Below are positions 1-64,000 of a DNA stretch of 64,000 nt, one piece after another. The notes under the pieces were generated by a model that saw nothing but the letters and a program-made list of their open reading frames with translations, ran no database searches and was not told the DNA's origin. Source of the stretch: Octopus bimaculoides (lineage: Eukaryota). The stretch lies in assembly GCF_001194135.2 (NCBI RefSeq), contig NC_068984.1:57414642-57478641 (forward strand). The letters are read 5' to 3'. The stretch's first letter is position 1, and every line of letters begins with the position of its first letter. Made by a program: the position numbers and the translations under genes.

Positions 1-123
1 TTTATAAGAGCATGGATAGTCAAGTTGGGGCGGGAGTAGTACTAGAACAAGTAACATGGCAGTTAAAAGTTCATATTATGTCACTGGTATACTCTGACTT
101 TGGCCAAGACACTAATCTATTAA

Positions 124-343
124 CCCTTTAACATTCAGATTATTCTGTCAAATGTAATGCTTTTTTATTCAAATTGTTTTGAATTAATCATGCGTTATCT
201 CATAGCTTTGAGGTTTCAATGATGTGATTGTTTATTTTTAGAATATTAGTGTAGGTTAGGTGTGAAAGGCTTCATATAGCCAGTTTGAATGTAAAACATG
301 TAGAATATTTGGGCTGGATATGGCCAGTTTAAATGCTAAAGGG
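124..343. mobile_element. piggyBac-type MITE, family P1
   Basis: TTAA at 120-123 and 344-347. 12-bp TIRs ccctttaacatt / aatgctaaaggg with 1 mismatch. Related copies at 2306 and 13611. Confidence 0.75.
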
Positions 344-1339
344 TTAAATGAGCTGCATGTTGTATATCCTACTTATTACATGGCATTGTAAGATTAATTA
401 ACACCCCTGCTTAAGCCAGCCTACACAAGCACTCTGTCTCCTCTTAAACCATTCGCTAAAATATATAAATTATATAGTCCTTCATTCTACCTTGTTCTCA
501 ATTTTAGGTCCTGTGTTATCCTACTCTATAAACTAACCCTCATGTCTTCAAGTTCCCAATTGATCACACTAATATCATTCATTTTCTCATTAGATTGACT
601 TGAAAGAATCTCTATAGAACAGCAGGGATATGTTCATATTTTACCACATGATGGTATGTAAAAGAAAAAGAAAAAAACAGAAAAAAATATTCATTGACTT
701 TTCTCCCATGCTAATGAAGCATTAACAATGAAATAAGCCCAGTCAACAAAAGTTGACTCAGTTTGATCTATTCATTCTAAATGTAGATTTAGATTAAGAT
801 GAAGTGATTGCATTAGGAAAACAGGAAGTATTTGTTATTCCTTATTTTTGATAATGATTTATTTTCTATTAAACTCTACAAGCTTATACATACAGACACA
901 TAGATGTATGTACATAAACAGACATTGATACACACAAGTGTATAAATACTATTATTTGTTTGTATATTTCTTAGATAAAGAGTGTAGTTTACATAAAAAA
1001 TGGACTAAATGAATAAATACCCTTTTTTTTCTCCCATAAACAGTTTCTTGAATAAGTAGATAAGACCCTGCTTATTTACCAGTTATATTTTCTATTGCTG
1101 ATAAGAGAATAAATGTGAGATGTAATAACTTGTAAAGATATTGATGTTTTTATAACACACACAATATATATTTTCATGTATTGACTTCTAGCTTAACAAG
1201 AAACGTGGGTTGTTCTTTGTTCATTCTATGTCAATCTTTCCATGCTTGCATGGAGAAAGACTTACCACTGAGACATTATTTTACAGCTGGATGCCCTTCC
1301 TGTCACTAATCCATAGATTGTTGTTGTTAGAAAGGCAGT

Positions 1340-1915
1340 GAATTGACAGAATTAAAGCATTGGAGAAATTGCTTTGCAGCATTTGTGCAGGCTCTTTACA
1401 GTCTAAGTTCAAATCCTATGAAAGTCACACTTACCTTTATCTCTCCAGGGTTGATAAAAACAAAGTACCACTTAAGTACTTAGGCCTTGTGACTATGCTT
1501 GAAACAGTTATTAAGATAGTGGATTAACAAATTCATGAGGGTCTGACACATTAATGTTCTAAGTTTAAATCTCGCCAAGGTCAGTTTAACTTTTCACCCA
1601 TCCAGGGTTGCTAAAGTGAATGCCAGTCAGGTACTAGGGTCAACTCCTTTCCCAAATTTGATACCTTATGTTTATGTTAGAAATCATTATTATTATTACT
1701 ATTTTTACAAGATTAGTGGATCAGCAATCTCTAGAGCATTAGACAAAATACCTGTGGTGTTTGTTCTTGCTCTTTACAGTCTGAGATCAAAATTCACCCA
1801 GGTGACATTACCCTTCGTCCTTTTTGGGTTCAGTAAAATACAATATCAGCCAAGCACTGAGATCAATGATATTGACTAACCCCTCCCTGCTTTTTTGCCT
1901 GTTAGAAATAATTAC
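1340..1915 (+). mobile_element. Three degenerate tandem copies of SINE family A
   Basis: Each copy retains the (c)tgagttcaaat...ttcatcc...gataaaat..agtacc core seen in the intact copy at 19569. Boundaries approximate. Confidence 0.6.
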
Positions 1916-2305
1916 TGTTATTAAATTATTTTTGGTATTTTGGAATGGTCATCTTTGCTAATAACAAATATACCTCTTTATTACATGCAATCTAACGAAA
2001 ATAGCCTATACACACTTGTTTGATCTGCAAGGAATAGCCTCCAGATCTTCTTAGATTACACCCTATTGTCTTTTAAAAAAGCAGGGAAACATTGGATAAT
2101 GTAGTCTTTGATGAACTGTGACTAAAAAAAAAAGGATGTGATGATCACAGTTTAGGTCTGTTGAATCAGAGCTGACTTGAGAGTTGAACAACTACACTAC
2201 TTCATTATTTATTTAGTTCTGAGTATGCTTTTGCATAAGGAAAATATTTGCTCATTCAATTATAATGTAAGTGGCTGAGTATTTCACAGGCTGTGGTACC
2301 TTTAG

Positions 2306-3085
2306 CCCTTTAGCATTCAGATTTCTCTGTCAAATGCAATGATTATTCTCATTGATTTGAATTAGTTAAGTATTACCTTGTAGCTTTGAGATTTCAATGA
2401 TGTGATTGTTTCTTTTTAGAATAATATTGTAGGAGATGTGTGAGAGGCTAGAACTAGCCAGTTTGAAGATAAAACAGGTAGAATATTTGGCAAGACTCCC
2501 CCCCCCCAACCACCCTTTTCAAAAAAAATTTTTTTTTTTTTTGACATAAACCCTCCTTTTCAGCTATGGGTAATACGAATCTGCAAAAAATTGGCAAACA
2601 TCGACATTTCTAAATTACCACCCCCACCCCCATTTCCTTCATTTTTAACTTTTTTGCAATTTTTTTTTCAAAATATGCAGAAAAAATATGGAGATTATGA
2701 TTCTGAAAAAAATTTCCAAAAATCTTTGTAAAATTTTTTTTAAGAATTTTTTTTTTCTAAATATACGGAAAAATATGGACATCATGATTCGGACAAAAAT
2801 TTCAAAACATTTCTGTACTTACAGTTACGGTTTTAGGATTAGGGTTTTAGAGTTAGGGTTAGGGATAGTGTTGGGGAAAAGTAAAAATTGAAGAAGTTTG
2901 GGGGAGGGGGGAAGGGGGGAATTTTATAATGCCGATTTTTGTCATTTTTCCAGAACCTCTGTATCCGAAAATGGGGATTTTTGGCAAAAAAAATTTACAA
3001 AAATAAACAAATTTGGGAGAAAATGGAGGGGGTGAATTTTTCCGAATAATTTTGGCTAGATATAGCAGGTTTGAATGCTAAAGGG
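2306..3085. mobile_element. piggyBac-type MITE P1 split by a nested insertion
   Basis: Termini ccctttagcatt ... aatgctaaaggg. The body aligns to the 124-343 copy on both sides of 2492-3044. Confidence 0.7.
2492..3044. mobile_element. Foldback-like insert with telomere-like repeats
   Basis: Imperfect inverted arms (about 2520-2650 vs 2890-3000), an internal 87-nt-period duplication, and TTAGGG-type repeats at 2825-2864. Flanked by the near-duplicate aatatttggc / aataattttggc. Confidence 0.55.
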
Positions 3086-3651
3086 TGAATGTAATCTCTA
3101 GGTTAAGTGAAGAATGACAAGGTTGATCCACTGAATTACAAATACAGGTCCATTCATGGGATTTACACATACTTTCCAGTTTTCAAATTTCTTTGATAGG
3201 AATTAGGTCAACCCATGGTTGAATTAGAAGAGGCTCACTGAGTGTACCACTTAATGGGGTTGCACCTCAGACTACATGATTGTAAAGCAATATTTTTAAC
3301 AGCTTAGCAACGCCTACACTTAATATTGTACAGCAGTAACACACACAAGCATATATACTAATTGATCTATTTTTAATGTCAGTGAAGTAATGTGTGTAGT
3401 GTGTTATTGCTACTAGAAATATCTACTTAATCTCTCTCTAAAACCTTAAAAAACAAAAGGCCCATGAGATAATGTGACCCCAGATATAATGTTTATGGAA
3501 ACGAAAAATGAAAGGTTCAAATGGTCATAACTGGAATGCATCTTCACCATAAATCCACTTGTTCACTGACCTGATTCTAGACAACTTACACACACACACA
3601 CATAATGTTGTGGTTATTTTTTTAGTAACATGTTTGTAGAATGGAAATGTA

Positions 3652-4511
3652 TCGGGTCATCCCATAAATAATGCAGTTTTTTTATACTTCTTTTATTGTT
3701 CAAAATCAAGATAAAGTTCTTTTTTAATCTAAAATATACTCCTTTATATTCTACAACGCTCTTCCATCTATCTGGTAGACTTGCAAGGCCCCTCTTCCAA
3801 AATTCACTTGTCCATGATGAAAAATACTGTTCCACTACTGTTCTGACCTCGTCTACAGAATTCATATTTTTTCCGTCCAAATGATTTTGAAGACTGCAGA
3901 ATAAATGATAATCAGATGGGGCAATGTCTGGCAAATATTCAAACTGTACCAGCTTTTGGAATGTGTATGTGGCTGAGCATTATCCTAATGGAAGAACACC
4001 TTTCGTCTTGAAACCAAAGATGGTTTTTAGTGCTGGTGTCGATGAATGATTGAATGACCAATCCAAGCTTTTCTGCTAGTTTCTCAACAGTTACAATGAG
4101 ATTTTGTTCCACCAGGGTTTGCTGGGTGTCCTTATTGAGCTCTACAGATCTTCCAAGACAAGGCTTGTCTTCTAGGCTGTAGTTTCCTGCTCAGAATTTC
4201 TGGAACCACCATTGACACTGGCTTACGTTTATTGTCCAATCCCCATATACTGCAGTAATATTCCTCGCACTTTCCATTACGTTGTTGCCTTTATTGAATG
4301 TGCCAAATATGCTCCTTTGTCACTTCCATTATAGTTTTGAAAATTAACTGTTAAAATTGAACTGCACTCTTCAGAACTTGCACTAAGAATAAGTACAAGG
4401 TAAAATTACTACCTGCTTTTATAGCAAGTTGATGCAGGTAATTTATTCCGTCCCCCTCTGACTTTTAGTTCATGCAATTGAAAAAACAGCATTATTTATG
4501 GGATGACCCAA
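3652..4511 (-). mobile_element. Mariner transposon, internally deleted (860 bp), with transposase pseudogene
   Basis: 31-bp TIRs (t(c/t)gggtcatcccataaataatgc(a/t)gtttttt, 2 mismatches) and TA duplications at 3650-51 and 4512-13. The - strand encodes a mariner N-terminus from the ATG at 4329, DNAQPHT, and PDIAPSDYHLF...FWKRGLASLPDRWKSVVEYKG. It carries stops and frameshifts. Confidence 0.93.
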
Positions 4512-5349
4512 TATTATCCAATCCGTTCTTTAATTTTTCTGGGTACATCATATATAGTAATGTGTTTTCATTATTTCAAAACATTGCCGTTATCCCTCAC
4601 ATGGCCAATACTATCAGTATGTTTTGTATTATTTAGTAGCCAAATAGACCGACGTATGAAGGCATATTAAAAATACGCATCATAAAGTTATTGTGTGACA
4701 GATGAATTATTCAGTGTTCATCAAAACAGCATTGAATTAAAAAAATTTAAAAAATTGGAAAAGAATTATCTGGTATTGAAAGAATTTCAGAGATCTCACC
4801 TTTAAGATATTATCTCAGTAGCTATAAATCCAAGATAACGTTATAGGGCACAGATGGTTGATATGCTTAATAGTCAAACATTTTCACTGGTGATCTTTAT
4901 TATCTCTGTCTTACTTAGGCACTAAATGTTTATAAATATTGTTGGAGGAACCCTTGCAGTATTTATATGATGTCCTTCCCATTCATATTATATATATGTA
5001 ATACTGAAACTTCCATTCTAAAATGGAATTTTACTTGATAATTTTCACTTCACTTTCCATTATTAGTATATCCATTTATAAATGTTTTCTTTTAATATAT
5101 CTGAGATGAGAATGTTTTTCCAAGTTGGATCAGCAACATAATGTTATTTCACTGTTAAAAAAAATCTTAATATTTATGTTGTTACATGGGGAAATGAACG
5201 AACGTCACACATTCCTTTTCACTTACTGACCTAATTTACAGAATCAAAGGATACCAATTTTACTTAAGTGATTTATTCGTTCACAGAAGTTTGGTCGTTT
5301 AATAAATATATTTTTACATGCTTTCCTTAAAATAGTAATGTAGATGCTT

Positions 5350-6230
5350 TAAATACATTTCCTCACTCGCGCATCAGTACACGTACTTATTTTACTTCCC
5401 TAATGGAATTTGTTTTTTTCACTGATTTTCTTGGAAGGAATTCATGCTGTTTGGATCCAGTCTTAGAGGCTGGTCGCTATTGATTTCTTATTTATGTCTT
5501 AAGTCTATACAAGAGAAGGGATTAATGGGGGAGGAGAGGAGATTTCTTGCATGCTTTCCAAATCGCATAACGGTGCAAGTAAAGGAAAATGCTTGCAAGC
5601 TAGAATCGAAACCGGCTTGCCAAATGTTTATTTCTAATCTTAGGCGCTCTGTTCGTTAATAATCAAACACAGTAGTCGATGTCAGAATTAAATAAGATCC
5701 GCATGTTTATAATTTCGGAAGACACCTACTTGACCCAATATTCTTTGTTAATAAGATATATGTTAACATAGAGATGGAAAGCGGAGACTTTATTTACTTA
5801 GCTGATAAAAGAAGTTAAGTAAATAACACCCTTTTCGGGTTGATTTATGTCCTCTTCATTCATTTTTTCTTGTTATTTTCTGTAACGTGTGGGAGGTTTG
5901 TTTATCTGGGTTTTTTGTTCAGGTGGTGATAGCGTGGATGGGTGAAATAAATAAATAAATAAATGTTATACACTCATTGCCAGATTTATCATGCATAGTA
6001 AATCCCGCTGAAAAACAAAGCTTGTCGTCTAGTGAGAAGGGGTAGAGGGAACAAAGCACTTGTCCTCTACTACTGTTATTATTACTGCTATAGCGGCTGC
6101 TGCCAGGTAGCGCTGTGTTAGCTTCAAAAGCGCTACCCCTCTCCCCTCCTGCTTAACTAACACGGTGACACCGAGAATAGGCATGCACTGTGGTAAATGT
6201 CTCACTAGGCAAAGTCGTGAGGAACGTAAG
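5350..6230 (+). promoter_or_regulatory. Putative promoter / first-exon region
   Basis: Repeat-free and visibly richer in CpG than its flanks (ctcgcgc, aaccggc, taggcgc, tagcgct), ending in a canonical donor. Inference. Confidence 0.35.
6183..6225 (+). CDS. Candidate first exon end (MHCGKCLTRQSREE+c, or non-coding)
   Basis: Perfect donor gaac|GTAAGT with an overlapping second GTAAGT at 6230. It lies at the end of a GC/CpG-enriched block. The ATG at 6183 gives a phase-1 end. Confidence 0.3.
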
Positions 6231-6465
6231 TAAGTTCAGACACTTTTCTATACCATGCTGCAGATGCTGATGCTGCTTGGACTACATCGGAAAGCTTTTT
6301 TGCTAAGATAAAACAAAGAAAAGAAAAAGTGTTTTGCTTCTTAAAGTCTTTCTTTTGATGCGTTATTCGGAGCTATTGACTTTCTGCATGAACCTCCATA
6401 CCTCCAATGACAAATCATTCGCTGATATAATCTCATTCCCTTCACCCTTTTCCAATTCCATAAAC

Positions 6466-6529
6466 ATGGAGCTGGAATTTTGTGACTATTTCAGTAACCG
6501 TTGGAATAATACTTCAGTTCACTTTCTTG
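6466..6529 (+). CDS. Candidate alternative first coding exon (MELEFCDYFSNRWNNTSVHFL+g)
   Basis: aacATGg Kozak context and donor cttg|gtatgt. 64 nt, phase 1. Motif evidence only. Confidence 0.3.
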
Positions 6530-8129
6530 GTATGTACTTATTTCGAACTGATTATTACCTTTTTGCCTTTTATTTATACTAAAAATGTTATACTTCCATA
6601 TAAAAATTTTAGAGTTTACTTCCTGATAATATGTGTGTGTGTGTCTTATGTTGCATGGAATTGTTACAAATGAACCTGAGAAGAGAAGGGACTCCTTTGA
6701 AGTAGATGATGTAAAATAGAAACGAATTATGTATCATATTAGACTTAGTTGTGTTGTTTTACCATTTCAAAACTCCTTGTCACTTAATATACTCGCTGAT
6801 GATACCTTCTCAAGATAACTATCAAAAATACCTGTATATTNNNNNNNNNNNNNNNNNNNNNNNNNNNNNNNNNNNNNNNNNNNNNNNNNNNNNNNNNNNN
6901 NNNNNNNNNNNNNNNNNNNNNNNNNNNNNNNNNNNNNNNNNNNNNNNNNNNNNCTACATTATTGATTATTATATAGTAGGCTATTCTTTAAGAATACACC
7001 CTGAAAATATTCCAGACATTTGCCTAATTATTGTTTTCATTTACATTTTTATTCTGAGGGTCGCTTAGGTAATAATTGCTTTCAAAATGAAAATTTAATA
7101 AAGGCTTAAAGATTTCAAAGAACAGAATTTTTTTGGTAATAATTGTTTCTTAGAACTGATTTCATTTGATGGTCAATTTTTTTTTCTTTATACAGAAATA
7201 TTGGTTAATATAAAGATCTTCACCCGGGAACAAAAATATATATATATAAACTAATTTTGGAATCTTTTATTTTGAATTTGCTATATTTTTCTTTTATTTT
7301 GACGTCTTAAACCGATCTATTCTTAAACCATTCTAATTTTAACTGAATAAAACTTTTTTTTTGTATTCAAATATTGATATTGAGTTAAATTAATATATTA
7401 TAATACTTTCCGATACTACATTAAAGATTGTCCTTGTGTAGAGTAAAATTTTCCATTGCTTGCAAATTACAATCTTATTTTCTCTCAACGAAATCTCTAA
7501 AACAAAATCTATAGTTGCCAAACAATTAATTATCGCTCATTCTTTAAAGAAATGCGGAGACGAGAGTGGGAGAATAACAAAATAAAATTAGCCATAAACA
7601 TTCTTGAAAAGTAAGTTGAGACACATTCTCGGTTTTGGGGCCAGTTCCCTTAAATTAAAGCTGCTGTTCAGTTACTATAGAGCTAGTAGCTTCAATTTAG
7701 GAATAAAGAAATTTAGAGCTAGTAGCTTCAATTCAGGAATTACCAAGCGACATTTTCAAGTAGATGTCATATTGACATTTAGTCACCTGCAGCCCTACAG
7801 AACACCTGTCACAGTTATTTGACGAAAGGGATCTTTTCTTAACTGATGGTAGACGACTTGGTTGTGGCTTCTTCGATTCCTTCTTAATTCGTCTTGATGG
7901 GGAAAAAAAGTTTCTTGTACTGGTTCCTGGGTGTTAAATTCGATATTACTACTGTTGATAATAACAAAGATATAGATTTTTTAAAACTCGTCTTTAAATA
8001 TATCGAGACTGACCTCATTTGTTAAACTCTACTGTATTTTTTTTTCTTTATTTCCATTAAAACTATATTTTCCTATATATAGTATGTGTTTTGATACAAA
8101 AATAGATACTCATTCAAGCGTGAACACAC

Positions 8130-8800
8130 ATATGCGCAACGTTTAAACTAGATTTCTTGTGTGTGTGTGTGTGTGTCGGATTGGCTATTTTGCAAATGTT
8201 TGAAATAAAAATAATGTAGATGTGAACGGAGAGATGTGGAATAAGACAACTATAGTCTGTTAGCATGCTTGGAATATTCAGCTGTAGAAAATTATCACCC
8301 TTGTTGTCATGGCATTCACTACTTCGGTTGTAGCTGTTGCTGCTACTACTACAAGTTCCAGTTTTGTAATTCAATAGTCTCTCCATGACTTCCTGTGGAA
8401 AATCTAACAGAAATCGCTGTTATCAATTTCGACAGAACCAGCATGTCGTGAAAGAATGACAGATCTGAAACGATAATTTTCTTCATTTTTGATTTGGTTT
8501 CTTAACAACTTTGGTAATTATTGGAGTTCTTTGTTTTTGTGATGAGTGTTTTCTTAAATATCTCCCAGTTTTTTTAATTTTTTCTTTTCTCAGACCCTTC
8601 GGTTAAGTTCCCACCCAGTTCAGTTTTATTGTTTGCCTGTTAGTCAGTTACCTACTAGATCTTTACTTAGACTTCTCACAGCATTGAGGAAAAACCGGCG
8701 AATTTTCTTTAACTGTATTACAACTACCATTTCTTCACTCACCCCTCCCACTGTCTGTGAAGTTTCTATTGTTAAAGAAACACCAAGGAGGAAATGTGTA
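8130..8800 (+). other. Putative 5'UTR exons (about 8200-8513 and 8594-?) with an 80-nt intron
   Basis: ATTGG (reverse CCAAT) near 8180, donor tttg|gtaatt at 8514, pyrimidine-rich acceptor ttttctcag| at 8593. No ATG in the frame that stays open after splicing. The 3' end of the second exon is not defined. Confidence 0.3.
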
Positions 8801-11800
8801 TTGGGTTGGTTTATATACAATAGATGTTTACTCATTCTTAATATTAAATCGTATATGTTGTATATGCGTTGTGTGTCTAACATATATATATATATATATA
8901 TATATATTTGAGAGAGAGACTAATTTTGTTATAATTTGAGTTAATCTTAGGGGATTTTAATTTTTCTATTATATCAAAGGATCAATTAGAATATACTTTT
9001 GTGTACGTGTGTAATGTAGGTGGTGGGGTGAGAGATAGATCTTTATACAGTTGGAAATATACTTTGAATCTGAAGTTACTTTCATAATTTTTTTTTAAGT
9101 TGTATTACTGCTATTCAGTTACTTTATTATTTGATTACTTATACAAAAGCGAAAGAAAGCATTAGTGGGACTAGTTTGTAATTCTTGTACATACATTGTT
9201 TCAGAATTTTTTTTTTTAATTCAAGTTCCAAGAAATCCAGAATCTTTTTTTTTTGTTTTTAGTTTGAAGTAATGTTTGCATTAAATTTATTTTAAAAATA
9301 CATATTAAAAATTATGTTATATTCATTTAAGAACAAAATGTTACAAGATATGTTGGCTGTGTCTATACACATGATGATGATATACACACACTCACACACC
9401 ACTAAGTAAGAAGAGTTCCTTATAAATTGACTCTCAGAGCAGCACAAGTTTATTTCCAATTAATAAAATGTAGATAATTTATAAAACATGTATACTTATA
9501 TAACTTTAGCACCTATTTTTTGATAACTATTATGGGTAAATGGACAGTTGGATCATTATTTGGCTAAATAGTTGACTGTCTTGTTTCAATAACTTATTTT
9601 ACAAAGAGAATAGATGACCATCTTATAAACTGTGAGTAGATGTCTTGAAACATATGAAGTTTAATATGAATAGATGAGTTGTGATGGTAGTTTGGAGACA
9701 AAGACTTATTACATGGTTCATTAAGCTGTCCCAAAATAATATTTGGCCATATTATCATTTGTTTTCCTTCAGTATCCATAGAAAGGAAGATTTAACTGAT
9801 ATATCTTTGGAATTATAACAAGAATAAATGAAGCTATACGAAAATATTTCTGTCAACATCTAAACATCTCATGCTGCTGTAAATTGAACTACTGTCTCTG
9901 CTGCTATCAAGAGAAAAGAAACATATGCACATGTGTGTGTGCACGCAGTGACACGTTCCTGCATAGCCAGACATGCACACAATTGCACTCACACACATGT
10001 AGACACTTATACCACATGATTTTATATCAGAATTTACTACCATTTCTTAAGTTCTGTTGTAGAAGTGTTTTTGCTTTCTTGATCAGCTGTAAGGTTTAAA
10101 GCTATGCTGAGTCAGCAGCAACCCCTAATTTATTGTTGAAATCCCTTTTGAAATGAATTTTTTTTTCAAACCGGATAAAGCAGCACTATCTAATGACACA
10201 TTAGTAGTACTGAATAAAACAATATTTATGCATGTGTGAGATCAATATATGAATAAATAGTCCCAACAAGTGGTTGCTTAAACGATGTTTGTGATTCTAA
10301 AATTAGTTTGCTTGGCATCTATTTATGTTCAACATATTCTAAACTCAGATATATAGAGAGAATGAAGTTCAGCATCCTTGGGACTGGCTTTTTTTTTTTT
10401 TCAATTCTCCAAAAGTGGGGACTTCAAATTGGATTCATTTGAATAGAGGACAAGCCTGTAGCTTGCAGTTTCCAGCTCACATTTTCTATATTGATTTTTT
10501 TCATTGACTCTAAGCATCATTTTATAAGGGAGACTCTATAGTAGATTGAATTGACTCCTACACATGACTTTTTGCTCAAAGACAGTCAACTGAGGAAAGG
10601 TTAAATTGAGAATGTGAATGGTTAACTATAAGACATCTAGTTTAGTGATTAACCATTTCTAACATACTACATTAACAATAAAGAAATAAACAATTTTGGG
10701 TCATTTTTACCCATGCAGACATACATATATGCATTTTCAATATGTACTGTTTCCTTTTTTTCTGTTTTAACCAGTTTTCTTTTTTTCTAATGCCCTTTAA
10801 TAATCATTTGTAAATTGTGTAAATTTAGATGCTTAGTTATTAACTAGCAACTGAAATAGCAATTTTTCAAATGAAAATTATCATAATTTTGAGAATTCCT
10901 ACTTTTCTGATTTAGCCACCATGAAACATTAATAAAATACTAAGTTCTACAATTGTTGTAGAAAACCTTAATTATTTAAAACAAATTTCATACAGAAGTG
11001 TATTTTATTTTTTGAAAATCAACCTCCCACATTTATGTATTTATATACATGTGTGGTTGGAGATGTCATTCTGTCAGCTGATGAAGATTAGCAGCAGTAA
11101 TGGTCCATTTAACACAGCACTTGATTGAGGAATTACCTATTCTTGTTGACCTAATTCTTCTTTGAAAATTGTAGCAATACTGATAGCTGAAACCCTTTTT
11201 CCCTCTTTATTGTTACATTCCAATTTCTTTTTGTTCTTTTCTTCCATCATTTGATCTTTACTTCCCTTATTCCACTTATTTCCAGTTTGTTAGTTGGTGT
11301 ACATAGTGCATGGATATTCCTTAATACTTTCCTTGCATTCATCTCTCCCATCATATTTACATCTGTTATGAGCAAGCATAGAAATCTTTTTCCCTTTTTG
11401 TCTCCTCTATCATCGTTATTATCATGATGGTATCAGTTAGATGCACGGAATATTGAAGTAATCAACTGATCGTATCTGCAGCCATTCTTCTCACATATCT
11501 GTAGTTGCTAGTTAATGTTCAGTGGTAGAGGGAGGGTGACCTACCTGTAATAGAAGTATGCCAGTGATGACAATGTGAAGAAAGCATGTCTTTCTGAGAG
11601 GATGTCTTAAAGAAAGGGATCGTGTTGAACTGGATGTAAATTATTGGAAACTAAACAAAATATTGATAAATTTTCCAAGTAATTGATTTTCTATATATTT
11701 CCAGTTTGTCATACTTCACCTTCTCCATTTTTTATTCCTTTAAGTGAAGTGATAAGAGTTAAAGGAGCAGAAGAATTGAGGCACTCTCTTCACACATTCT

Positions 11801-13610
11801 TTTATGTTAATGTCATTTTTTGCTTCAGAACATAAATCAATAATGTAGGGAGAATTAAGGGATTTCTGAAAATACTGAAAATGCTTGGGGAACTAAAAAA
11901 TGCAGTACTTTCTATAATGATACCATGTTAACAGTTCTAATTCGTAAAGGCATTGATATTTCCTTGCAAGACATCTGCTTAGTAATTTGTGTTTTATATG
12001 AATACCAAAATATAATTCTGCAAAATCATATGAAAAGCAAGTGTATTTTCATATATTTAGGAGGAACTGGTACTAAATATCAGTGGGTATTGGATTTGAT
12101 AGGCAAAAATGACTCTGAAAATCTACCATTGTTAGAATTTTAGTGGCCTCATAATTATCTTTCTACTTAAGTGTTTAAAATAATTCCCAATAATAAATGA
12201 AACTCAAAAGAGTTCTTAATTAATTTTGTCTTAATGCAATTAGAAGAGACCATTTAAATTATAACATCATGTTATCTCTTGTGTGCTTGAGAGAGAGTGA
12301 GAGAGAATTATGGAAACAAATTTAATCATTATAAATTTCTATGATTTAAAAAGTTGTAGGGAGCACTGTTGAATTTGCAATTGTTCATTTAGCTGCCAAC
12401 AGAATCATTTTGTGGACTATTAAGAGGGTTAATCACTCATTGAGAAATACTACTAATTAACAAAAGCCAGGCAGTTGTCTCTACATTTATTTCTATGTTT
12501 TGAGAGAAGGTGATATGATGAGTATGCAAAGAATGTATTGCTAAATAGTCTTTGTTCTCAAGGAGATGTTATAGCACAGAGACTATTTGGTAACAGATTG
12601 CATGAAGGTAACCCTTAGATTCATTTCAAGGAATTTTTCTTATATAGAAAACAATTATTTAGAGATTTAGTGCTTTAGTTGTTAAGAGGGAGGCCAAGTG
12701 CACTCTAAGCTTATGAAATAGAATGCCTGACTTGTGAATTATGATAGAGGCAAAATATGAAATATATTTTCTAACCTGAGCAGAAGGTCTCAGTTTTGAA
12801 AGGTAGCTGTAGTCAATTATAACCACTTCAGTATTTGACTGGTATGGTGTATTGAATTCAGAACATTGAGAACTGTAACAAAGCACTGATGCTCTACTGA
12901 TTCTACTATGATCCACACTCGGCTTCCCATTTATTGGTCAAGTTGAAATTAGTCTTTTGACTCGGAACAGGACACTTAATTCTTTGTGCTGCATGTAGCC
13001 ACGTGTAAAGAATACCAAATCTACTAGAAACTTTATATATGCATTAGACTTGCATTTAATTAGAGAATAGATTAAAATTTTCAACTCCAATCTGAAAGGT
13101 ACTTCAGGGGAGAAATACTCAGCATTGTATGCTGTGGCAGCACTAGCATGGTGAGAATGGTCTAACATCAGGATCATTTGCACTACATACACAATAAAAG
13201 TATGGAGTTTTCAGCCGTTCCTCAATGACCAAATTGGGATATGGAGTTTATCAATATTGGATTGCAATTTAGACTTATAGTTTGTAGTAGATTTGGTATT
13301 CTTTACACGTGGCTACAGTACGTTCCATGTACTGAGTTTTTGGAATCTGTTATAGTTTCCACAGAGTTCTTCTGTATAATGCTGGCTCTTTATGTTTTCT
13401 CAAAGCATGTCACTTCAAGCATGCTCATCTAAGGACCTTCTTATTTCAAGACTGAAGCATCAACTAGCCTCTGTGTCTTCCAAGAAATTACCTTCTTTAA
13501 TGGAACATAAAACAAGATGTATTGAATTGCCTGATTAATTACCACAAAACCTCATTTGTATTCATTCTTTATAAGCATTTTAAGCATTTTGTACAAATAT
13601 GGATATCTAA

Positions 13611-13820
13611 CACTTTAGCATTCACATTATTTTGTTAAAAGTAATGCTTATTTATGCATATTATTTTGAATTAGCTTATAGTGTTGAGATTTTGATGAAG
13701 TAACTTAATTTTTACAATGATATTGTAGGGTTGATGTGAGAGGCCAGATGTCACCTCTCACATCAACGTAAAACAAGTAGAATACTTTGGCTGGATATGG
13801 CCAGTTTCAATGCTAAAGGG
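13611..13820. mobile_element. piggyBac-type MITE P1
   Basis: ctaa|cactttagcatt ... aatgctaaaggg|ttaa. The body is homologous to 124-343. Confidence 0.7.
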
Positions 13821-15088
13821 TTAAATCATGCACACATATCTCTCTCTCTCAAACACACACACACACACACACACAGATAGCCAATAGAACTAGTCTTAAT
13901 ATTTTACTGGTGTTTACATTGATCATCCTGAAAGTAAAAGCTTTGAATTTAAAAACAGGTTTTTAACTTTAAAATATAATAATGAAATTGAAAGGAATAC
14001 ACATTTCTTTAACAGTGAAAATGGTAATACAGAAGCTATATAAAGCAAAATACTGTCTGATTTGCAGCAGGAATTTAGAAGATATACAAGCAAATAGCAA
14101 CAATATTGCCAGAAAGGAAGAATATCCAGTTGTTTCTTTGAACGGGCTTAAGATTGAGGCGAGATTGAATCAAATAATCAAAACAAAAAAATAAGGACTT
14201 CATAGTGATTGATCAAAAATGAAAATGTCTCCTAGAATATTTTTTAAGAGCAGGTGCTTAACTTGAATCTTGTTGGGACACCAGTTTTTCTCGACATACT
14301 TGGATGCTTTAGTATATATTGTGTGGTACACTTAAGTAAATTGAGACATGCAGAACTGAGTGTACTGTTCCAAAATACGACAAAACCTCGAGAGGAATCT
14401 CCTAAGTTGTCATTTGGCTTGCTAGAAATAGCAGACAAACTTCCATTGTCTCATCTTACTGTTCTGAGAAAAAACTGAATGGGGATGGCTAGAATATCTT
14501 TGGTCATCAGACTGTTCAATCAAAGCTGATCTGAGACAAACAACACCACCAAGAAAGCCACTGAAGACTTTTCAGTAGATAATTCAATATGACGCCAAAT
14601 AAAAATATCAAGTCATTTTCATAAGTAGAGAAATAACTGTAATATACTGGAATTATATCAGTTGATTAAATTTATTTCCAATCATAAGCATTGTATTTGT
14701 ATAAATAAGATTACTGAAAACTAGTGAGTGATCTGGTTTCAATCCTTCAATCATGCTTTTTTTCATATGTGTACATAACACTGGTCCCAACTCATTCTGC
14801 TCAGAAAAATACTGAGGTTTATTACGTATTCCAAAGATTAAATATGATAATAAAAGTTGTGTATTTCATTGTGACATTGCAAAGTCAAAACATGGGCAAG
14901 TTCATTAATCAGTTCTGTTATAACTTGTTCCTTTCCTTGTACATTTATTTGCATAATACTTTAAAGATTTCTGGTGCATACTCTTCAAGAAGACTTAAAT
15001 ATTTGGGATGCTGTCAGATATGACAATCCAGTTTATCATTTCTAGACATCCCTTTTACCAAGTTGTCCATTTTGTATTTTAGTTTGCT

Positions 15089-15860
15089 ATTTTATGAATA
15101 TGGGGGTAAAGAAAATGACCCACCCTGCAAGCAGTGCAGAACAACTCTTTGCATCCCGAATCACACTTTGACTGGATGCCCTAAGGCACTGGGAGAAGGC
15201 TGATACAATTGCAGAAATAACCAAGTGGATTGATCTGCAAAGGGTAAAGGCTAATAAGCACCAACCACCACTACCAAAGGGTATCAAATTCCTAAAGAAA
15301 GTTGACAAAGCTCCCAAGGTGAGAGCAATGTCTATTTTGTATTCAGTTTCAGACTAGGAGATGCAAGTAAACATGAGGGGCAAACTTGCCTTTCCAGAGA
15401 AGATAGTGGTAACCTCACTTGCACCAGACATGTTCCTACTCCCCAGGAATACAAAAGCAATCATCGTGATCAAACTCACAATGCCCTGGGAGGACAGACT
15501 ATATTTCCCACTAGGTAAAGAAATCAGAATATCAACATTTAGTTGACAAGTCTTTTGTCAAGGGCTGGCATATGGCCTCATTCTCCATTGAAGTAGGCTA
15601 CTACAGCTTACCATCTAGATCAGTATGTTAGTTCCTGCAGAAGATAGGTCTAGAACTTAGACATTTGGAGAAAATTATTGAGGGAATAGGCACAGCAGCT
15701 GAAACTAACTCAAGATGGCTGTGGTTGATAAGAGACTGCAAGTGGATCCCTTCTGTTTTGTGAAGACTGGTCTAGTCTTTGCTGCCTCACTCAGGTGAAG
15801 TGTACAGGCTAAGGGGCAAAATGCTTATGACTTTGAGATACCTGCTGATGATACAAAAGA
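15089..15860 (+). mobile_element. 5'-truncated Hero-type (R2-group, restriction-like endonuclease) non-LTR retrotransposon
   Basis: CCHC knuckle CKQCRTTLCIPNHTLTGC (Cx2Cx8Hx4C), then TSLAPDMFL..KAIIVIKLTMPWE (PD..E motif with E>K), GW..FSIEVG, and RWLWLIR before the stop at 15761-63. Frameshifted. Confidence 0.85.
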
Positions 15861-16100
15861 GTTTCCTGCATTGCAATGGATTTAGAGGAGCTTGCAAAAC
15901 TTCTGAATAGCTCCTACAGTTTCTACATGGAGCAAAGCATCTCTGATGTTTATTTCACCTATTATTCTAGACATTCCTTTTTCCAAGTTATCCATTTTGT
16001 AATTTAGTTGGCTCTTTTGTGAATTCTATTTTTACTCCTCAAGTTTCTATTCCAGTTATAGACAGGTTTTCTAAAATATGTATTTCCTATTTTCTCACAG

Positions 16101-16104
<4 letters not shown>

Positions 16105-16168
<64 letters not shown>

Positions 16169-16178
16169 TATATATATA
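16105..16178. repeat. (TA)n microsatellite, representative of many (TA)n/(CA)n tracts in the window
   Basis: Read directly from the sequence. Confidence 0.95.
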
Positions 16179-18140
16179 ATAAAACAGAGAGATAACAAAT
16201 TATTTGGCTTGCTCACAGTTTTATATTTTTCCTGTATCATTGTTTAGACAAAGGACAATCCAGAGATAAGAAAAAAGTTTGAGATTCTTCTCTTTTTCTT
16301 CTTATCTATAATTTATGTCTGTTTACTAATTTTATAATCCCTTAATTTGTAAAACAGGTTTTCTCTTATTGTTATTATCATTCTTTTTGCATTTAACTGT
16401 TTTATAATCTTAGTTAAATTAAGAATCAAGTTTTTATTTTGACTCCACCCAAAAAGGAACAAGCTGAGCTCATAAATATCTTGTCTTAAAACTTATTAGA
16501 TTAGCTTCATTTTAGTTACTCAACAGTTATTTCATGTTTTCTGTTTGGGAGAAATTCAGTTTAAATCTTTTTAGAATCAATTCATCTGCTTATTTTGAGT
16601 AAGAAAAGGAAGAGTAGATTATTTTTTTCTTCTTTAAATATGAAGCTTTCCTTTCGTGACATGAATTTTAATGCAAATAGTCTCTTTCAAATAGATGTTA
16701 GTTCTATTACATTTTGCTTTGTCAAAAGATTTTTCACTGTGAAAATTGTCTCGCCTTTCTGTTCTGAAGCTTTGGTATTTAGCTATGTTGTTAGAATTTG
16801 TCTAGTTATGCTGCTGAGTTATGTCAGTCTATTGATTTTTTTTTAGGACCCTTTGCTGTTGCAATTAGCAGCTATTGTCAGTTTTCTTACAACATATGAA
16901 GGTTCAGTCATTAGCTATTTTATGATAAATCATGCATTGAAGTAAACCCTAAACATACAACACTGTTCTTGAATTTTGTGGAGGTGTTGGTAGTGGTGTG
17001 GTTGACTTGGGATTATATTCTGATGTTAGTCAATGGAATTGTCTATTAACTCAAACCAAAGATATATCATGTTACAGCACACAAACATATTAAAATGAAT
17101 AATTTAGTTTCATTTATTTAATTTCCAAATAGAGAAAACACCAGATATTAAAACTTAGTACTTTAGTAAAATTTGCTTTTTAATTAGTACATTTTTTCCC
17201 ACCAAAAATTTGTTAGGTAGTCTTTGCAAATGAGGAATTAGTTTCTTCTTTAACAGCATGATAAAGCAATATCTTTAAGAGTGCAATAACAAAAATAATT
17301 GATTTGTGTCAACGTGACGGATTCTCAACCTTGACATTGCAGAATGGTTTATCTCTTACTTTATTTAAAATAAGCTATCTATCATGCATATATGTACTTT
17401 CTGCATTCTCTTGGAAGTACAATGCTGTTTTTGCTTTTGTAATATTTCTATATGCATTTTTCATGCACATTTCTATGGATTTTAGATTTTCTAAAAACTG
17501 TTTTTATTTTAATTTATAAAAGACTTATTTTCAGTTTAAGTGTACTTTTGTCAGGAAGTATAGCACAGACATGTTAGAACGAATAACTTAATTAGCAAAC
17601 ACAAGATGAAAATGTCCTTAAATATCTTTAATGGTGTTTGTGTGTCCAAATATACTAGAACTAATTCTTTTTGACATATTTATGTAATCGTAACCCCATA
17701 ACTAAAAGGAGAATAGGAGAGAGAGAGAGAAATTATTTTAGGTGAGATGATGAGTGTAACATATAAGAGGAACAGATTTTACACATACATGCGCGAATTC
17801 ATTTTAACACCCAGTTCATAAAGTAGCCTCAGCCTATCATCAAGTATCACATGTAATAAGATGTAGACTAGATGTTATACTTTGCTATTATGTTGCTTTA
17901 AGGTTCTGAGTTCAAATCATTCTAGTGGTAATGAAATTTGCATATACCAAGTGTACCTTTGGTATATTTATTATAAAGAAAGGACTACTTGAAGGAGAAA
18001 TCTGTTCATTTCTCTTAATTATGAAATTAATTTGTAGAACGAACTCTTTTCTTCATTCATTCCTTTATTTATTTGTTACAATTGTAAGCATTTTTCAGTA
18101 TAATGTCCTTATCTATTTTTGTTCTTCTTATTCATTCCAG

Positions 18141-18279
18141 ATGTCAACCCCTCACCCTATAAAATCAAGGATTGCCGATCGCAGTGCTTTGACGAAACAA
18201 AAGAAAATTCTTGGACGATCACACAGTATGCCAGAAAACTTAAACAAAATACACAAACGACGCCGAATCCATCCTTCAG
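18141..18279 (+). CDS. ARHGEF4/SPATA13/ARHGEF9-like: Asef/collybistin-family RhoGEF, N-terminal coding exon (MSTPHPIKSRIADRSALTKQKKILGRSHSMPENLNKIHKRRRIHPS+g)
   Basis: Acceptor ttcattccag|ATG and donor tcag|gtaatt. The exon is 139 nt, ends in phase 1 and joins exon 32531 in frame (G+GA = Gly). The peptide resembles the recalled SPATA13 segment FSQSTPIGLDRVGRRR. Confidence 0.8.
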
Positions 18280-18406
18280 GTAATTACAAAATTAGGAATG
18301 TGTGAAATGAATATAATGGATTATGATAGAAGTAATTCAGCAATATTCTTATTGAGGGAAGCTGATATGAGTAGTTAGCACTGTTAACTTTAATGATATT
18401 GATACT

Positions 18407-20810
18407 CATCCTGTCTTGAATTCCTCTGTTATTGCCTAGAGGACTATGATGAATAAGAGGGGGCTGAGGACTGATCCTTGGTGGACCCTACCCGGAATTC
18501 TTCACTGTACTTGTTGCCAACCCTCACCTTACTGACAGCATCCCTGTACATGGCTTGCAGAGCTCTCACTAACCATTCATCTATCCTTAGTTTTCTCATT
18601 GACCACCAGATAAGGGATCGGGGGACCCTGTCAAAGGCTTTCTCCATGTCAATGAAAGCCAGGTGCGAGGTTTATCTTTGGCTAGGTATTTCTCCTGCAG
18701 CTGTCTTAACAGAAATATAACATCAGTGGTGCTTTTCTCTGGCATGAACCCAAACTGCATCTCATCTAAACTGACTCTCTCGCTAATTAGTTGGGCTATG
18801 ACCCTCTCCGTGACCTTCACTACCTGATTCAACAACTTGATACCTCTGTAATTATTTGTATCTAAAGCATCACCTTTACCTTTGTAGCAGTTGACTATGG
18901 TGCTGCTACACCAGTCATTGGGCATGACTCCTTCATGTATCATCTGGTTGACTATACGGGTGACTAGGCTATAGCCAACACCACCAGATATTTTGAGCAT
19001 CTCTGCAGTGATTCCTGAAGGGCCAGGGTCTTTCCCTGTCTTCATACCCTTAATTGCTTTATTTACCAAGGTACTGTCAATTCAGATAGCTGGTCCCTCT
19101 GTTGGGTCGGCATTCAGCAGACTCTCTTTCTCCCATTCATTCTCTTTATTTAGCAACCTTTCATAGTGGCATCTCCAAACCTCACTCTTTGCAGCCTCGT
19201 TTAGTGCAAGCAAACCATTGTCCATGCAGACACATTTATTTCCTACATCATGTTTCTCTCTCACATACTGTCTTGCAACACAAAATACCTCAAGTCTTTG
19301 GTTGTCACGGTGCAGAACATTGGCAACTTTTTTCTTATCTGCTTCCCCTCTGGCTAAATAAACCTGTCTCCTAGCTTCCCTTCTGGCAGTCTAATACAAT
19401 TCCCTGCTACCACAGTTCATCCAGTCCTTCCAAGCCTGTTTCTTTTCCCTGATGGCTCTGTCAACAACATTGTTCCACCACCACATTACCTTGGGTTGAG
19501 AGGGGACTTTGCACCATCCACAGATCTGGTCAGTGGCCCTCGGTAAGTTGTCTCGTAGAAACCTCCAGAAGGTGGTGAGCTGGCAGAAACGTTAGCACAC
19601 CGGGTGAAATGCTTAGCGGTATTTCATCTGCTGCCACGTTCTGAGTTCAAATTCCACCGAGGTCGACTTTGCCATTCATCCTTTCGGGGTCGATTAAATA
19701 AGTACCAGTTATGCACTGGGGTCGATATAATCGACTTAATCCGTTTGTCTGTCCTTGTTTGTGCCCTCTGTGTGTAGCCCCTTGTGGGCAGTAAAGAAAT
19801 AAGAACCCTCCAGTTGTCTTCCACATCATTTAATGCTATCTCCCCCTCTATTTCGTCAAAAGCTTCGAGTAATACATCTCAAAATCTCTGTCCATTCGTA
19901 GGATCTTTAAGCTTCCAGACCCTTCCCCTCCATGCTGGTCGTCTTCTGGGCATCCATTTAGCCCTGATCCTGAAGTCGCTAACTACTAGTCTATATTGTG
20001 GGGTACATTCTTCACCTGGGAAGGTTTTGGCATTTATAAGCAGCCATCTTTCCCTTTTCCTGGCAAGGATAGAGTCAATTTGGTTAGTGTGTCTACCAGA
20101 TCTGTAGGTGACTAGGTGACTGGCAGGTTTCCTGAGTTAGTATTGCAAACCATAATATCATTTGCATCACAGAACTCCAGCAGCCTGGTTCCCTCCTCAG
20201 TGTGGAAACCAAAACTATAGCCTCCATGGAAGCCCCCTGCATGTTGTCCAACATGTCCATTGAAGTCACCAGCCACAAAGAGAAGGTCCCTCTCATTTGT
20301 CAATGAGGTAGTCAGCAAGAGGGTGTTGTAAAATCGGTCTTTCTGTCCATCAGGTTGCCCTGGCTGAGGGGCATAGGCTGAGATAATGGTTGCTAACCCA
20401 TGATGTAACACTTATCTAATCTTAAGTATTCTCTCACAGACTCTCGATTACCTTATCAACCCATTTCTCCACAAGAAGTATGCCCACACCCCCGACCTTG
20501 TCAGTGTTCCCTGCCCATAAAATCTTGTACCTATGCTCTTTGCCTGTGAGGAACCTAGAGGAACCTCCTCTCCATCTTACTTCTTGGATACAACACAAAT
20601 CTACACGTCTCCGTTTAAGCATCTCAACAATCTCACCAGACCTACCTTTCAGTGTGCCAACCCTGAGGGTGTGGGAGGTGTGGGCCTGCGAGACCCTTGG
20701 ATGGGGGACAGCAGCGTTATGTACCTGAAAAGAAAACTCACATTTGGCAGAATTCATATACAAACAACAGCCTTCAATCTGCATCACTACACCATCATTT
20801 TTATGCACTA
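18407..20810 (-). mobile_element. RTE-clade LINE pseudogene (APE endonuclease + partial RT), missing its 3' end
   Basis: LRVGTLKG..DLCCIQEVRWRG, ISAYAPQ, VAGDFNGHVG, KDPGPSGITAEMLK, NYRGIKLL, QFGFMPEKSTTD, EKAFDRVP and QGSVLSPLLF. Homology stops before YADD. Multiple frameshifts. Confidence 0.95.
19569..19801 (+). mobile_element. SINE family A (tRNA-like head) nested in the RTE
   Basis: Head ggtggtgagctggcagaa..gagttcaaattcc. 12-bp TSD agaa(a/c)cctccag at 19557-68 and 19802-13. Removing it restores the RTE peptide DVEDNWRFLRD. Confidence 0.9.
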
Positions 20811-21474
20811 CATGATCACTACCTTACATAGGCGATAAACCCTAAGTAGAGTGGGGATGGCGTTAAGCCATAAGTGTTCATGGGAGACAACCAAAAGATG
20901 TCAGAGGATAGGGACTTCCAGTACAGGTGGTGGGGGTGGAAGGATAGGGACTTCTGGCACAGGTGGCAGNNNNNNNNNNNNNNNNNNNNNNNNNNNNNNN
21001 NNNNNNNNNNNNNNNNNNNNNNNNNNNNNNNNNNNNNNNNNNNNNNNNNNNNNNNNNNNNNNNNNNNNNNNNNNNNNNNNNNNNNNNNNNNNNNNNNNNN
21101 NNNNNNNNNNNNNTGGGTGTACTGTGAAATAGCAGAATTAGAGAAGAACATCGTCTGGATTTGTATTCTTTTGGCAGAGTTATTAAAATGAAGTAGCAGA
21201 ATCCGAGTGAGCTAGTTTAAATAGGGGGAAGCATTGGAGAAACAACTGGTTATTGCAACAGAGAGAGAGAGATAGAGAGGGACCAGGGTTAGGCTGGTCA
21301 AGGATAGAACACAAGGGAGAAAAATATCCTTTTGGGATTTTAGGTAACATTATTTAATGAAACAGCAAATGCTGATAACAGTGAAATAGAATTGAAAACT
21401 CTTAGAATTTTTAGTCAGCCAATCTGTGACAAAATTAGAGAAATAAGTGATGATGTGACAAAATTGAATAAATG

Positions 21475-21513
<39 letters not shown>

Positions 21514-21849
21514 CACACACACACACTCACCTATATATACGCACACACATAATATACACTCACACACACACACGCACACATACATACATATATAATGATT
21601 GCAATGAGTTATCGTTTCTCTTGAAGTCTTCCAATTTCAATAGCTGCTGCAAGAAGAAAAATGGTCTGCAGAGTGGGTAAATTAGATGGCCAACTTTCAA
21701 AGGAGGTAAAACTGGACATAATGGTTTGTGCATAGACTGTAGGATTGGAACCAGAACATATATATATATATAACAAGACAAAGAGAGACATTTGTGTTGA
21801 GAATACTTTAAATGAAGGTGGTAAAAGACTAACCAGCTTTAAGGAGCAA

Positions 21850-23900
21850 AGGCCATTGTAGTAGAATGAGAGAAATTGTATGTCTATGGGCTTAGGGTTG
21901 GAGTGTGTTGGCTAGAGATTTCTTGTCAATTATTTGAGTAGTTTTTCTTTGGATGTTGTTTAGAGTGCCTGTGTATAGCAGCAAAGCCATCTCAGATGGA
22001 GAGGATGGGTGGGTGTCAGACAGTCCTATATTGTGGCTATGACTTGAATTTTGTTGTGTATTAGTAGATGTTGTGAGTTGAAGTGTTTTCTGGCTCTGTC
22101 AGTTTTTGTGATACTGTATTTCCTAAACTGAATGCATTCACCAGGAGAGTTCCTAAGTAATGGCATTTGTTCTTTATACTCACTACAAGCATATTTGCTG
22201 GTATCTGGAAGGGTTAATCAATTATGCACACTTTAGATGGTATCTCAGGATGAGACTCTGACTGTATATTGTGTGCCAAATGTTCTGATATGTTGTATGA
22301 AGTAACAGAAAACATTTTTTAAAATCTATCTACTTTGATTTGCTCTCTTATATTGGTTTTGAATTTTTTATTCTGTGCATATGATCTTTGTAATGAGCAA
22401 TATAAATCTGTTTAAAGGTAAGCCAATGTTTGTTTGTAACTTGGAGTCGGAATTACTGTAGTAACAACAATATATTTGCATTATGTATACTGGCTGTGTT
22501 TGGTGCTGTTGAATGAGACATGGAGGATATTCTCAAGAAAAATAAAGTAGTACAAGCCTGATGTAACATCTAGACTATGGGAGATGATGACTGTGGTGGT
22601 AAGGTTATTGAGGATTGAAGGTATCTATCAAGAAGTATGTATTTGATTAGGAGTAACGGTTAATGTAGAGAATGAATATGTGTGCAACATACTTGAACCC
22701 TGAAGTATACAAGAGTTTATAGATTGTGTACCAATCATTATGTTGGAGCATTCTAACAGGAATTTTCTTATTCAAAAGAGGAGTTTAGTTGAACTCTTGA
22801 CTAGGCAACATTGCTAGGATGTTTTTGTATCAAATGCATTGTCAAAGATTCTGTTGATATCAAGAAACTGTTGGGGTGTGATTTAGGATAGACGTTTGGT
22901 AGATATAGCTCTGTGGAAACTGTACAGGTAGTTAGTCACAGATGAATGGAGGAGACCTTAGATAATACAGAAGGTGGTAGTTTATGACTGCTTCCATTAT
23001 CTCTGTGGTGTTGGTAATGAAAATGATAGGCTAGTAATTGGTAAATTACATTAATGGGAATGAAGCATACAGCCATGTGTTCTAAATGAGAGTAGACACT
23101 TACAGAGAAAGGAGACTGTTGAAGAGTTAAGCAAGGTTAGAGGCCACTTCAGTAGAACACTGTTCATTAGAAAATGTAAGTGAACTTATTCAATTCCAAT
23201 AACAGAAACAGTATTTGCTAGATAGCAAGCCTTTGATAAACTTTATATTCAACATGTTTATTTAAACAGCTAGAATGATGATTAACAAAAGTTGAACCTA
23301 TGTTATTTCACTATATGTCCTATATATGTCCAGTCTGTAAAACTATGTTGGCTTGAACAACACAAAAATAGTAGAATCAACAACTAAGAATGTGGTTGAT
23401 GAAGTAAACAGTAGCATCTGAGAAAACTAAAGATGCCTTGCATCAGGCGATAATGAGTATAAGCAGTTCTAAAGTGGAATAAAATTGGTTTTCCTTAAGG
23501 TAGAGGTAGATTCTTGAAATTTCAGAAAGGACCATTTTGTAATGTAGCAAAAGTAATCCAGCTGAGGCCATTCTGTCTTTTTTGGATGCATGTAGGACTA
23601 CATTAGATAATGTGTCCTTTCCTTGTTTAAGACTGGCTGTGATTTAAGAGAGATGTGACTGCTATTTCTAGTAGGGTAAACAACCACATAAATGCCTTTT
23701 ATTTGGCTGTTGTTGAAGATAAAATAACTGGACTTTTGGCTGGTAGGATTTTGGTTCAAATCTTACTGGAGATTTTAAGATGAGAAATACTGCTCAGTTT
23801 AGTAAAACTGAGCAATTGAGAGTGCAGCAGTGGGGTAAGAAACCCATCAGACATTTAGGCTGGGTAGACCGCCATTCGATAAGCTCAGCAGAGTTGTCAG
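21850..23900 (-). mobile_element. Highly decayed CR1/Jockey-like LINE (RT remnants)
   Basis: - strand fragments IMEAVINYHLL, LDIN.IFD.AFD and NSCILQGSSML, in the order expected for an RT. Boundaries approximate. Confidence 0.5.
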
Positions 23901-24323
23901 CCTCACAAGTAATTATCGATAAAAATAATTAGGAGAAAACAGTTATTATATGGCAGAATGCAGGAGAAATAACTATGATTAGTCATGTTGAAAACATTAA
24001 AAGAAGAGATGGGCAGACTGAATAGGGGAATGCTATTATCAGATAGCCTATATTGATTAGGGATAGCAGTGTTCCAAGGAAACAGTGCAATGGGAGGGGG
24101 TTCTACTTTTTCAGATAATATTGGTCTACTTTTGAAAAAAATATCAACAAAAAGTACTGTTCAAATTTTTCATTTTGCTGAAAATATCAACAAAAAGTAC
24201 TGTTCAAATTTCATGAAGTTATAAGATTTATTTCTGACAGGTATTTGAGGAATATTTGTTTAATTTATAGTAGGAGAAAACATTTTTTTCCTCAAGAAAC
24301 TTTGTTTATAATTTACTTTTTAT

Positions 24324-24480
24324 GCGTGGTTGTGTGGTAAGAAGCTTGCTTTCCAACTATATGGTTCTGGGTTCAGTTCCACTGCATGGCACCTTGGGCA
24401 AGTGTCTTCTGCTATAGCCTTGGGCTGACCAAAGCCTTGTGAGTGTATTTGGTTGACGGAAACTGAAAGGAGCCCGTTGA

Positions 24481-24524
<44 letters not shown>

Positions 24525-24740
24525 TTCTGTGTGTGTCTGTATTCGTCCCCACTATTGCTTGACAACTGATGCTTGTGTGTTTATGTCCCCATAACTTAGC
24601 AGTTCAGCAAAAGATACCGATAGAATAAGTACTTGGCTTACAAAGAATCAGTCCTGGGGCTGATTTATTCGACTAAAACCTTTTAAGGTGGTGCTCCAGC
24701 ATGGCTGCAGTCATTTAGTATCTAAACAAGTAAAAGAATA
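24324..24740 (+). mobile_element. SINE family B (gtggttgtgtggtaagaagcttgcttcc head, internal (TA)n)
   Basis: Near full length. Homologous to copies at 29461, 48424 and 58505. Confidence 0.85.
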
Positions 24741-24869
24741 TCACCATCTGTGTATCAAACTAAATGTATCTACACTTTAGAAGGCAAAAGGCTGTAGAAC
24801 TGTCTGAGATAAAATCTCTTCACAGAGATGGAATATATATTAGAGCGCAATGAGCATCATCACTTCAGT

Positions 24870-25734
24870 GATTCATGAGAGCAACAGTCAACAACTGGGA
24901 TCAGTAACATCAACTAATCCCCTTCCCTAAAATTCAGGCCTTGTGCCAATATTAGAAAACAATTAACAAACTAGTAGAATTAAAAACACATCAGACAAAA
25001 TGCTCAGCAGCATTTCCTCTGGCTCTTTACATTCTGAGTTCAAATTCTGCCAAGGTCAATTTTTGTCTTTCATCCTTTTAGGATCAATAAAATAAGTACC
25101 AGTTGAGTACTGGGTTGATGTAAGTGACTATCTCTTCCCCTAAAATTGCTGACTTTTTGCCAAAATTAGAAACAGTTATTATTTAACACAGTAAGTTTGG
25201 GTCGATAAAATAAAGTATCAGTTGAGTAATGGGACATTGTAATTGGTATGCTCCCTCCCCTAAAAATTGCAGGACTTGTGCTAGTATTTGAAGCAATTTA
25301 ACCCTTTTGACACCAACTCAGCTGAAACCACCTTTGGTTCTGTAGTACAAATGTCTTGTTTGCAAAATTTCTGAATTAAAATCTTCCACCAGATCTTAAT
25401 CATAATCTATGTTCGTAACACTAGTTATTTTACTAAATTCTTTGTTATATTTAAAATTAATTGCAAAAGACACACAGCATCTTGGCAGAAATATGGTAAA
25501 AAAAAGGGGTTAAAACAATGAGCTGGCAGAATAATTAGAACATTGGACAAAATGCTGAGCAGCATCTCTTCCAGTCCTTTGTGTTCTGAGTGCAAATCCT
25601 GCCGATGTCAATTGTCCTTTCCATCCTTTCAGGAGTAATAAAATAAAATGCCACTGGAGGAGCCAAATCAATTACACTGGAGTTAATATAATTGATTTGT
25701 CTCCTCCCCTCAAAATTGTTGACTTTGTACCAAA

Positions 25735-25771
<37 letters not shown>

Positions 25772-27090
25772 GGGTGGTGAGCAGGCAAAATGCTTAGCAG
25801 TATTTCGTCTGCCATTACATTCTGAGTTCAAATTCTGCCAAAGTCAACTTTGTCTTTCATCCTTTTGGGGTCGATAAATTAAGTACTGGGGTCGATGTAA
25901 TTGATTATTCCCCTCCCCAAAACTTCAGGCCTTGTGCCTATAGTAGAAAGGATTATTATTATTATTAATCATGGCAGTGACATTCTCATTTCAATCCTGT
26001 GTTATTAATATATTTGGGAGAAACATGAAAGTCACAACTCAGTACTTCACACCTCAGAAAAATGTCAAACTTCATAGCTGTTAATAACATTATTACAGCT
26101 GACAGAGTAAATAAGACTTTAGCTTATTGACAGGACACAGTTTGTATCTCACCAGCACTCACAGCACATGTAACTGCTTCATTTTCACTGGCCCATTTCT
26201 CCTAGCTGTAAACAGCTAATAGTATCAGGAGCATCATTTAATTGAGGCAAGCATACTGCTAAATATAAACCCTAAAGTTGCTTTAATTTGTTAGTATGGA
26301 AGGGCAGTCTCTGGACATCAATAGGGTTAATTATCTATTGCTGTAAAAAATATATTCCGTAATTAGTCATTTGATTCTAAATTGGCACAAGAAACAAATT
26401 CATAAAAAGATATGGTAATTTAAATTGACCTCGGTATGATTGGCTCTTATTTTATCAACTTTGGTGGGATAAAAAGCAATCTTGATTCTGGCTGGATTTG
26501 AACTCAGAAAATAGAGAATATAAAAACTAAACACTACAACTCCTTAGTTTGTTGCTCTACCACTTCACTACATTCGTTGTTATGATTATCATTATTATTA
26601 AGGTGGTGAGCTGGCAGAACCGTTTGCATACTGGGCAAAATGCTTAGCGGTATTTCGACCATCTTTGCGATCTGAGTTTATATTCTGCTGAGGTCAATTT
26701 TGCCTTTCATCCTTTCAGGGTCGATAAATTAAGTACCGGTTAAATACTGGGATCGATGTAATTGACTACCTCGCCTACAATTTCTGGCCTTGTTCCTATA
26801 GTAGAAAGAATTATCATTATAAGGTGGTGAGCTGGCAAAATGTTTAGATGTATTTCACCCATCACTATGGGGTCGATGTAATCAACTAGTCCCTGCCCTA
26901 CTTCCAAATTTCAGGCCTTGTGCCTTTAGTAGAAAGGGTTATTATTATTATTGATGCTATTGTTAGGACGGTAAATTGGTAGAAATAGGAAACCAGGCTA
27001 AATATATAACAGTATTTGCACTGCTCTTTCTAGGCTCTGGGTTCAAATTCAGAGTTTATAAAATAAACACCTGTAGCTTACTGGGTTTGA
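24870..27090. mobile_element. Cluster of about 8 SINE family A copies or fragments (mostly +, one - at about 26385-26575)
   Basis: Heads aggtggtgagc at 25771, 26601 and 26821. Repeated cores ctgagttcaaatt..cctttcatcc..gtcgataaa, and (ATT)n tails. Confidence 0.8.
25302..25509. mobile_element. piggyBac-type MITE, second family
   Basis: ttaa|cccttttgacacca ... tggtaaaaaaaagggg|ttaa. The interior differs from P1. Confidence 0.55.
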
Positions 27091-29460
27091 TTCAATCAGC
27101 AGTATTCTATGTTTTCAATAATTGAGTTAGTTTTGTATAAAAAGTCATTCTAGTTGTTGTTGCAAATTATGCCCTAATTTATCGAATGTCACAAACATTA
27201 GGTAAATCTCTTAATCTTGTTTCTGTTCTCATCTCTTTCTTGCTTTTGATTAAAGTAGGATCTCTTATCACTGAGCAAATAGTTTACACATTTCTTTAAT
27301 GATGTAAGAGTTTTTCTTTTGCACCAGTTGTACATTCTTACACTACTCACAGGTTAATCTTATCTTGCTCTAAATTCTATTATTAGAAAATCATTCCTTC
27401 TGCTCTTGATATTTTGTTTATACTTCATTTAGTCTTTAGAAGGAAGGTGGCAATTCTTGCAACTTTCTAACAATCCAATTATAGATACAATCTGGTCTTT
27501 ATCATCTGATATATAATAGCCAAAACTCACTTCTGTTTGTTAAAAGAGTGAAGAGGAAAATGGAGATTTGGTAATTTTGTTGATGCTTTTCTGTTGTACT
27601 GTCAACCAAAATGTTTTCCTGAGATACTCTGTCGGAAAACAAATTAGACCATTCCACTTGACAAAATATATCATTTAGACTTTTCTTTAAGTGGAAGGTT
27701 ACTTCTCTGCATTTGAATTATCAGTTTTGGCCAGCTGTTATTTATGTCTAAATTATTATATAGAACTACCACCCATGGAAATGTTGATTGTATTTTTCAC
27801 AAGATTTTTATTTAGTAGTTATTTACAATATCTTGTATAAGAATAAGAAGTGAAATGGTTATGTCTTTACAGGATATTGAGAAATGAGAAAATTTACCTT
27901 AACTGTAAATGTTTTGTTTTACAAGCCTGCAAGGAAGCCTTTGTATAGTTACTTGACCCTCTAAAAATAGCAACCAAATCTCCCTTAAATCACATTCTGA
28001 CTTAAGAAAAGGAAGGTTCATATAAAAGTAGTTACAGATATATGAGCTCTAAATAACCTGGAATGGTCATGGTTTGGATACCTTTGGTCAATACATCTAC
28101 TGGATTAGAGTTGATCTGAAGCTAAATAACATTTGTTTTTAAAATCAAGGTTATTTTATGTGCAAAAACAGACATTTGTACATAGATCTCATGTATGATG
28201 TTGTACACATGAGTTAATTAATTTGCTAATGATCTCCTTTTGTAATTTAGCAATATAGTTTCTTGTTAGTAAGTCTGGAGCATTAGACATCATACTAGTA
28301 TTTCTGTCATGGCAGTTGATCTATGGTAAATATAACATAATGAATAATTATTATTTGTCCGCTTTCAGTTTTATCTGGCTACTGGCTAAATTTAGCAGAG
28401 TTTAATACTTCGAAAATAACCTTCCTTCTATTAATGTAAACTAACTATCATGTATCCTTATTATTTTATCATTCATTTTTATATTCATGCATTACATGAA
28501 TATATCTGCAATAAATATCATATCATGCATTTCAAGTTTGCATCATCTCACTTAGGAAGCCCAATGTTTTCAGGTCTTACTTAACCACTTCTTCCCAATA
28601 TGACATCAGGTTATACTTTTACATTTGGTATTTTTCGCCATCAAATCACATCTTGTTACCAAGCCTCTGTAGTGCTGGTACCATAATAAATATGGACAGT
28701 CCATTCCATAAGAGCAGATAAAACTGGTACATTGAATACATCCAGTCAACTCAGTCCTGATAGTTTGTATTAGGAAAGATTTTCATAACTTTTGGTTTAC
28801 AATCTAAACAATCCAGACATACACATATCTAATATGTACTAGTGTATCTAGTGCATATTAGATTTTTAATAAGTAAATTTTTTAAAGCCTACAATTTACT
28901 TGTAAAAAATATTTTAATATAAAGTATGACTCATTGCAGAATTAGTCCTACAAATATCTGTCCTAAACAATAATACAATGTGGCAAAAGTTGTTACTTTT
29001 ACTATCAATTTATGGGCGAAGAAGTATGGTCTTTAAATATAGCTCAGAAAACATTTCAATGTATTCATTCCTCATTTTTTTTGGGTTTTTTTTTGTTAGT
29101 TTGCAAAGGAATTAGTTGAGATTGAAGTTTAAAAGTTATTCACAAGTTACTGAGTTCTTATTTCCTGAGTAACAAAACTATAATAATTTTTTTTAAGGAT
29201 TTTCTTTGCCATTTTCACCAGTTTTGTACTAACTGCAGCTATGTCAAATGATAAATGATATGCCAGCTGATTATTGCTTGTCATTGGGTATACTTAACAA
29301 ACCAAAGTATTTATTTCCAAATATTTTTAGTGGATATGTAACATAATTCTGTTTCCACAATACTTAGTAGTGTAGTCACTATTTATAACAAGTTATACCT
29401 TAGTTGTTTTTTTTTTTGGTGTGTGTGTGTAGTGGAGGGTCACTTATTTTTTTGTGCATT

Positions 29461-29818
29461 ATCTTTTACTTGTTTCAGTCATTAGACTGTTGCCATGCTG
29501 GGGCACCACCTTGAAGTTTTTAGTCAAATGAATCAACCCCAGTACTTAATTTTTTTAAAGCCTAGTACTTATTCTATCGGTCTCTTTGGCTAAACTGCTA
29601 AGTTATAGGGTTGTAAACAAACCAACACTGGTGGTCAAGTGATGGTGGGAGACACACACATATGATGCTGGCTTCTTTCCGTCCCTGTCTTCCAAATCCA
29701 CCCATAAGGCTTTGGTCAGCCTGAGGCTATAGTAGAAGACACTTGCCCAAGATGTCACATTGTGGGACTGAACCCAGAATCATGTGGTTGGGAAGCAAAC
29801 TTCTTATCACAAAGTCAT
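29461..29818 (-). mobile_element. SINE family B
   Basis: Reverse complement matches 24324-24740. Confidence 0.85.
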
Positions 29819-31573
29819 ATGGATGGATTTTTTTCAATCTTTAGTTACTAAAATTATTGGTTTTCTTGGAATTGTGACATCGCTGGAGTAAAATGTATGT
29901 GCAAAATGATATTGGAAAACTTGCTCAGTGATGCTGAAATGAAAGAAGCATGGAAATTGTTGTCGAATTATTGTTGAATAAGGAGAATCCATAGGAAAGA
30001 GATGGCCTGTCTTGAGAAATTTAATGGAAAACACATGCTAAACAAAAACCATATAAATTGTGCAATGCCCTTCATCATCTATACCAGTGAACTGTACTTT
30101 TTAGGTTCATATTTATAGTTCAGTAAATGGACCAGTGTGAGCCTTTTCTAGACAGTGCCATAGAAGTGATGTAAATATCTTTCAACTGGTGAACTTATAT
30201 CAATTCAGCCAGTTGCATGCAGCTCTCTGCTTTAAGTCTTTCAGTATCAACCTGCCTGAGACTATTGTCCATTACAGTTTCAAATATGTTCCAAAAACCA
30301 ACTTAATAATGGAAAAAATTATTTTACTAAAATCTCTTCAAATTTTTGGTTATTTTAAAACTTATTTGCAGTATAGACAATATATTTTAATTGAAATATA
30401 TTCGTGAAAAGGTTAATCAACCAAAATAGGGTATTATATTAGTTACATTCTCTGTGTTATTTATAGCAATGAAATATTCATTGTAAGCAAAGGTTTAAGT
30501 TTCTAAATTCTTCCAACCTTTGAAAATATTGGCAATAATATGTAAAATTATGAAGATGACATTCTTAGCCCTTATTGTGTTCCAATAGTAATAGTAGGTA
30601 TTTCTTGAAACAGTGTTAGACAGAATGAGCTCTAATGAATCATTTAATAGCGAAAAGTCTGTAATTGCTAAATTAACTAAAGCAATCTCGTCTACTGGAA
30701 GTTAATAATGTGTTTGTGCATGTAAATGTGATTGTGTTTTGAGCTTAATGTAAAGTGGTGTTACTTTTTGAGAAAATGTAATAATTACAGTCTGAACACT
30801 GTATTTTTGTATTTCTCTGAAATTTCCTGAAAGACAATGAAACATTAATTTTCTAATTATTTTATGTTGGAAGAAAAAAAAAAAAATCACATACTCATTC
30901 TCTTTCACATCCCCACTTTTCGTTTCCTCCCTTCTCTCTCTCTCTTTCTCAACAGCTCACTTCTCATATAGATATATTTCTTTTCTCTCTCTCACATATA
31001 AATCCTTTCTCAGTGTCTTTCCTCTTTCCATTTCCTGTTTCAGGCTCACACTTTCTTTCCTTGATATGCTTATTCTCACTTCCCTCTCTTGTTTTCAAAA
31101 CACACACACACACACACACATTCATCCTTGCATGCACTTTAAAACCAAGCCGGTTGTTTTGTAATACCTCTTTAACATAAAGTAGTGATGTTTGTAAATA
31201 AGTTAAGACGGATATAAGGGAGTGTGACATTCTTAATAGACGTTGCAGCCAAAATTAAAACAATGGAGTATTCGTTAATGCTCGCAGTTTTTTTCTTAAG
31301 CCCAGTTGATAGAATGGGAACCTGGAATTGTTTTCAGTGTAGTAGTTTTATATTGAAGACATTCGTATAAATATTAACTACCTCTGCTCTTTAGGACATG
31401 TTTTTAGTATCAGTGTAAGTCTTTATTTCCATCCATGATGTTAGGCCAAAGTCTGCTTTCGGTCAGTTACTAAATCTGCTCAATACTGATGGATTTGGGT
31501 TGACATATAAAGTATTGTGAGTGTAACATTCTATTTGAATATTACCTTTAATGCCAAGCTAATTGTTTTAATA

Positions 31574-31637
31574 ATGGCTGCAATACCAAAGACTCATGGT
31601 GCTTTGTGGCGACGTCTCTTTGTTCGAAAGTCTACAG
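31574..31637 (+). CDS. Candidate alternative first coding exon (MAAIPKTHGALWRRLFVRKST+g)
   Basis: Good Kozak context (ataATGg) and donor acag|gtaaaa. 64 nt, phase 1, in frame with the 32531 acceptor across an 893-nt intron. Several CpGs nearby. No transcript evidence. Confidence 0.55.
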
Positions 31638-32530
31638 GTAAAAAACTATTATTTCACTATTTGTCTCTTAGATATTGTTGTATGAAAGTATTTTTTTGTT
31701 ATTATCCTTCTATCATTTCTCTGGCTGTAACTATTAAAGAAAGTAATTGATGCTGTATTTTTTAATCTCAATAGAATTTCAGTCAATTCTAACAAAGATC
31801 TTACGGTTAATTTTTCTTCTAGATCTCTAAGTTGCTAACAAATCAGTATATCATTATCAAAGCCATTTCCTGAACATTAAAGTATGTGAGCCCTCCTTTT
31901 GGCAGTTAAAATAATTATGGACTTGCATTTTGTCTTACAATGCATGTATTAGAAGAAAACAACATGAAACTAATGCTTATGGTTTCACAATAAAGGGTAT
32001 CTTACTAAATCTCCCAGCCCACTTCAGACATTCATAATATTTTTTCTAAATCTAAAATACTTTAATCAGATTATCATGAGCAACTAATATTCTATTTATT
32101 ATATGATATAAAACTCTTAGTCTATTTGTTATAAAATATAATCACTATAACTGTTTCCTGGTGAAAGGAATCAACTTCATCTCCAACAGTTCTGGATTAT
32201 TTATACATCCTATTTTCTTCAGTTGGTATTGGCATGTGTTGTTTAGACAGTGTATATTATCTATAGTTAGACATGCATATAGTGTGTATTTCTAAGACAG
32301 TGCTGTTCAATTCAACTTTATCTAGAAAACATCCTTAAACATGCCTTATAAAGTACACTGTTATATTGGAAATGAAAGTTTGTGGGTTTGTTTTACATTT
32401 TTAAAAATATTATTATTCTGTTTTGGGACATTAATCTGTCTGTGTGCATTTTTGTGGTGTTTTATACTCTCCAATGTGTATAATTCATTAAGGTAATAAC
32501 TAAATACGTTGATTTTTCTTGTGATTTCAG

Positions 32531-32676
32531 GAAGTGATCCACTTTCTGACTTGCTCTCTCAGCACTCAACAAATGACGATTCTTCAGACGAATCAGAAGT
32601 CTCAATGGATTACAGTTTACCAGACAAGTGTCACAGCACCCGAACGTCACAGTTGGGGCTGGCTCCACTGGATGAG
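32531..32676 (+). CDS. ARHGEF4/SPATA13/ARHGEF9-like: RhoGEF exon: acidic Ser-rich linker and pre-SH3 region ((G)SDPLSDLLSQHSTNDDSSDESEVSMDYSLPDKCHSTRTSQLGLAPLDE)
   Basis: Acceptor gtgatttcag|ga and donor gatgag|gtaatt. 146 nt, phase 1 in and phase 0 out. QLGLAPLDE|IFET parallels the recalled Asef EQLAINE|LISD just before the SH3. Confidence 0.85.
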
Positions 32677-33271
32677 GTAATTAATATATTTACACTAAAT
32701 AACTCTACTAATTGCATACACTGTAAAACCCTGTTTTCAATTAGGATGCCATAGTAGTTATGCAGGTTATTTCCGACTATATTTTGGGTTGTTGTAACAG
32801 CTTAAAAATGTTTTAACTATTATCTTGGTTGACTTTTCCTTTCATCTTTTTGATAAGTACCAGTTGTGAGCACTGGTTTTGATGTAGTCGACTAGCCCCT
32901 CCCCACAAAAGTTTCAAGCCTTGTGTTTATTGTAGAAAGAATTATCTTGGAACATGGGTGAAATGAGAATTAACTTTTAAAGGTTTTAAATGGAAATTGA
33001 TTAGAGATGCTAACAAATACAATATATTATTTCAGAGTGATGTATTAATGATTGAAAAAAACTAAATGCGTATAAAAAAAATAGTGAAATTTTCAAATCT
33101 CTTTTGGGTTTTTAAAAATTTTTTATGTATCTATAAATTTTCCCCTTTTCTATAAAAAATGGTTTGCAAACTTGAGTTTACAAAGAAAAGTATATTTTAT
33201 GTGAATATCTATAATTGAAGAGTTGCATTTGGAGCCTTATGAAGAAGCTTTTCAGTCTGAAGGATGAACAG

Positions 33272-33317
<46 letters not shown>

Positions 33318-34388
33318 AATTTATGAAGAAAGTGTTGTTGGGTACAGCTAATCAGTGATTTGCTACAGGTTAAACACTCCTTTGTTTGAAATATATTAGT
33401 GTTTAAGTAAGAAGATGCAATTGACAGGGAAGCTCAATATGGTGATATTGCTAAATCATAAACCCTAACACTCACTTGCAAGTGAGTATGACTTGGTAGC
33501 ATTTACTATGCTTTTACTAATTGTTTTAGGTGAACATATTGTCCCACTTGACTATATGTCTGCCTGTTTTCTATTCTGTGAGCTCCCTTTATTGGAATAT
33601 TTGTTGTACTTTCCCCAAATCAATCAATCAGTATAATCACGCTATTGATAAAGCAAAGGCACTGTTTGTTATGGTATGGTTGGGTGTCACAAAGGGTCAG
33701 TAACTGCTCAAGCTTACTGACTCTGAAAATTTAGTTTAAAGTGCTGAATGATAGTATTTTATACTATGCTATTATTTATAAAGTCTTGAGAACAACTTGC
33801 TGGAAGAAACTGTTCTTATTTATATCGACACTATAATTGCTGTATAGTAATTTCATAGGAAATGTCTCATATGTTAACAAGTGCTGTAGGTTTTTTGAAA
33901 ACAGGATGTGTGCTTTCATGAGTGAAGGTCATGATAAAACTGTTCAGAGTATCCTTACTACAACTGAATTTTATATATTCAAATTAAATTTAAAAGGAAA
34001 ATGATTATTTAAATACTAAGACAGAGAGAGAGAGAGAGATAATGGTTTATGATGTGGGCAAAATGTGAAAGGAGATTTTGATCAAAAAACAAAAATACTT
34101 TTAATAAGTACAGTGACGATGTTGATGTTATTGATATCATTATATAAGTTAGTTGTTTCGACAAATTATCAGCACATCTGGAACTTAATTATGTAAAGTT
34201 TGACGTGTGTGCATGTATGAATGTGTGTTTGTATTTACATAGATATTCCAAGGTGACTGTACTATCAATATAAAGTTACACCAACGGTAAATGCTCAGTT
34301 GTTATTTTCAAAATTGCTTTAAAGTAATCACTTTCACATTTATACATGTACATATGGTGTAAACCCACACATATACATACTCACACAT

Positions 34389-34779
34389 CTGTCTGTTCTG
34401 TTGGCACTCCGTCACTTACGACGTCGAGGGTTCCAGTTGATCCGATCAACAGAACAGCCTGCTCATGAAATTAACATGCATGTGGCTGAGCACTCCACAG
34501 ACACGTGTACCCTTAACGTAGTTCTCGGGGATATTCAGCGTGACACAGTGTGACAAGGCTGGCCCTTTGAAATACAGGTACAACAGAAACAGGAAGAAAG
34601 AGTGAGAGAAAGTTGTGGTGAAAGAGTACAGCAGGGTTCGTCACCATCCCCTGCCGGAGCCTTGTGGTGCTTTAGGTGTTTTCGCTCAATAAACACTCAC
34701 AACGCCCTGTCTGGGAATCGAAACCGCGATCCTATGACTGCAAGTCTGCTGCCCTAACCACTGGGCCATTGCGCCTCCT
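34389..34779 (-). mobile_element. Young tRNA-derived SINE, family C
   Basis: - strand A box tggcccagtgg (34758-68) and B-like box ggtttcgattccc (34713-25). Perfect 12-bp TSD atactcacacat at 34377-88 and 34780-91. CpGs are retained. Confidence 0.9.
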
Positions 34780-35129
34780 ATACTCACACATATGATATTG
34801 AGAAAGGCAAGAAACTGTGCAATTCAAATTTAAAACAGATATTTTCTTGTCATCATAAATGCAGTAATCCATCGATTACTATTGTTCACAGAAATTATGA
34901 ACTAAAAAAGTAAAAGTATGACAAAATAATATTAGAGTTTACCATATAATAATGTTCATGTCTGTAGTCTAATATCCATTGTAACTCATTTATTAAACAT
35001 GTGTTCTACTGGATAAAATAATTAATGAAGGTTTTAATTTCTACTGAATAAGATGAAGTGAGTTACCAAAAAAGTATCAGAATTTGTAAGCCATATTTTA
35101 CTTATATGGCAATAAGATAAGAAAAGCAT

Positions 35130-36065
35130 TCAGTTATAGAACCCATGGCAGAGCAGACGGTGAAATGTGATGCAGTCCTTTGGCCAATCGGATCCTGTCA
35201 AACCATCCAACCCATGCCAGCATGGAACATCAGCATCAAATGATGATGCTAATGATAATTTTTTTTGGCTGCTTAAGACATTAATGAAGCAACACCATGT
35301 GTTGATTTGCTGCAATTTTATGAGAAAAGTTTAAAAGGTTTTTTTACTTTCTTTCTCATAATTCATATAAAGAACAACTCAAAGTCTGTAACACTTGTAT
35401 TATTTTGCATGGATAGTTTTGTCTTTGTTAAATAACTAAATAATTGTTGACATTTATTAATTTTGTCTTTAAATATTTTTCAAATTTTTGATATATTGTT
35501 AACATTTTGAAGCAGTATCTCTGCAAGACATCTAAGAAGATGAAAAGATGAAATAGCCTGGAGAGAAAAGCTTACATGTCATGATTAAGTATACAAAATG
35601 GTCTATAAATGGTTTTACCATTTACAATTATGTGTTCTTGTATTTACACACATATGGCTATATGGTTAAGAAGTTCACTTCCCAGCTGCATACTTTCAAG
35701 TTCAATTCCACTGTTTTGCACCTTCAAGTACTCCTGTGTATCATAGCTTGGGCTGATCAAAGCCTTGTGAGTTCATGCCAAATACCTTGTGGGATTTGGC
35801 TTCATGGAAACTGAAAAAAAGCCTGTCTTAGGTGTGTTTGTTCACATTTGAATTTCTCTGAAGATCAGTAAATTACAAGCAGTGAAGTTTGTTGTCTTAT
35901 CAGTTATCAACAAAACCTCCACTGGCTTTGTACCTTCAGAGACATAATAAGAGATCCTTCTGTTGAAAAACAAGTAAGGATTAGCAATCGGAAGGGCATC
36001 TTGTTGTACATGTCTTAATGTGTTCATCTAACCCATGCAAGCATGGAAAAATAGACATAAAAGCA
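35130..36065 (+). mobile_element. Two ...ccaacccatgc(c/a)agcatggaa...(gat)n retroposon 3' tails around a partial family B SINE
   Basis: The same tail recurs at about 48820-48900 and 55190-55330 (+) and about 1225-1320 (-). Assignment to RTE-type 3' ends is inference. Confidence 0.6.
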
Positions 36066-37418
36066 AATATGTGCATGTGTTGTGGTAAAACCATTTATTA
36101 TAAGCCTGCCCTAGACCTTAAAATGTCAAAGTTGTTGCTCTCTGAAATAATATACAAGGCACTAGAACAGTAGAGTCAATCGGTGAAATAAATGTTCTAG
36201 TCCCTGGCTTGCATAAGGCTTTCACATTTAATTTCAGAGAATATGAATCAAAATGTTGTGTCAACAGCACATCTATGATGAGTAAAACACAAACATCATT
36301 AGAAACTCAACTTGGCAAAATATAGCTGAGAGTAATTAAAATTTCTGATAGATAAGCAGAGAAATGTTTTAAGAATTAATGTATTTTAGAAAGTTTTGTG
36401 ATGGAGCAACTTTTCTGTAAACCATTTTTATAAGCAGTTACATAAATCCATAGAAAGATACTATATGTATAGATAGCTGTTTTTTCATAATTCATTTGTA
36501 TTTTAAAACAATGTTTCATATCAAACTGAGCTGGAAAATATTAATTTACATGAATTTTTAAAATTCTGTTTTCTACATGGTTTAAGTTAGCTATTGATTT
36601 TAAACCCTTTTATAATGTTCTGTAGTTGATATAATCCAATTTAATTTTTGACTTGTTTTATTGTTTCATTGCTAAAAGTGAGCTGAGATGGCAGAGTATT
36701 AGACTTAATGTCTTACTGTTTATTAGATTTCACTTCTATTTTGACTTCAAATCTTGTTGCAAGTAACTTTGTCATTCATCCCACTCAGTTTCTGAAATAT
36801 GCATACCAGTATTACTCTGGTGAGTCAATCAATCATACTTATATTGTATACATATTAGTCTGGTGACTAGCCAGAAGTCATTATCTCCATCTCTCTCTCA
36901 CTCTCTAACTCACACATATATATGTATGTGTAAGTATATGAATCCACATACGTACAATTTTAATATATCATCACCATCATTTTTACACCCTTTCCTATGC
37001 CATATTGGGCTGGGCAGATTGTCACAATCCATGTTAGTTTTTATTCAGTTACTGTCCCCTTAGACTGATAGCTTGTGATATAGCTTGCCAAGTCCATTCC
37101 TTGTTCATATATTTCATTTTTGGTTTAGTTTCTATGGCTGGATGCCCTTCTTATCACTAACCAGCCACTTTATTGTGTATTGGGTCCATTTTATTGTGCC
37201 ATTGTCATTAGAAAGATTGTTCCGTCTATTGGTTCTTATTTGGATATATTATCATCAAAGACTGATAATTTGTACCACTGTTCACAGCCCTTTGCATCGA
37301 TACAACATCCACTGCAATCCTTTATCTTGCCTTGCCACCCATCTCACTTTTTTTTGTCTCACCTCACCACTCACTGTAGTCCTTTTTCTTGTCAAGTCAA
37401 TTACCACAATCCAAGGAT

Positions 37419-37465
<47 letters not shown>

Positions 37466-38010
37466 NNNNNNNNNNNNNNNNNNNNNNNNNNNNNNNNNNN
37501 NNNNNNNNNNNNNNNNNNNNNNNNNNNNNNNNNNNNNNNNNNNNNNNNNNNNNNNNNNNNNNNNNNNNNNNNNNNNNNNNNNNNNNNNNNNNNNNNNNNN
37601 NNNNNNNNNNNNNNNNNNNNNNNNNNNNNNNNNNNNNNNNNNNNNNNNNNNNNNNNNNNNNNNNNNNNNNNNNNNNNNNNNNNNNNNNNNNNNNNNNNNN
37701 NNNNNNNNNNNNNNNNNNNNNNNNNNNNNNNNNNNNNNNNNNNNNNNNNNNNNNNNNNNNNNNNNNNNNNNNNNNNNNNNNNNNNNNNNNNNNNNNNNNN
37801 NNNNNNNNNNNNNNNNNNNNNNNNNNNNNNNNNNNNNNNNNNNNNNNNNNNNNNNNNNNNNNNNNNNNNNNNNNNNNNNNNNNNNNNNNNNNNNNNNNNN
37901 NNNNNNNNNNNNNNNNNNNNNNNNNNNNNNNNNNNNNNNNNNNNNNNNNNNNNNNNNNNNNNNNNNNNNNNNNNNNNNNNNNNNNNNNNNNNNNNNNNNN
38001 NNNNNNNNNN
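37466..38010. other. Assembly gap (others at 6841-6953, 20970-21113, 54875-55037, 60809-60818)
   Basis: N runs. The 37466 and 54875 gaps are flanked by (TA)n. Confidence 1.
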
Positions 38011-38049
<39 letters not shown>

Positions 38050-38759
38050 GTACATATACATATATATATACACACGTACATATACATATACATATATACA
38101 CATATACATATATATATATATGAAGGGAGAGGTAGTGTAAGTTAATAGTTCTGTCAAGGTTGTCAAGATCAATGGAGAAGGTGGACTGGTGGTGCATGTA
38201 CACCATCTATAGCCAGCCATTGTGTAGTGTGTAAAGTATTATAATTAAATGGCTCATATTTAAAATTAAATTATCTTTCTTAGAAACATAGAATTATTTA
38301 AGGTGGTAGATACAATACATAGATAATATTATTCAGATGAGGCTAAATACTAACATAATTATGACAGCTTATATTATCTAACTGTTAATTAGTAGGGAAA
38401 AAAAATGAACTTCCATTTTTTTATGATTATCTCTTATAAAATAGTTTGCTTCTGACATCTTAAAAGCTATACACAGAAAGTAGGTTTCTCAGGACTAAGC
38501 TTGCTAATAACCAGAGCTTGAACTTAAATATAATTCTACAACATATTACTGCAACCGTCAAGCTTTATTACATTTATTTAGATTTCCTTGATCTTAAAGA
38601 TTCTGTTCCATTTGGCACTTTAAAATGCTTGTAATTCTCCAGTTGCAGTTAGCAATTAAACTGTTAATTGTAATTACTGATGTCCTAATTTATTGATGAG
38701 ATGAGTCTTCCTTTTCACTTAATTGACGTTTTCATCCAGAAAATATAATTATACAAATA

Positions 38760-39437
38760 CAGGCATACCTCACCCTATGTCATTAATTGGTTCCAGGAGC
38801 CACAACTTAAGTCGAATTAACTTGTCTCTTGCCTTGGCCAAATTTACTTGTCTCTAGGCTAAACCGATGATAATCATTCCCAATAAAAACCTATTTTAAG
38901 CTTACAAACAATTTTTATTTTCTAATACAGTACAGTAAAAAAAAAAAAAGTAGTCTAAATTTACAAATACAATTTGATGGTGTTTACCATACATTGCGAA
39001 CACTTTATGCAGTTTGCAATAAGGCATGGTAAAATAAAAGCCTTTTTGAAGCTTCAAAAACAAACTCAATAATTATTATTATTTCGCAATTGTAAAAAAA
39101 ATTAAATTATTTTGAATTTACCAATACATACATACAATTTTGTGATTTCACAATTTCGCTCACTAAGCTACACTACTTTATGGAGTGTATCTTAACATTT
39201 ACTGTACGTATTTTAATGATTTTATATGCTTTTATTCTTATTTATTGTACTGTAACATGATTTTATGTGCTTTTAACAGTTTTCTAGTGATTTTACGGTT
39301 TCAATATTTGTGGCAGACAGATGTAAAGTCAAGTAAAATGACTTAACTTGATTTCTAGTTTTCCTATATTATTTTTGAAAACTGACATATAATCGAGAAC
39401 GACTTAAATCGAAACGACTTAAGTTGAGGTATGCCTG
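38760..39437. mobile_element. Tigger/pogo-type non-autonomous DNA transposon (678 bp)
   Basis: TA|caggcatacctca ... tgaggtatgcctg|TA. The TIR extends to about 24 bp with 4 mismatches. Subterminal gacttaa(g/a)tcg repeats are present. CAGGCATACCTC is the Tigger1-type terminus. Confidence 0.88.
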
Positions 39438-40749
39438 TATTAATGTTCTTGAGAATTCTTTAGGTTTATAAGGAACCATGATGATAGTTGTCCTTCCACA
39501 AACTAATGCAGTTCTGTGGGCTAGGATATATCTAGTTTCCATAGTATTAAGTAGATAAGACAGTTTTCTCCTTGGATAAAACCCTAGTCTATTACAGAGA
39601 AATTTTTCCTCTTGAGAATTGAACTCAACACTACAAGTGAAGCAAAAATATATGTCGATTTTACAATGTATCGTTGCTTACAACAGCATATTTTTCTTAT
39701 CCAACTGTATATAGGTGACCTTGGTGGTTAGAGTGCTCAGTGCTTTAGTGACAAAGATACAGTGGTTGTTTGATATCCTAATTTCAGTAATCCACTTTCT
39801 CTCTATTAGTTCATGAGAATGGTATGTTACTCTAACGTACATTGTTAATTTGACAAGAGATCTCAGTAGGTTATTCTATTTCAGATTGTCAGATATATAG
39901 AATTGTTTTGCACTGATATACTGCAAAATATATGATGTGAAATTCAAAGTCATAATATCGTGTCTTCTTTGATCTGATTCTAGTTAAAGCAGTGGTTTGT
40001 TTAATTTTGAAATTTCTAGGGTTAAATATATGTTGTCTCTTTCATATATTATGTGACAAATAAATAAACAATGATACGAGAATGTCCTCTTTAAGTTCTT
40101 GTCTGATACACAAACAAAAGTTTATAATTCATTTCTCTTTATTGAAATTAGTGTTGTTTCATATACAGTATGTGTCTACTTTTTAAAATATCATGAAAAA
40201 TCAGCATAAGCATTGAAAGAGAAACACTTGCCATTGAAAACATTGGAATTCGTTTTTCAGCCATCTCTATACTGTATATAGTCAGGATATCAATAACTGC
40301 TCAGTGGAGACTGGATTATACATTTGATTTTCATAAGATGCAAGTGTTGTGTTTTAGAACAAAGCATTGGTTTTCATGTCCATTATTGCTTCATCCTTAA
40401 AGTTACAGTCATCTGGTAATATATGTACAAGCTGCCAGAAAAGGTGTGGAGAAATGGCTTAAGTTTGTATAATTTTAAGAAAGGAAGCCTAGAATAGAAG
40501 AATAAGAAAGGAAATCAATTTGTTTTACATAGAAAAAAAGGTTATGAACATGTAGTCCAGTAAATTTATGTATTCAAGTGCCACACCTCACAATTGTTTA
40601 CTGATTCTTGTTTCATAGCCTCCAGACTTAATTACATCCTTGGTGTTAATTAGCTGTGTTTTTTGTTTCTCCATATCTAACTTTAAGATATTGATTTCCA
40701 GTGTTAGCACTTGGTTACAAATATAAAATCAATTGAATTGATGCTGGTG

Positions 40750-40815
<66 letters not shown>

Positions 40816-43800
40816 TATATATATAAAAAATCTGTATGTGTGTAATATTTAATCCTAGAGAGGAATGAAAAAAAGTGTCATGAAATTCATGCATTACTCA
40901 AGGGCATCAACAGTGTCAATGAAATGAAATGGTTCCTATTCAGAAGCTAGCTTATCAAGATCAAAATCTATAAATATTCTTTTTGTAAATAAAAGCAAAA
41001 AGCATATTAAACATGTTCTGTGTGCCTTACCAAAATTGCCTATATGTAGTGTTTATTATCTGTTATACTTCCTTGGTACAACGTAGGATGAATGGAACAA
41101 ATATCAACTAAGAAAACTGTGGTCCTTCCATGAGATCCATAGCACAGAAGAAAAGATAAACAACGAAGGTTGCAGTACATAAATCAGTTGTTAGGGAGCT
41201 GTCTACTCCAGTATTTAATAGTTTTTGGTTTGAAAAATATAAGTGTGTATATATTTCCTTGACAGCACAATTGAGAAACTTCTTTTTTCTTTTGGTAATT
41301 TTGTTTATCCTTACCGATGATATCAACAGTTAAACTGTTAATTTACACAACTCAAATGTATGTTTTTAGTATAAAGTGGCCTTGCTTTTGTCTAATAGAA
41401 ATGGATCAGTTATATTTGAGCAGTATATGTGATATCAACAAAGAATTTCTTTTCTTTTGGTCATACCACTTCTAGCCGTTAGCTTAATTTTGGTCATATT
41501 TTCTCAAATTCCCTGTATATTTACTATTGATGTTTTGTTGCTAACTAACCTCTATAATGATTATATGAAAAAACTGAAAATCTTTTCCTAACCAAGACAA
41601 TTTTATGTTAACAAAAATTTTTCTCAGTATTTGGAATTACAGACTAAACTGTAGTTGTTTTCACCCAGCTTTCTCTCTTTCTCTTAAGTATTATTCTTTA
41701 TATTGACAGTCATGTTTTAATTAATTTTGTAATTTACTAACCAAATTGTATCTGTGTTCCTCTATTTCAAAATGTTGTAGGGGTCTTTAACTAGTTACAG
41801 CTGATAAAAGTGTTAAGTTGAGCCCTGCTAATAAATCACATTTAGTTTAGTTATACTGCTAAGGGTTTATTGGTTTTGATTACTTGTTAATGTCATCCAA
41901 AATTTCATCAGTATATTTATATAGATTTTCCCCACGTTTTACTTATACAACTTTAATTTTCTCTTTACTGTTTTCAGTCCATTCTGTTTTCACCAACACC
42001 AGCTTTATCACTTCCATGTCCATCACTATGAATTTTTTTCCACTCCTGACACAGCCAGCTTATCTCTGCACAAATCAACATTTCTTTATTGACCTCTTCC
42101 CTCTCTCTAAATTCTAAAGCTCAAAATACATTCCATTTCTACATACTTCAATGATTAGTTACATTTATCGCATGTTGCATAGTTTTTGTTATTTTTTTCT
42201 TCTTGATTTTGGATTAAATTTTAGATTTTATATTTGTTAAATATATTCATTTTATTCTCCCTCATTCAATGTCACACTTTCAAATCTGTTGTCACCATGG
42301 TACTTTTTTCACTCAACTCTGCTGTTGGAAAATTTGACATTTTCATGTAACTATTTATCCCATTCATACCCCCCCCCCTTTTTTTTCTCATGCATTTGTT
42401 ATGGGGGTTATTTAGTTAATGTTTTAATAGTGGGTTAGATATTGTTGCATGTAGGTTTTTGCATATCTCATTGTCAAATGAAATGTAAAGTAAGCTGAAT
42501 ATGTAACACCATTTTAATGTTACACAATATTCCTCTAACCAAGATTCCCACACAAACTTTGTGATGCCTTGCAAACTGCAGTTTTGTAATTGCAAGTTAA
42601 AGTTTGAGAAAACCTAGAACAAATTAGGACAGAAGTTTAGGTGTGATGACCTATTTGTGTTTGGATATGTCCTGACACTCATCAGTCCAGGCCTCAGTTA
42701 TAGGAAAATATGGTGTTTCCTGTGCAGATGATATACAAATCAATTATGGCATTTAATTGGATGACAGTAGTGAGACTCAGCTTTGTGATTGTTATGACTC
42801 CCCACCCCCTCATCTAGTTAATTAGCCATTAGAGAACACCCTTCCTACCTCTGCTAACACACAGTGACATTCTTCCTGATCCAGTTATTTTTAAACATCT
42901 AGAGTAAACATCTGCTTTCATTCATTGCTGTCATGTTTAAAGTTAATAAATACAACAACTAATATGTCAGTTTGAAAAATATACCAGGTACTGGTGAATA
43001 TTGGTAGCAGGATAAAACAGAGCTTCTATTATATTTCCTTTTTCTGGAAAAGCCCCATCTAATTCTTTTTCGTCTTCTTTTATTTAAGCCATTTAAAATT
43101 GGTTTCCTTTTTAAAGGTCAAATGTTGGCAAGCCTCATTTGTTTAATGTTCTAATTTGGTTTCTATCAGACCTTAACTAAAAAATCAGGCTCATCTTTCT
43201 ATTCCAAGTTTTGTTTAAAATTTCCGTATTCTACCTCTAGTTATTAACTGGAGAGAATTACTGCCAGATTCTCATTCAATTTTACATGCTTTCATTCTAC
43301 TTTCTTATTAGGCAATATTTCATTCTTTTTCTGTGTCTAAATTTGACTTTTAGCTGAGTTATTATTAATTGTCATATTCTGAAATTTTTAGAGAAAGAAA
43401 AATATCTTCGAATGAAATTTTAAAAAATTTTATAAAAAATTTTTGTAGTTTCCATTATACACCATGTTGTCTTATTAGCCATCTATTGAGTTTTTTTTTA
43501 AATTTAGTCTTTGAAAGTAATTAGGAACTTAAGCATTTGGAATTTAATATTTCTGAATATGTTAGTCTTATAACTTGATTTCTCAATATTAGTTTCTCAC
43601 TTTATATCTAACAAATGTACTTGTTTTGAATGAGAATTTTTCAGTACCTGTTGGCACATTCAAAACTTCAGTAGAGAAAACACTCATATTACAATACTGA
43701 GTGTTTAGTTTCATCTGTTCTTCATTAACTTTTCCTTATTTTTATCTTTTAAAGTTTAATTTGTTTAATGTCTAAACTTGATTAGGTCACAAGAAAATCT

Positions 43801-46800
43801 GGCCAATTGGTGTAGTCCTTCTTTATCTGGTATGAATGAGTCAATTATTGACTCGTTTTATTTTGGAGATTGGAGTGGGTTAACTGGATACCTTTCCTCT
43901 CACCAAGTTGCAAATTTGACTGGATGGATTTCATTGTGTCACTTGAACTAGAGAGGTTATCTTGTGGCAAGACTCAAGACTACCTTCAGCCATTTATTAG
44001 TTCTTATCCAGAGTTAATGCTCTCCTAAGCAGATGGCTTGCAATACATCTTGAATGGTTTATGTGGCTGAATGTCTTTCCTGTTGCCAACCACAACCACT
44101 TTATAGTGTGGACTGGATACATTTCATCATGCTACAAGCACAACTCTTATTTTTTCCTGGGTTCATTTGGCCCTTAAAGTACTAGAACTTTTTAAAGTTT
44201 GGTCTGCATAAGCATAGATAGTATTTGCACAGCTACATATAACTGAAATATAGTTGTAACTGTATAATCAGTTGATGGCTCTGTGTTCAAAAGGCATAGT
44301 TAAACAACACTATCTGGATATTAAATATTTAGCCTATATTGAAGATTTATGCCTGGCCCATGAAAGTATAGAAAGCTGGGTGTTAAATCAATGATGATAT
44401 AATTTGAAAAGCAATCAATCATGTTTGAGTAGTGTTATGTTTTTATGTTACCCCATTCCTGAAGTTCTATCTTTAGCACATTGGAATATCTATTTTATGG
44501 TAAATAATAGAGATTATTTAACATGAAAGTCAAAATTAAAAATTAACAGTGAAATTGTCATATTGAAATCTCTCTAATTGGGTAAAAGGCTGGTTAGATG
44601 CCATCCATTGACTTACTGGTATTTTTGTGAAAATACTGAAAATGGATATGGGCATTCATCTGTTACAGTTGTCATTATTATTTTATCATCATCATCACAC
44701 TTCTCATTATTTTATGCAGCCTGCTTTTGTTTGTTCTGCTTCCTCTTCGTTCCATATGATTAGTACTTGTTTATACTTGTTGCCTAGCTCCTATACATTT
44801 CATTAGTTTGTATATTGATTTTATAGAATCTACCTTCATTGAGACAATAATCTCCCAGCTTGGATATATTGATTCCTACTTAACACGTTTTTTTATTATA
44901 AAGCACTTGGATTTTTACATACCAGTTCAGCTACACACCTTTATTTCACTTTGCTGTTTATTATCGTGGTGTCAACAACTAGTAGGTATAACATATTTGG
45001 CCATCTGATATTTTGCTGGAATAATTCAGTTTCTGAAGCACATACATTTTGATTGTATTTCTGAGGTGGGTTTTGCAAGATCCCTGGTTGATTCATATTA
45101 CAAATGAAGCTGAGAAGATTTCCAGTCTATTGATTAATATTTAATTCTTATCTACATTTTTATCTACATAAGGACTATTTTTATCTACATAAGGACTATT
45201 TTTCATTTTGGTATGTTTTCTAAGTTTACCATTTTTGTTTCTTTCTAATTGTACTGTTGTTTGCAAACCAATTTATATTTCTAATATTATGTGTTTTTCT
45301 AAGACACTAAGTTACAGAACCTGTTAAAACTCCATAATATTTTCTTTCATTTAACTTATTTGATCAAATTTTATCTGAAAAATCTTTTGAGTTTGTAGAC
45401 ATTTGCTATAAAAAAAGACACTTCTGAGTATTATTTTTATATTATGTTTTGTTTCTGTGTATGAGGGTGGGAGAGAGAGAAAACAGCACATAAGCTGATT
45501 GTCACTTAGCACATGGTTCGCCACACTTTTAGATGCTCTGCTTAATTCTATAGATTAATTCCACAGATTATCTGTTCAGATTATTTACTTTACACAATCA
45601 TATCACCCATCAGCTAAGCATCTTTCTTAACATGAAGTGAATGTTTAGTTACCTTTGGTGTTTATTGGTATTTACAAATTGTTGTTTTTTTCCGTATTGA
45701 AGCTGACAGTTGGATAGAAAAGCTGAAAGTAAAAATTTGTTATTAAGTAAGAAATTTTTATTAATGACTTATAAATGTTTGTTACGAAATTAGTGAATTT
45801 CTGTTAAATATTTCCAAAATATAGTCACTGGTTGTATAAAATGTTAATTTCTTTTTCAAGATGTTAGGATATTAGCATCATGCTGTGTCTCTGATAAAGA
45901 CTATCTTATCTAACTGAAAATGTGTACTAGTGGGGAAGTACAATTTACACAGCTAGGGCAATTGTATAACTCATAAGCTGAAGTCCTTTCTCACTGTAAA
46001 GAGCTCTGGCTAGAAGCAAACAGCTTCCATTATTAGGTTCAAGTATTGTCAGTAACCATTTAACACTATCCCACTCATAAACCCCAGAAATATATTTCAT
46101 CAAATGCCAAACAATCCTCACTGTTTTCACTGAATCCACGAGTAAGGAATTTGCAAATCTGCAAGGAAGAAGTGTGAGTGAAATGTTCCCTGTATCTTTT
46201 GCAATGCTACATCTGACTACTATTTTATACAAAACATCAGCATATTTTATTATTTCCTTAGTAGATATTTCCCCTGAGAATTTAATCCCAAAGTTTAGAT
46301 TTATTTCCAGTTCCTCAGTTTCTTTTATTCATGTATGCACATATTCATCCATTTAAGACTAATATCAACACATTAAATAATACAATTAACTATTTATCTT
46401 TGAAATTTGGTGCAGTTCATTTTAGGAGCAGGTTTCTCACAGAAAGAAAATATAAATGGTTTCCATTGTTTCTATAGAATTTTCAACTATTGCTTTATTT
46501 GTTACTGTTATATTTTATTTTAGTTTAACTTTCACATGCTTCAACAAATTGGTTATAGTTTCAATTGAAGTCTTGTATTTACTTAACTGGTATCCCTGTG
46601 TACAGCTTGTAACTTTCATCAAATTTCACATCTGATATACATTTATAAATGGTTTAAATTTCAAAAGGTTAATTTGTTTTATTAATTGCATGAGAACCAC
46701 TTTAATTAAAGTTTTAAAATAGATATGAGTGAGGTTTTACTTTGCATACCTGACTCAATGAGCTGGGAATGTACTTTTATATATTGATATTGAAAAAGAA

Positions 46801-47990
46801 AGAAGAAAAAAATGAATTTAGATTATCCATCTCATTTTCATCTTCCGAGAGACAGTTACATATAGTTTGCTACAAAACTCAAAGCTGGGACTATAACATT
46901 CAAATAGTTTTAATGTAAGCAAGGGTCAGTTTTCCTTGCTTAAATCTTCATTCATATAACAGCAGTTTAGGACTGCATTGCTTTAAACAATTATTGTGCT
47001 GTATTATTTATAACATTTTGTAACTTTCACAGATGATTGGCAATCTGTGTAATTATGTAATTAGTTTGTCGGAAGTAAAACAAATAGAAAGTGAGTGAGT
47101 GACAGAAGTAAAATGAACTTAGTGAAAGGATGCTTGGATATTTCATTACTTTCATTTTAGCTCTAATGTGTATTATGTATCGTAATTTAATTCTGTGTAT
47201 GTATGCACGCATTTGCAGAGGCACAAGCACAGTTGTGGTTAAAAAGTTCACGTCACAACTTTGCAGTTTTAGGTTCAATACCATTACATGGCACTTTGGG
47301 AAAATGTTCTATAACTCCTAGCTAACTCAAGCCTCATGAGTGAATTCGGTAGATGGAAACTGCAGAAAACCTCACATATTACAAAGTGTGTGTGTGTATG
47401 TATATATATATATAGTATTTTATTTACTACAATTCACTTTCAGTTTCATGTTATGAGGAAGATATTTAGCACTTCTCAGCTAATTCAAGCAGTAGCTGTC
47501 TTCCTGATAGTCTTCAGATTTATTTAAATCGAAACTGCTGAGAAGATGGCTACTGCTTGACCTAGCTGAGTAGAGGCAAACTTAAAGCAGGAAACTTAAA
47601 CTGATTTATTGCAAATAAGATGCTATATATGAAATATTAGTAACTCTCAAATGTATTGGATGCTTTATTTGGCTGAATTTATCCACACACAGTTCACTGT
47701 ATGTGTGCTTGTGTGTGTGTGTGTGTGTGTGTGAATGTTGATATTCAAAGACCTCTGCATTTTGTCTGTATTTACATTCTGAGTTCAAATTCAGCCAAGG
47801 TTGACTTTGCCTTTCTTCCTTTCAGAGTCAGTAAAATAAATACCAATTTGAACATTGGGGATCGATGTAATTGACTTACCCCATCCCCCAAAATTGTTGT
47901 GCTTGTGCCAAAATTTGAAATCTATTATTTAAAGATGTGCTATTCTCTAGAATTAATGGAGCTGTCATAATTTGTGATGACAAAGGTACA

Positions 47991-48025
<35 letters not shown>

Positions 48026-48423
48026 ATTCATGTGTATGAGTATGCATGTCCTGATAATTATCATTTAGATGTCTTCCATGCATGGTTGGATTGTTTAGCA
48101 GTATTCATCAAGTTGAAGTACATCATGCTTCAGTGTCAGTTCTAGTATGCTTGCTATAACTACTTTATAGTGTGTACTGGGTACATTTTTTTCATGCTAC
48201 CAACACAAGTGAGGATGCTTTGCAACTTGCAAGGTTAAGAGACTAAAATAGCACCTATAGCTGAAGGTGAATAGAGGAGAAAGAGAGTGAGGATCCTTGG
48301 TGAGGTGTATAATTGTAGTAGAGTGGCAGTGGAGAGAGTAAACAGAGTAGACATTTGTGGGAGAGAGTATACAAGGGGAAGGATTAGTGTTGGAGCTTTA
48401 GGGTGTATATATATATATTTTAC

Positions 48424-48793
48424 CTTTTACTTGTTTCAGTCATTAGACTGCAGCCATGCTAGGTCACCACCTTCAATTCTTAGCCAAATGAATCGACCAC
48501 AGTACTTATTTTTAAGCCTGTCATGTATTCTATAGGTCCCTTTTGCTAACGTGCTAAGTTATGGAGATGCAAACACACCAACACTGGTTGTCAAGCAGTG
48601 GTGGGGGACAGATACACACACACACACACACACACATGATGGGCTTCTTTCAGTTTACATCTACCAAATCCACTCACAAGGTTATGGTTGGCCCAAGGCT
48701 ACAGTAGAAGACTCTTGCCCAAGGTGCCACGCAGTGGGACTGAACCCGAAACCATGTGGTTGGGAAGCAAGCTTCTTATCACACAGCCACGCC
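48424..48793 (-). mobile_element. SINE family B
   Basis: Reverse complement matches 24324-24740. Confidence 0.88.
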
Positions 48794-48895
48794 TGTGTGT
48801 GTGTGTATATATATATATCAGCCTCCTGGCTTCCCAGACTCCAGTCAAACCATCCAACCCATGCCAGCATGGAAAACGGACGTTAAACGATGATG

Positions 48896-48928
<33 letters not shown>

Positions 48929-48959
48929 TATATAAACACGCACATACACATATATCTAT

Positions 48960-49250
48960 TGCATAATCATGTGATCAACCAGACTATCAGATGTTGTTAT
49001 ATATTGCTGGTCACAATGCACTTTGCATCGTTTTAGCATTCAAATGATGCTCCCCTGCTGGCTAGGCAAGCAGACCAGCATTCCCCCTGATAGGAAGACA
49101 TCCATTGAAGGGTTACTCATTTACAGCTGAGTGGACTGGAGCAACATGAAATGAAGAGTTTTGCTCAAGAACACAATGTACAGCCATTCTGGGAATCAAA
49201 ACCATGGTCTCACAATTAAGTGCAACACACCTAACCACTAGGCCATGTGT
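48960..49250 (-). mobile_element. tRNA-derived SINE, family D
   Basis: - strand head tggcctagtggttagg..gattcccag, followed by gtgttcttgagcaa and ctccagtccactcagctgtaaatg. Confidence 0.65.
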
Positions 49251-49251
49251 A

Positions 49252-49298
<47 letters not shown>

Positions 49299-50659
49299 TT
49301 ACACATAGGTTACAAAATCACCCTACTGTTAATCTTTAAAAACTTAATACTCTGAATATCTAGTCTATCTTGTATTTTGCAGCACTAATATTAATATCAT
49401 GGCTAGTTGCATTTCTGTAAAAATATGATCATATTTAAGTGGGGCTCATTTTGTAAACCCTAATATGGGCATTCTTTCTTTCTCTCTCTCGCTTTACTTT
49501 TTTTTATAGCTTATAATAGCTTACACATGTATAATCATGTTTATTACTTTTAGATCTAACTGTATAATCTTGTGCTTTATATGCTTTCTGTTGGAACATA
49601 ACACAAATTGCTATGTTATCAGTTATGTTTACCTTCTCAGCTAGCAATAATCTGGGCTTGTGGTTACTTCTTCTGAAGAAAACCATGGTATACACATAAG
49701 ATCATCATCTGGTTCATAGGTGCATACTCAAAGTATTTCTGATCAGGTTTTTTATTATAAAATACTCCAGTCTACATATTAACTAAGTTTTTATTTTTGT
49801 GCTTTTTGCTCACTCTTGCAAACAGAAGTAGACTATTTGTCCATATCATGAACTTAAGAGAATCTTTTCTTTATTGGCATTACTCAATATTTTATTGATG
49901 GCTTTTGAAAAACAAAGAAATTAAACATTTTAATTACTCAAAGAGGTCTCTGCCCCTTCCCTGTCTCTATTAGCAATGACATGTTTGCAGTAAAATTTGA
50001 AATGTGAAGCAGCTATCAGTCCTCAAAACTGATTATTGTTACTTTTTGATATACAAGGTGACTATTAAGTCTGGACGAATGAATGTGCTCAAACTAATGG
50101 AAATGTGGAGTTACTGCATTGGGTTCATATGAATCTCGCAGAGCACATCAAACTTTGCATCATTATTGGTAAAAGCCATGTCAAAAATTTCATTCATTAA
50201 TGTAGTTGAGTAAAATTATTGAAAATATGCATTCTCACATATGTATCCAAACTTTACATTCGCCTCAATTAAATACTTAAAACTCTTGCCTAATTAGTCA
50301 TGAAACATTTTTTCTTTGCGAAAAAGAAACACCAGGTATACCAGAGTTGTTTGTAACAGTTAAATCTCTGATTTTCTACAGACATACAATTGATATAAGA
50401 TTATATGGCATGGATATCTCTGAATATAATCTCTCTCTCTCTCTCTCTCTCTCACATGTGCACGCACATATAAGGGCAGTATTGAAAGAAGAATTAGGAT
50501 GTCAGAAAAAATGTCCTACTATGTTTGTTCCAGCTGTTTACATTCTATATTTCTCTCTGAGGTTGATAAAGTGCCAATCAGATACTGAAGTCATTGTAAC
50601 AGGCTAACTCCCTCCTTTCAAAATTGTTGGTTTTATGCATAAATTGAAAATATTATTAA

Positions 50660-52400
50660 GTCATATTTTTATTGCCCACTTTCACTGCATTACTTGCATT
50701 GCAGGACATAGCTCTGTGAGCCTTGGATATGAGTAGTATTTGTATATTTATGTCTAGTATCTTATTTCTAGTATTGAGTTCATATTTTAATACTCCTCTA
50801 ACTCTTTTGTAGTGCTCTTTTTTAATTTCTTTCATTTCTGCATTGTATTTTGTCAGTTTCATCTACTCCAAGTCATTCAGGTTTAATACTCTGGTTTTAT
50901 TGTCCACAGCTGATGTAATATTTTAAGTTTTAGTTCCTTTTCTTATAGTAGTTTGGCTTATTTGTCTAACCCTTTAATCACTTTTATGTTTTGGCTAAAT
51001 TTATTATCAATTTCTAGTAGGGTTTTGAACTAGGTATTGTATTTTTAAATATTTTGAAGTCATACATTCAGCAGAGATAGTTTATTGTTTGCTTGTAACA
51101 TCAAAAGTGATTTCATAAAAAAAATTTAAGGAAGCCAGAGCTAGGTAAAGAAGATAATGAGTCTCTGTGGAGCATTCCTCTACTCATGAGTACAGTGCTA
51201 GTTTTGACTATTTTATCTTTGCCACTTTGTGTGTGTATTTTCATTCTGACATGGTATGGTTGATTTTTTTTTTTTTTGTTAGTATTGGGACTGCTTTATG
51301 TAAAACATGTCCAATATCTAAGGGTATGTTAATCTAGGCCATTTTATCTTTTATTTTTATTATCTTCTATATCTCAGTTCAGCTGTAGCTGCTTTTTACA
51401 GCTGTACTGCCCTTTCCAGTGTCCTTTTTGTTCCTTTGGCAATATGTTACTGTAGAAGGGTTTTTGTATGTTGTTGGTAAGCAAGTTATTGGCTTGCAGT
51501 TTTGGCAAATAACTTATTGACCTAGAGTCCCAGGTAATTTGTTGGAATTAATGTTTTCCCTCCAGCATTCAATCATGCATTGATTCTGGTGTGTTTACCA
51601 GTTCATTGAATGCTGCCACCATATATTCATAATACTAGTTAAGTGCTTCAGCCAGAAATTGAGAACCTTGTAAATCCCAGGGTCTTTTCAGTACTACTTG
51701 TAATTTTGGAATTCTTAATGTGTTTGTGAGTCCATTGGCCCTGCTTGCAATCTTATATATTTTTTCTTCTTCCCTTCTGATTCACTGTTTTTTTGTTGTG
51801 TGGAATATTTTTTCCCTTATTTCCTTTTAGTATGCTTGAATTCCCATTGGTGTATATCCCCCAGTGATTTATTATTTTATTTAATGTCTCTTTTAGAATC
51901 TTTTTGTATTTGATTCACATAACTTGTTTTTTTTTTTTGAAGAAGAAGAAGCATTTATGTTTTTCAAATCATCTTACCCTTCATGTTTTTATTGTTTAAG
52001 GTATACTGTTGCTTCCAGAGTGTCTTTTTTTATTGATATTAATTTTTTTGTTATTTGAGGTTTTTTCCACCTTTTCATGTTGGATCCTTCCTTTTCCATT
52101 TCTCTTATCTAGAACAGATGTCTCCCTACCATTCTATTTTATGTAGTATATTTTCTGTCCTTTTTTGAAATGGGATTTGATTGAGGTTTTGACTTTATTG
52201 AGAGAAAACTCAGTTTGCTTCTGTACTGCCACCATTACTAAAGAGATCAGATCATTCAGTGTATTGATATTTGAGTAGCTTGTTTCTGCAGAATTTTTGT
52301 TATATTTAATCTTTTGTGTAGCTTGGATAGTTAATTAATTTTGTTACGTTCTCTTTGCTTTTCTTTCTTGTTGCTGTTTCGATAATGATTTTGTTGAATA
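50660..52400 (-). mobile_element. Decayed R4/Dong-like LINE (RT region)
   Basis: - strand NFWLKHLTS, AFNELVNTPESM, CKPITCLPTTYK, LPKEQKG..KG.YSCK.QL, RGMLHRDSLS and EMKEIKKEHYKRVRGVLKYELNTRNKI, in the correct order. Confidence 0.75.
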
Positions 52401-53073
52401 TCCTCAAAATACATCAGATCAACTTCCCCAGTCATTAGATATAATTTGTAAAACTATTTAAAATAAAATTTATCTACTTCACAAGGCACAATGGGTAGGT
52501 CGCCAACACCACATAGTCATCAGTTCAAATCTGACTACTACAGTCAGTGTGTTGTGCTCTTCTCTCACAAGTTACATTATAAATTATTCTTATTTATTTC
52601 AAACTGCTCTACAATTCAGTGGCATCCAGATATAGAAACAATCACAATAAAAACCATCTGCAAAAGCATAGGGGGGGGGGGAATTCAGAAAGTAAATCTT
52701 GTAATTTGGGTGTAAATTTATTTGTTATGTAATGTCTTCCCTTTTAAAAGCTTATCCATATTCCAGATCAAGTGTGCTATGACACTGTTATATCTCAGAA
52801 TATTAATATATTGGAGTGTATTTCTTTTCTGCAAATAGGCATGAAATATAAAATTAAGGAAATGGGCAATATCTGTGAGATATATGCATATTTCTCAACA
52901 GTTAACAATCTAAGTGAAGGATAGCTTAATAGACTACTCTAGGATGCCTACCTGAAGTAGATGTATTCACTGTTTCAATGAATTGTCAATAGTTTTATAG
53001 TTGATTAACTTAATCAGAATTTTAGAGCTAAAATTTCATTAAAGGTTTCATTAATGTTGTATCATACTTCTGG

Positions 53074-53294
53074 TAATAATGGTTTCAAATTTTGCTATAT
53101 GGGCAGCAATTTTGTGGGAGGGGATGCGTTGATTACATTGATCCCAGTGTTCAACTGGCACTTATTTTATTGATCCTGAAAGGTTGAAACGCAAAGTCGA
53201 CCTCGTCAGAATTTGATCTCAGAACATAATGACGGGCAAAATATTGCTAAGCATTTCGTCCAGCACGCTAATGATTCTGCCAGGCCGCCGCCTT
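53074..53294 (-). mobile_element. SINE family A
   Basis: Full head aaggcggcggcctggcagaa on the - strand. 10-bp TSD atacttctgg at 53064-73 and 53295-304. Confidence 0.9.
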
Positions 53295-54819
53295 ATACTT
53301 CTGGCATTAATGCCTGCTAATCTTCTTTCTAGGAGTTCATTTAACTATAGGTGGGCCTCGTGGGGGTGGGATAACATATAGAATAGGAAAAAGATTACAA
53401 GGAAAGAAACACTAGCTATCTAAATACATACCTTCATTAAAGTTCAAACTACAATATATATTCATTAAAAACAAAAAACATTAAAGTAAAAAAAAAATTA
53501 CAAAGAAGGGTCCGTATGATTTACATTTAAATGTATTTGACTGCTTCTGTAGGTAATATTACTTCTTGAAAATAGTGTGCACATACATGTAAAAACATCT
53601 ATGCCTGTAAATAAATTTAGACATTCTTATATATGTGCACACACTGTCAGTTGGTATATGTGTATATGAAGTGAATGCATGCACAGTATTGCTAAAAATG
53701 CTCCTTCTTTATTTTTTTTTGTTGGTAAAGTTAAAACTTTATATATGATTTGATCACTTCACCCTAAATACTGATTCCATCTTATAACCAATTTTATATT
53801 TTAGACCTACTTAGATAAATTGGTTTGTTTATTTTCAACGTGCTTCCTTTGGTGCCATGCTATCTATACAGTTCAATAGGTTTGTTGGTATGGAGTCTGA
53901 GAAATGTGTGATAAGGAAATATCAAAATATAACTACAAGTATACTTGATTGTCACAGTGAAGTAGCACAACTTGTCAAGTTCATGCGATAACCACTCATT
54001 TTTATACAAAGTTCAAACTGTAATACATATGTTATGGGAAAAATCTAAGATATTTTTAGTTTCATGCCAAATATATAAATAAATAGGTAAGAAGAAACAA
54101 CTTTTTTTTAAATCTATAAAATATTAGAAATACCATGAAAATTGTTTTCTTTAGAATTTGATTATCTTGACAAATCTTATTTTCATTAGTATCAGTGTAA
54201 CCTTCTTGACCACACTGTGGTCACAAATGCATAACTCTTATGCTTTTTTTTTTCTTACTTAAAAATGACCAACTACATGCATGCCATTATGGTCACACTG
54301 CATTTTTGGGTCTATGGGGCATTACACATTATGGAGAACATTATACATTAGTTAAATGTAATAACACTGAAACCATTTAAATTTAAGAGGTTACTCAGAC
54401 CAAACTGAAATACAATTTATGATTTATATCTACAAAGTAATATTCAGCCAAAATTCATAAATCTTAGAGATCAATGACTTTTCATCATCATTGAAATATT
54501 TGCTTCCATGCTCACATAATTTGGATAAGTCCAGAGTCATGATGCCGCAGCAATCTTCTTAATCATACCTCTTCCCACCTGTGAGGCCAAATATCTATAA
54601 AATTAGAATTCAGTTTTAATTTATCTCATTTTATAATAATATATAAGCTGTCGCATCCTTTAGTTAAGAGTTCCAATAAGTCAATCATTGGTTCACTGCA
54701 TTTCCAGTGATGATAGCATAAAGCGGTGTCATTGCCTTTTTGCCAATATTCATATTCTTTGCCTTTGCCAAAAAAGTGTGTGTGTGACATACACACACAT
54801 GCACTATATGTGTGTGTGC

Positions 54820-54874
<55 letters not shown>

Positions 54875-55037
54875 NNNNNNNNNNNNNNNNNNNNNNNNNN
54901 NNNNNNNNNNNNNNNNNNNNNNNNNNNNNNNNNNNNNNNNNNNNNNNNNNNNNNNNNNNNNNNNNNNNNNNNNNNNNNNNNNNNNNNNNNNNNNNNNNNN
55001 NNNNNNNNNNNNNNNNNNNNNNNNNNNNNNNNNNNNN

Positions 55038-55082
<45 letters not shown>

Positions 55083-55424
55083 CTATGTACATTACATAAC
55101 ATGATAGCTGCTAATGAGAGTCACCCTCATACAAACAGTGTCATTCATTTCTAATCTTCCATTAAAATATGTCCACTCATGAAGAAATGTTACCTTGTTT
55201 GGAAATAAGTGAGGATTGGCAACAGGCAGGGTATCTGGCTGTATAAAATCTACCTCAAGAAATTCCATCTGACCCATGCAGACACGGAAATATGGATGTT
55301 AATATGATATTGTTGATGATGATATATGATATTTGCACTCTCTGAAGATCAATATGCAAAAGAGGATAGTTGCTTTGCTTTGTTAAATTGTATCTAGTGA
55401 TGATGATGATGTTGATAATCTTTT

Positions 55425-55730
55425 CTACTATAAGCACAAGTTCCAAATTTTGGGGAAGGGAGCTTGTGAACTGGTACTCATTTTATCAATCCTGAAAAGA
55501 TGAAAGACAAAGTTGACCTGAGTGGAATTTGAACTCAGAATGTAAAACCAGAAGAAATGTTACTATGCATTTTCTCCAGCTCATAAATGATTATGCTGGC
55601 TCATAAGAAGAAGAATTTCTAACTTAGGCAGTTTCCATCTACCATATTTTACTCACAATGTGCTGCACAGTGGAATCAAACTTGGAACTATGTAGGTGCA
55701 AAGTGAAATTTTTAATCGCATAACCATGTC
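55425..55730 (-). mobile_element. SINE family A (about 55425-55600) plus a partial family B (about 55628-55729)
   Basis: Reverse-complement similarity to the intact copies. Both are diverged. Confidence 0.7.
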
Positions 55731-57331
55731 TTCTTCCCTTCTTTCTCTGTGACAGCTATCTTGTACTAATATCACAAAGCATTTTTTATCATCCAGCAGC
55801 TATCAGATACTTGTAGTACCATATATTACATATCTCCCTTGCAAACATTAGCTGATGCTGTTCGTTTTGTATTTCCTATAGATCTCAGTTTCTCTGCAAC
55901 TGTCATAAACCTTCAACATGCAATACCTATACTTCATTACTATGTCACATGCAATTCTTATACATGTTTCAAATAATCTACTTTCTGCACAGAGAGAGAA
56001 AAAACCCTTTGTTACCAACCAATAAGATAACTTCCTGAGCTCCTATCACTTTCTCAGTCTGTTATATTTAGCAACTTCTAACTCTAATTAGGTCAAATAG
56101 GGAGCAAACAGGACTGACTACTTGCAAATTATAGAAGCAATTCATGGCTTTCATTTCAAGGGCACCTCTGCTGTTAGCTACCTCCTGTATATGTAGTGCA
56201 TTTAAAGTCTTTTTTCCCTGTAGATCCATCAAGAATCCCATTGTGCCTCTATTTCATTGCTTGGTATTGATTTCCCATTACAGTAACTTTTAAAGTATTA
56301 ATGGACTTTTATACTCTCTGTTATTAACTAGTAACAGAGAGCATAGAAAAACTGTTACTGCTGCTAGCACCCCACATCAATACTTCTTGTAGATACATCA
56401 ATATAGAAGTACTAAACTCTCAGTAAAATGAACTCCTGACCAGTTTAGCTTCCTAACTAGAAACACCTGAATCATTAGTGCCTTTGAGACGAATAAATGT
56501 TCCAACTTAACATTTCCCTACCTCTTTTATGACTTGAAGGCAACATTAAAGAGAAATAATCACTAAACTTTTTTTTTCTGGAATATTTTGTAATCAGTAA
56601 TAATACCTACTAGTAGGTCATTAACCTCATTGTGTTCAAGGAAATGGAAAGGTGGAGTTTTGACAATTATTCTTTTTTCCAAGAGCATTTAGGGATGTAA
56701 ATAGAATAGTTATAATCAAGATTTGAAACCTGAATTGAAGACAGCTCACCGAGAACTTACTTCCAATGCTATGCTCTTCTATAATCATTATCAGTCATTT
56801 TATCTAAGAATATATTTGAAACCTCAACATCCGCACAAATAGAGTGTTACTTTATTTCCTTCACACATCACTTACCAAATCTACTCCACCAGATGATTTT
56901 AGTTTGACTATGTGAGCATTGTGGCTGAAAGAACATAGTACCAACAGCACTGAAGCTGATGAGACTTAGCTAGGTTGAAATTTATCCTTTAGTTGTTGGG
57001 CCCATATGTTTTTGTTTTTTTCATGGAATTATAATTGTTTTAGAATAAGACATAGTTTTTGTGTGTGTCATTATAGATAATTTATAAATTCACAATTTTC
57101 CTTGAAATCATTACTACAATCATCATTCTAAATATTTTTCAAAAGAGGAAAATAGTAAATATTAAATACTTATACATTTCCTTATGATATTTATATTGTA
57201 AAAATTCTTAACAAAATAGATTTTTAAATGATTATATATTTTTGTAAGCTTGTGTTCAGAAAGTTTATTTTAAAATAAAATGTAAACTGTGAAGTTTGAA
57301 CTAATTACAAATCTTTTGTTTTCTTATTCAG

Positions 57332-57511
57332 ATTTTTGAGACAGAAAATCTCACATACGCTGAAGCCCTATGGGACCATGTTACAATGGACCCAGATGAG
57401 CTTGCCTTCCGTGCTGGTGAGGTCATCAAAGTAACAGACATGATAGATAAAGATTGGTGGTGGGGAATTCTTGAAGATAAAGATGGCTGGTTCCCTGCAA
57501 ATTTTGTCAGA
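57332..57511 (+). CDS. ARHGEF4/SPATA13/ARHGEF9-like: RhoGEF exon: SH3 domain (IFETENLTYAEALWDHVTMDPDELAFRAGEVIKVTDMIDKDWWWGILEDKDGWFPANFVR)
   Basis: Acceptor ttcttattcag| and donor aga|gtaagt. 180 nt, phase 0-0. AEALWDHVTM..ELAF.AG.VI.V.....DWWWG.....GWFPA.FVR is the Asef/collybistin SH3 signature. This exon is absent from the supplied ORF track. Confidence 0.97.
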
Positions 57512-58504
57512 GTAAGTATACATTTCATTAAGCTCTCTCTTATCTCCTGATCTCTCTTTTTCTCCAACATTCTTTAATCTCTTTGTCTAAGGATTCTGTG
57601 TCACTTTTTCCATATCTATCAGTGTGTGTCTTCTTGTTCTATAATTACATCATCCCCCTTTCTCTGATCGTAGCATAAAAGGTTTCTTTTTACTTTTTTC
57701 CTTGTGGCTTTTCTTTCCAGTCAAGTAAGCATTCTAACTTGAAAGTTATCACCACTCAGTCATTGTAAACGATTGAAGTGTATGTGGGGGGAATTATTTT
57801 GGTTTTAGGAGTATTTCCTATTAATTTACTAGATTTTCTTCATTCCTGTTTTATAATACTATATATATCTTTCTTTCTTAATTTTTACATGCAATCTATT
57901 GAAGACAGTTCTCTATCTATTCAGTCTTGTTTAAACTAAATTTTGATATTGTGAACCATAGATTCAGCATGGATTTCCTATTTATATAATATCACCATTT
58001 TTTTTCATTCCTTTCAAAGACCAAGCATGCTGCTGCAGATTTAAGTAAATGCTTAAGTTTTCATTATAGCTAGAAACTCTAAGTAGAGATTTCATTTATT
58101 TGCTATCAGAAATGAAGAACCAAACCTTGTTGCTTAAGAGGATATTCATACAAAACTATAGGTAGTTGCACTCTCATTTTCTATTTAGTAAAATTAATTT
58201 TGTGACAGTACATAATCTAGTCTTACATATTTAAAGCATATATGTTTATATAAATTTGAAAACAATATGAAGCTCACGACTGGGGGATATGCATTCAAAC
58301 TTTGCCATCAGTCATTATATTGTACTGCCAAGCAATGTTACGTTACTCTGTTTATCTCAATCTACTTACCTGCCAACAAGTTCTGCCTTTAGAAGTAGGG
58401 AGGACATCACATTGTATTCATTTATCATTAAATGTACCCTCGCATTAATACACATAGATACAATTAATTAGTCATCATTAAAACATTTGATTGCATATAC
58501 ATAT

Positions 58505-58676
58505 AGGCACAGGTATGGTTGTGTGGTAAAAAATTTGCTTCCCAACCACATGATTCTGGGTTCAGAACAACATGGCACCTTAGGAAAATCTCTACTATAG
58601 TTCTGGACCAACCAAAGCCTTGTGAGTGTATCTAGTAGAATAGGAACTGAAAGAAACTCATGTGTGTGTGTATGTG

Positions 58677-58715
<39 letters not shown>

Positions 58716-58806
58716 TGTGTGTGTGTGTATGTTTGTTTTTCAGTAGCCTTCATGGCATTGTCTTAGCATTGGCTGCAGTCCAATGACTGAAACGAAGGAT
58801 AAAAGA
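58505..58806 (+). mobile_element. SINE family B, internally deleted
   Basis: Head ggtatggttgtgtggtaa..ttcccaaccacatg and tail gcagtccaatgactgaaac..aaaaga. Confidence 0.8.
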
Positions 58807-59986
58807 TACACATAGACGTTACATATTTAGGTATACAGTACTAGATCTAAGAAAATGGTAAATGTCTATGTATAAGCATGTGAGCATGCATTTAAATATG
58901 TTTGATGCATGTGTGTATTGTGTGCAAATACATGTGCGTTTGTAATCAGACATATTTGTCTTAATGATGAGTTATTAACTGTATCAATGTTTGGTTTAGT
59001 AAATTCTTATTCAGAATATTTAACCTGAATCAAGGGAATTCTTTATTTGAAACCTATTCTATTTACTAAATAAACAAGATAATGCAGAAAAGAACTTTGG
59101 AAAGAAAGACAAATATTTTTACTTCAAATAAATGTACTCAAGCATTAGTTTTTTTTTTTCTATTTAAAGGTGTTTTGATATGGTGTAGTTTATTCAGGTG
59201 TTTAATAATAGATCTTTTAGAAAATTAGTGGAAATGCACAGTTCTCTTCACTGCTTTTTGCAATTGCCAAAAAATTCAGAAAATCTATGATGCTTTAAAT
59301 GATTCTTGTATTTCTAAGTTACCATATGCTATCAGCTAATTTCTTCCTTTCATTTTTTGTTTTCTTTTTTATATGCCTTATGGATGTTGAATGTGATAGT
59401 TTTGCTTTGGCTGCCAGATGTCCGACCCATTTTATTATGGAATCTATCTTGTAAAGAGAAAGATATCTAATTTAGGATTGGTGGTCTAAACAGAATATTT
59501 CATTTGCTAAGTTACTGGATGACTGAATAAGCTTAGATAGATAATTTTGTACTTTCTTTTAGAGTCTTTAACTTCACCACCACTTCTTTTTCCTTCTGCG
59601 CACAAATTTATCACACCATCTTCCTCTTGCACTTCTGTATGAAGTTTTACCTCATGGACCCAGTTGAACAGACTGCTGATATATTATACCTAAAAACAAA
59701 TATCAGTTTTTATATAGTTTAAAAAAATTTTTTTTATTTAATCCGAATTGTAACAGTCCACTATATTTTCTTCTTGAAGGGCACTGGAAGATCAGAAATA
59801 GAGTATGAGAAAACTAACAGAATTTAGTTCTCTCTCTACATTTTGAGTTCAGTTCCTGTCAGAATCAATTTTCTTTTTGTCCCATTGTTGTTAACTTAAT
59901 CCCAGATCAGTCATGGCCACCCCAAATTATTTTCAGGAAAAGTTCATCTAGGAATATATTATTCAGTGTTGCTTCTATTTCAAGTA

Positions 59987-61620
59987 CTGTAAAAACCCAT
60001 GTAATTTGCGCACCTGTGTAATTTACACAGGTGATTTTCAGGATAAAAATTGTTAAAAAAATGCTTCTACTCATGTAAAATACACACTCAAACATTTTCA
60101 GAATTGCCAATATGGCCAGGGGAAAAAGGTTTTCAATTTAGAGTTGTATTTAGCATAATTCCACTTATTAGATTTTATTAAATTTTCATTAGATAAAAAT
60201 AATTTCTGTTTTAACTGGTATCTCATTGAAAGCTATTAAATTACGAAGAGTTTGTCTTGTTTATAATAAACTTTATTTTACATTTCTTGCTCACAAGAGA
60301 TTATGTCCAATCTTTAGCATACTTCTGAATGTCTTCTCAACTCACGATCACAGGAAAAGTTGTTGATAGTTCTTATCAACAAAAACAAAGCTGATAAATA
60401 TGCACAAGTGTTGCAAAATAAGTTTCATTACCAATAAACATTAGCTTGGATGACACTTTACTCGACTGACAGAGGAAGGTGACCGATCAAACTGATTATG
60501 TAAACAGATTTCTGATTTGTCGAAAGTGTCTTCTCGTCTCAAGCTCTGATTTTCTGCCTATTCTTGTTGGAACCTTTGATACAGAATATTGAAATTTTAA
60601 TCCCTTTCACATTTATGAAATGTCAAGCAAAGTTTAAAATTTGTCATTACCATTTTAGTCAGGCAACCGAACTGATAGTTTGGTAACCTGCTAAAATAAA
60701 CATGAAAAATTGAAAGGAGAAAATAAACAGCTTTGCAAGTTTAACTCAGTGTTTATTGAACAAGAGAGATGCAAAATTTAAGAAGTGACTTGTTAGAATG
60801 TACACATCNNNNNNNNNNGAAAATAAACAGCTTTGCAAGTTTAACTCAGTGTTTATTGAACAAGAGAGATGCAAAATTTAAGAAGTGACTTGTTAGAATG
60901 TACACATCTGTGAGGAGACATAAACAAGAATAGCAAAAATCTACTATACCAAAATAACTGGTAATACATACATTACAAGTGTTCTATGAAGAGGACATAA
61001 GATTGCTGCATAATTCAACATGAATGTGAAACGACATTAAACGTCATATAAGGTAAATGAAGGTTTCTGTAGTCATATTCACTTAGTGAGTTTACATGCG
61101 CAAGGATGAGTTATGATGTTGTGGCCTACGTTAGATGCAGTAAGAGCTGATATCGGCTGTGAGGAATTTCATTTTGTCATAATATGGAAAAGCAAGCAAA
61201 TAGCTTCCTGGTGCAAACGCAAGCTAGAATCCTTAAGCGGAGAAAAACCGATCTATTTAAGGAAAATACTTGGCTCCATTGCAATAGGTAGAAACTCCAA
61301 GCAGTGTAAAATATGGCCTGGACCATAATTACCAGCATGAACATCAAACTTTGAAATGTAGTTAACCATTTAATGGCTTTAGTAAATTTATACAGATAAA
61401 GTAAGCATTATACCGTCCAGCATAAATAAAAGTCAACATCATAGTTTTTTCTGTAAAAACCTATTGACATTAAATGAGTCAACTTCCCATACATCATTTT
61501 TCAACAAAAAAAATTTCTAAAAAATTCTGGAAACGATCTACTCAAGTAATTTACATCCTCCCCTTAAAGTTTATTTTTGTTTTTGCGAAAAAAGTGCATA
61601 AATTACATGGGTTTTTACGG
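59987..61620. mobile_element. Tc2/pogo-type non-autonomous DNA transposon (about 1.6 kb)
   Basis: TA|c(t/c)gtaaaaacccatgtaattt(gc/at)gcac 27-bp TIRs with 3 mismatches and TA on both sides. No convincing transposase remnant found. Confidence 0.8.
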
Positions 61621-61925
61621 TATGTCAAGTGATGGTGGACTTTATAGAATAAGTACCAGTTGTGTTTTGCAATCAATGCAATAAACTGTACCTTCCTAAA
61701 CAAATTTCCAACACGTTTTCTGTTTGAAATTTGATAATCAAAAGCAATTTTATATATCTTTATACAATATCAGAAATTAAGATATTTTCCAAATTGATAA
61801 TTTCCTAAAGCATGGAAAATTTACATGCTATTATTAACTAGCATGTTTCTTGAAGTATAATCTAATTTTCCATAAATCATTTGTTTTTATAGTTAAATTA
61901 AGCATTTTATTTCATTTCATTTTAG

Positions 61926-62114
61926 TTGCGAGCCAATCAAGACCACCATTTAGAAGAAGCAGCTAAGTTAGAAGGTGCTGATTCCAGTAAGGATTCATCC
62001 TCCAATGTTGGTAAAACTCACCAGTTCAACAGTAACCAGGCCCGAACCAATGTAATTAATGAGATAATCTCTGCTGAGAGAGAATATGTTCACCAGTTGG
62101 ATGATGTTTTACAA
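61926..62114 (+). CDS. ARHGEF4/SPATA13/ARHGEF9-like: RhoGEF exon: SH3-DH linker and first DH helix (LRANQDHHLEE...NQARTNVINEIISAEREYVHQLDDVLQ)
   Basis: Acceptor tttcattttag| and donor caa|gtaagt. 189 nt, phase 0-0. R.NVINEI...ER.Y...L is DH conserved region 1, and LRANQD matches the recalled Asef LRVNQ(D/E). Confidence 0.95.
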
Positions 62115-62873
62115 GTAAGTTAACCAATGCATTGTTTAAGACTTGATCCATTTTGGGGGAGTTAAGCCTACCACTTCAGTGTTACTACCTTGCTAAGCAT
62201 CAAGTGCACTGTTTAAATCTCTTGATAAAGAAACTAACAAAGCTTGTAGTAACCAACTAAACTTTGCAGTGTTTGTCAAAGCTTCCAATTACCAAGTAAT
62301 GATTTATTGATTATGAATGTGGTGAATTGGTAGATTCATTAGAGTGTTTCACAAAATAACTTGTAGCATTTCTTCTACCACAAATTCCACTGTGGTCAAC
62401 CTTGTCTTTCATCTCTCCAAGGTTGATAAAATAAAGAACCAGCCAAGTACTACTAACCACCTCCTCCAAAATTTCAAAATTCCAATACTAGAAGCAATTA
62501 TTGACCAATTTTATAAACTTCTAAATGTGGTTATAACATGCAGTTAATTCATTGAATAATTATTACAATTGATTTATCCTCCACGCTAATAAAAATAACT
62601 TGTCAGTTGCTTGACTGCTTTTGGTGATCAAAAATATTTGTTGTATTAATTCTGGTACTTGACTAGTACTTATTGATTGTAATAACTCCTGAAAGACAAA
62701 GGCAAAAATCAATCTCAGTGGGATTTAAATAGATCTGGGACCTTGATTAAATACCACAAGGTATTTTGTCTAACACAAAAGCTTTGGTATGTGATTGTGA
62801 TGACTAGATACAACATTATGTACATCTGGTTTCATCTCTCATTAATTTACATGGTTTTTGTTCTCTCTCTCAA

Positions 62874-62911
<38 letters not shown>

Positions 62912-63174
62912 GAGAACTCGTTTCTTTTCTTTCTGTCACTCTTAATTCTGATATTCTCAAATTTATTTTCACTGTTTGAGTTAGAGATAATTCTGAAATA
63001 ATTTATACAGCTACTTTGTCGTTCAGTTTAACACTACCATCTGGCTCTTGAGAGTTTTTAAGTAGGTGCCATTTGAACCAGGCTTTCAAATATAAGTTTC
63101 TGGTATTTTAATTTGTCTAAAGAATAGTTTGTTTACTAAAACAAAGTTGTTAAAAATAATTATTCATTCTACAC

Positions 63175-63430
63175 TATATGCGTGTGTGTGTGTGTGTATA
63201 TATATACATATGTATATATAAGTATGTGTGTATTGTGTGTGTATGTATATACATGCATGCATGTGTGCATACGTGCATGTGTGCGTATGTATATACATGC
63301 ATGTGTGCATATGTACATACATGCATGTGTGCATATGTACATACATGCATGTGTACATATGTATATGTATATATATGAATGTGTGTGTATATACATGCAT
63401 GTGTATGCATTATATGCAAGTGTGTGTATG

Positions 63431-63465
<35 letters not shown>

Positions 63466-63520
63466 ACGTATATATATGCATGTGTGTGTATGTATATACA
63501 TGCATGTGTGTGTATGTATA
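63175..63520. repeat. Compound (TG)/(TA)/(TGCA) microsatellite
   Basis: Read directly from the sequence. It generates the spurious ORFs in the track. Confidence 0.95.
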
Positions 63521-63522
63521 TT

Positions 63523-63830
63523 CTACTACATATGTAGGAAATTCTGTCAGTGGGTGTGTCTGTGGAGTTGTTAGCTAACTCCTCCGACATTGTTTTATCA
63601 ATTTTGATGAAACTTGACACATGAGTGGAACTCATGTCTGGAAACCTCATAGCATACTCAGATTGTTGAAAAAAAATCGATAATAGGGCCCCTGGAAGGG
63701 ATTTTTATATTTATCTAACATATTTTGTTTTAAAAGCCAAGGGAAATAACCCATTCACCCCTGGAAGGGATCCTTATATATAGCAAAGGGAAATAACCCA
63801 ATCATTTTCCTAAATTATTTGGTATAAATC
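63523..63830 (+). mobile_element. Possible Helitron/Helentron-like non-autonomous element (5' part)
   Basis: Starts with TC, then tctgtcagt..gtgtgtctgt and aactcctcc..attttgatgaaacttg. This layout resembles invertebrate non-autonomous Helitrons as recalled. No 3' end identified. Confidence 0.35.
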
Positions 63831-64000
63831 AAACTGAGTAAGCTTATTTCTTAGTATTTGAACTGTTTGAATTATTTTCGCAATTTATCCAGTATAACCC
63901 TTAAATAAGTAAATAGTATTTTCCTAAACAATAGATCCATTTATTTCAGTTAGTGACTTATTCACGAATATACCAACACTAGCACTGCTGAGGGTAATAT

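Follow-up and report, generated by a model that had tools for sequence, protein, structure and literature searches.

Cdc25C is phosphorylated at Ser216 by Chk1, C-TAK1/MARK3 and other kinases, which results in 14-3-3 binding and cytoplasmic retention, and 14-3-3 at this site interferes with a nearby NLS. The class IIa HDAC sites (HDAC4 Ser246 and HDAC5 Ser259) read L-R-K-T-A-S-E-P-N-L-K and are followed by a basic NLS, which 14-3-3 masks. Asef and Asef2/SPATA13 connect the tumour suppressor APC to Rac/Cdc42, and the regulation described so far for Asef consists mainly of APC-relieved SH3 autoinhibition and PI3K-dependent membrane recruitment. Directly before the SH3 domain Asef has its APC-binding region (ABR), which binds the armadillo repeats of APC. 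Phosphorylation of Asef2/SPATA13 at Ser106 is said, in the title of a 2014 J Proteome Res paper by Evans et al., to regulate migration and adhesion turnover. Elsewhere among Dbl-family GEFs, GEF-H1/ARHGEF2 is regulated by 14-3-3 (Zenke et al. 2004, cited in PMC4594598) and AKAP13/AKAP-Lbc carries a 14-3-3 site at Ser2467 (PMC10099770); both are kinase-created docking sites placed in disorder outside DH-PH. In the literature searched there was no report of a 14-3-3 docking site in the Asef/SPATA13 subfamily, no mechanistic link of SPATA13 or ARHGEF4 with 14-3-3 beyond incidental co-mentions, and no occurrence of the vertebrate form of the peptide described below.

The window analysed here is a stretch of 64,000 nucleotides of the Octopus bimaculoides genome (contig NC_068984.1, positions 57,414,642 to 57,478,641 of the forward strand), with positions counted from its first letter. 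Positions 18210-18266 (+) translate to LGRSHSMPENLNKIHKRRR, which we call site 2. Counted from the candidate phospho-acceptor Ser(0), whose codon is AGT (18225-18227, +), the peptide contains L(-5), R(-3), S(-2), P(+2), E(+3), L(+5), N(+6) and K(+7), followed by the basic cluster KRRR at +10 to +13. The core RSHSMP fits the mode-1 14-3-3 motif R-S-x-pS-x-P (general form RxxpS/TxP), as defined in PMC10099770.

In its letters the peptide resembles Cdc25C, where an earlier sequence-only reading had seen identity at nine of ten residues of RSxSMPENLN; this is borne out by the CHKtide peptide, KKKVSRSGLYRSPSMPENLNRPR (PMC2956624). L(-5) and R(-3) are common to the Ser216 site (LYRSPSMPENLNR) and the octopus site, and both have a basic region downstream, but the octopus protein differs in being an SH3-DH-PH GEF whose basic cluster starts only 10 residues past the Ser. 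Homology is ruled out, as there is no Cdc25/rhodanese domain and the similarity is limited to RSxSMPENLN. Since Met(+1) is confined to molluscs and Asn(+6) to octopus and hagfish (Asp occupies +6 in 13 of 18 orthologs), the likeness is best understood as motif-class convergence and coincidence, with no special relationship; Asn(+4) is not conserved. A putative Xenopus Cdc25C string, SPSMPEKL, was not found in the literature searched.

The class IIa HDACs present the same order of hydrophobic(-5), basic(-3), S/T(-2), Ser, x-P, aliphatic residue and basic cluster, but they belong to another protein family, their aliphatic residue falls at +4 rather than the +5 of the GEF, and the NLS of the GEF is putative. 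Relative to GEF-H1 and AKAP13, the octopus-type GEF is distinguished by up to three conserved RxxSxP sites preceding the ABR-SH3 autoinhibitory module. Ser106 of Asef2/SPATA13 belongs to the same linker, which joins the N-terminal region to ABR-SH3, and is apparently a different residue; we take it (652-aa isoform) to sit within GGTEPS, some 28 residues to the C-terminal side of the Ser of SQS*TP.

The octopus gene

Site 2 lies in exon A of LOC106874706 (18141-18279, +; 139 nt, phase 0 to 1), which encodes MSTPHPIKSRIADRSALTKQKKILGRSHSMPENLNKIHKRRRIHPS(G), equivalent to residues 2558-2603 of XP_052823048.1, and has canonical AG/GT boundaries (acceptor ttcattccag before ATG, donor TTCAG before gtaatt). 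It joins in frame, with AG/GT throughout, to exon B (32531-32676, +; 146 nt, phase 1 to 0), which encodes an acidic island rich in Ser (DDSSDESEVSMDY), another island of the form S-x-R-x-S and the beginning of an ABR-like segment (LAPLDE); to exon C (57332-57511, +), which holds the remainder of that segment and the SH3 domain (IFETENLTYAEALWDHVTMD...FVR; Pfam SH3_2, E=6.5e-12); and to exon D (61926-62114, +), which supplies the SH3-DH linker together with the first DH (RhoGEF) helix. Exon C aligns to the Asef structures 2pz1 and 2dx1 and matches XP_052823048.1 at 95-100%, while exon D corresponds to its residues 2713-2775 with a 100% match and aligns to Asef and collybistin structures. The spliced model is 100% identical to XP_052823048.1 over residues 2558-2678; thus exon A and its frame are used in an independent RefSeq gene model, and the peptide proposed from the nucleotides is real and in the proposed frame. 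Bivalve orthologs also match the locus by tblastn, at exon A (E=3e-10, Pinctada) and exon B (E=2e-4, Tegillarca), and a region-specific HMM retrieved 39 proteins at E<=1e-3 among 1.84 billion. Judged by such matches, the coding signal of exon A is far beyond chance.

The domain content identifies the family. By Pfam, XP_052823048.1 possesses an SH3 domain (2664-2713), a RhoGEF domain (2755-2932, E=1.8e-48) and a SOS1_NGEF_PH domain (2960-3068), with the SH3 exon and the first DH exon carried by the window itself. The top PDB matches are 2pz1/2dx1 of ARHGEF4 (E=1.9e-34), followed by 4mt6 of ARHGEF9 (7.7e-31), and the SH3 domains of ARHGEF7 and intersectin reach only about 1e-8 against the octopus sequence. 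The Asef-family-specific signature AEALWDHVTMD is present, source annotations also say ARHGEF4, and the ABR-like segment LAPLDEIFETENLTY pairs with Asef AINELISDGSVVC in the HMMER alignment, at low identity. LOC106874706 is, on its domain matches, an ARHGEF4/SPATA13 (Asef)-type SH3-DH-PH RhoGEF, in agreement with the initial assignment to the Rho-family GEFs.

The placement of site 2 in the N-terminus, with the Ser numbered 29, is valid only for older, partial UniProt models of octopus 'ARHGEF4' (562 and 611 aa). RefSeq isoforms add about 2,560 residues ahead of the short-model start to reach a total of 3168, so that the same Ser is residue 2586 of XP_052823048.1. The supposed start Met is internal in almost all orthologs and is replaced by Leu in four species. 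The exon encoding ...KARRVLDDK sits outside the window, and tblastn with bivalve and octopus proteins revealed no upstream coding exons in window positions 1-18140. The short UniProt models are probably truncated forms of a protein of approximately 3,170 residues, which changes the reading of the octopus gene.

Conservation of site 2

Orthologs retrieved with the region-only HMM came from a cephalopod, bivalves, gastropods, a nemertean, a brachiopod, an annelid, a scorpion, amphioxus, hagfish and a teleost; column counts below refer to 18 orthologs and linker conservation to a 13-species full-length alignment. The pattern L-x-R-S-x-S-x-P-x-x-[LI]-[DN]-[KR] with its basic cluster recurs in molluscs, nemertean, brachiopod, annelid, scorpion and amphioxus, the cluster being absent in the scorpion ortholog and weak in the nemertean, and the motif is hence conserved in molluscs beyond octopus. 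S(0) and P(+2) are present in all 18 sequences, S(-2) in 15 and R(-3) in 13, and position -5 is Leu in 13 and L, V, I or M in 16; the full RxxSxP is found at this position in 13 of the 18. Downstream, [LI](+5) is retained in 18/18, D/N(+6) in 16/18 and K/R/H(+7) in 17/18, with basic residues at +10, +11 and +12 in 17, 15 and 15 sequences, respectively. Identities across the whole family are restricted to R, S, S, P, E and L. A search with a 12-phylum alignment returned short fragments only, with no further cephalopod and no full-length human protein.

CAMK-group basophilic kinases (Chk1, MARK/AMPK-related, PKD, CaMK, MK2) favour a hydrophobic residue at -5 and Arg at -3, and both are found in octopus site 2. 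Invertebrates conserve L(-5), R(-3), S(-2), S(0) and P(+2) most strongly, as expected of a basophilic-kinase/mode-1 14-3-3 site. Before the SH3 domain, the only invariant columns of the 13-species alignment are Ser2, Ser29 and Pro31, and the motif has a mean top-residue fraction of 0.57, compared with 0.36 elsewhere in the linker. The 3168-residue octopus protein contains only two RxxSxP sequences, both of them full RSxSxP (0.1 expected) and both conserved.

The Ser of site 2 precedes the SH3 domain by roughly 78 residues, and the site as a whole is about 75-80 residues upstream of the ABR-SH3 module. An AlphaFold2 model computed from a 13-sequence alignment gives residues 1-101 a pLDDT of about 30 (block means 27-35, all below 50) with no secondary structure, against 80-95 for SH3-DH-PH in the same model, and the linker around site 2 is accordingly predicted to be disordered. 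True 14-3-3 sites are positively predicted by disorder (PMC10099770). Matches to the consensus are often 'red herrings' that show no binding (PMC10099770).

The vertebrate sequences reveal a different pattern. Arg(-3) is lost in vertebrates (V, L or F) and in stylommatophoran land snails (His, with Ala at -2); teleost and mammal-type SPATA13 depart from the kinase preference at both -5 and -3, whereas hagfish and the stylommatophoran snails keep L(-5). These same lineages retain S-x-P-x-x-L-[DN]-[KRH] and the basic cluster. The fit to Chk1/MARK-family kinases claimed for L(-5)/R(-3) therefore stands for most invertebrates and fails in vertebrates: lacking Arg(-3) and, hagfish apart, a hydrophobic residue at -5, vertebrates did not conserve the canonical site. 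L(+5), D/N(+6) and K/R(+7) lie outside the mode-1 motif and are thus left unexplained by it. As the upstream half is lost and the downstream half kept, the most deeply conserved part is not the kinase/14-3-3 determinant. All four chordate sequences have Thr(+1), creating a T-P dipeptide. The SPATA13 string SQSTPIGLDRVGRRR, quoted in the sequence-only reading, occurs exactly, as FSQSTPIGLDRVGRRR, in a cDNA-type sequence 91% identical to macaque SPATA13, and the Oryzias spata13 version reads SQSTPIGLDRVGRRK. The proposal of an anciently conserved motif outside the annotated domains is thereby upheld; on these alignments, it is an old, bilaterian motif that is partly kept in vertebrates.

Upstream sites and the basic cluster

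Two further conserved RxxSxP sites, absent from the sequence-only reading, lie upstream. Site 1 (18141-18170, +; MSTPHPIKSR) contains the supposed start Met and belongs to a conserved block, [RR][ML]-S-T-P-[HQ]-P-I-[KT]-x-R (RR[ML]STPHPIK), in which Ser2 is found in 13/13 sequences and Pro4, Pro6 and Ile7 in 11/13. Most protostome orthologs have RR immediately before it, giving RRMSTP (RxxSxP); octopus RefSeq isoforms have DDK at this point and hence are without the Arg residues. The third site, RRSLSLP, is located farther upstream. Sites 1 and 2 are 27-31 residues apart (27 in Pinctada, by inspection), a spacing that suits bidentate 14-3-3 binding.

The basic cluster of site 2 (KRRR, 18255-18266, +) matches the monopartite NLS consensus K-[KR]-x-[KR]; it is equally compatible with a polybasic membrane patch. 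The short isoform of mammalian Asef2, whose cluster reads GRRR, is assigned to cytosol/plasma membrane, and in that protein the cluster thus does not act as a dominant NLS. Both nuclear and cytoplasmic SPATA13 have been reported, with nuclear targeting of the long isoform attributed to a different predicted NLS (PMC7233598).

Discussion

We propose that site 2 acts as a short linear motif, conserved within a disordered linker of the single invertebrate Asef/SPATA13-type RhoGEF, that couples a kinase to 14-3-3 docking, an interpretation in which our confidence is evenly balanced. A basophilic kinase of the CAMK-group type would phosphorylate the invariant Ser, and R-S-x-pS-x-P would then dock a 14-3-3 dimer in mode-1 fashion. 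The second groove of the dimer would probably take another RxxSxP site, either RRMSTP, 27-31 residues upstream, or RRSLSLP. Once bound, 14-3-3 would mask or neutralise the basic residues at +10 to +13, shifting the location of the GEF between membrane or nucleus and cytosol; it might also make the ABR-SH3 module close by more or less accessible to APC. The phosphorylation itself, the class of kinase, docking by 14-3-3 and masking of the patch are plausible steps that we infer.

A phosphate on the Ser might alternatively act without 14-3-3, its charge loosening the hold of the basic patch on acidic phospholipids, on importin or on the conserved acidic island DDSSDESE, some 25 residues farther downstream. 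Such a polybasic switch would be in keeping with the predicted disorder of the region, with basic residues at +10 to +12 in 15-17 of the 18 orthologs, with an acidic Ser-rich island kept from molluscs to vertebrates, and with the many consensus-like sites that do not bind 14-3-3 (PMC10099770). However, a single phosphate 10 residues from a cluster of charge +4 makes a weak electrostatic switch, and a mechanism of this kind needs neither the invariant Pro(+2) nor the near-invariant Ser(-2), which are specifically 14-3-3-type features. We consider it unlikely.

Comparable doubt attaches to the possibility that site 2 is primarily a docking motif for some other partner, with the core S-x-P-x-x-[LI]-[DN]-[KRH]-x-x-[RK]3, in which case phosphorylation and 14-3-3 would play a secondary role or one confined to certain lineages, and the chordate S-T-P might be proline-directed. 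The vertebrate sequences argue for this, as the downstream half persists across the Bilateria sampled, even in hagfish, teleost and mammal-type SPATA13; so too do the near-complete columns at P(+2), [LI](+5), D/N(+6) and K/R/H(+7) (18, 18, 16 and 17 of 18, respectively) and the uniform chordate Thr(+1) (4/4). Against it, 13 of 14 invertebrate sequences have an upstream half that agrees no less well with the kinase/14-3-3 consensus, and the downstream half matches none of five motif classes compared by eye: SxIP/EB1, PP1 RVxF, PP2A-B56 LxxIxE, paxillin LD and calmodulin 1-5-10 all misfit at required positions.

A regulated A-to-I recoding site at the Ser codon would turn the motif off in some transcripts, AGT becoming IGT, which reads as GGT (Ser to Gly). 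The codon does permit this change, as the sequence-only reading had remarked, and coleoid cephalopods recode extensively (PMC8382921). The local RNA, by contrast, is less structured than shuffles: the 300 nt around the codon (18061-18360) fold worse than shuffled sequences (z=+1.28), 185 of 200 of which fold at least as well, and no inverted repeat involving exon A was found within 16200-20300. Thus the stable double-stranded RNA that ADAR requires at the adenosine was not seen when pairing within approximately 2 kb was considered, and the searchable supplements of PMC8382921 hold no entry for the octopus gene. We regard recoding at this codon as very improbable. Least credible is the idea that a stretch of disordered linker without function resembles Cdc25C by accident: short motifs arise easily in S/R/K-rich disorder, and Asn(+4) and Asn(+6), on which the 9/10 match depends, are not conserved, but this reading is effectively refuted by the conservation data, with Ser(0) and Pro(+2) invariant from protostomes to deuterostomes against a linker top-residue fraction of 0.36, and with both copies of RSxSxP conserved where 0.1 would be expected in the protein.

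Returning to kinase-dependent 14-3-3 docking, it is possible to imagine a broader evolutionary scheme, which we advance as distinctly doubtful speculation. The ancestral bilaterian Asef/SPATA13 GEF may have been a giant and largely disordered protein under the control of a multi-site 14-3-3 clamp, with RRSLSLP, RRMSTPHPIK and LxRSxSxP plus basic patch at a fixed distance before ABR-SH3, gating both localisation and APC activation. Vertebrates would then have taken the basophilic half of site 2 apart, placed it, as S-T-P, under proline-directed kinases instead and, via alternative promoters, rendered the motif optional.

Control of RhoGEFs by 14-3-3 and masking of adjacent basic patches are both well known, and the value of the present proposal therefore lies in a testable hypothesis rather than a new principle; the octopus site is best regarded as a new candidate within a common kind of regulatory motif. 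It supplies precise residues to mutate, namely Ser(0), Pro(+2), the basic cluster and the partner sites. If the proposal is true, Asef GEFs would possess a second, APC-independent input, positioned just upstream of ABR-SH3, across Bilateria.

Results

Gene identity and protein models

Among solved structures, the best relatives of the spliced model were ARHGEF4/Asef (2pz1, 2dx1; E=1.9e-34) and ARHGEF9/collybistin. When a profile built from the linker region alone was run exhaustively with HMMER, it recovered P0028, the Octopus bimaculoides RefSeq protein XP_052823048.1 ('uncharacterized protein LOC106874706 isoform X5'). Spliced exons A, B and C match residues 2558-2678 of this protein at 100% identity, establishing that the motif exon is real and in the frame originally proposed. 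P0028 was placed by tblastn on exactly four exons of the + strand: exon A (18141-18279), which has an open frame between a strong acceptor (ttcattccag/ATG) and the donor TTCAG/gtaatt, and exon B (32531-32676), the SH3 exon C (57332-57511) and the first DH exon D (61926-62114), each with AG/GT boundaries. Exon phases are compatible, exon A ending in phase 1 and exon B restoring phase 0; because exon A is 139 nt long, skipping it alone would cause a frameshift.

The motif, site 2, occupies 18210-18266 (+) of exon A and translates as LGRSHSMPENLNKIHKRRR. In P0028, Pfam identifies SH3 (2664-2713), RhoGEF (2755-2932) and PH (2960-3068) domains and none in the first 2,560 residues. The older UniProt models of the locus, A0A0L8GUH0 (562 aa) and A0A0L8GUH3 (611 aa), both titled 'Rho guanine nucleotide exchange factor 4', start at the Met of exon A and look like truncated predictions. 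The N-terminal placement of the motif in the sequence-only reading, with the candidate serine as Ser29, derives from these models; in RefSeq the serine is residue 2586, approximately 78 residues N-terminal of the SH3 domain. Invertebrate Asef/SPATA13 orthologs (P0028 and the proteins P0030, P0031, P0032 and P0052) are giant, at 2,600-5,150 residues, with a long N-terminal extension lacking domains.

Conservation of site 2

Of 1.84 billion representatives searched, 39 proteins matched the linker profile at E<=1e-3. Named orthologs came from bivalves (Pinctada, Tegillarca, Sinanodonta, Mya), gastropods (Pomacea, Haliotis, Patella, Arion, Candidula), other protostomes (the nemertean Tubulanus, brachiopod Lingula, annelid Paralvinella and scorpion Centruroides) and chordates (amphioxus, hagfish and one teleost). 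A word-indexed protein search returned almost only short fragments and missed proteins sharing nine 5-mers with the 46-aa query, and its negatives do not equate to absence.

Column counts over 18 sequences show that the motif is kept from molluscs to chordates, with Ser(0) and Pro(+2) present in 18/18, but that Arg(-3), found in 13/18, is lost in vertebrates, as it is in stylommatophoran snails. Position -5 is Leu in 13/18 (L, V, I or M in 16/18) and -2 is Ser in 15/18. Downstream, +1 is Met in 10/18, every one a mollusc, and Thr in 4/18, every one a chordate; +3 is Glu in 11/18 or Asp in 2/18, +5 Leu in 15/18 or Ile in 3/18, +6 Asp in 13/18 or Asn in 3/18, and +7 Lys, Arg or His (10, 4 and 3 of 18). 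Positions +10, +11 and +12 are basic in 17/18, 15/18 and 15/18, respectively.

When full-length proteins of 13 species are aligned, just three columns ahead of the SH3 domain never vary: Ser2, Ser29 and Pro31 (short-model numbering). In this alignment the top residue accounts on average for a fraction of 0.57 in site 2, 0.69 across the opening ten residues of exon A, 0.36 elsewhere in the linker and 0.78 in the SH3 domain. AlphaFold2 predictions from the same alignment leave residues 1-101 disordered (pLDDT ~30) and without secondary structure, beside an SH3-DH-PH module folded with high confidence. For an octopus protein of 3168 residues the expected number of RSxSxP matches is 0.1; two are observed, and both are conserved. 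Judged from the aligned sequences, such a pattern marks a functional short linear motif and excludes chance for site 2.

Candidate partner sites and neighbouring islands

The 'start' Met of exon A lies inside a second conserved block, site 1 (18141-18170, +; the first 10 codons), of the form [K/R]-x-R-R-[M/L]-S-T-P-[H/Q]-P-I-[K/T]-x-R. All species aligned (13/13) keep its serine, a candidate phosphosite, which precedes the site 2 serine by 27-31 residues; in most protostomes the block reads RRMSTP, a further RxxSxP. Because Arion, Candidula, Centruroides and Myxine have Leu in place of the Met, the Met does not qualify as a conserved initiator. The octopus RefSeq protein carries KARRVLDDK ahead of this block, encoded by an upstream exon outside the window, with DDK where others have RR.

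A third site, RRSLSLP (RSxSxP), is the sole other RxxSxP besides site 2 in the octopus protein. It occurs at residue 2365 of P0028, 3947 in Haliotis, 3089 in Sinanodonta and 95 in Mya; in molluscs it precedes site 2 by approximately 220-700 residues, and similar strings occur in Lingula, scorpion and amphioxus.

Site 2 is followed by an acidic Ser-rich stretch (DDSSDESE[YF]S.D), an S-x-R-x-S stretch and a segment resembling the APC-binding region. In octopus the CK2-like acidic island (DDSSDESEVSMDY) and the S-x-R-x-S island lie in exon B (32531-32676), and both can be traced from molluscs to vertebrate SPATA13 (DDNGSEEDFSYEDL). Three primate SPATA13 fragments (P0005, P0014 and P0015) carry differing N-terminal peptides joined just downstream of the motif exon; such alternative first exons or promoters imply vertebrate isoforms with and without the motif.

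Surrounding DNA and RNA editing

The window is AT-rich animal DNA (32% GC) with assembly gaps, microsatellites and transposon remnants. Directly after exon A, the intron holds a decayed LINE-type retroelement (18447-20823, minus strand; GC up to 0.39-0.43), whose ORF fragments weakly match Pfam Exo_endo_phos and Exo_endo_phos_2 (endonuclease) and RVT_1 (reverse transcriptase). A SINE-like repeat of approximately 370-415 bp recurs at 24324-24736 (-), 29459-29817 (+), 48420-48790 (+) and 58495-58808 (-); copies are 71-77% identical and most adjoin a TA-rich microsatellite. Mariner/Tc1-type transposase-like ORF fragments were recognised by eye at 3617-4190 (minus strand; e.g. DYHLFCSLQNHLDGK), with no Pfam match at E<=0.01, and the window yielded no tRNA genes. 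Five N runs (6841-6953, 20970-21113, 37466-38010, 54875-55037 and 60809-60818), mostly between TA/TATG-type microsatellites, mean that the intron sequence between the exons is incomplete.

It had been suggested that A-to-I editing of the candidate serine codon (AGT, 18225-18227, +) would yield Gly. The codon arithmetic is right (AGT to GGT), but nothing else supports editing: the surrounding 300 nt fold worse than shuffled controls (z=+1.28), no inverted repeat within approximately 2 kb either side involves exon A, and LOC106874706 is absent from the published editing tables searched.

Discussion

Both likenesses noted in the sequence-only reading are genuine. Checked against CHKtide, the Cdc25C Ser216 peptide KKKVSRSGLYRSPSMPENLNRPR (PMC2956624), RSxSMPENLN is indeed identical at nine of ten residues. 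The SPATA13 string is present as FRPFTFSQSTPIGLDRVGRRRQMRASN in P0107, a cDNA-type sequence that carries no label and shares 91% identity with macaque SPATA13 over their common part, and as VLSQSTPIGLDRVGRRK in Oryzias spata13. Cdc25C and the octopus RhoGEF are unrelated, and what Cdc25C has in common with the GEF family as a whole is limited to R, S, S, P, E and L: Met(+1) is a molluscan feature, Asn(+4) is variable, and Asn(+6) is confined to octopus and hagfish. The 9/10 identity therefore reflects convergence on one motif class combined with lineage-specific coincidence. The match still leaves Chk1, MARK, PKD and MK2-type enzymes as reasonable first candidate kinases.

The strongest constraint in invertebrates falls on hydrophobic(-5), Arg(-3), Ser(-2), Ser(0) and Pro(+2). 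Both a CAMK-group basophilic kinase site and a mode-1 14-3-3 docking site are defined by these positions. PMC10099770, the source of the mode-I definition, treats disorder as a positive predictor and also shows consensus-matching sites to be often non-binders. We give phosphorylation and 14-3-3 docking at site 2 roughly even chances. The most economical model would be bidentate binding of a 14-3-3 dimer to site 2 and one or two more of the suitably spaced conserved RxxSxP sites. Bound 14-3-3 would then occlude the basic cluster 10-13 residues downstream of the site 2 serine, much as it occludes a nearby basic region in Cdc25C and class IIa HDACs; masking of an NLS or membrane patch as the specific outcome is less likely than docking itself.

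A serious alternative is that an additional or different partner binds the site 2 region. The deepest-conserved half, P-x-x-[LI]-[DN]-[KRH] with the basic cluster, lies outside what a 14-3-3 motif explains. In chordates, Thr-Pro at +1/+2 suggests a shift to proline-directed phosphorylation.

Taken together, our findings confirm the observation of site 2 and partly support its earlier interpretation, with important corrections to its position in the protein, its vertebrate divergence, its partner sites and the unsupported editing. For Asef, Asef2/SPATA13 and invertebrate orthologs, the searchable literature yielded no account of the motif or of binding to 14-3-3; the only phospho-regulation mentioned there, as a citation, concerns Asef2 Ser106. 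It is well established that 14-3-3 proteins control RhoGEFs, GEF-H1 and AKAP13 among them, and that they mask adjoining basic patches. Site 2 is thus a new and, across the aligned sequences, well-conserved candidate 14-3-3/kinase site, of a kind already familiar from other RhoGEFs.
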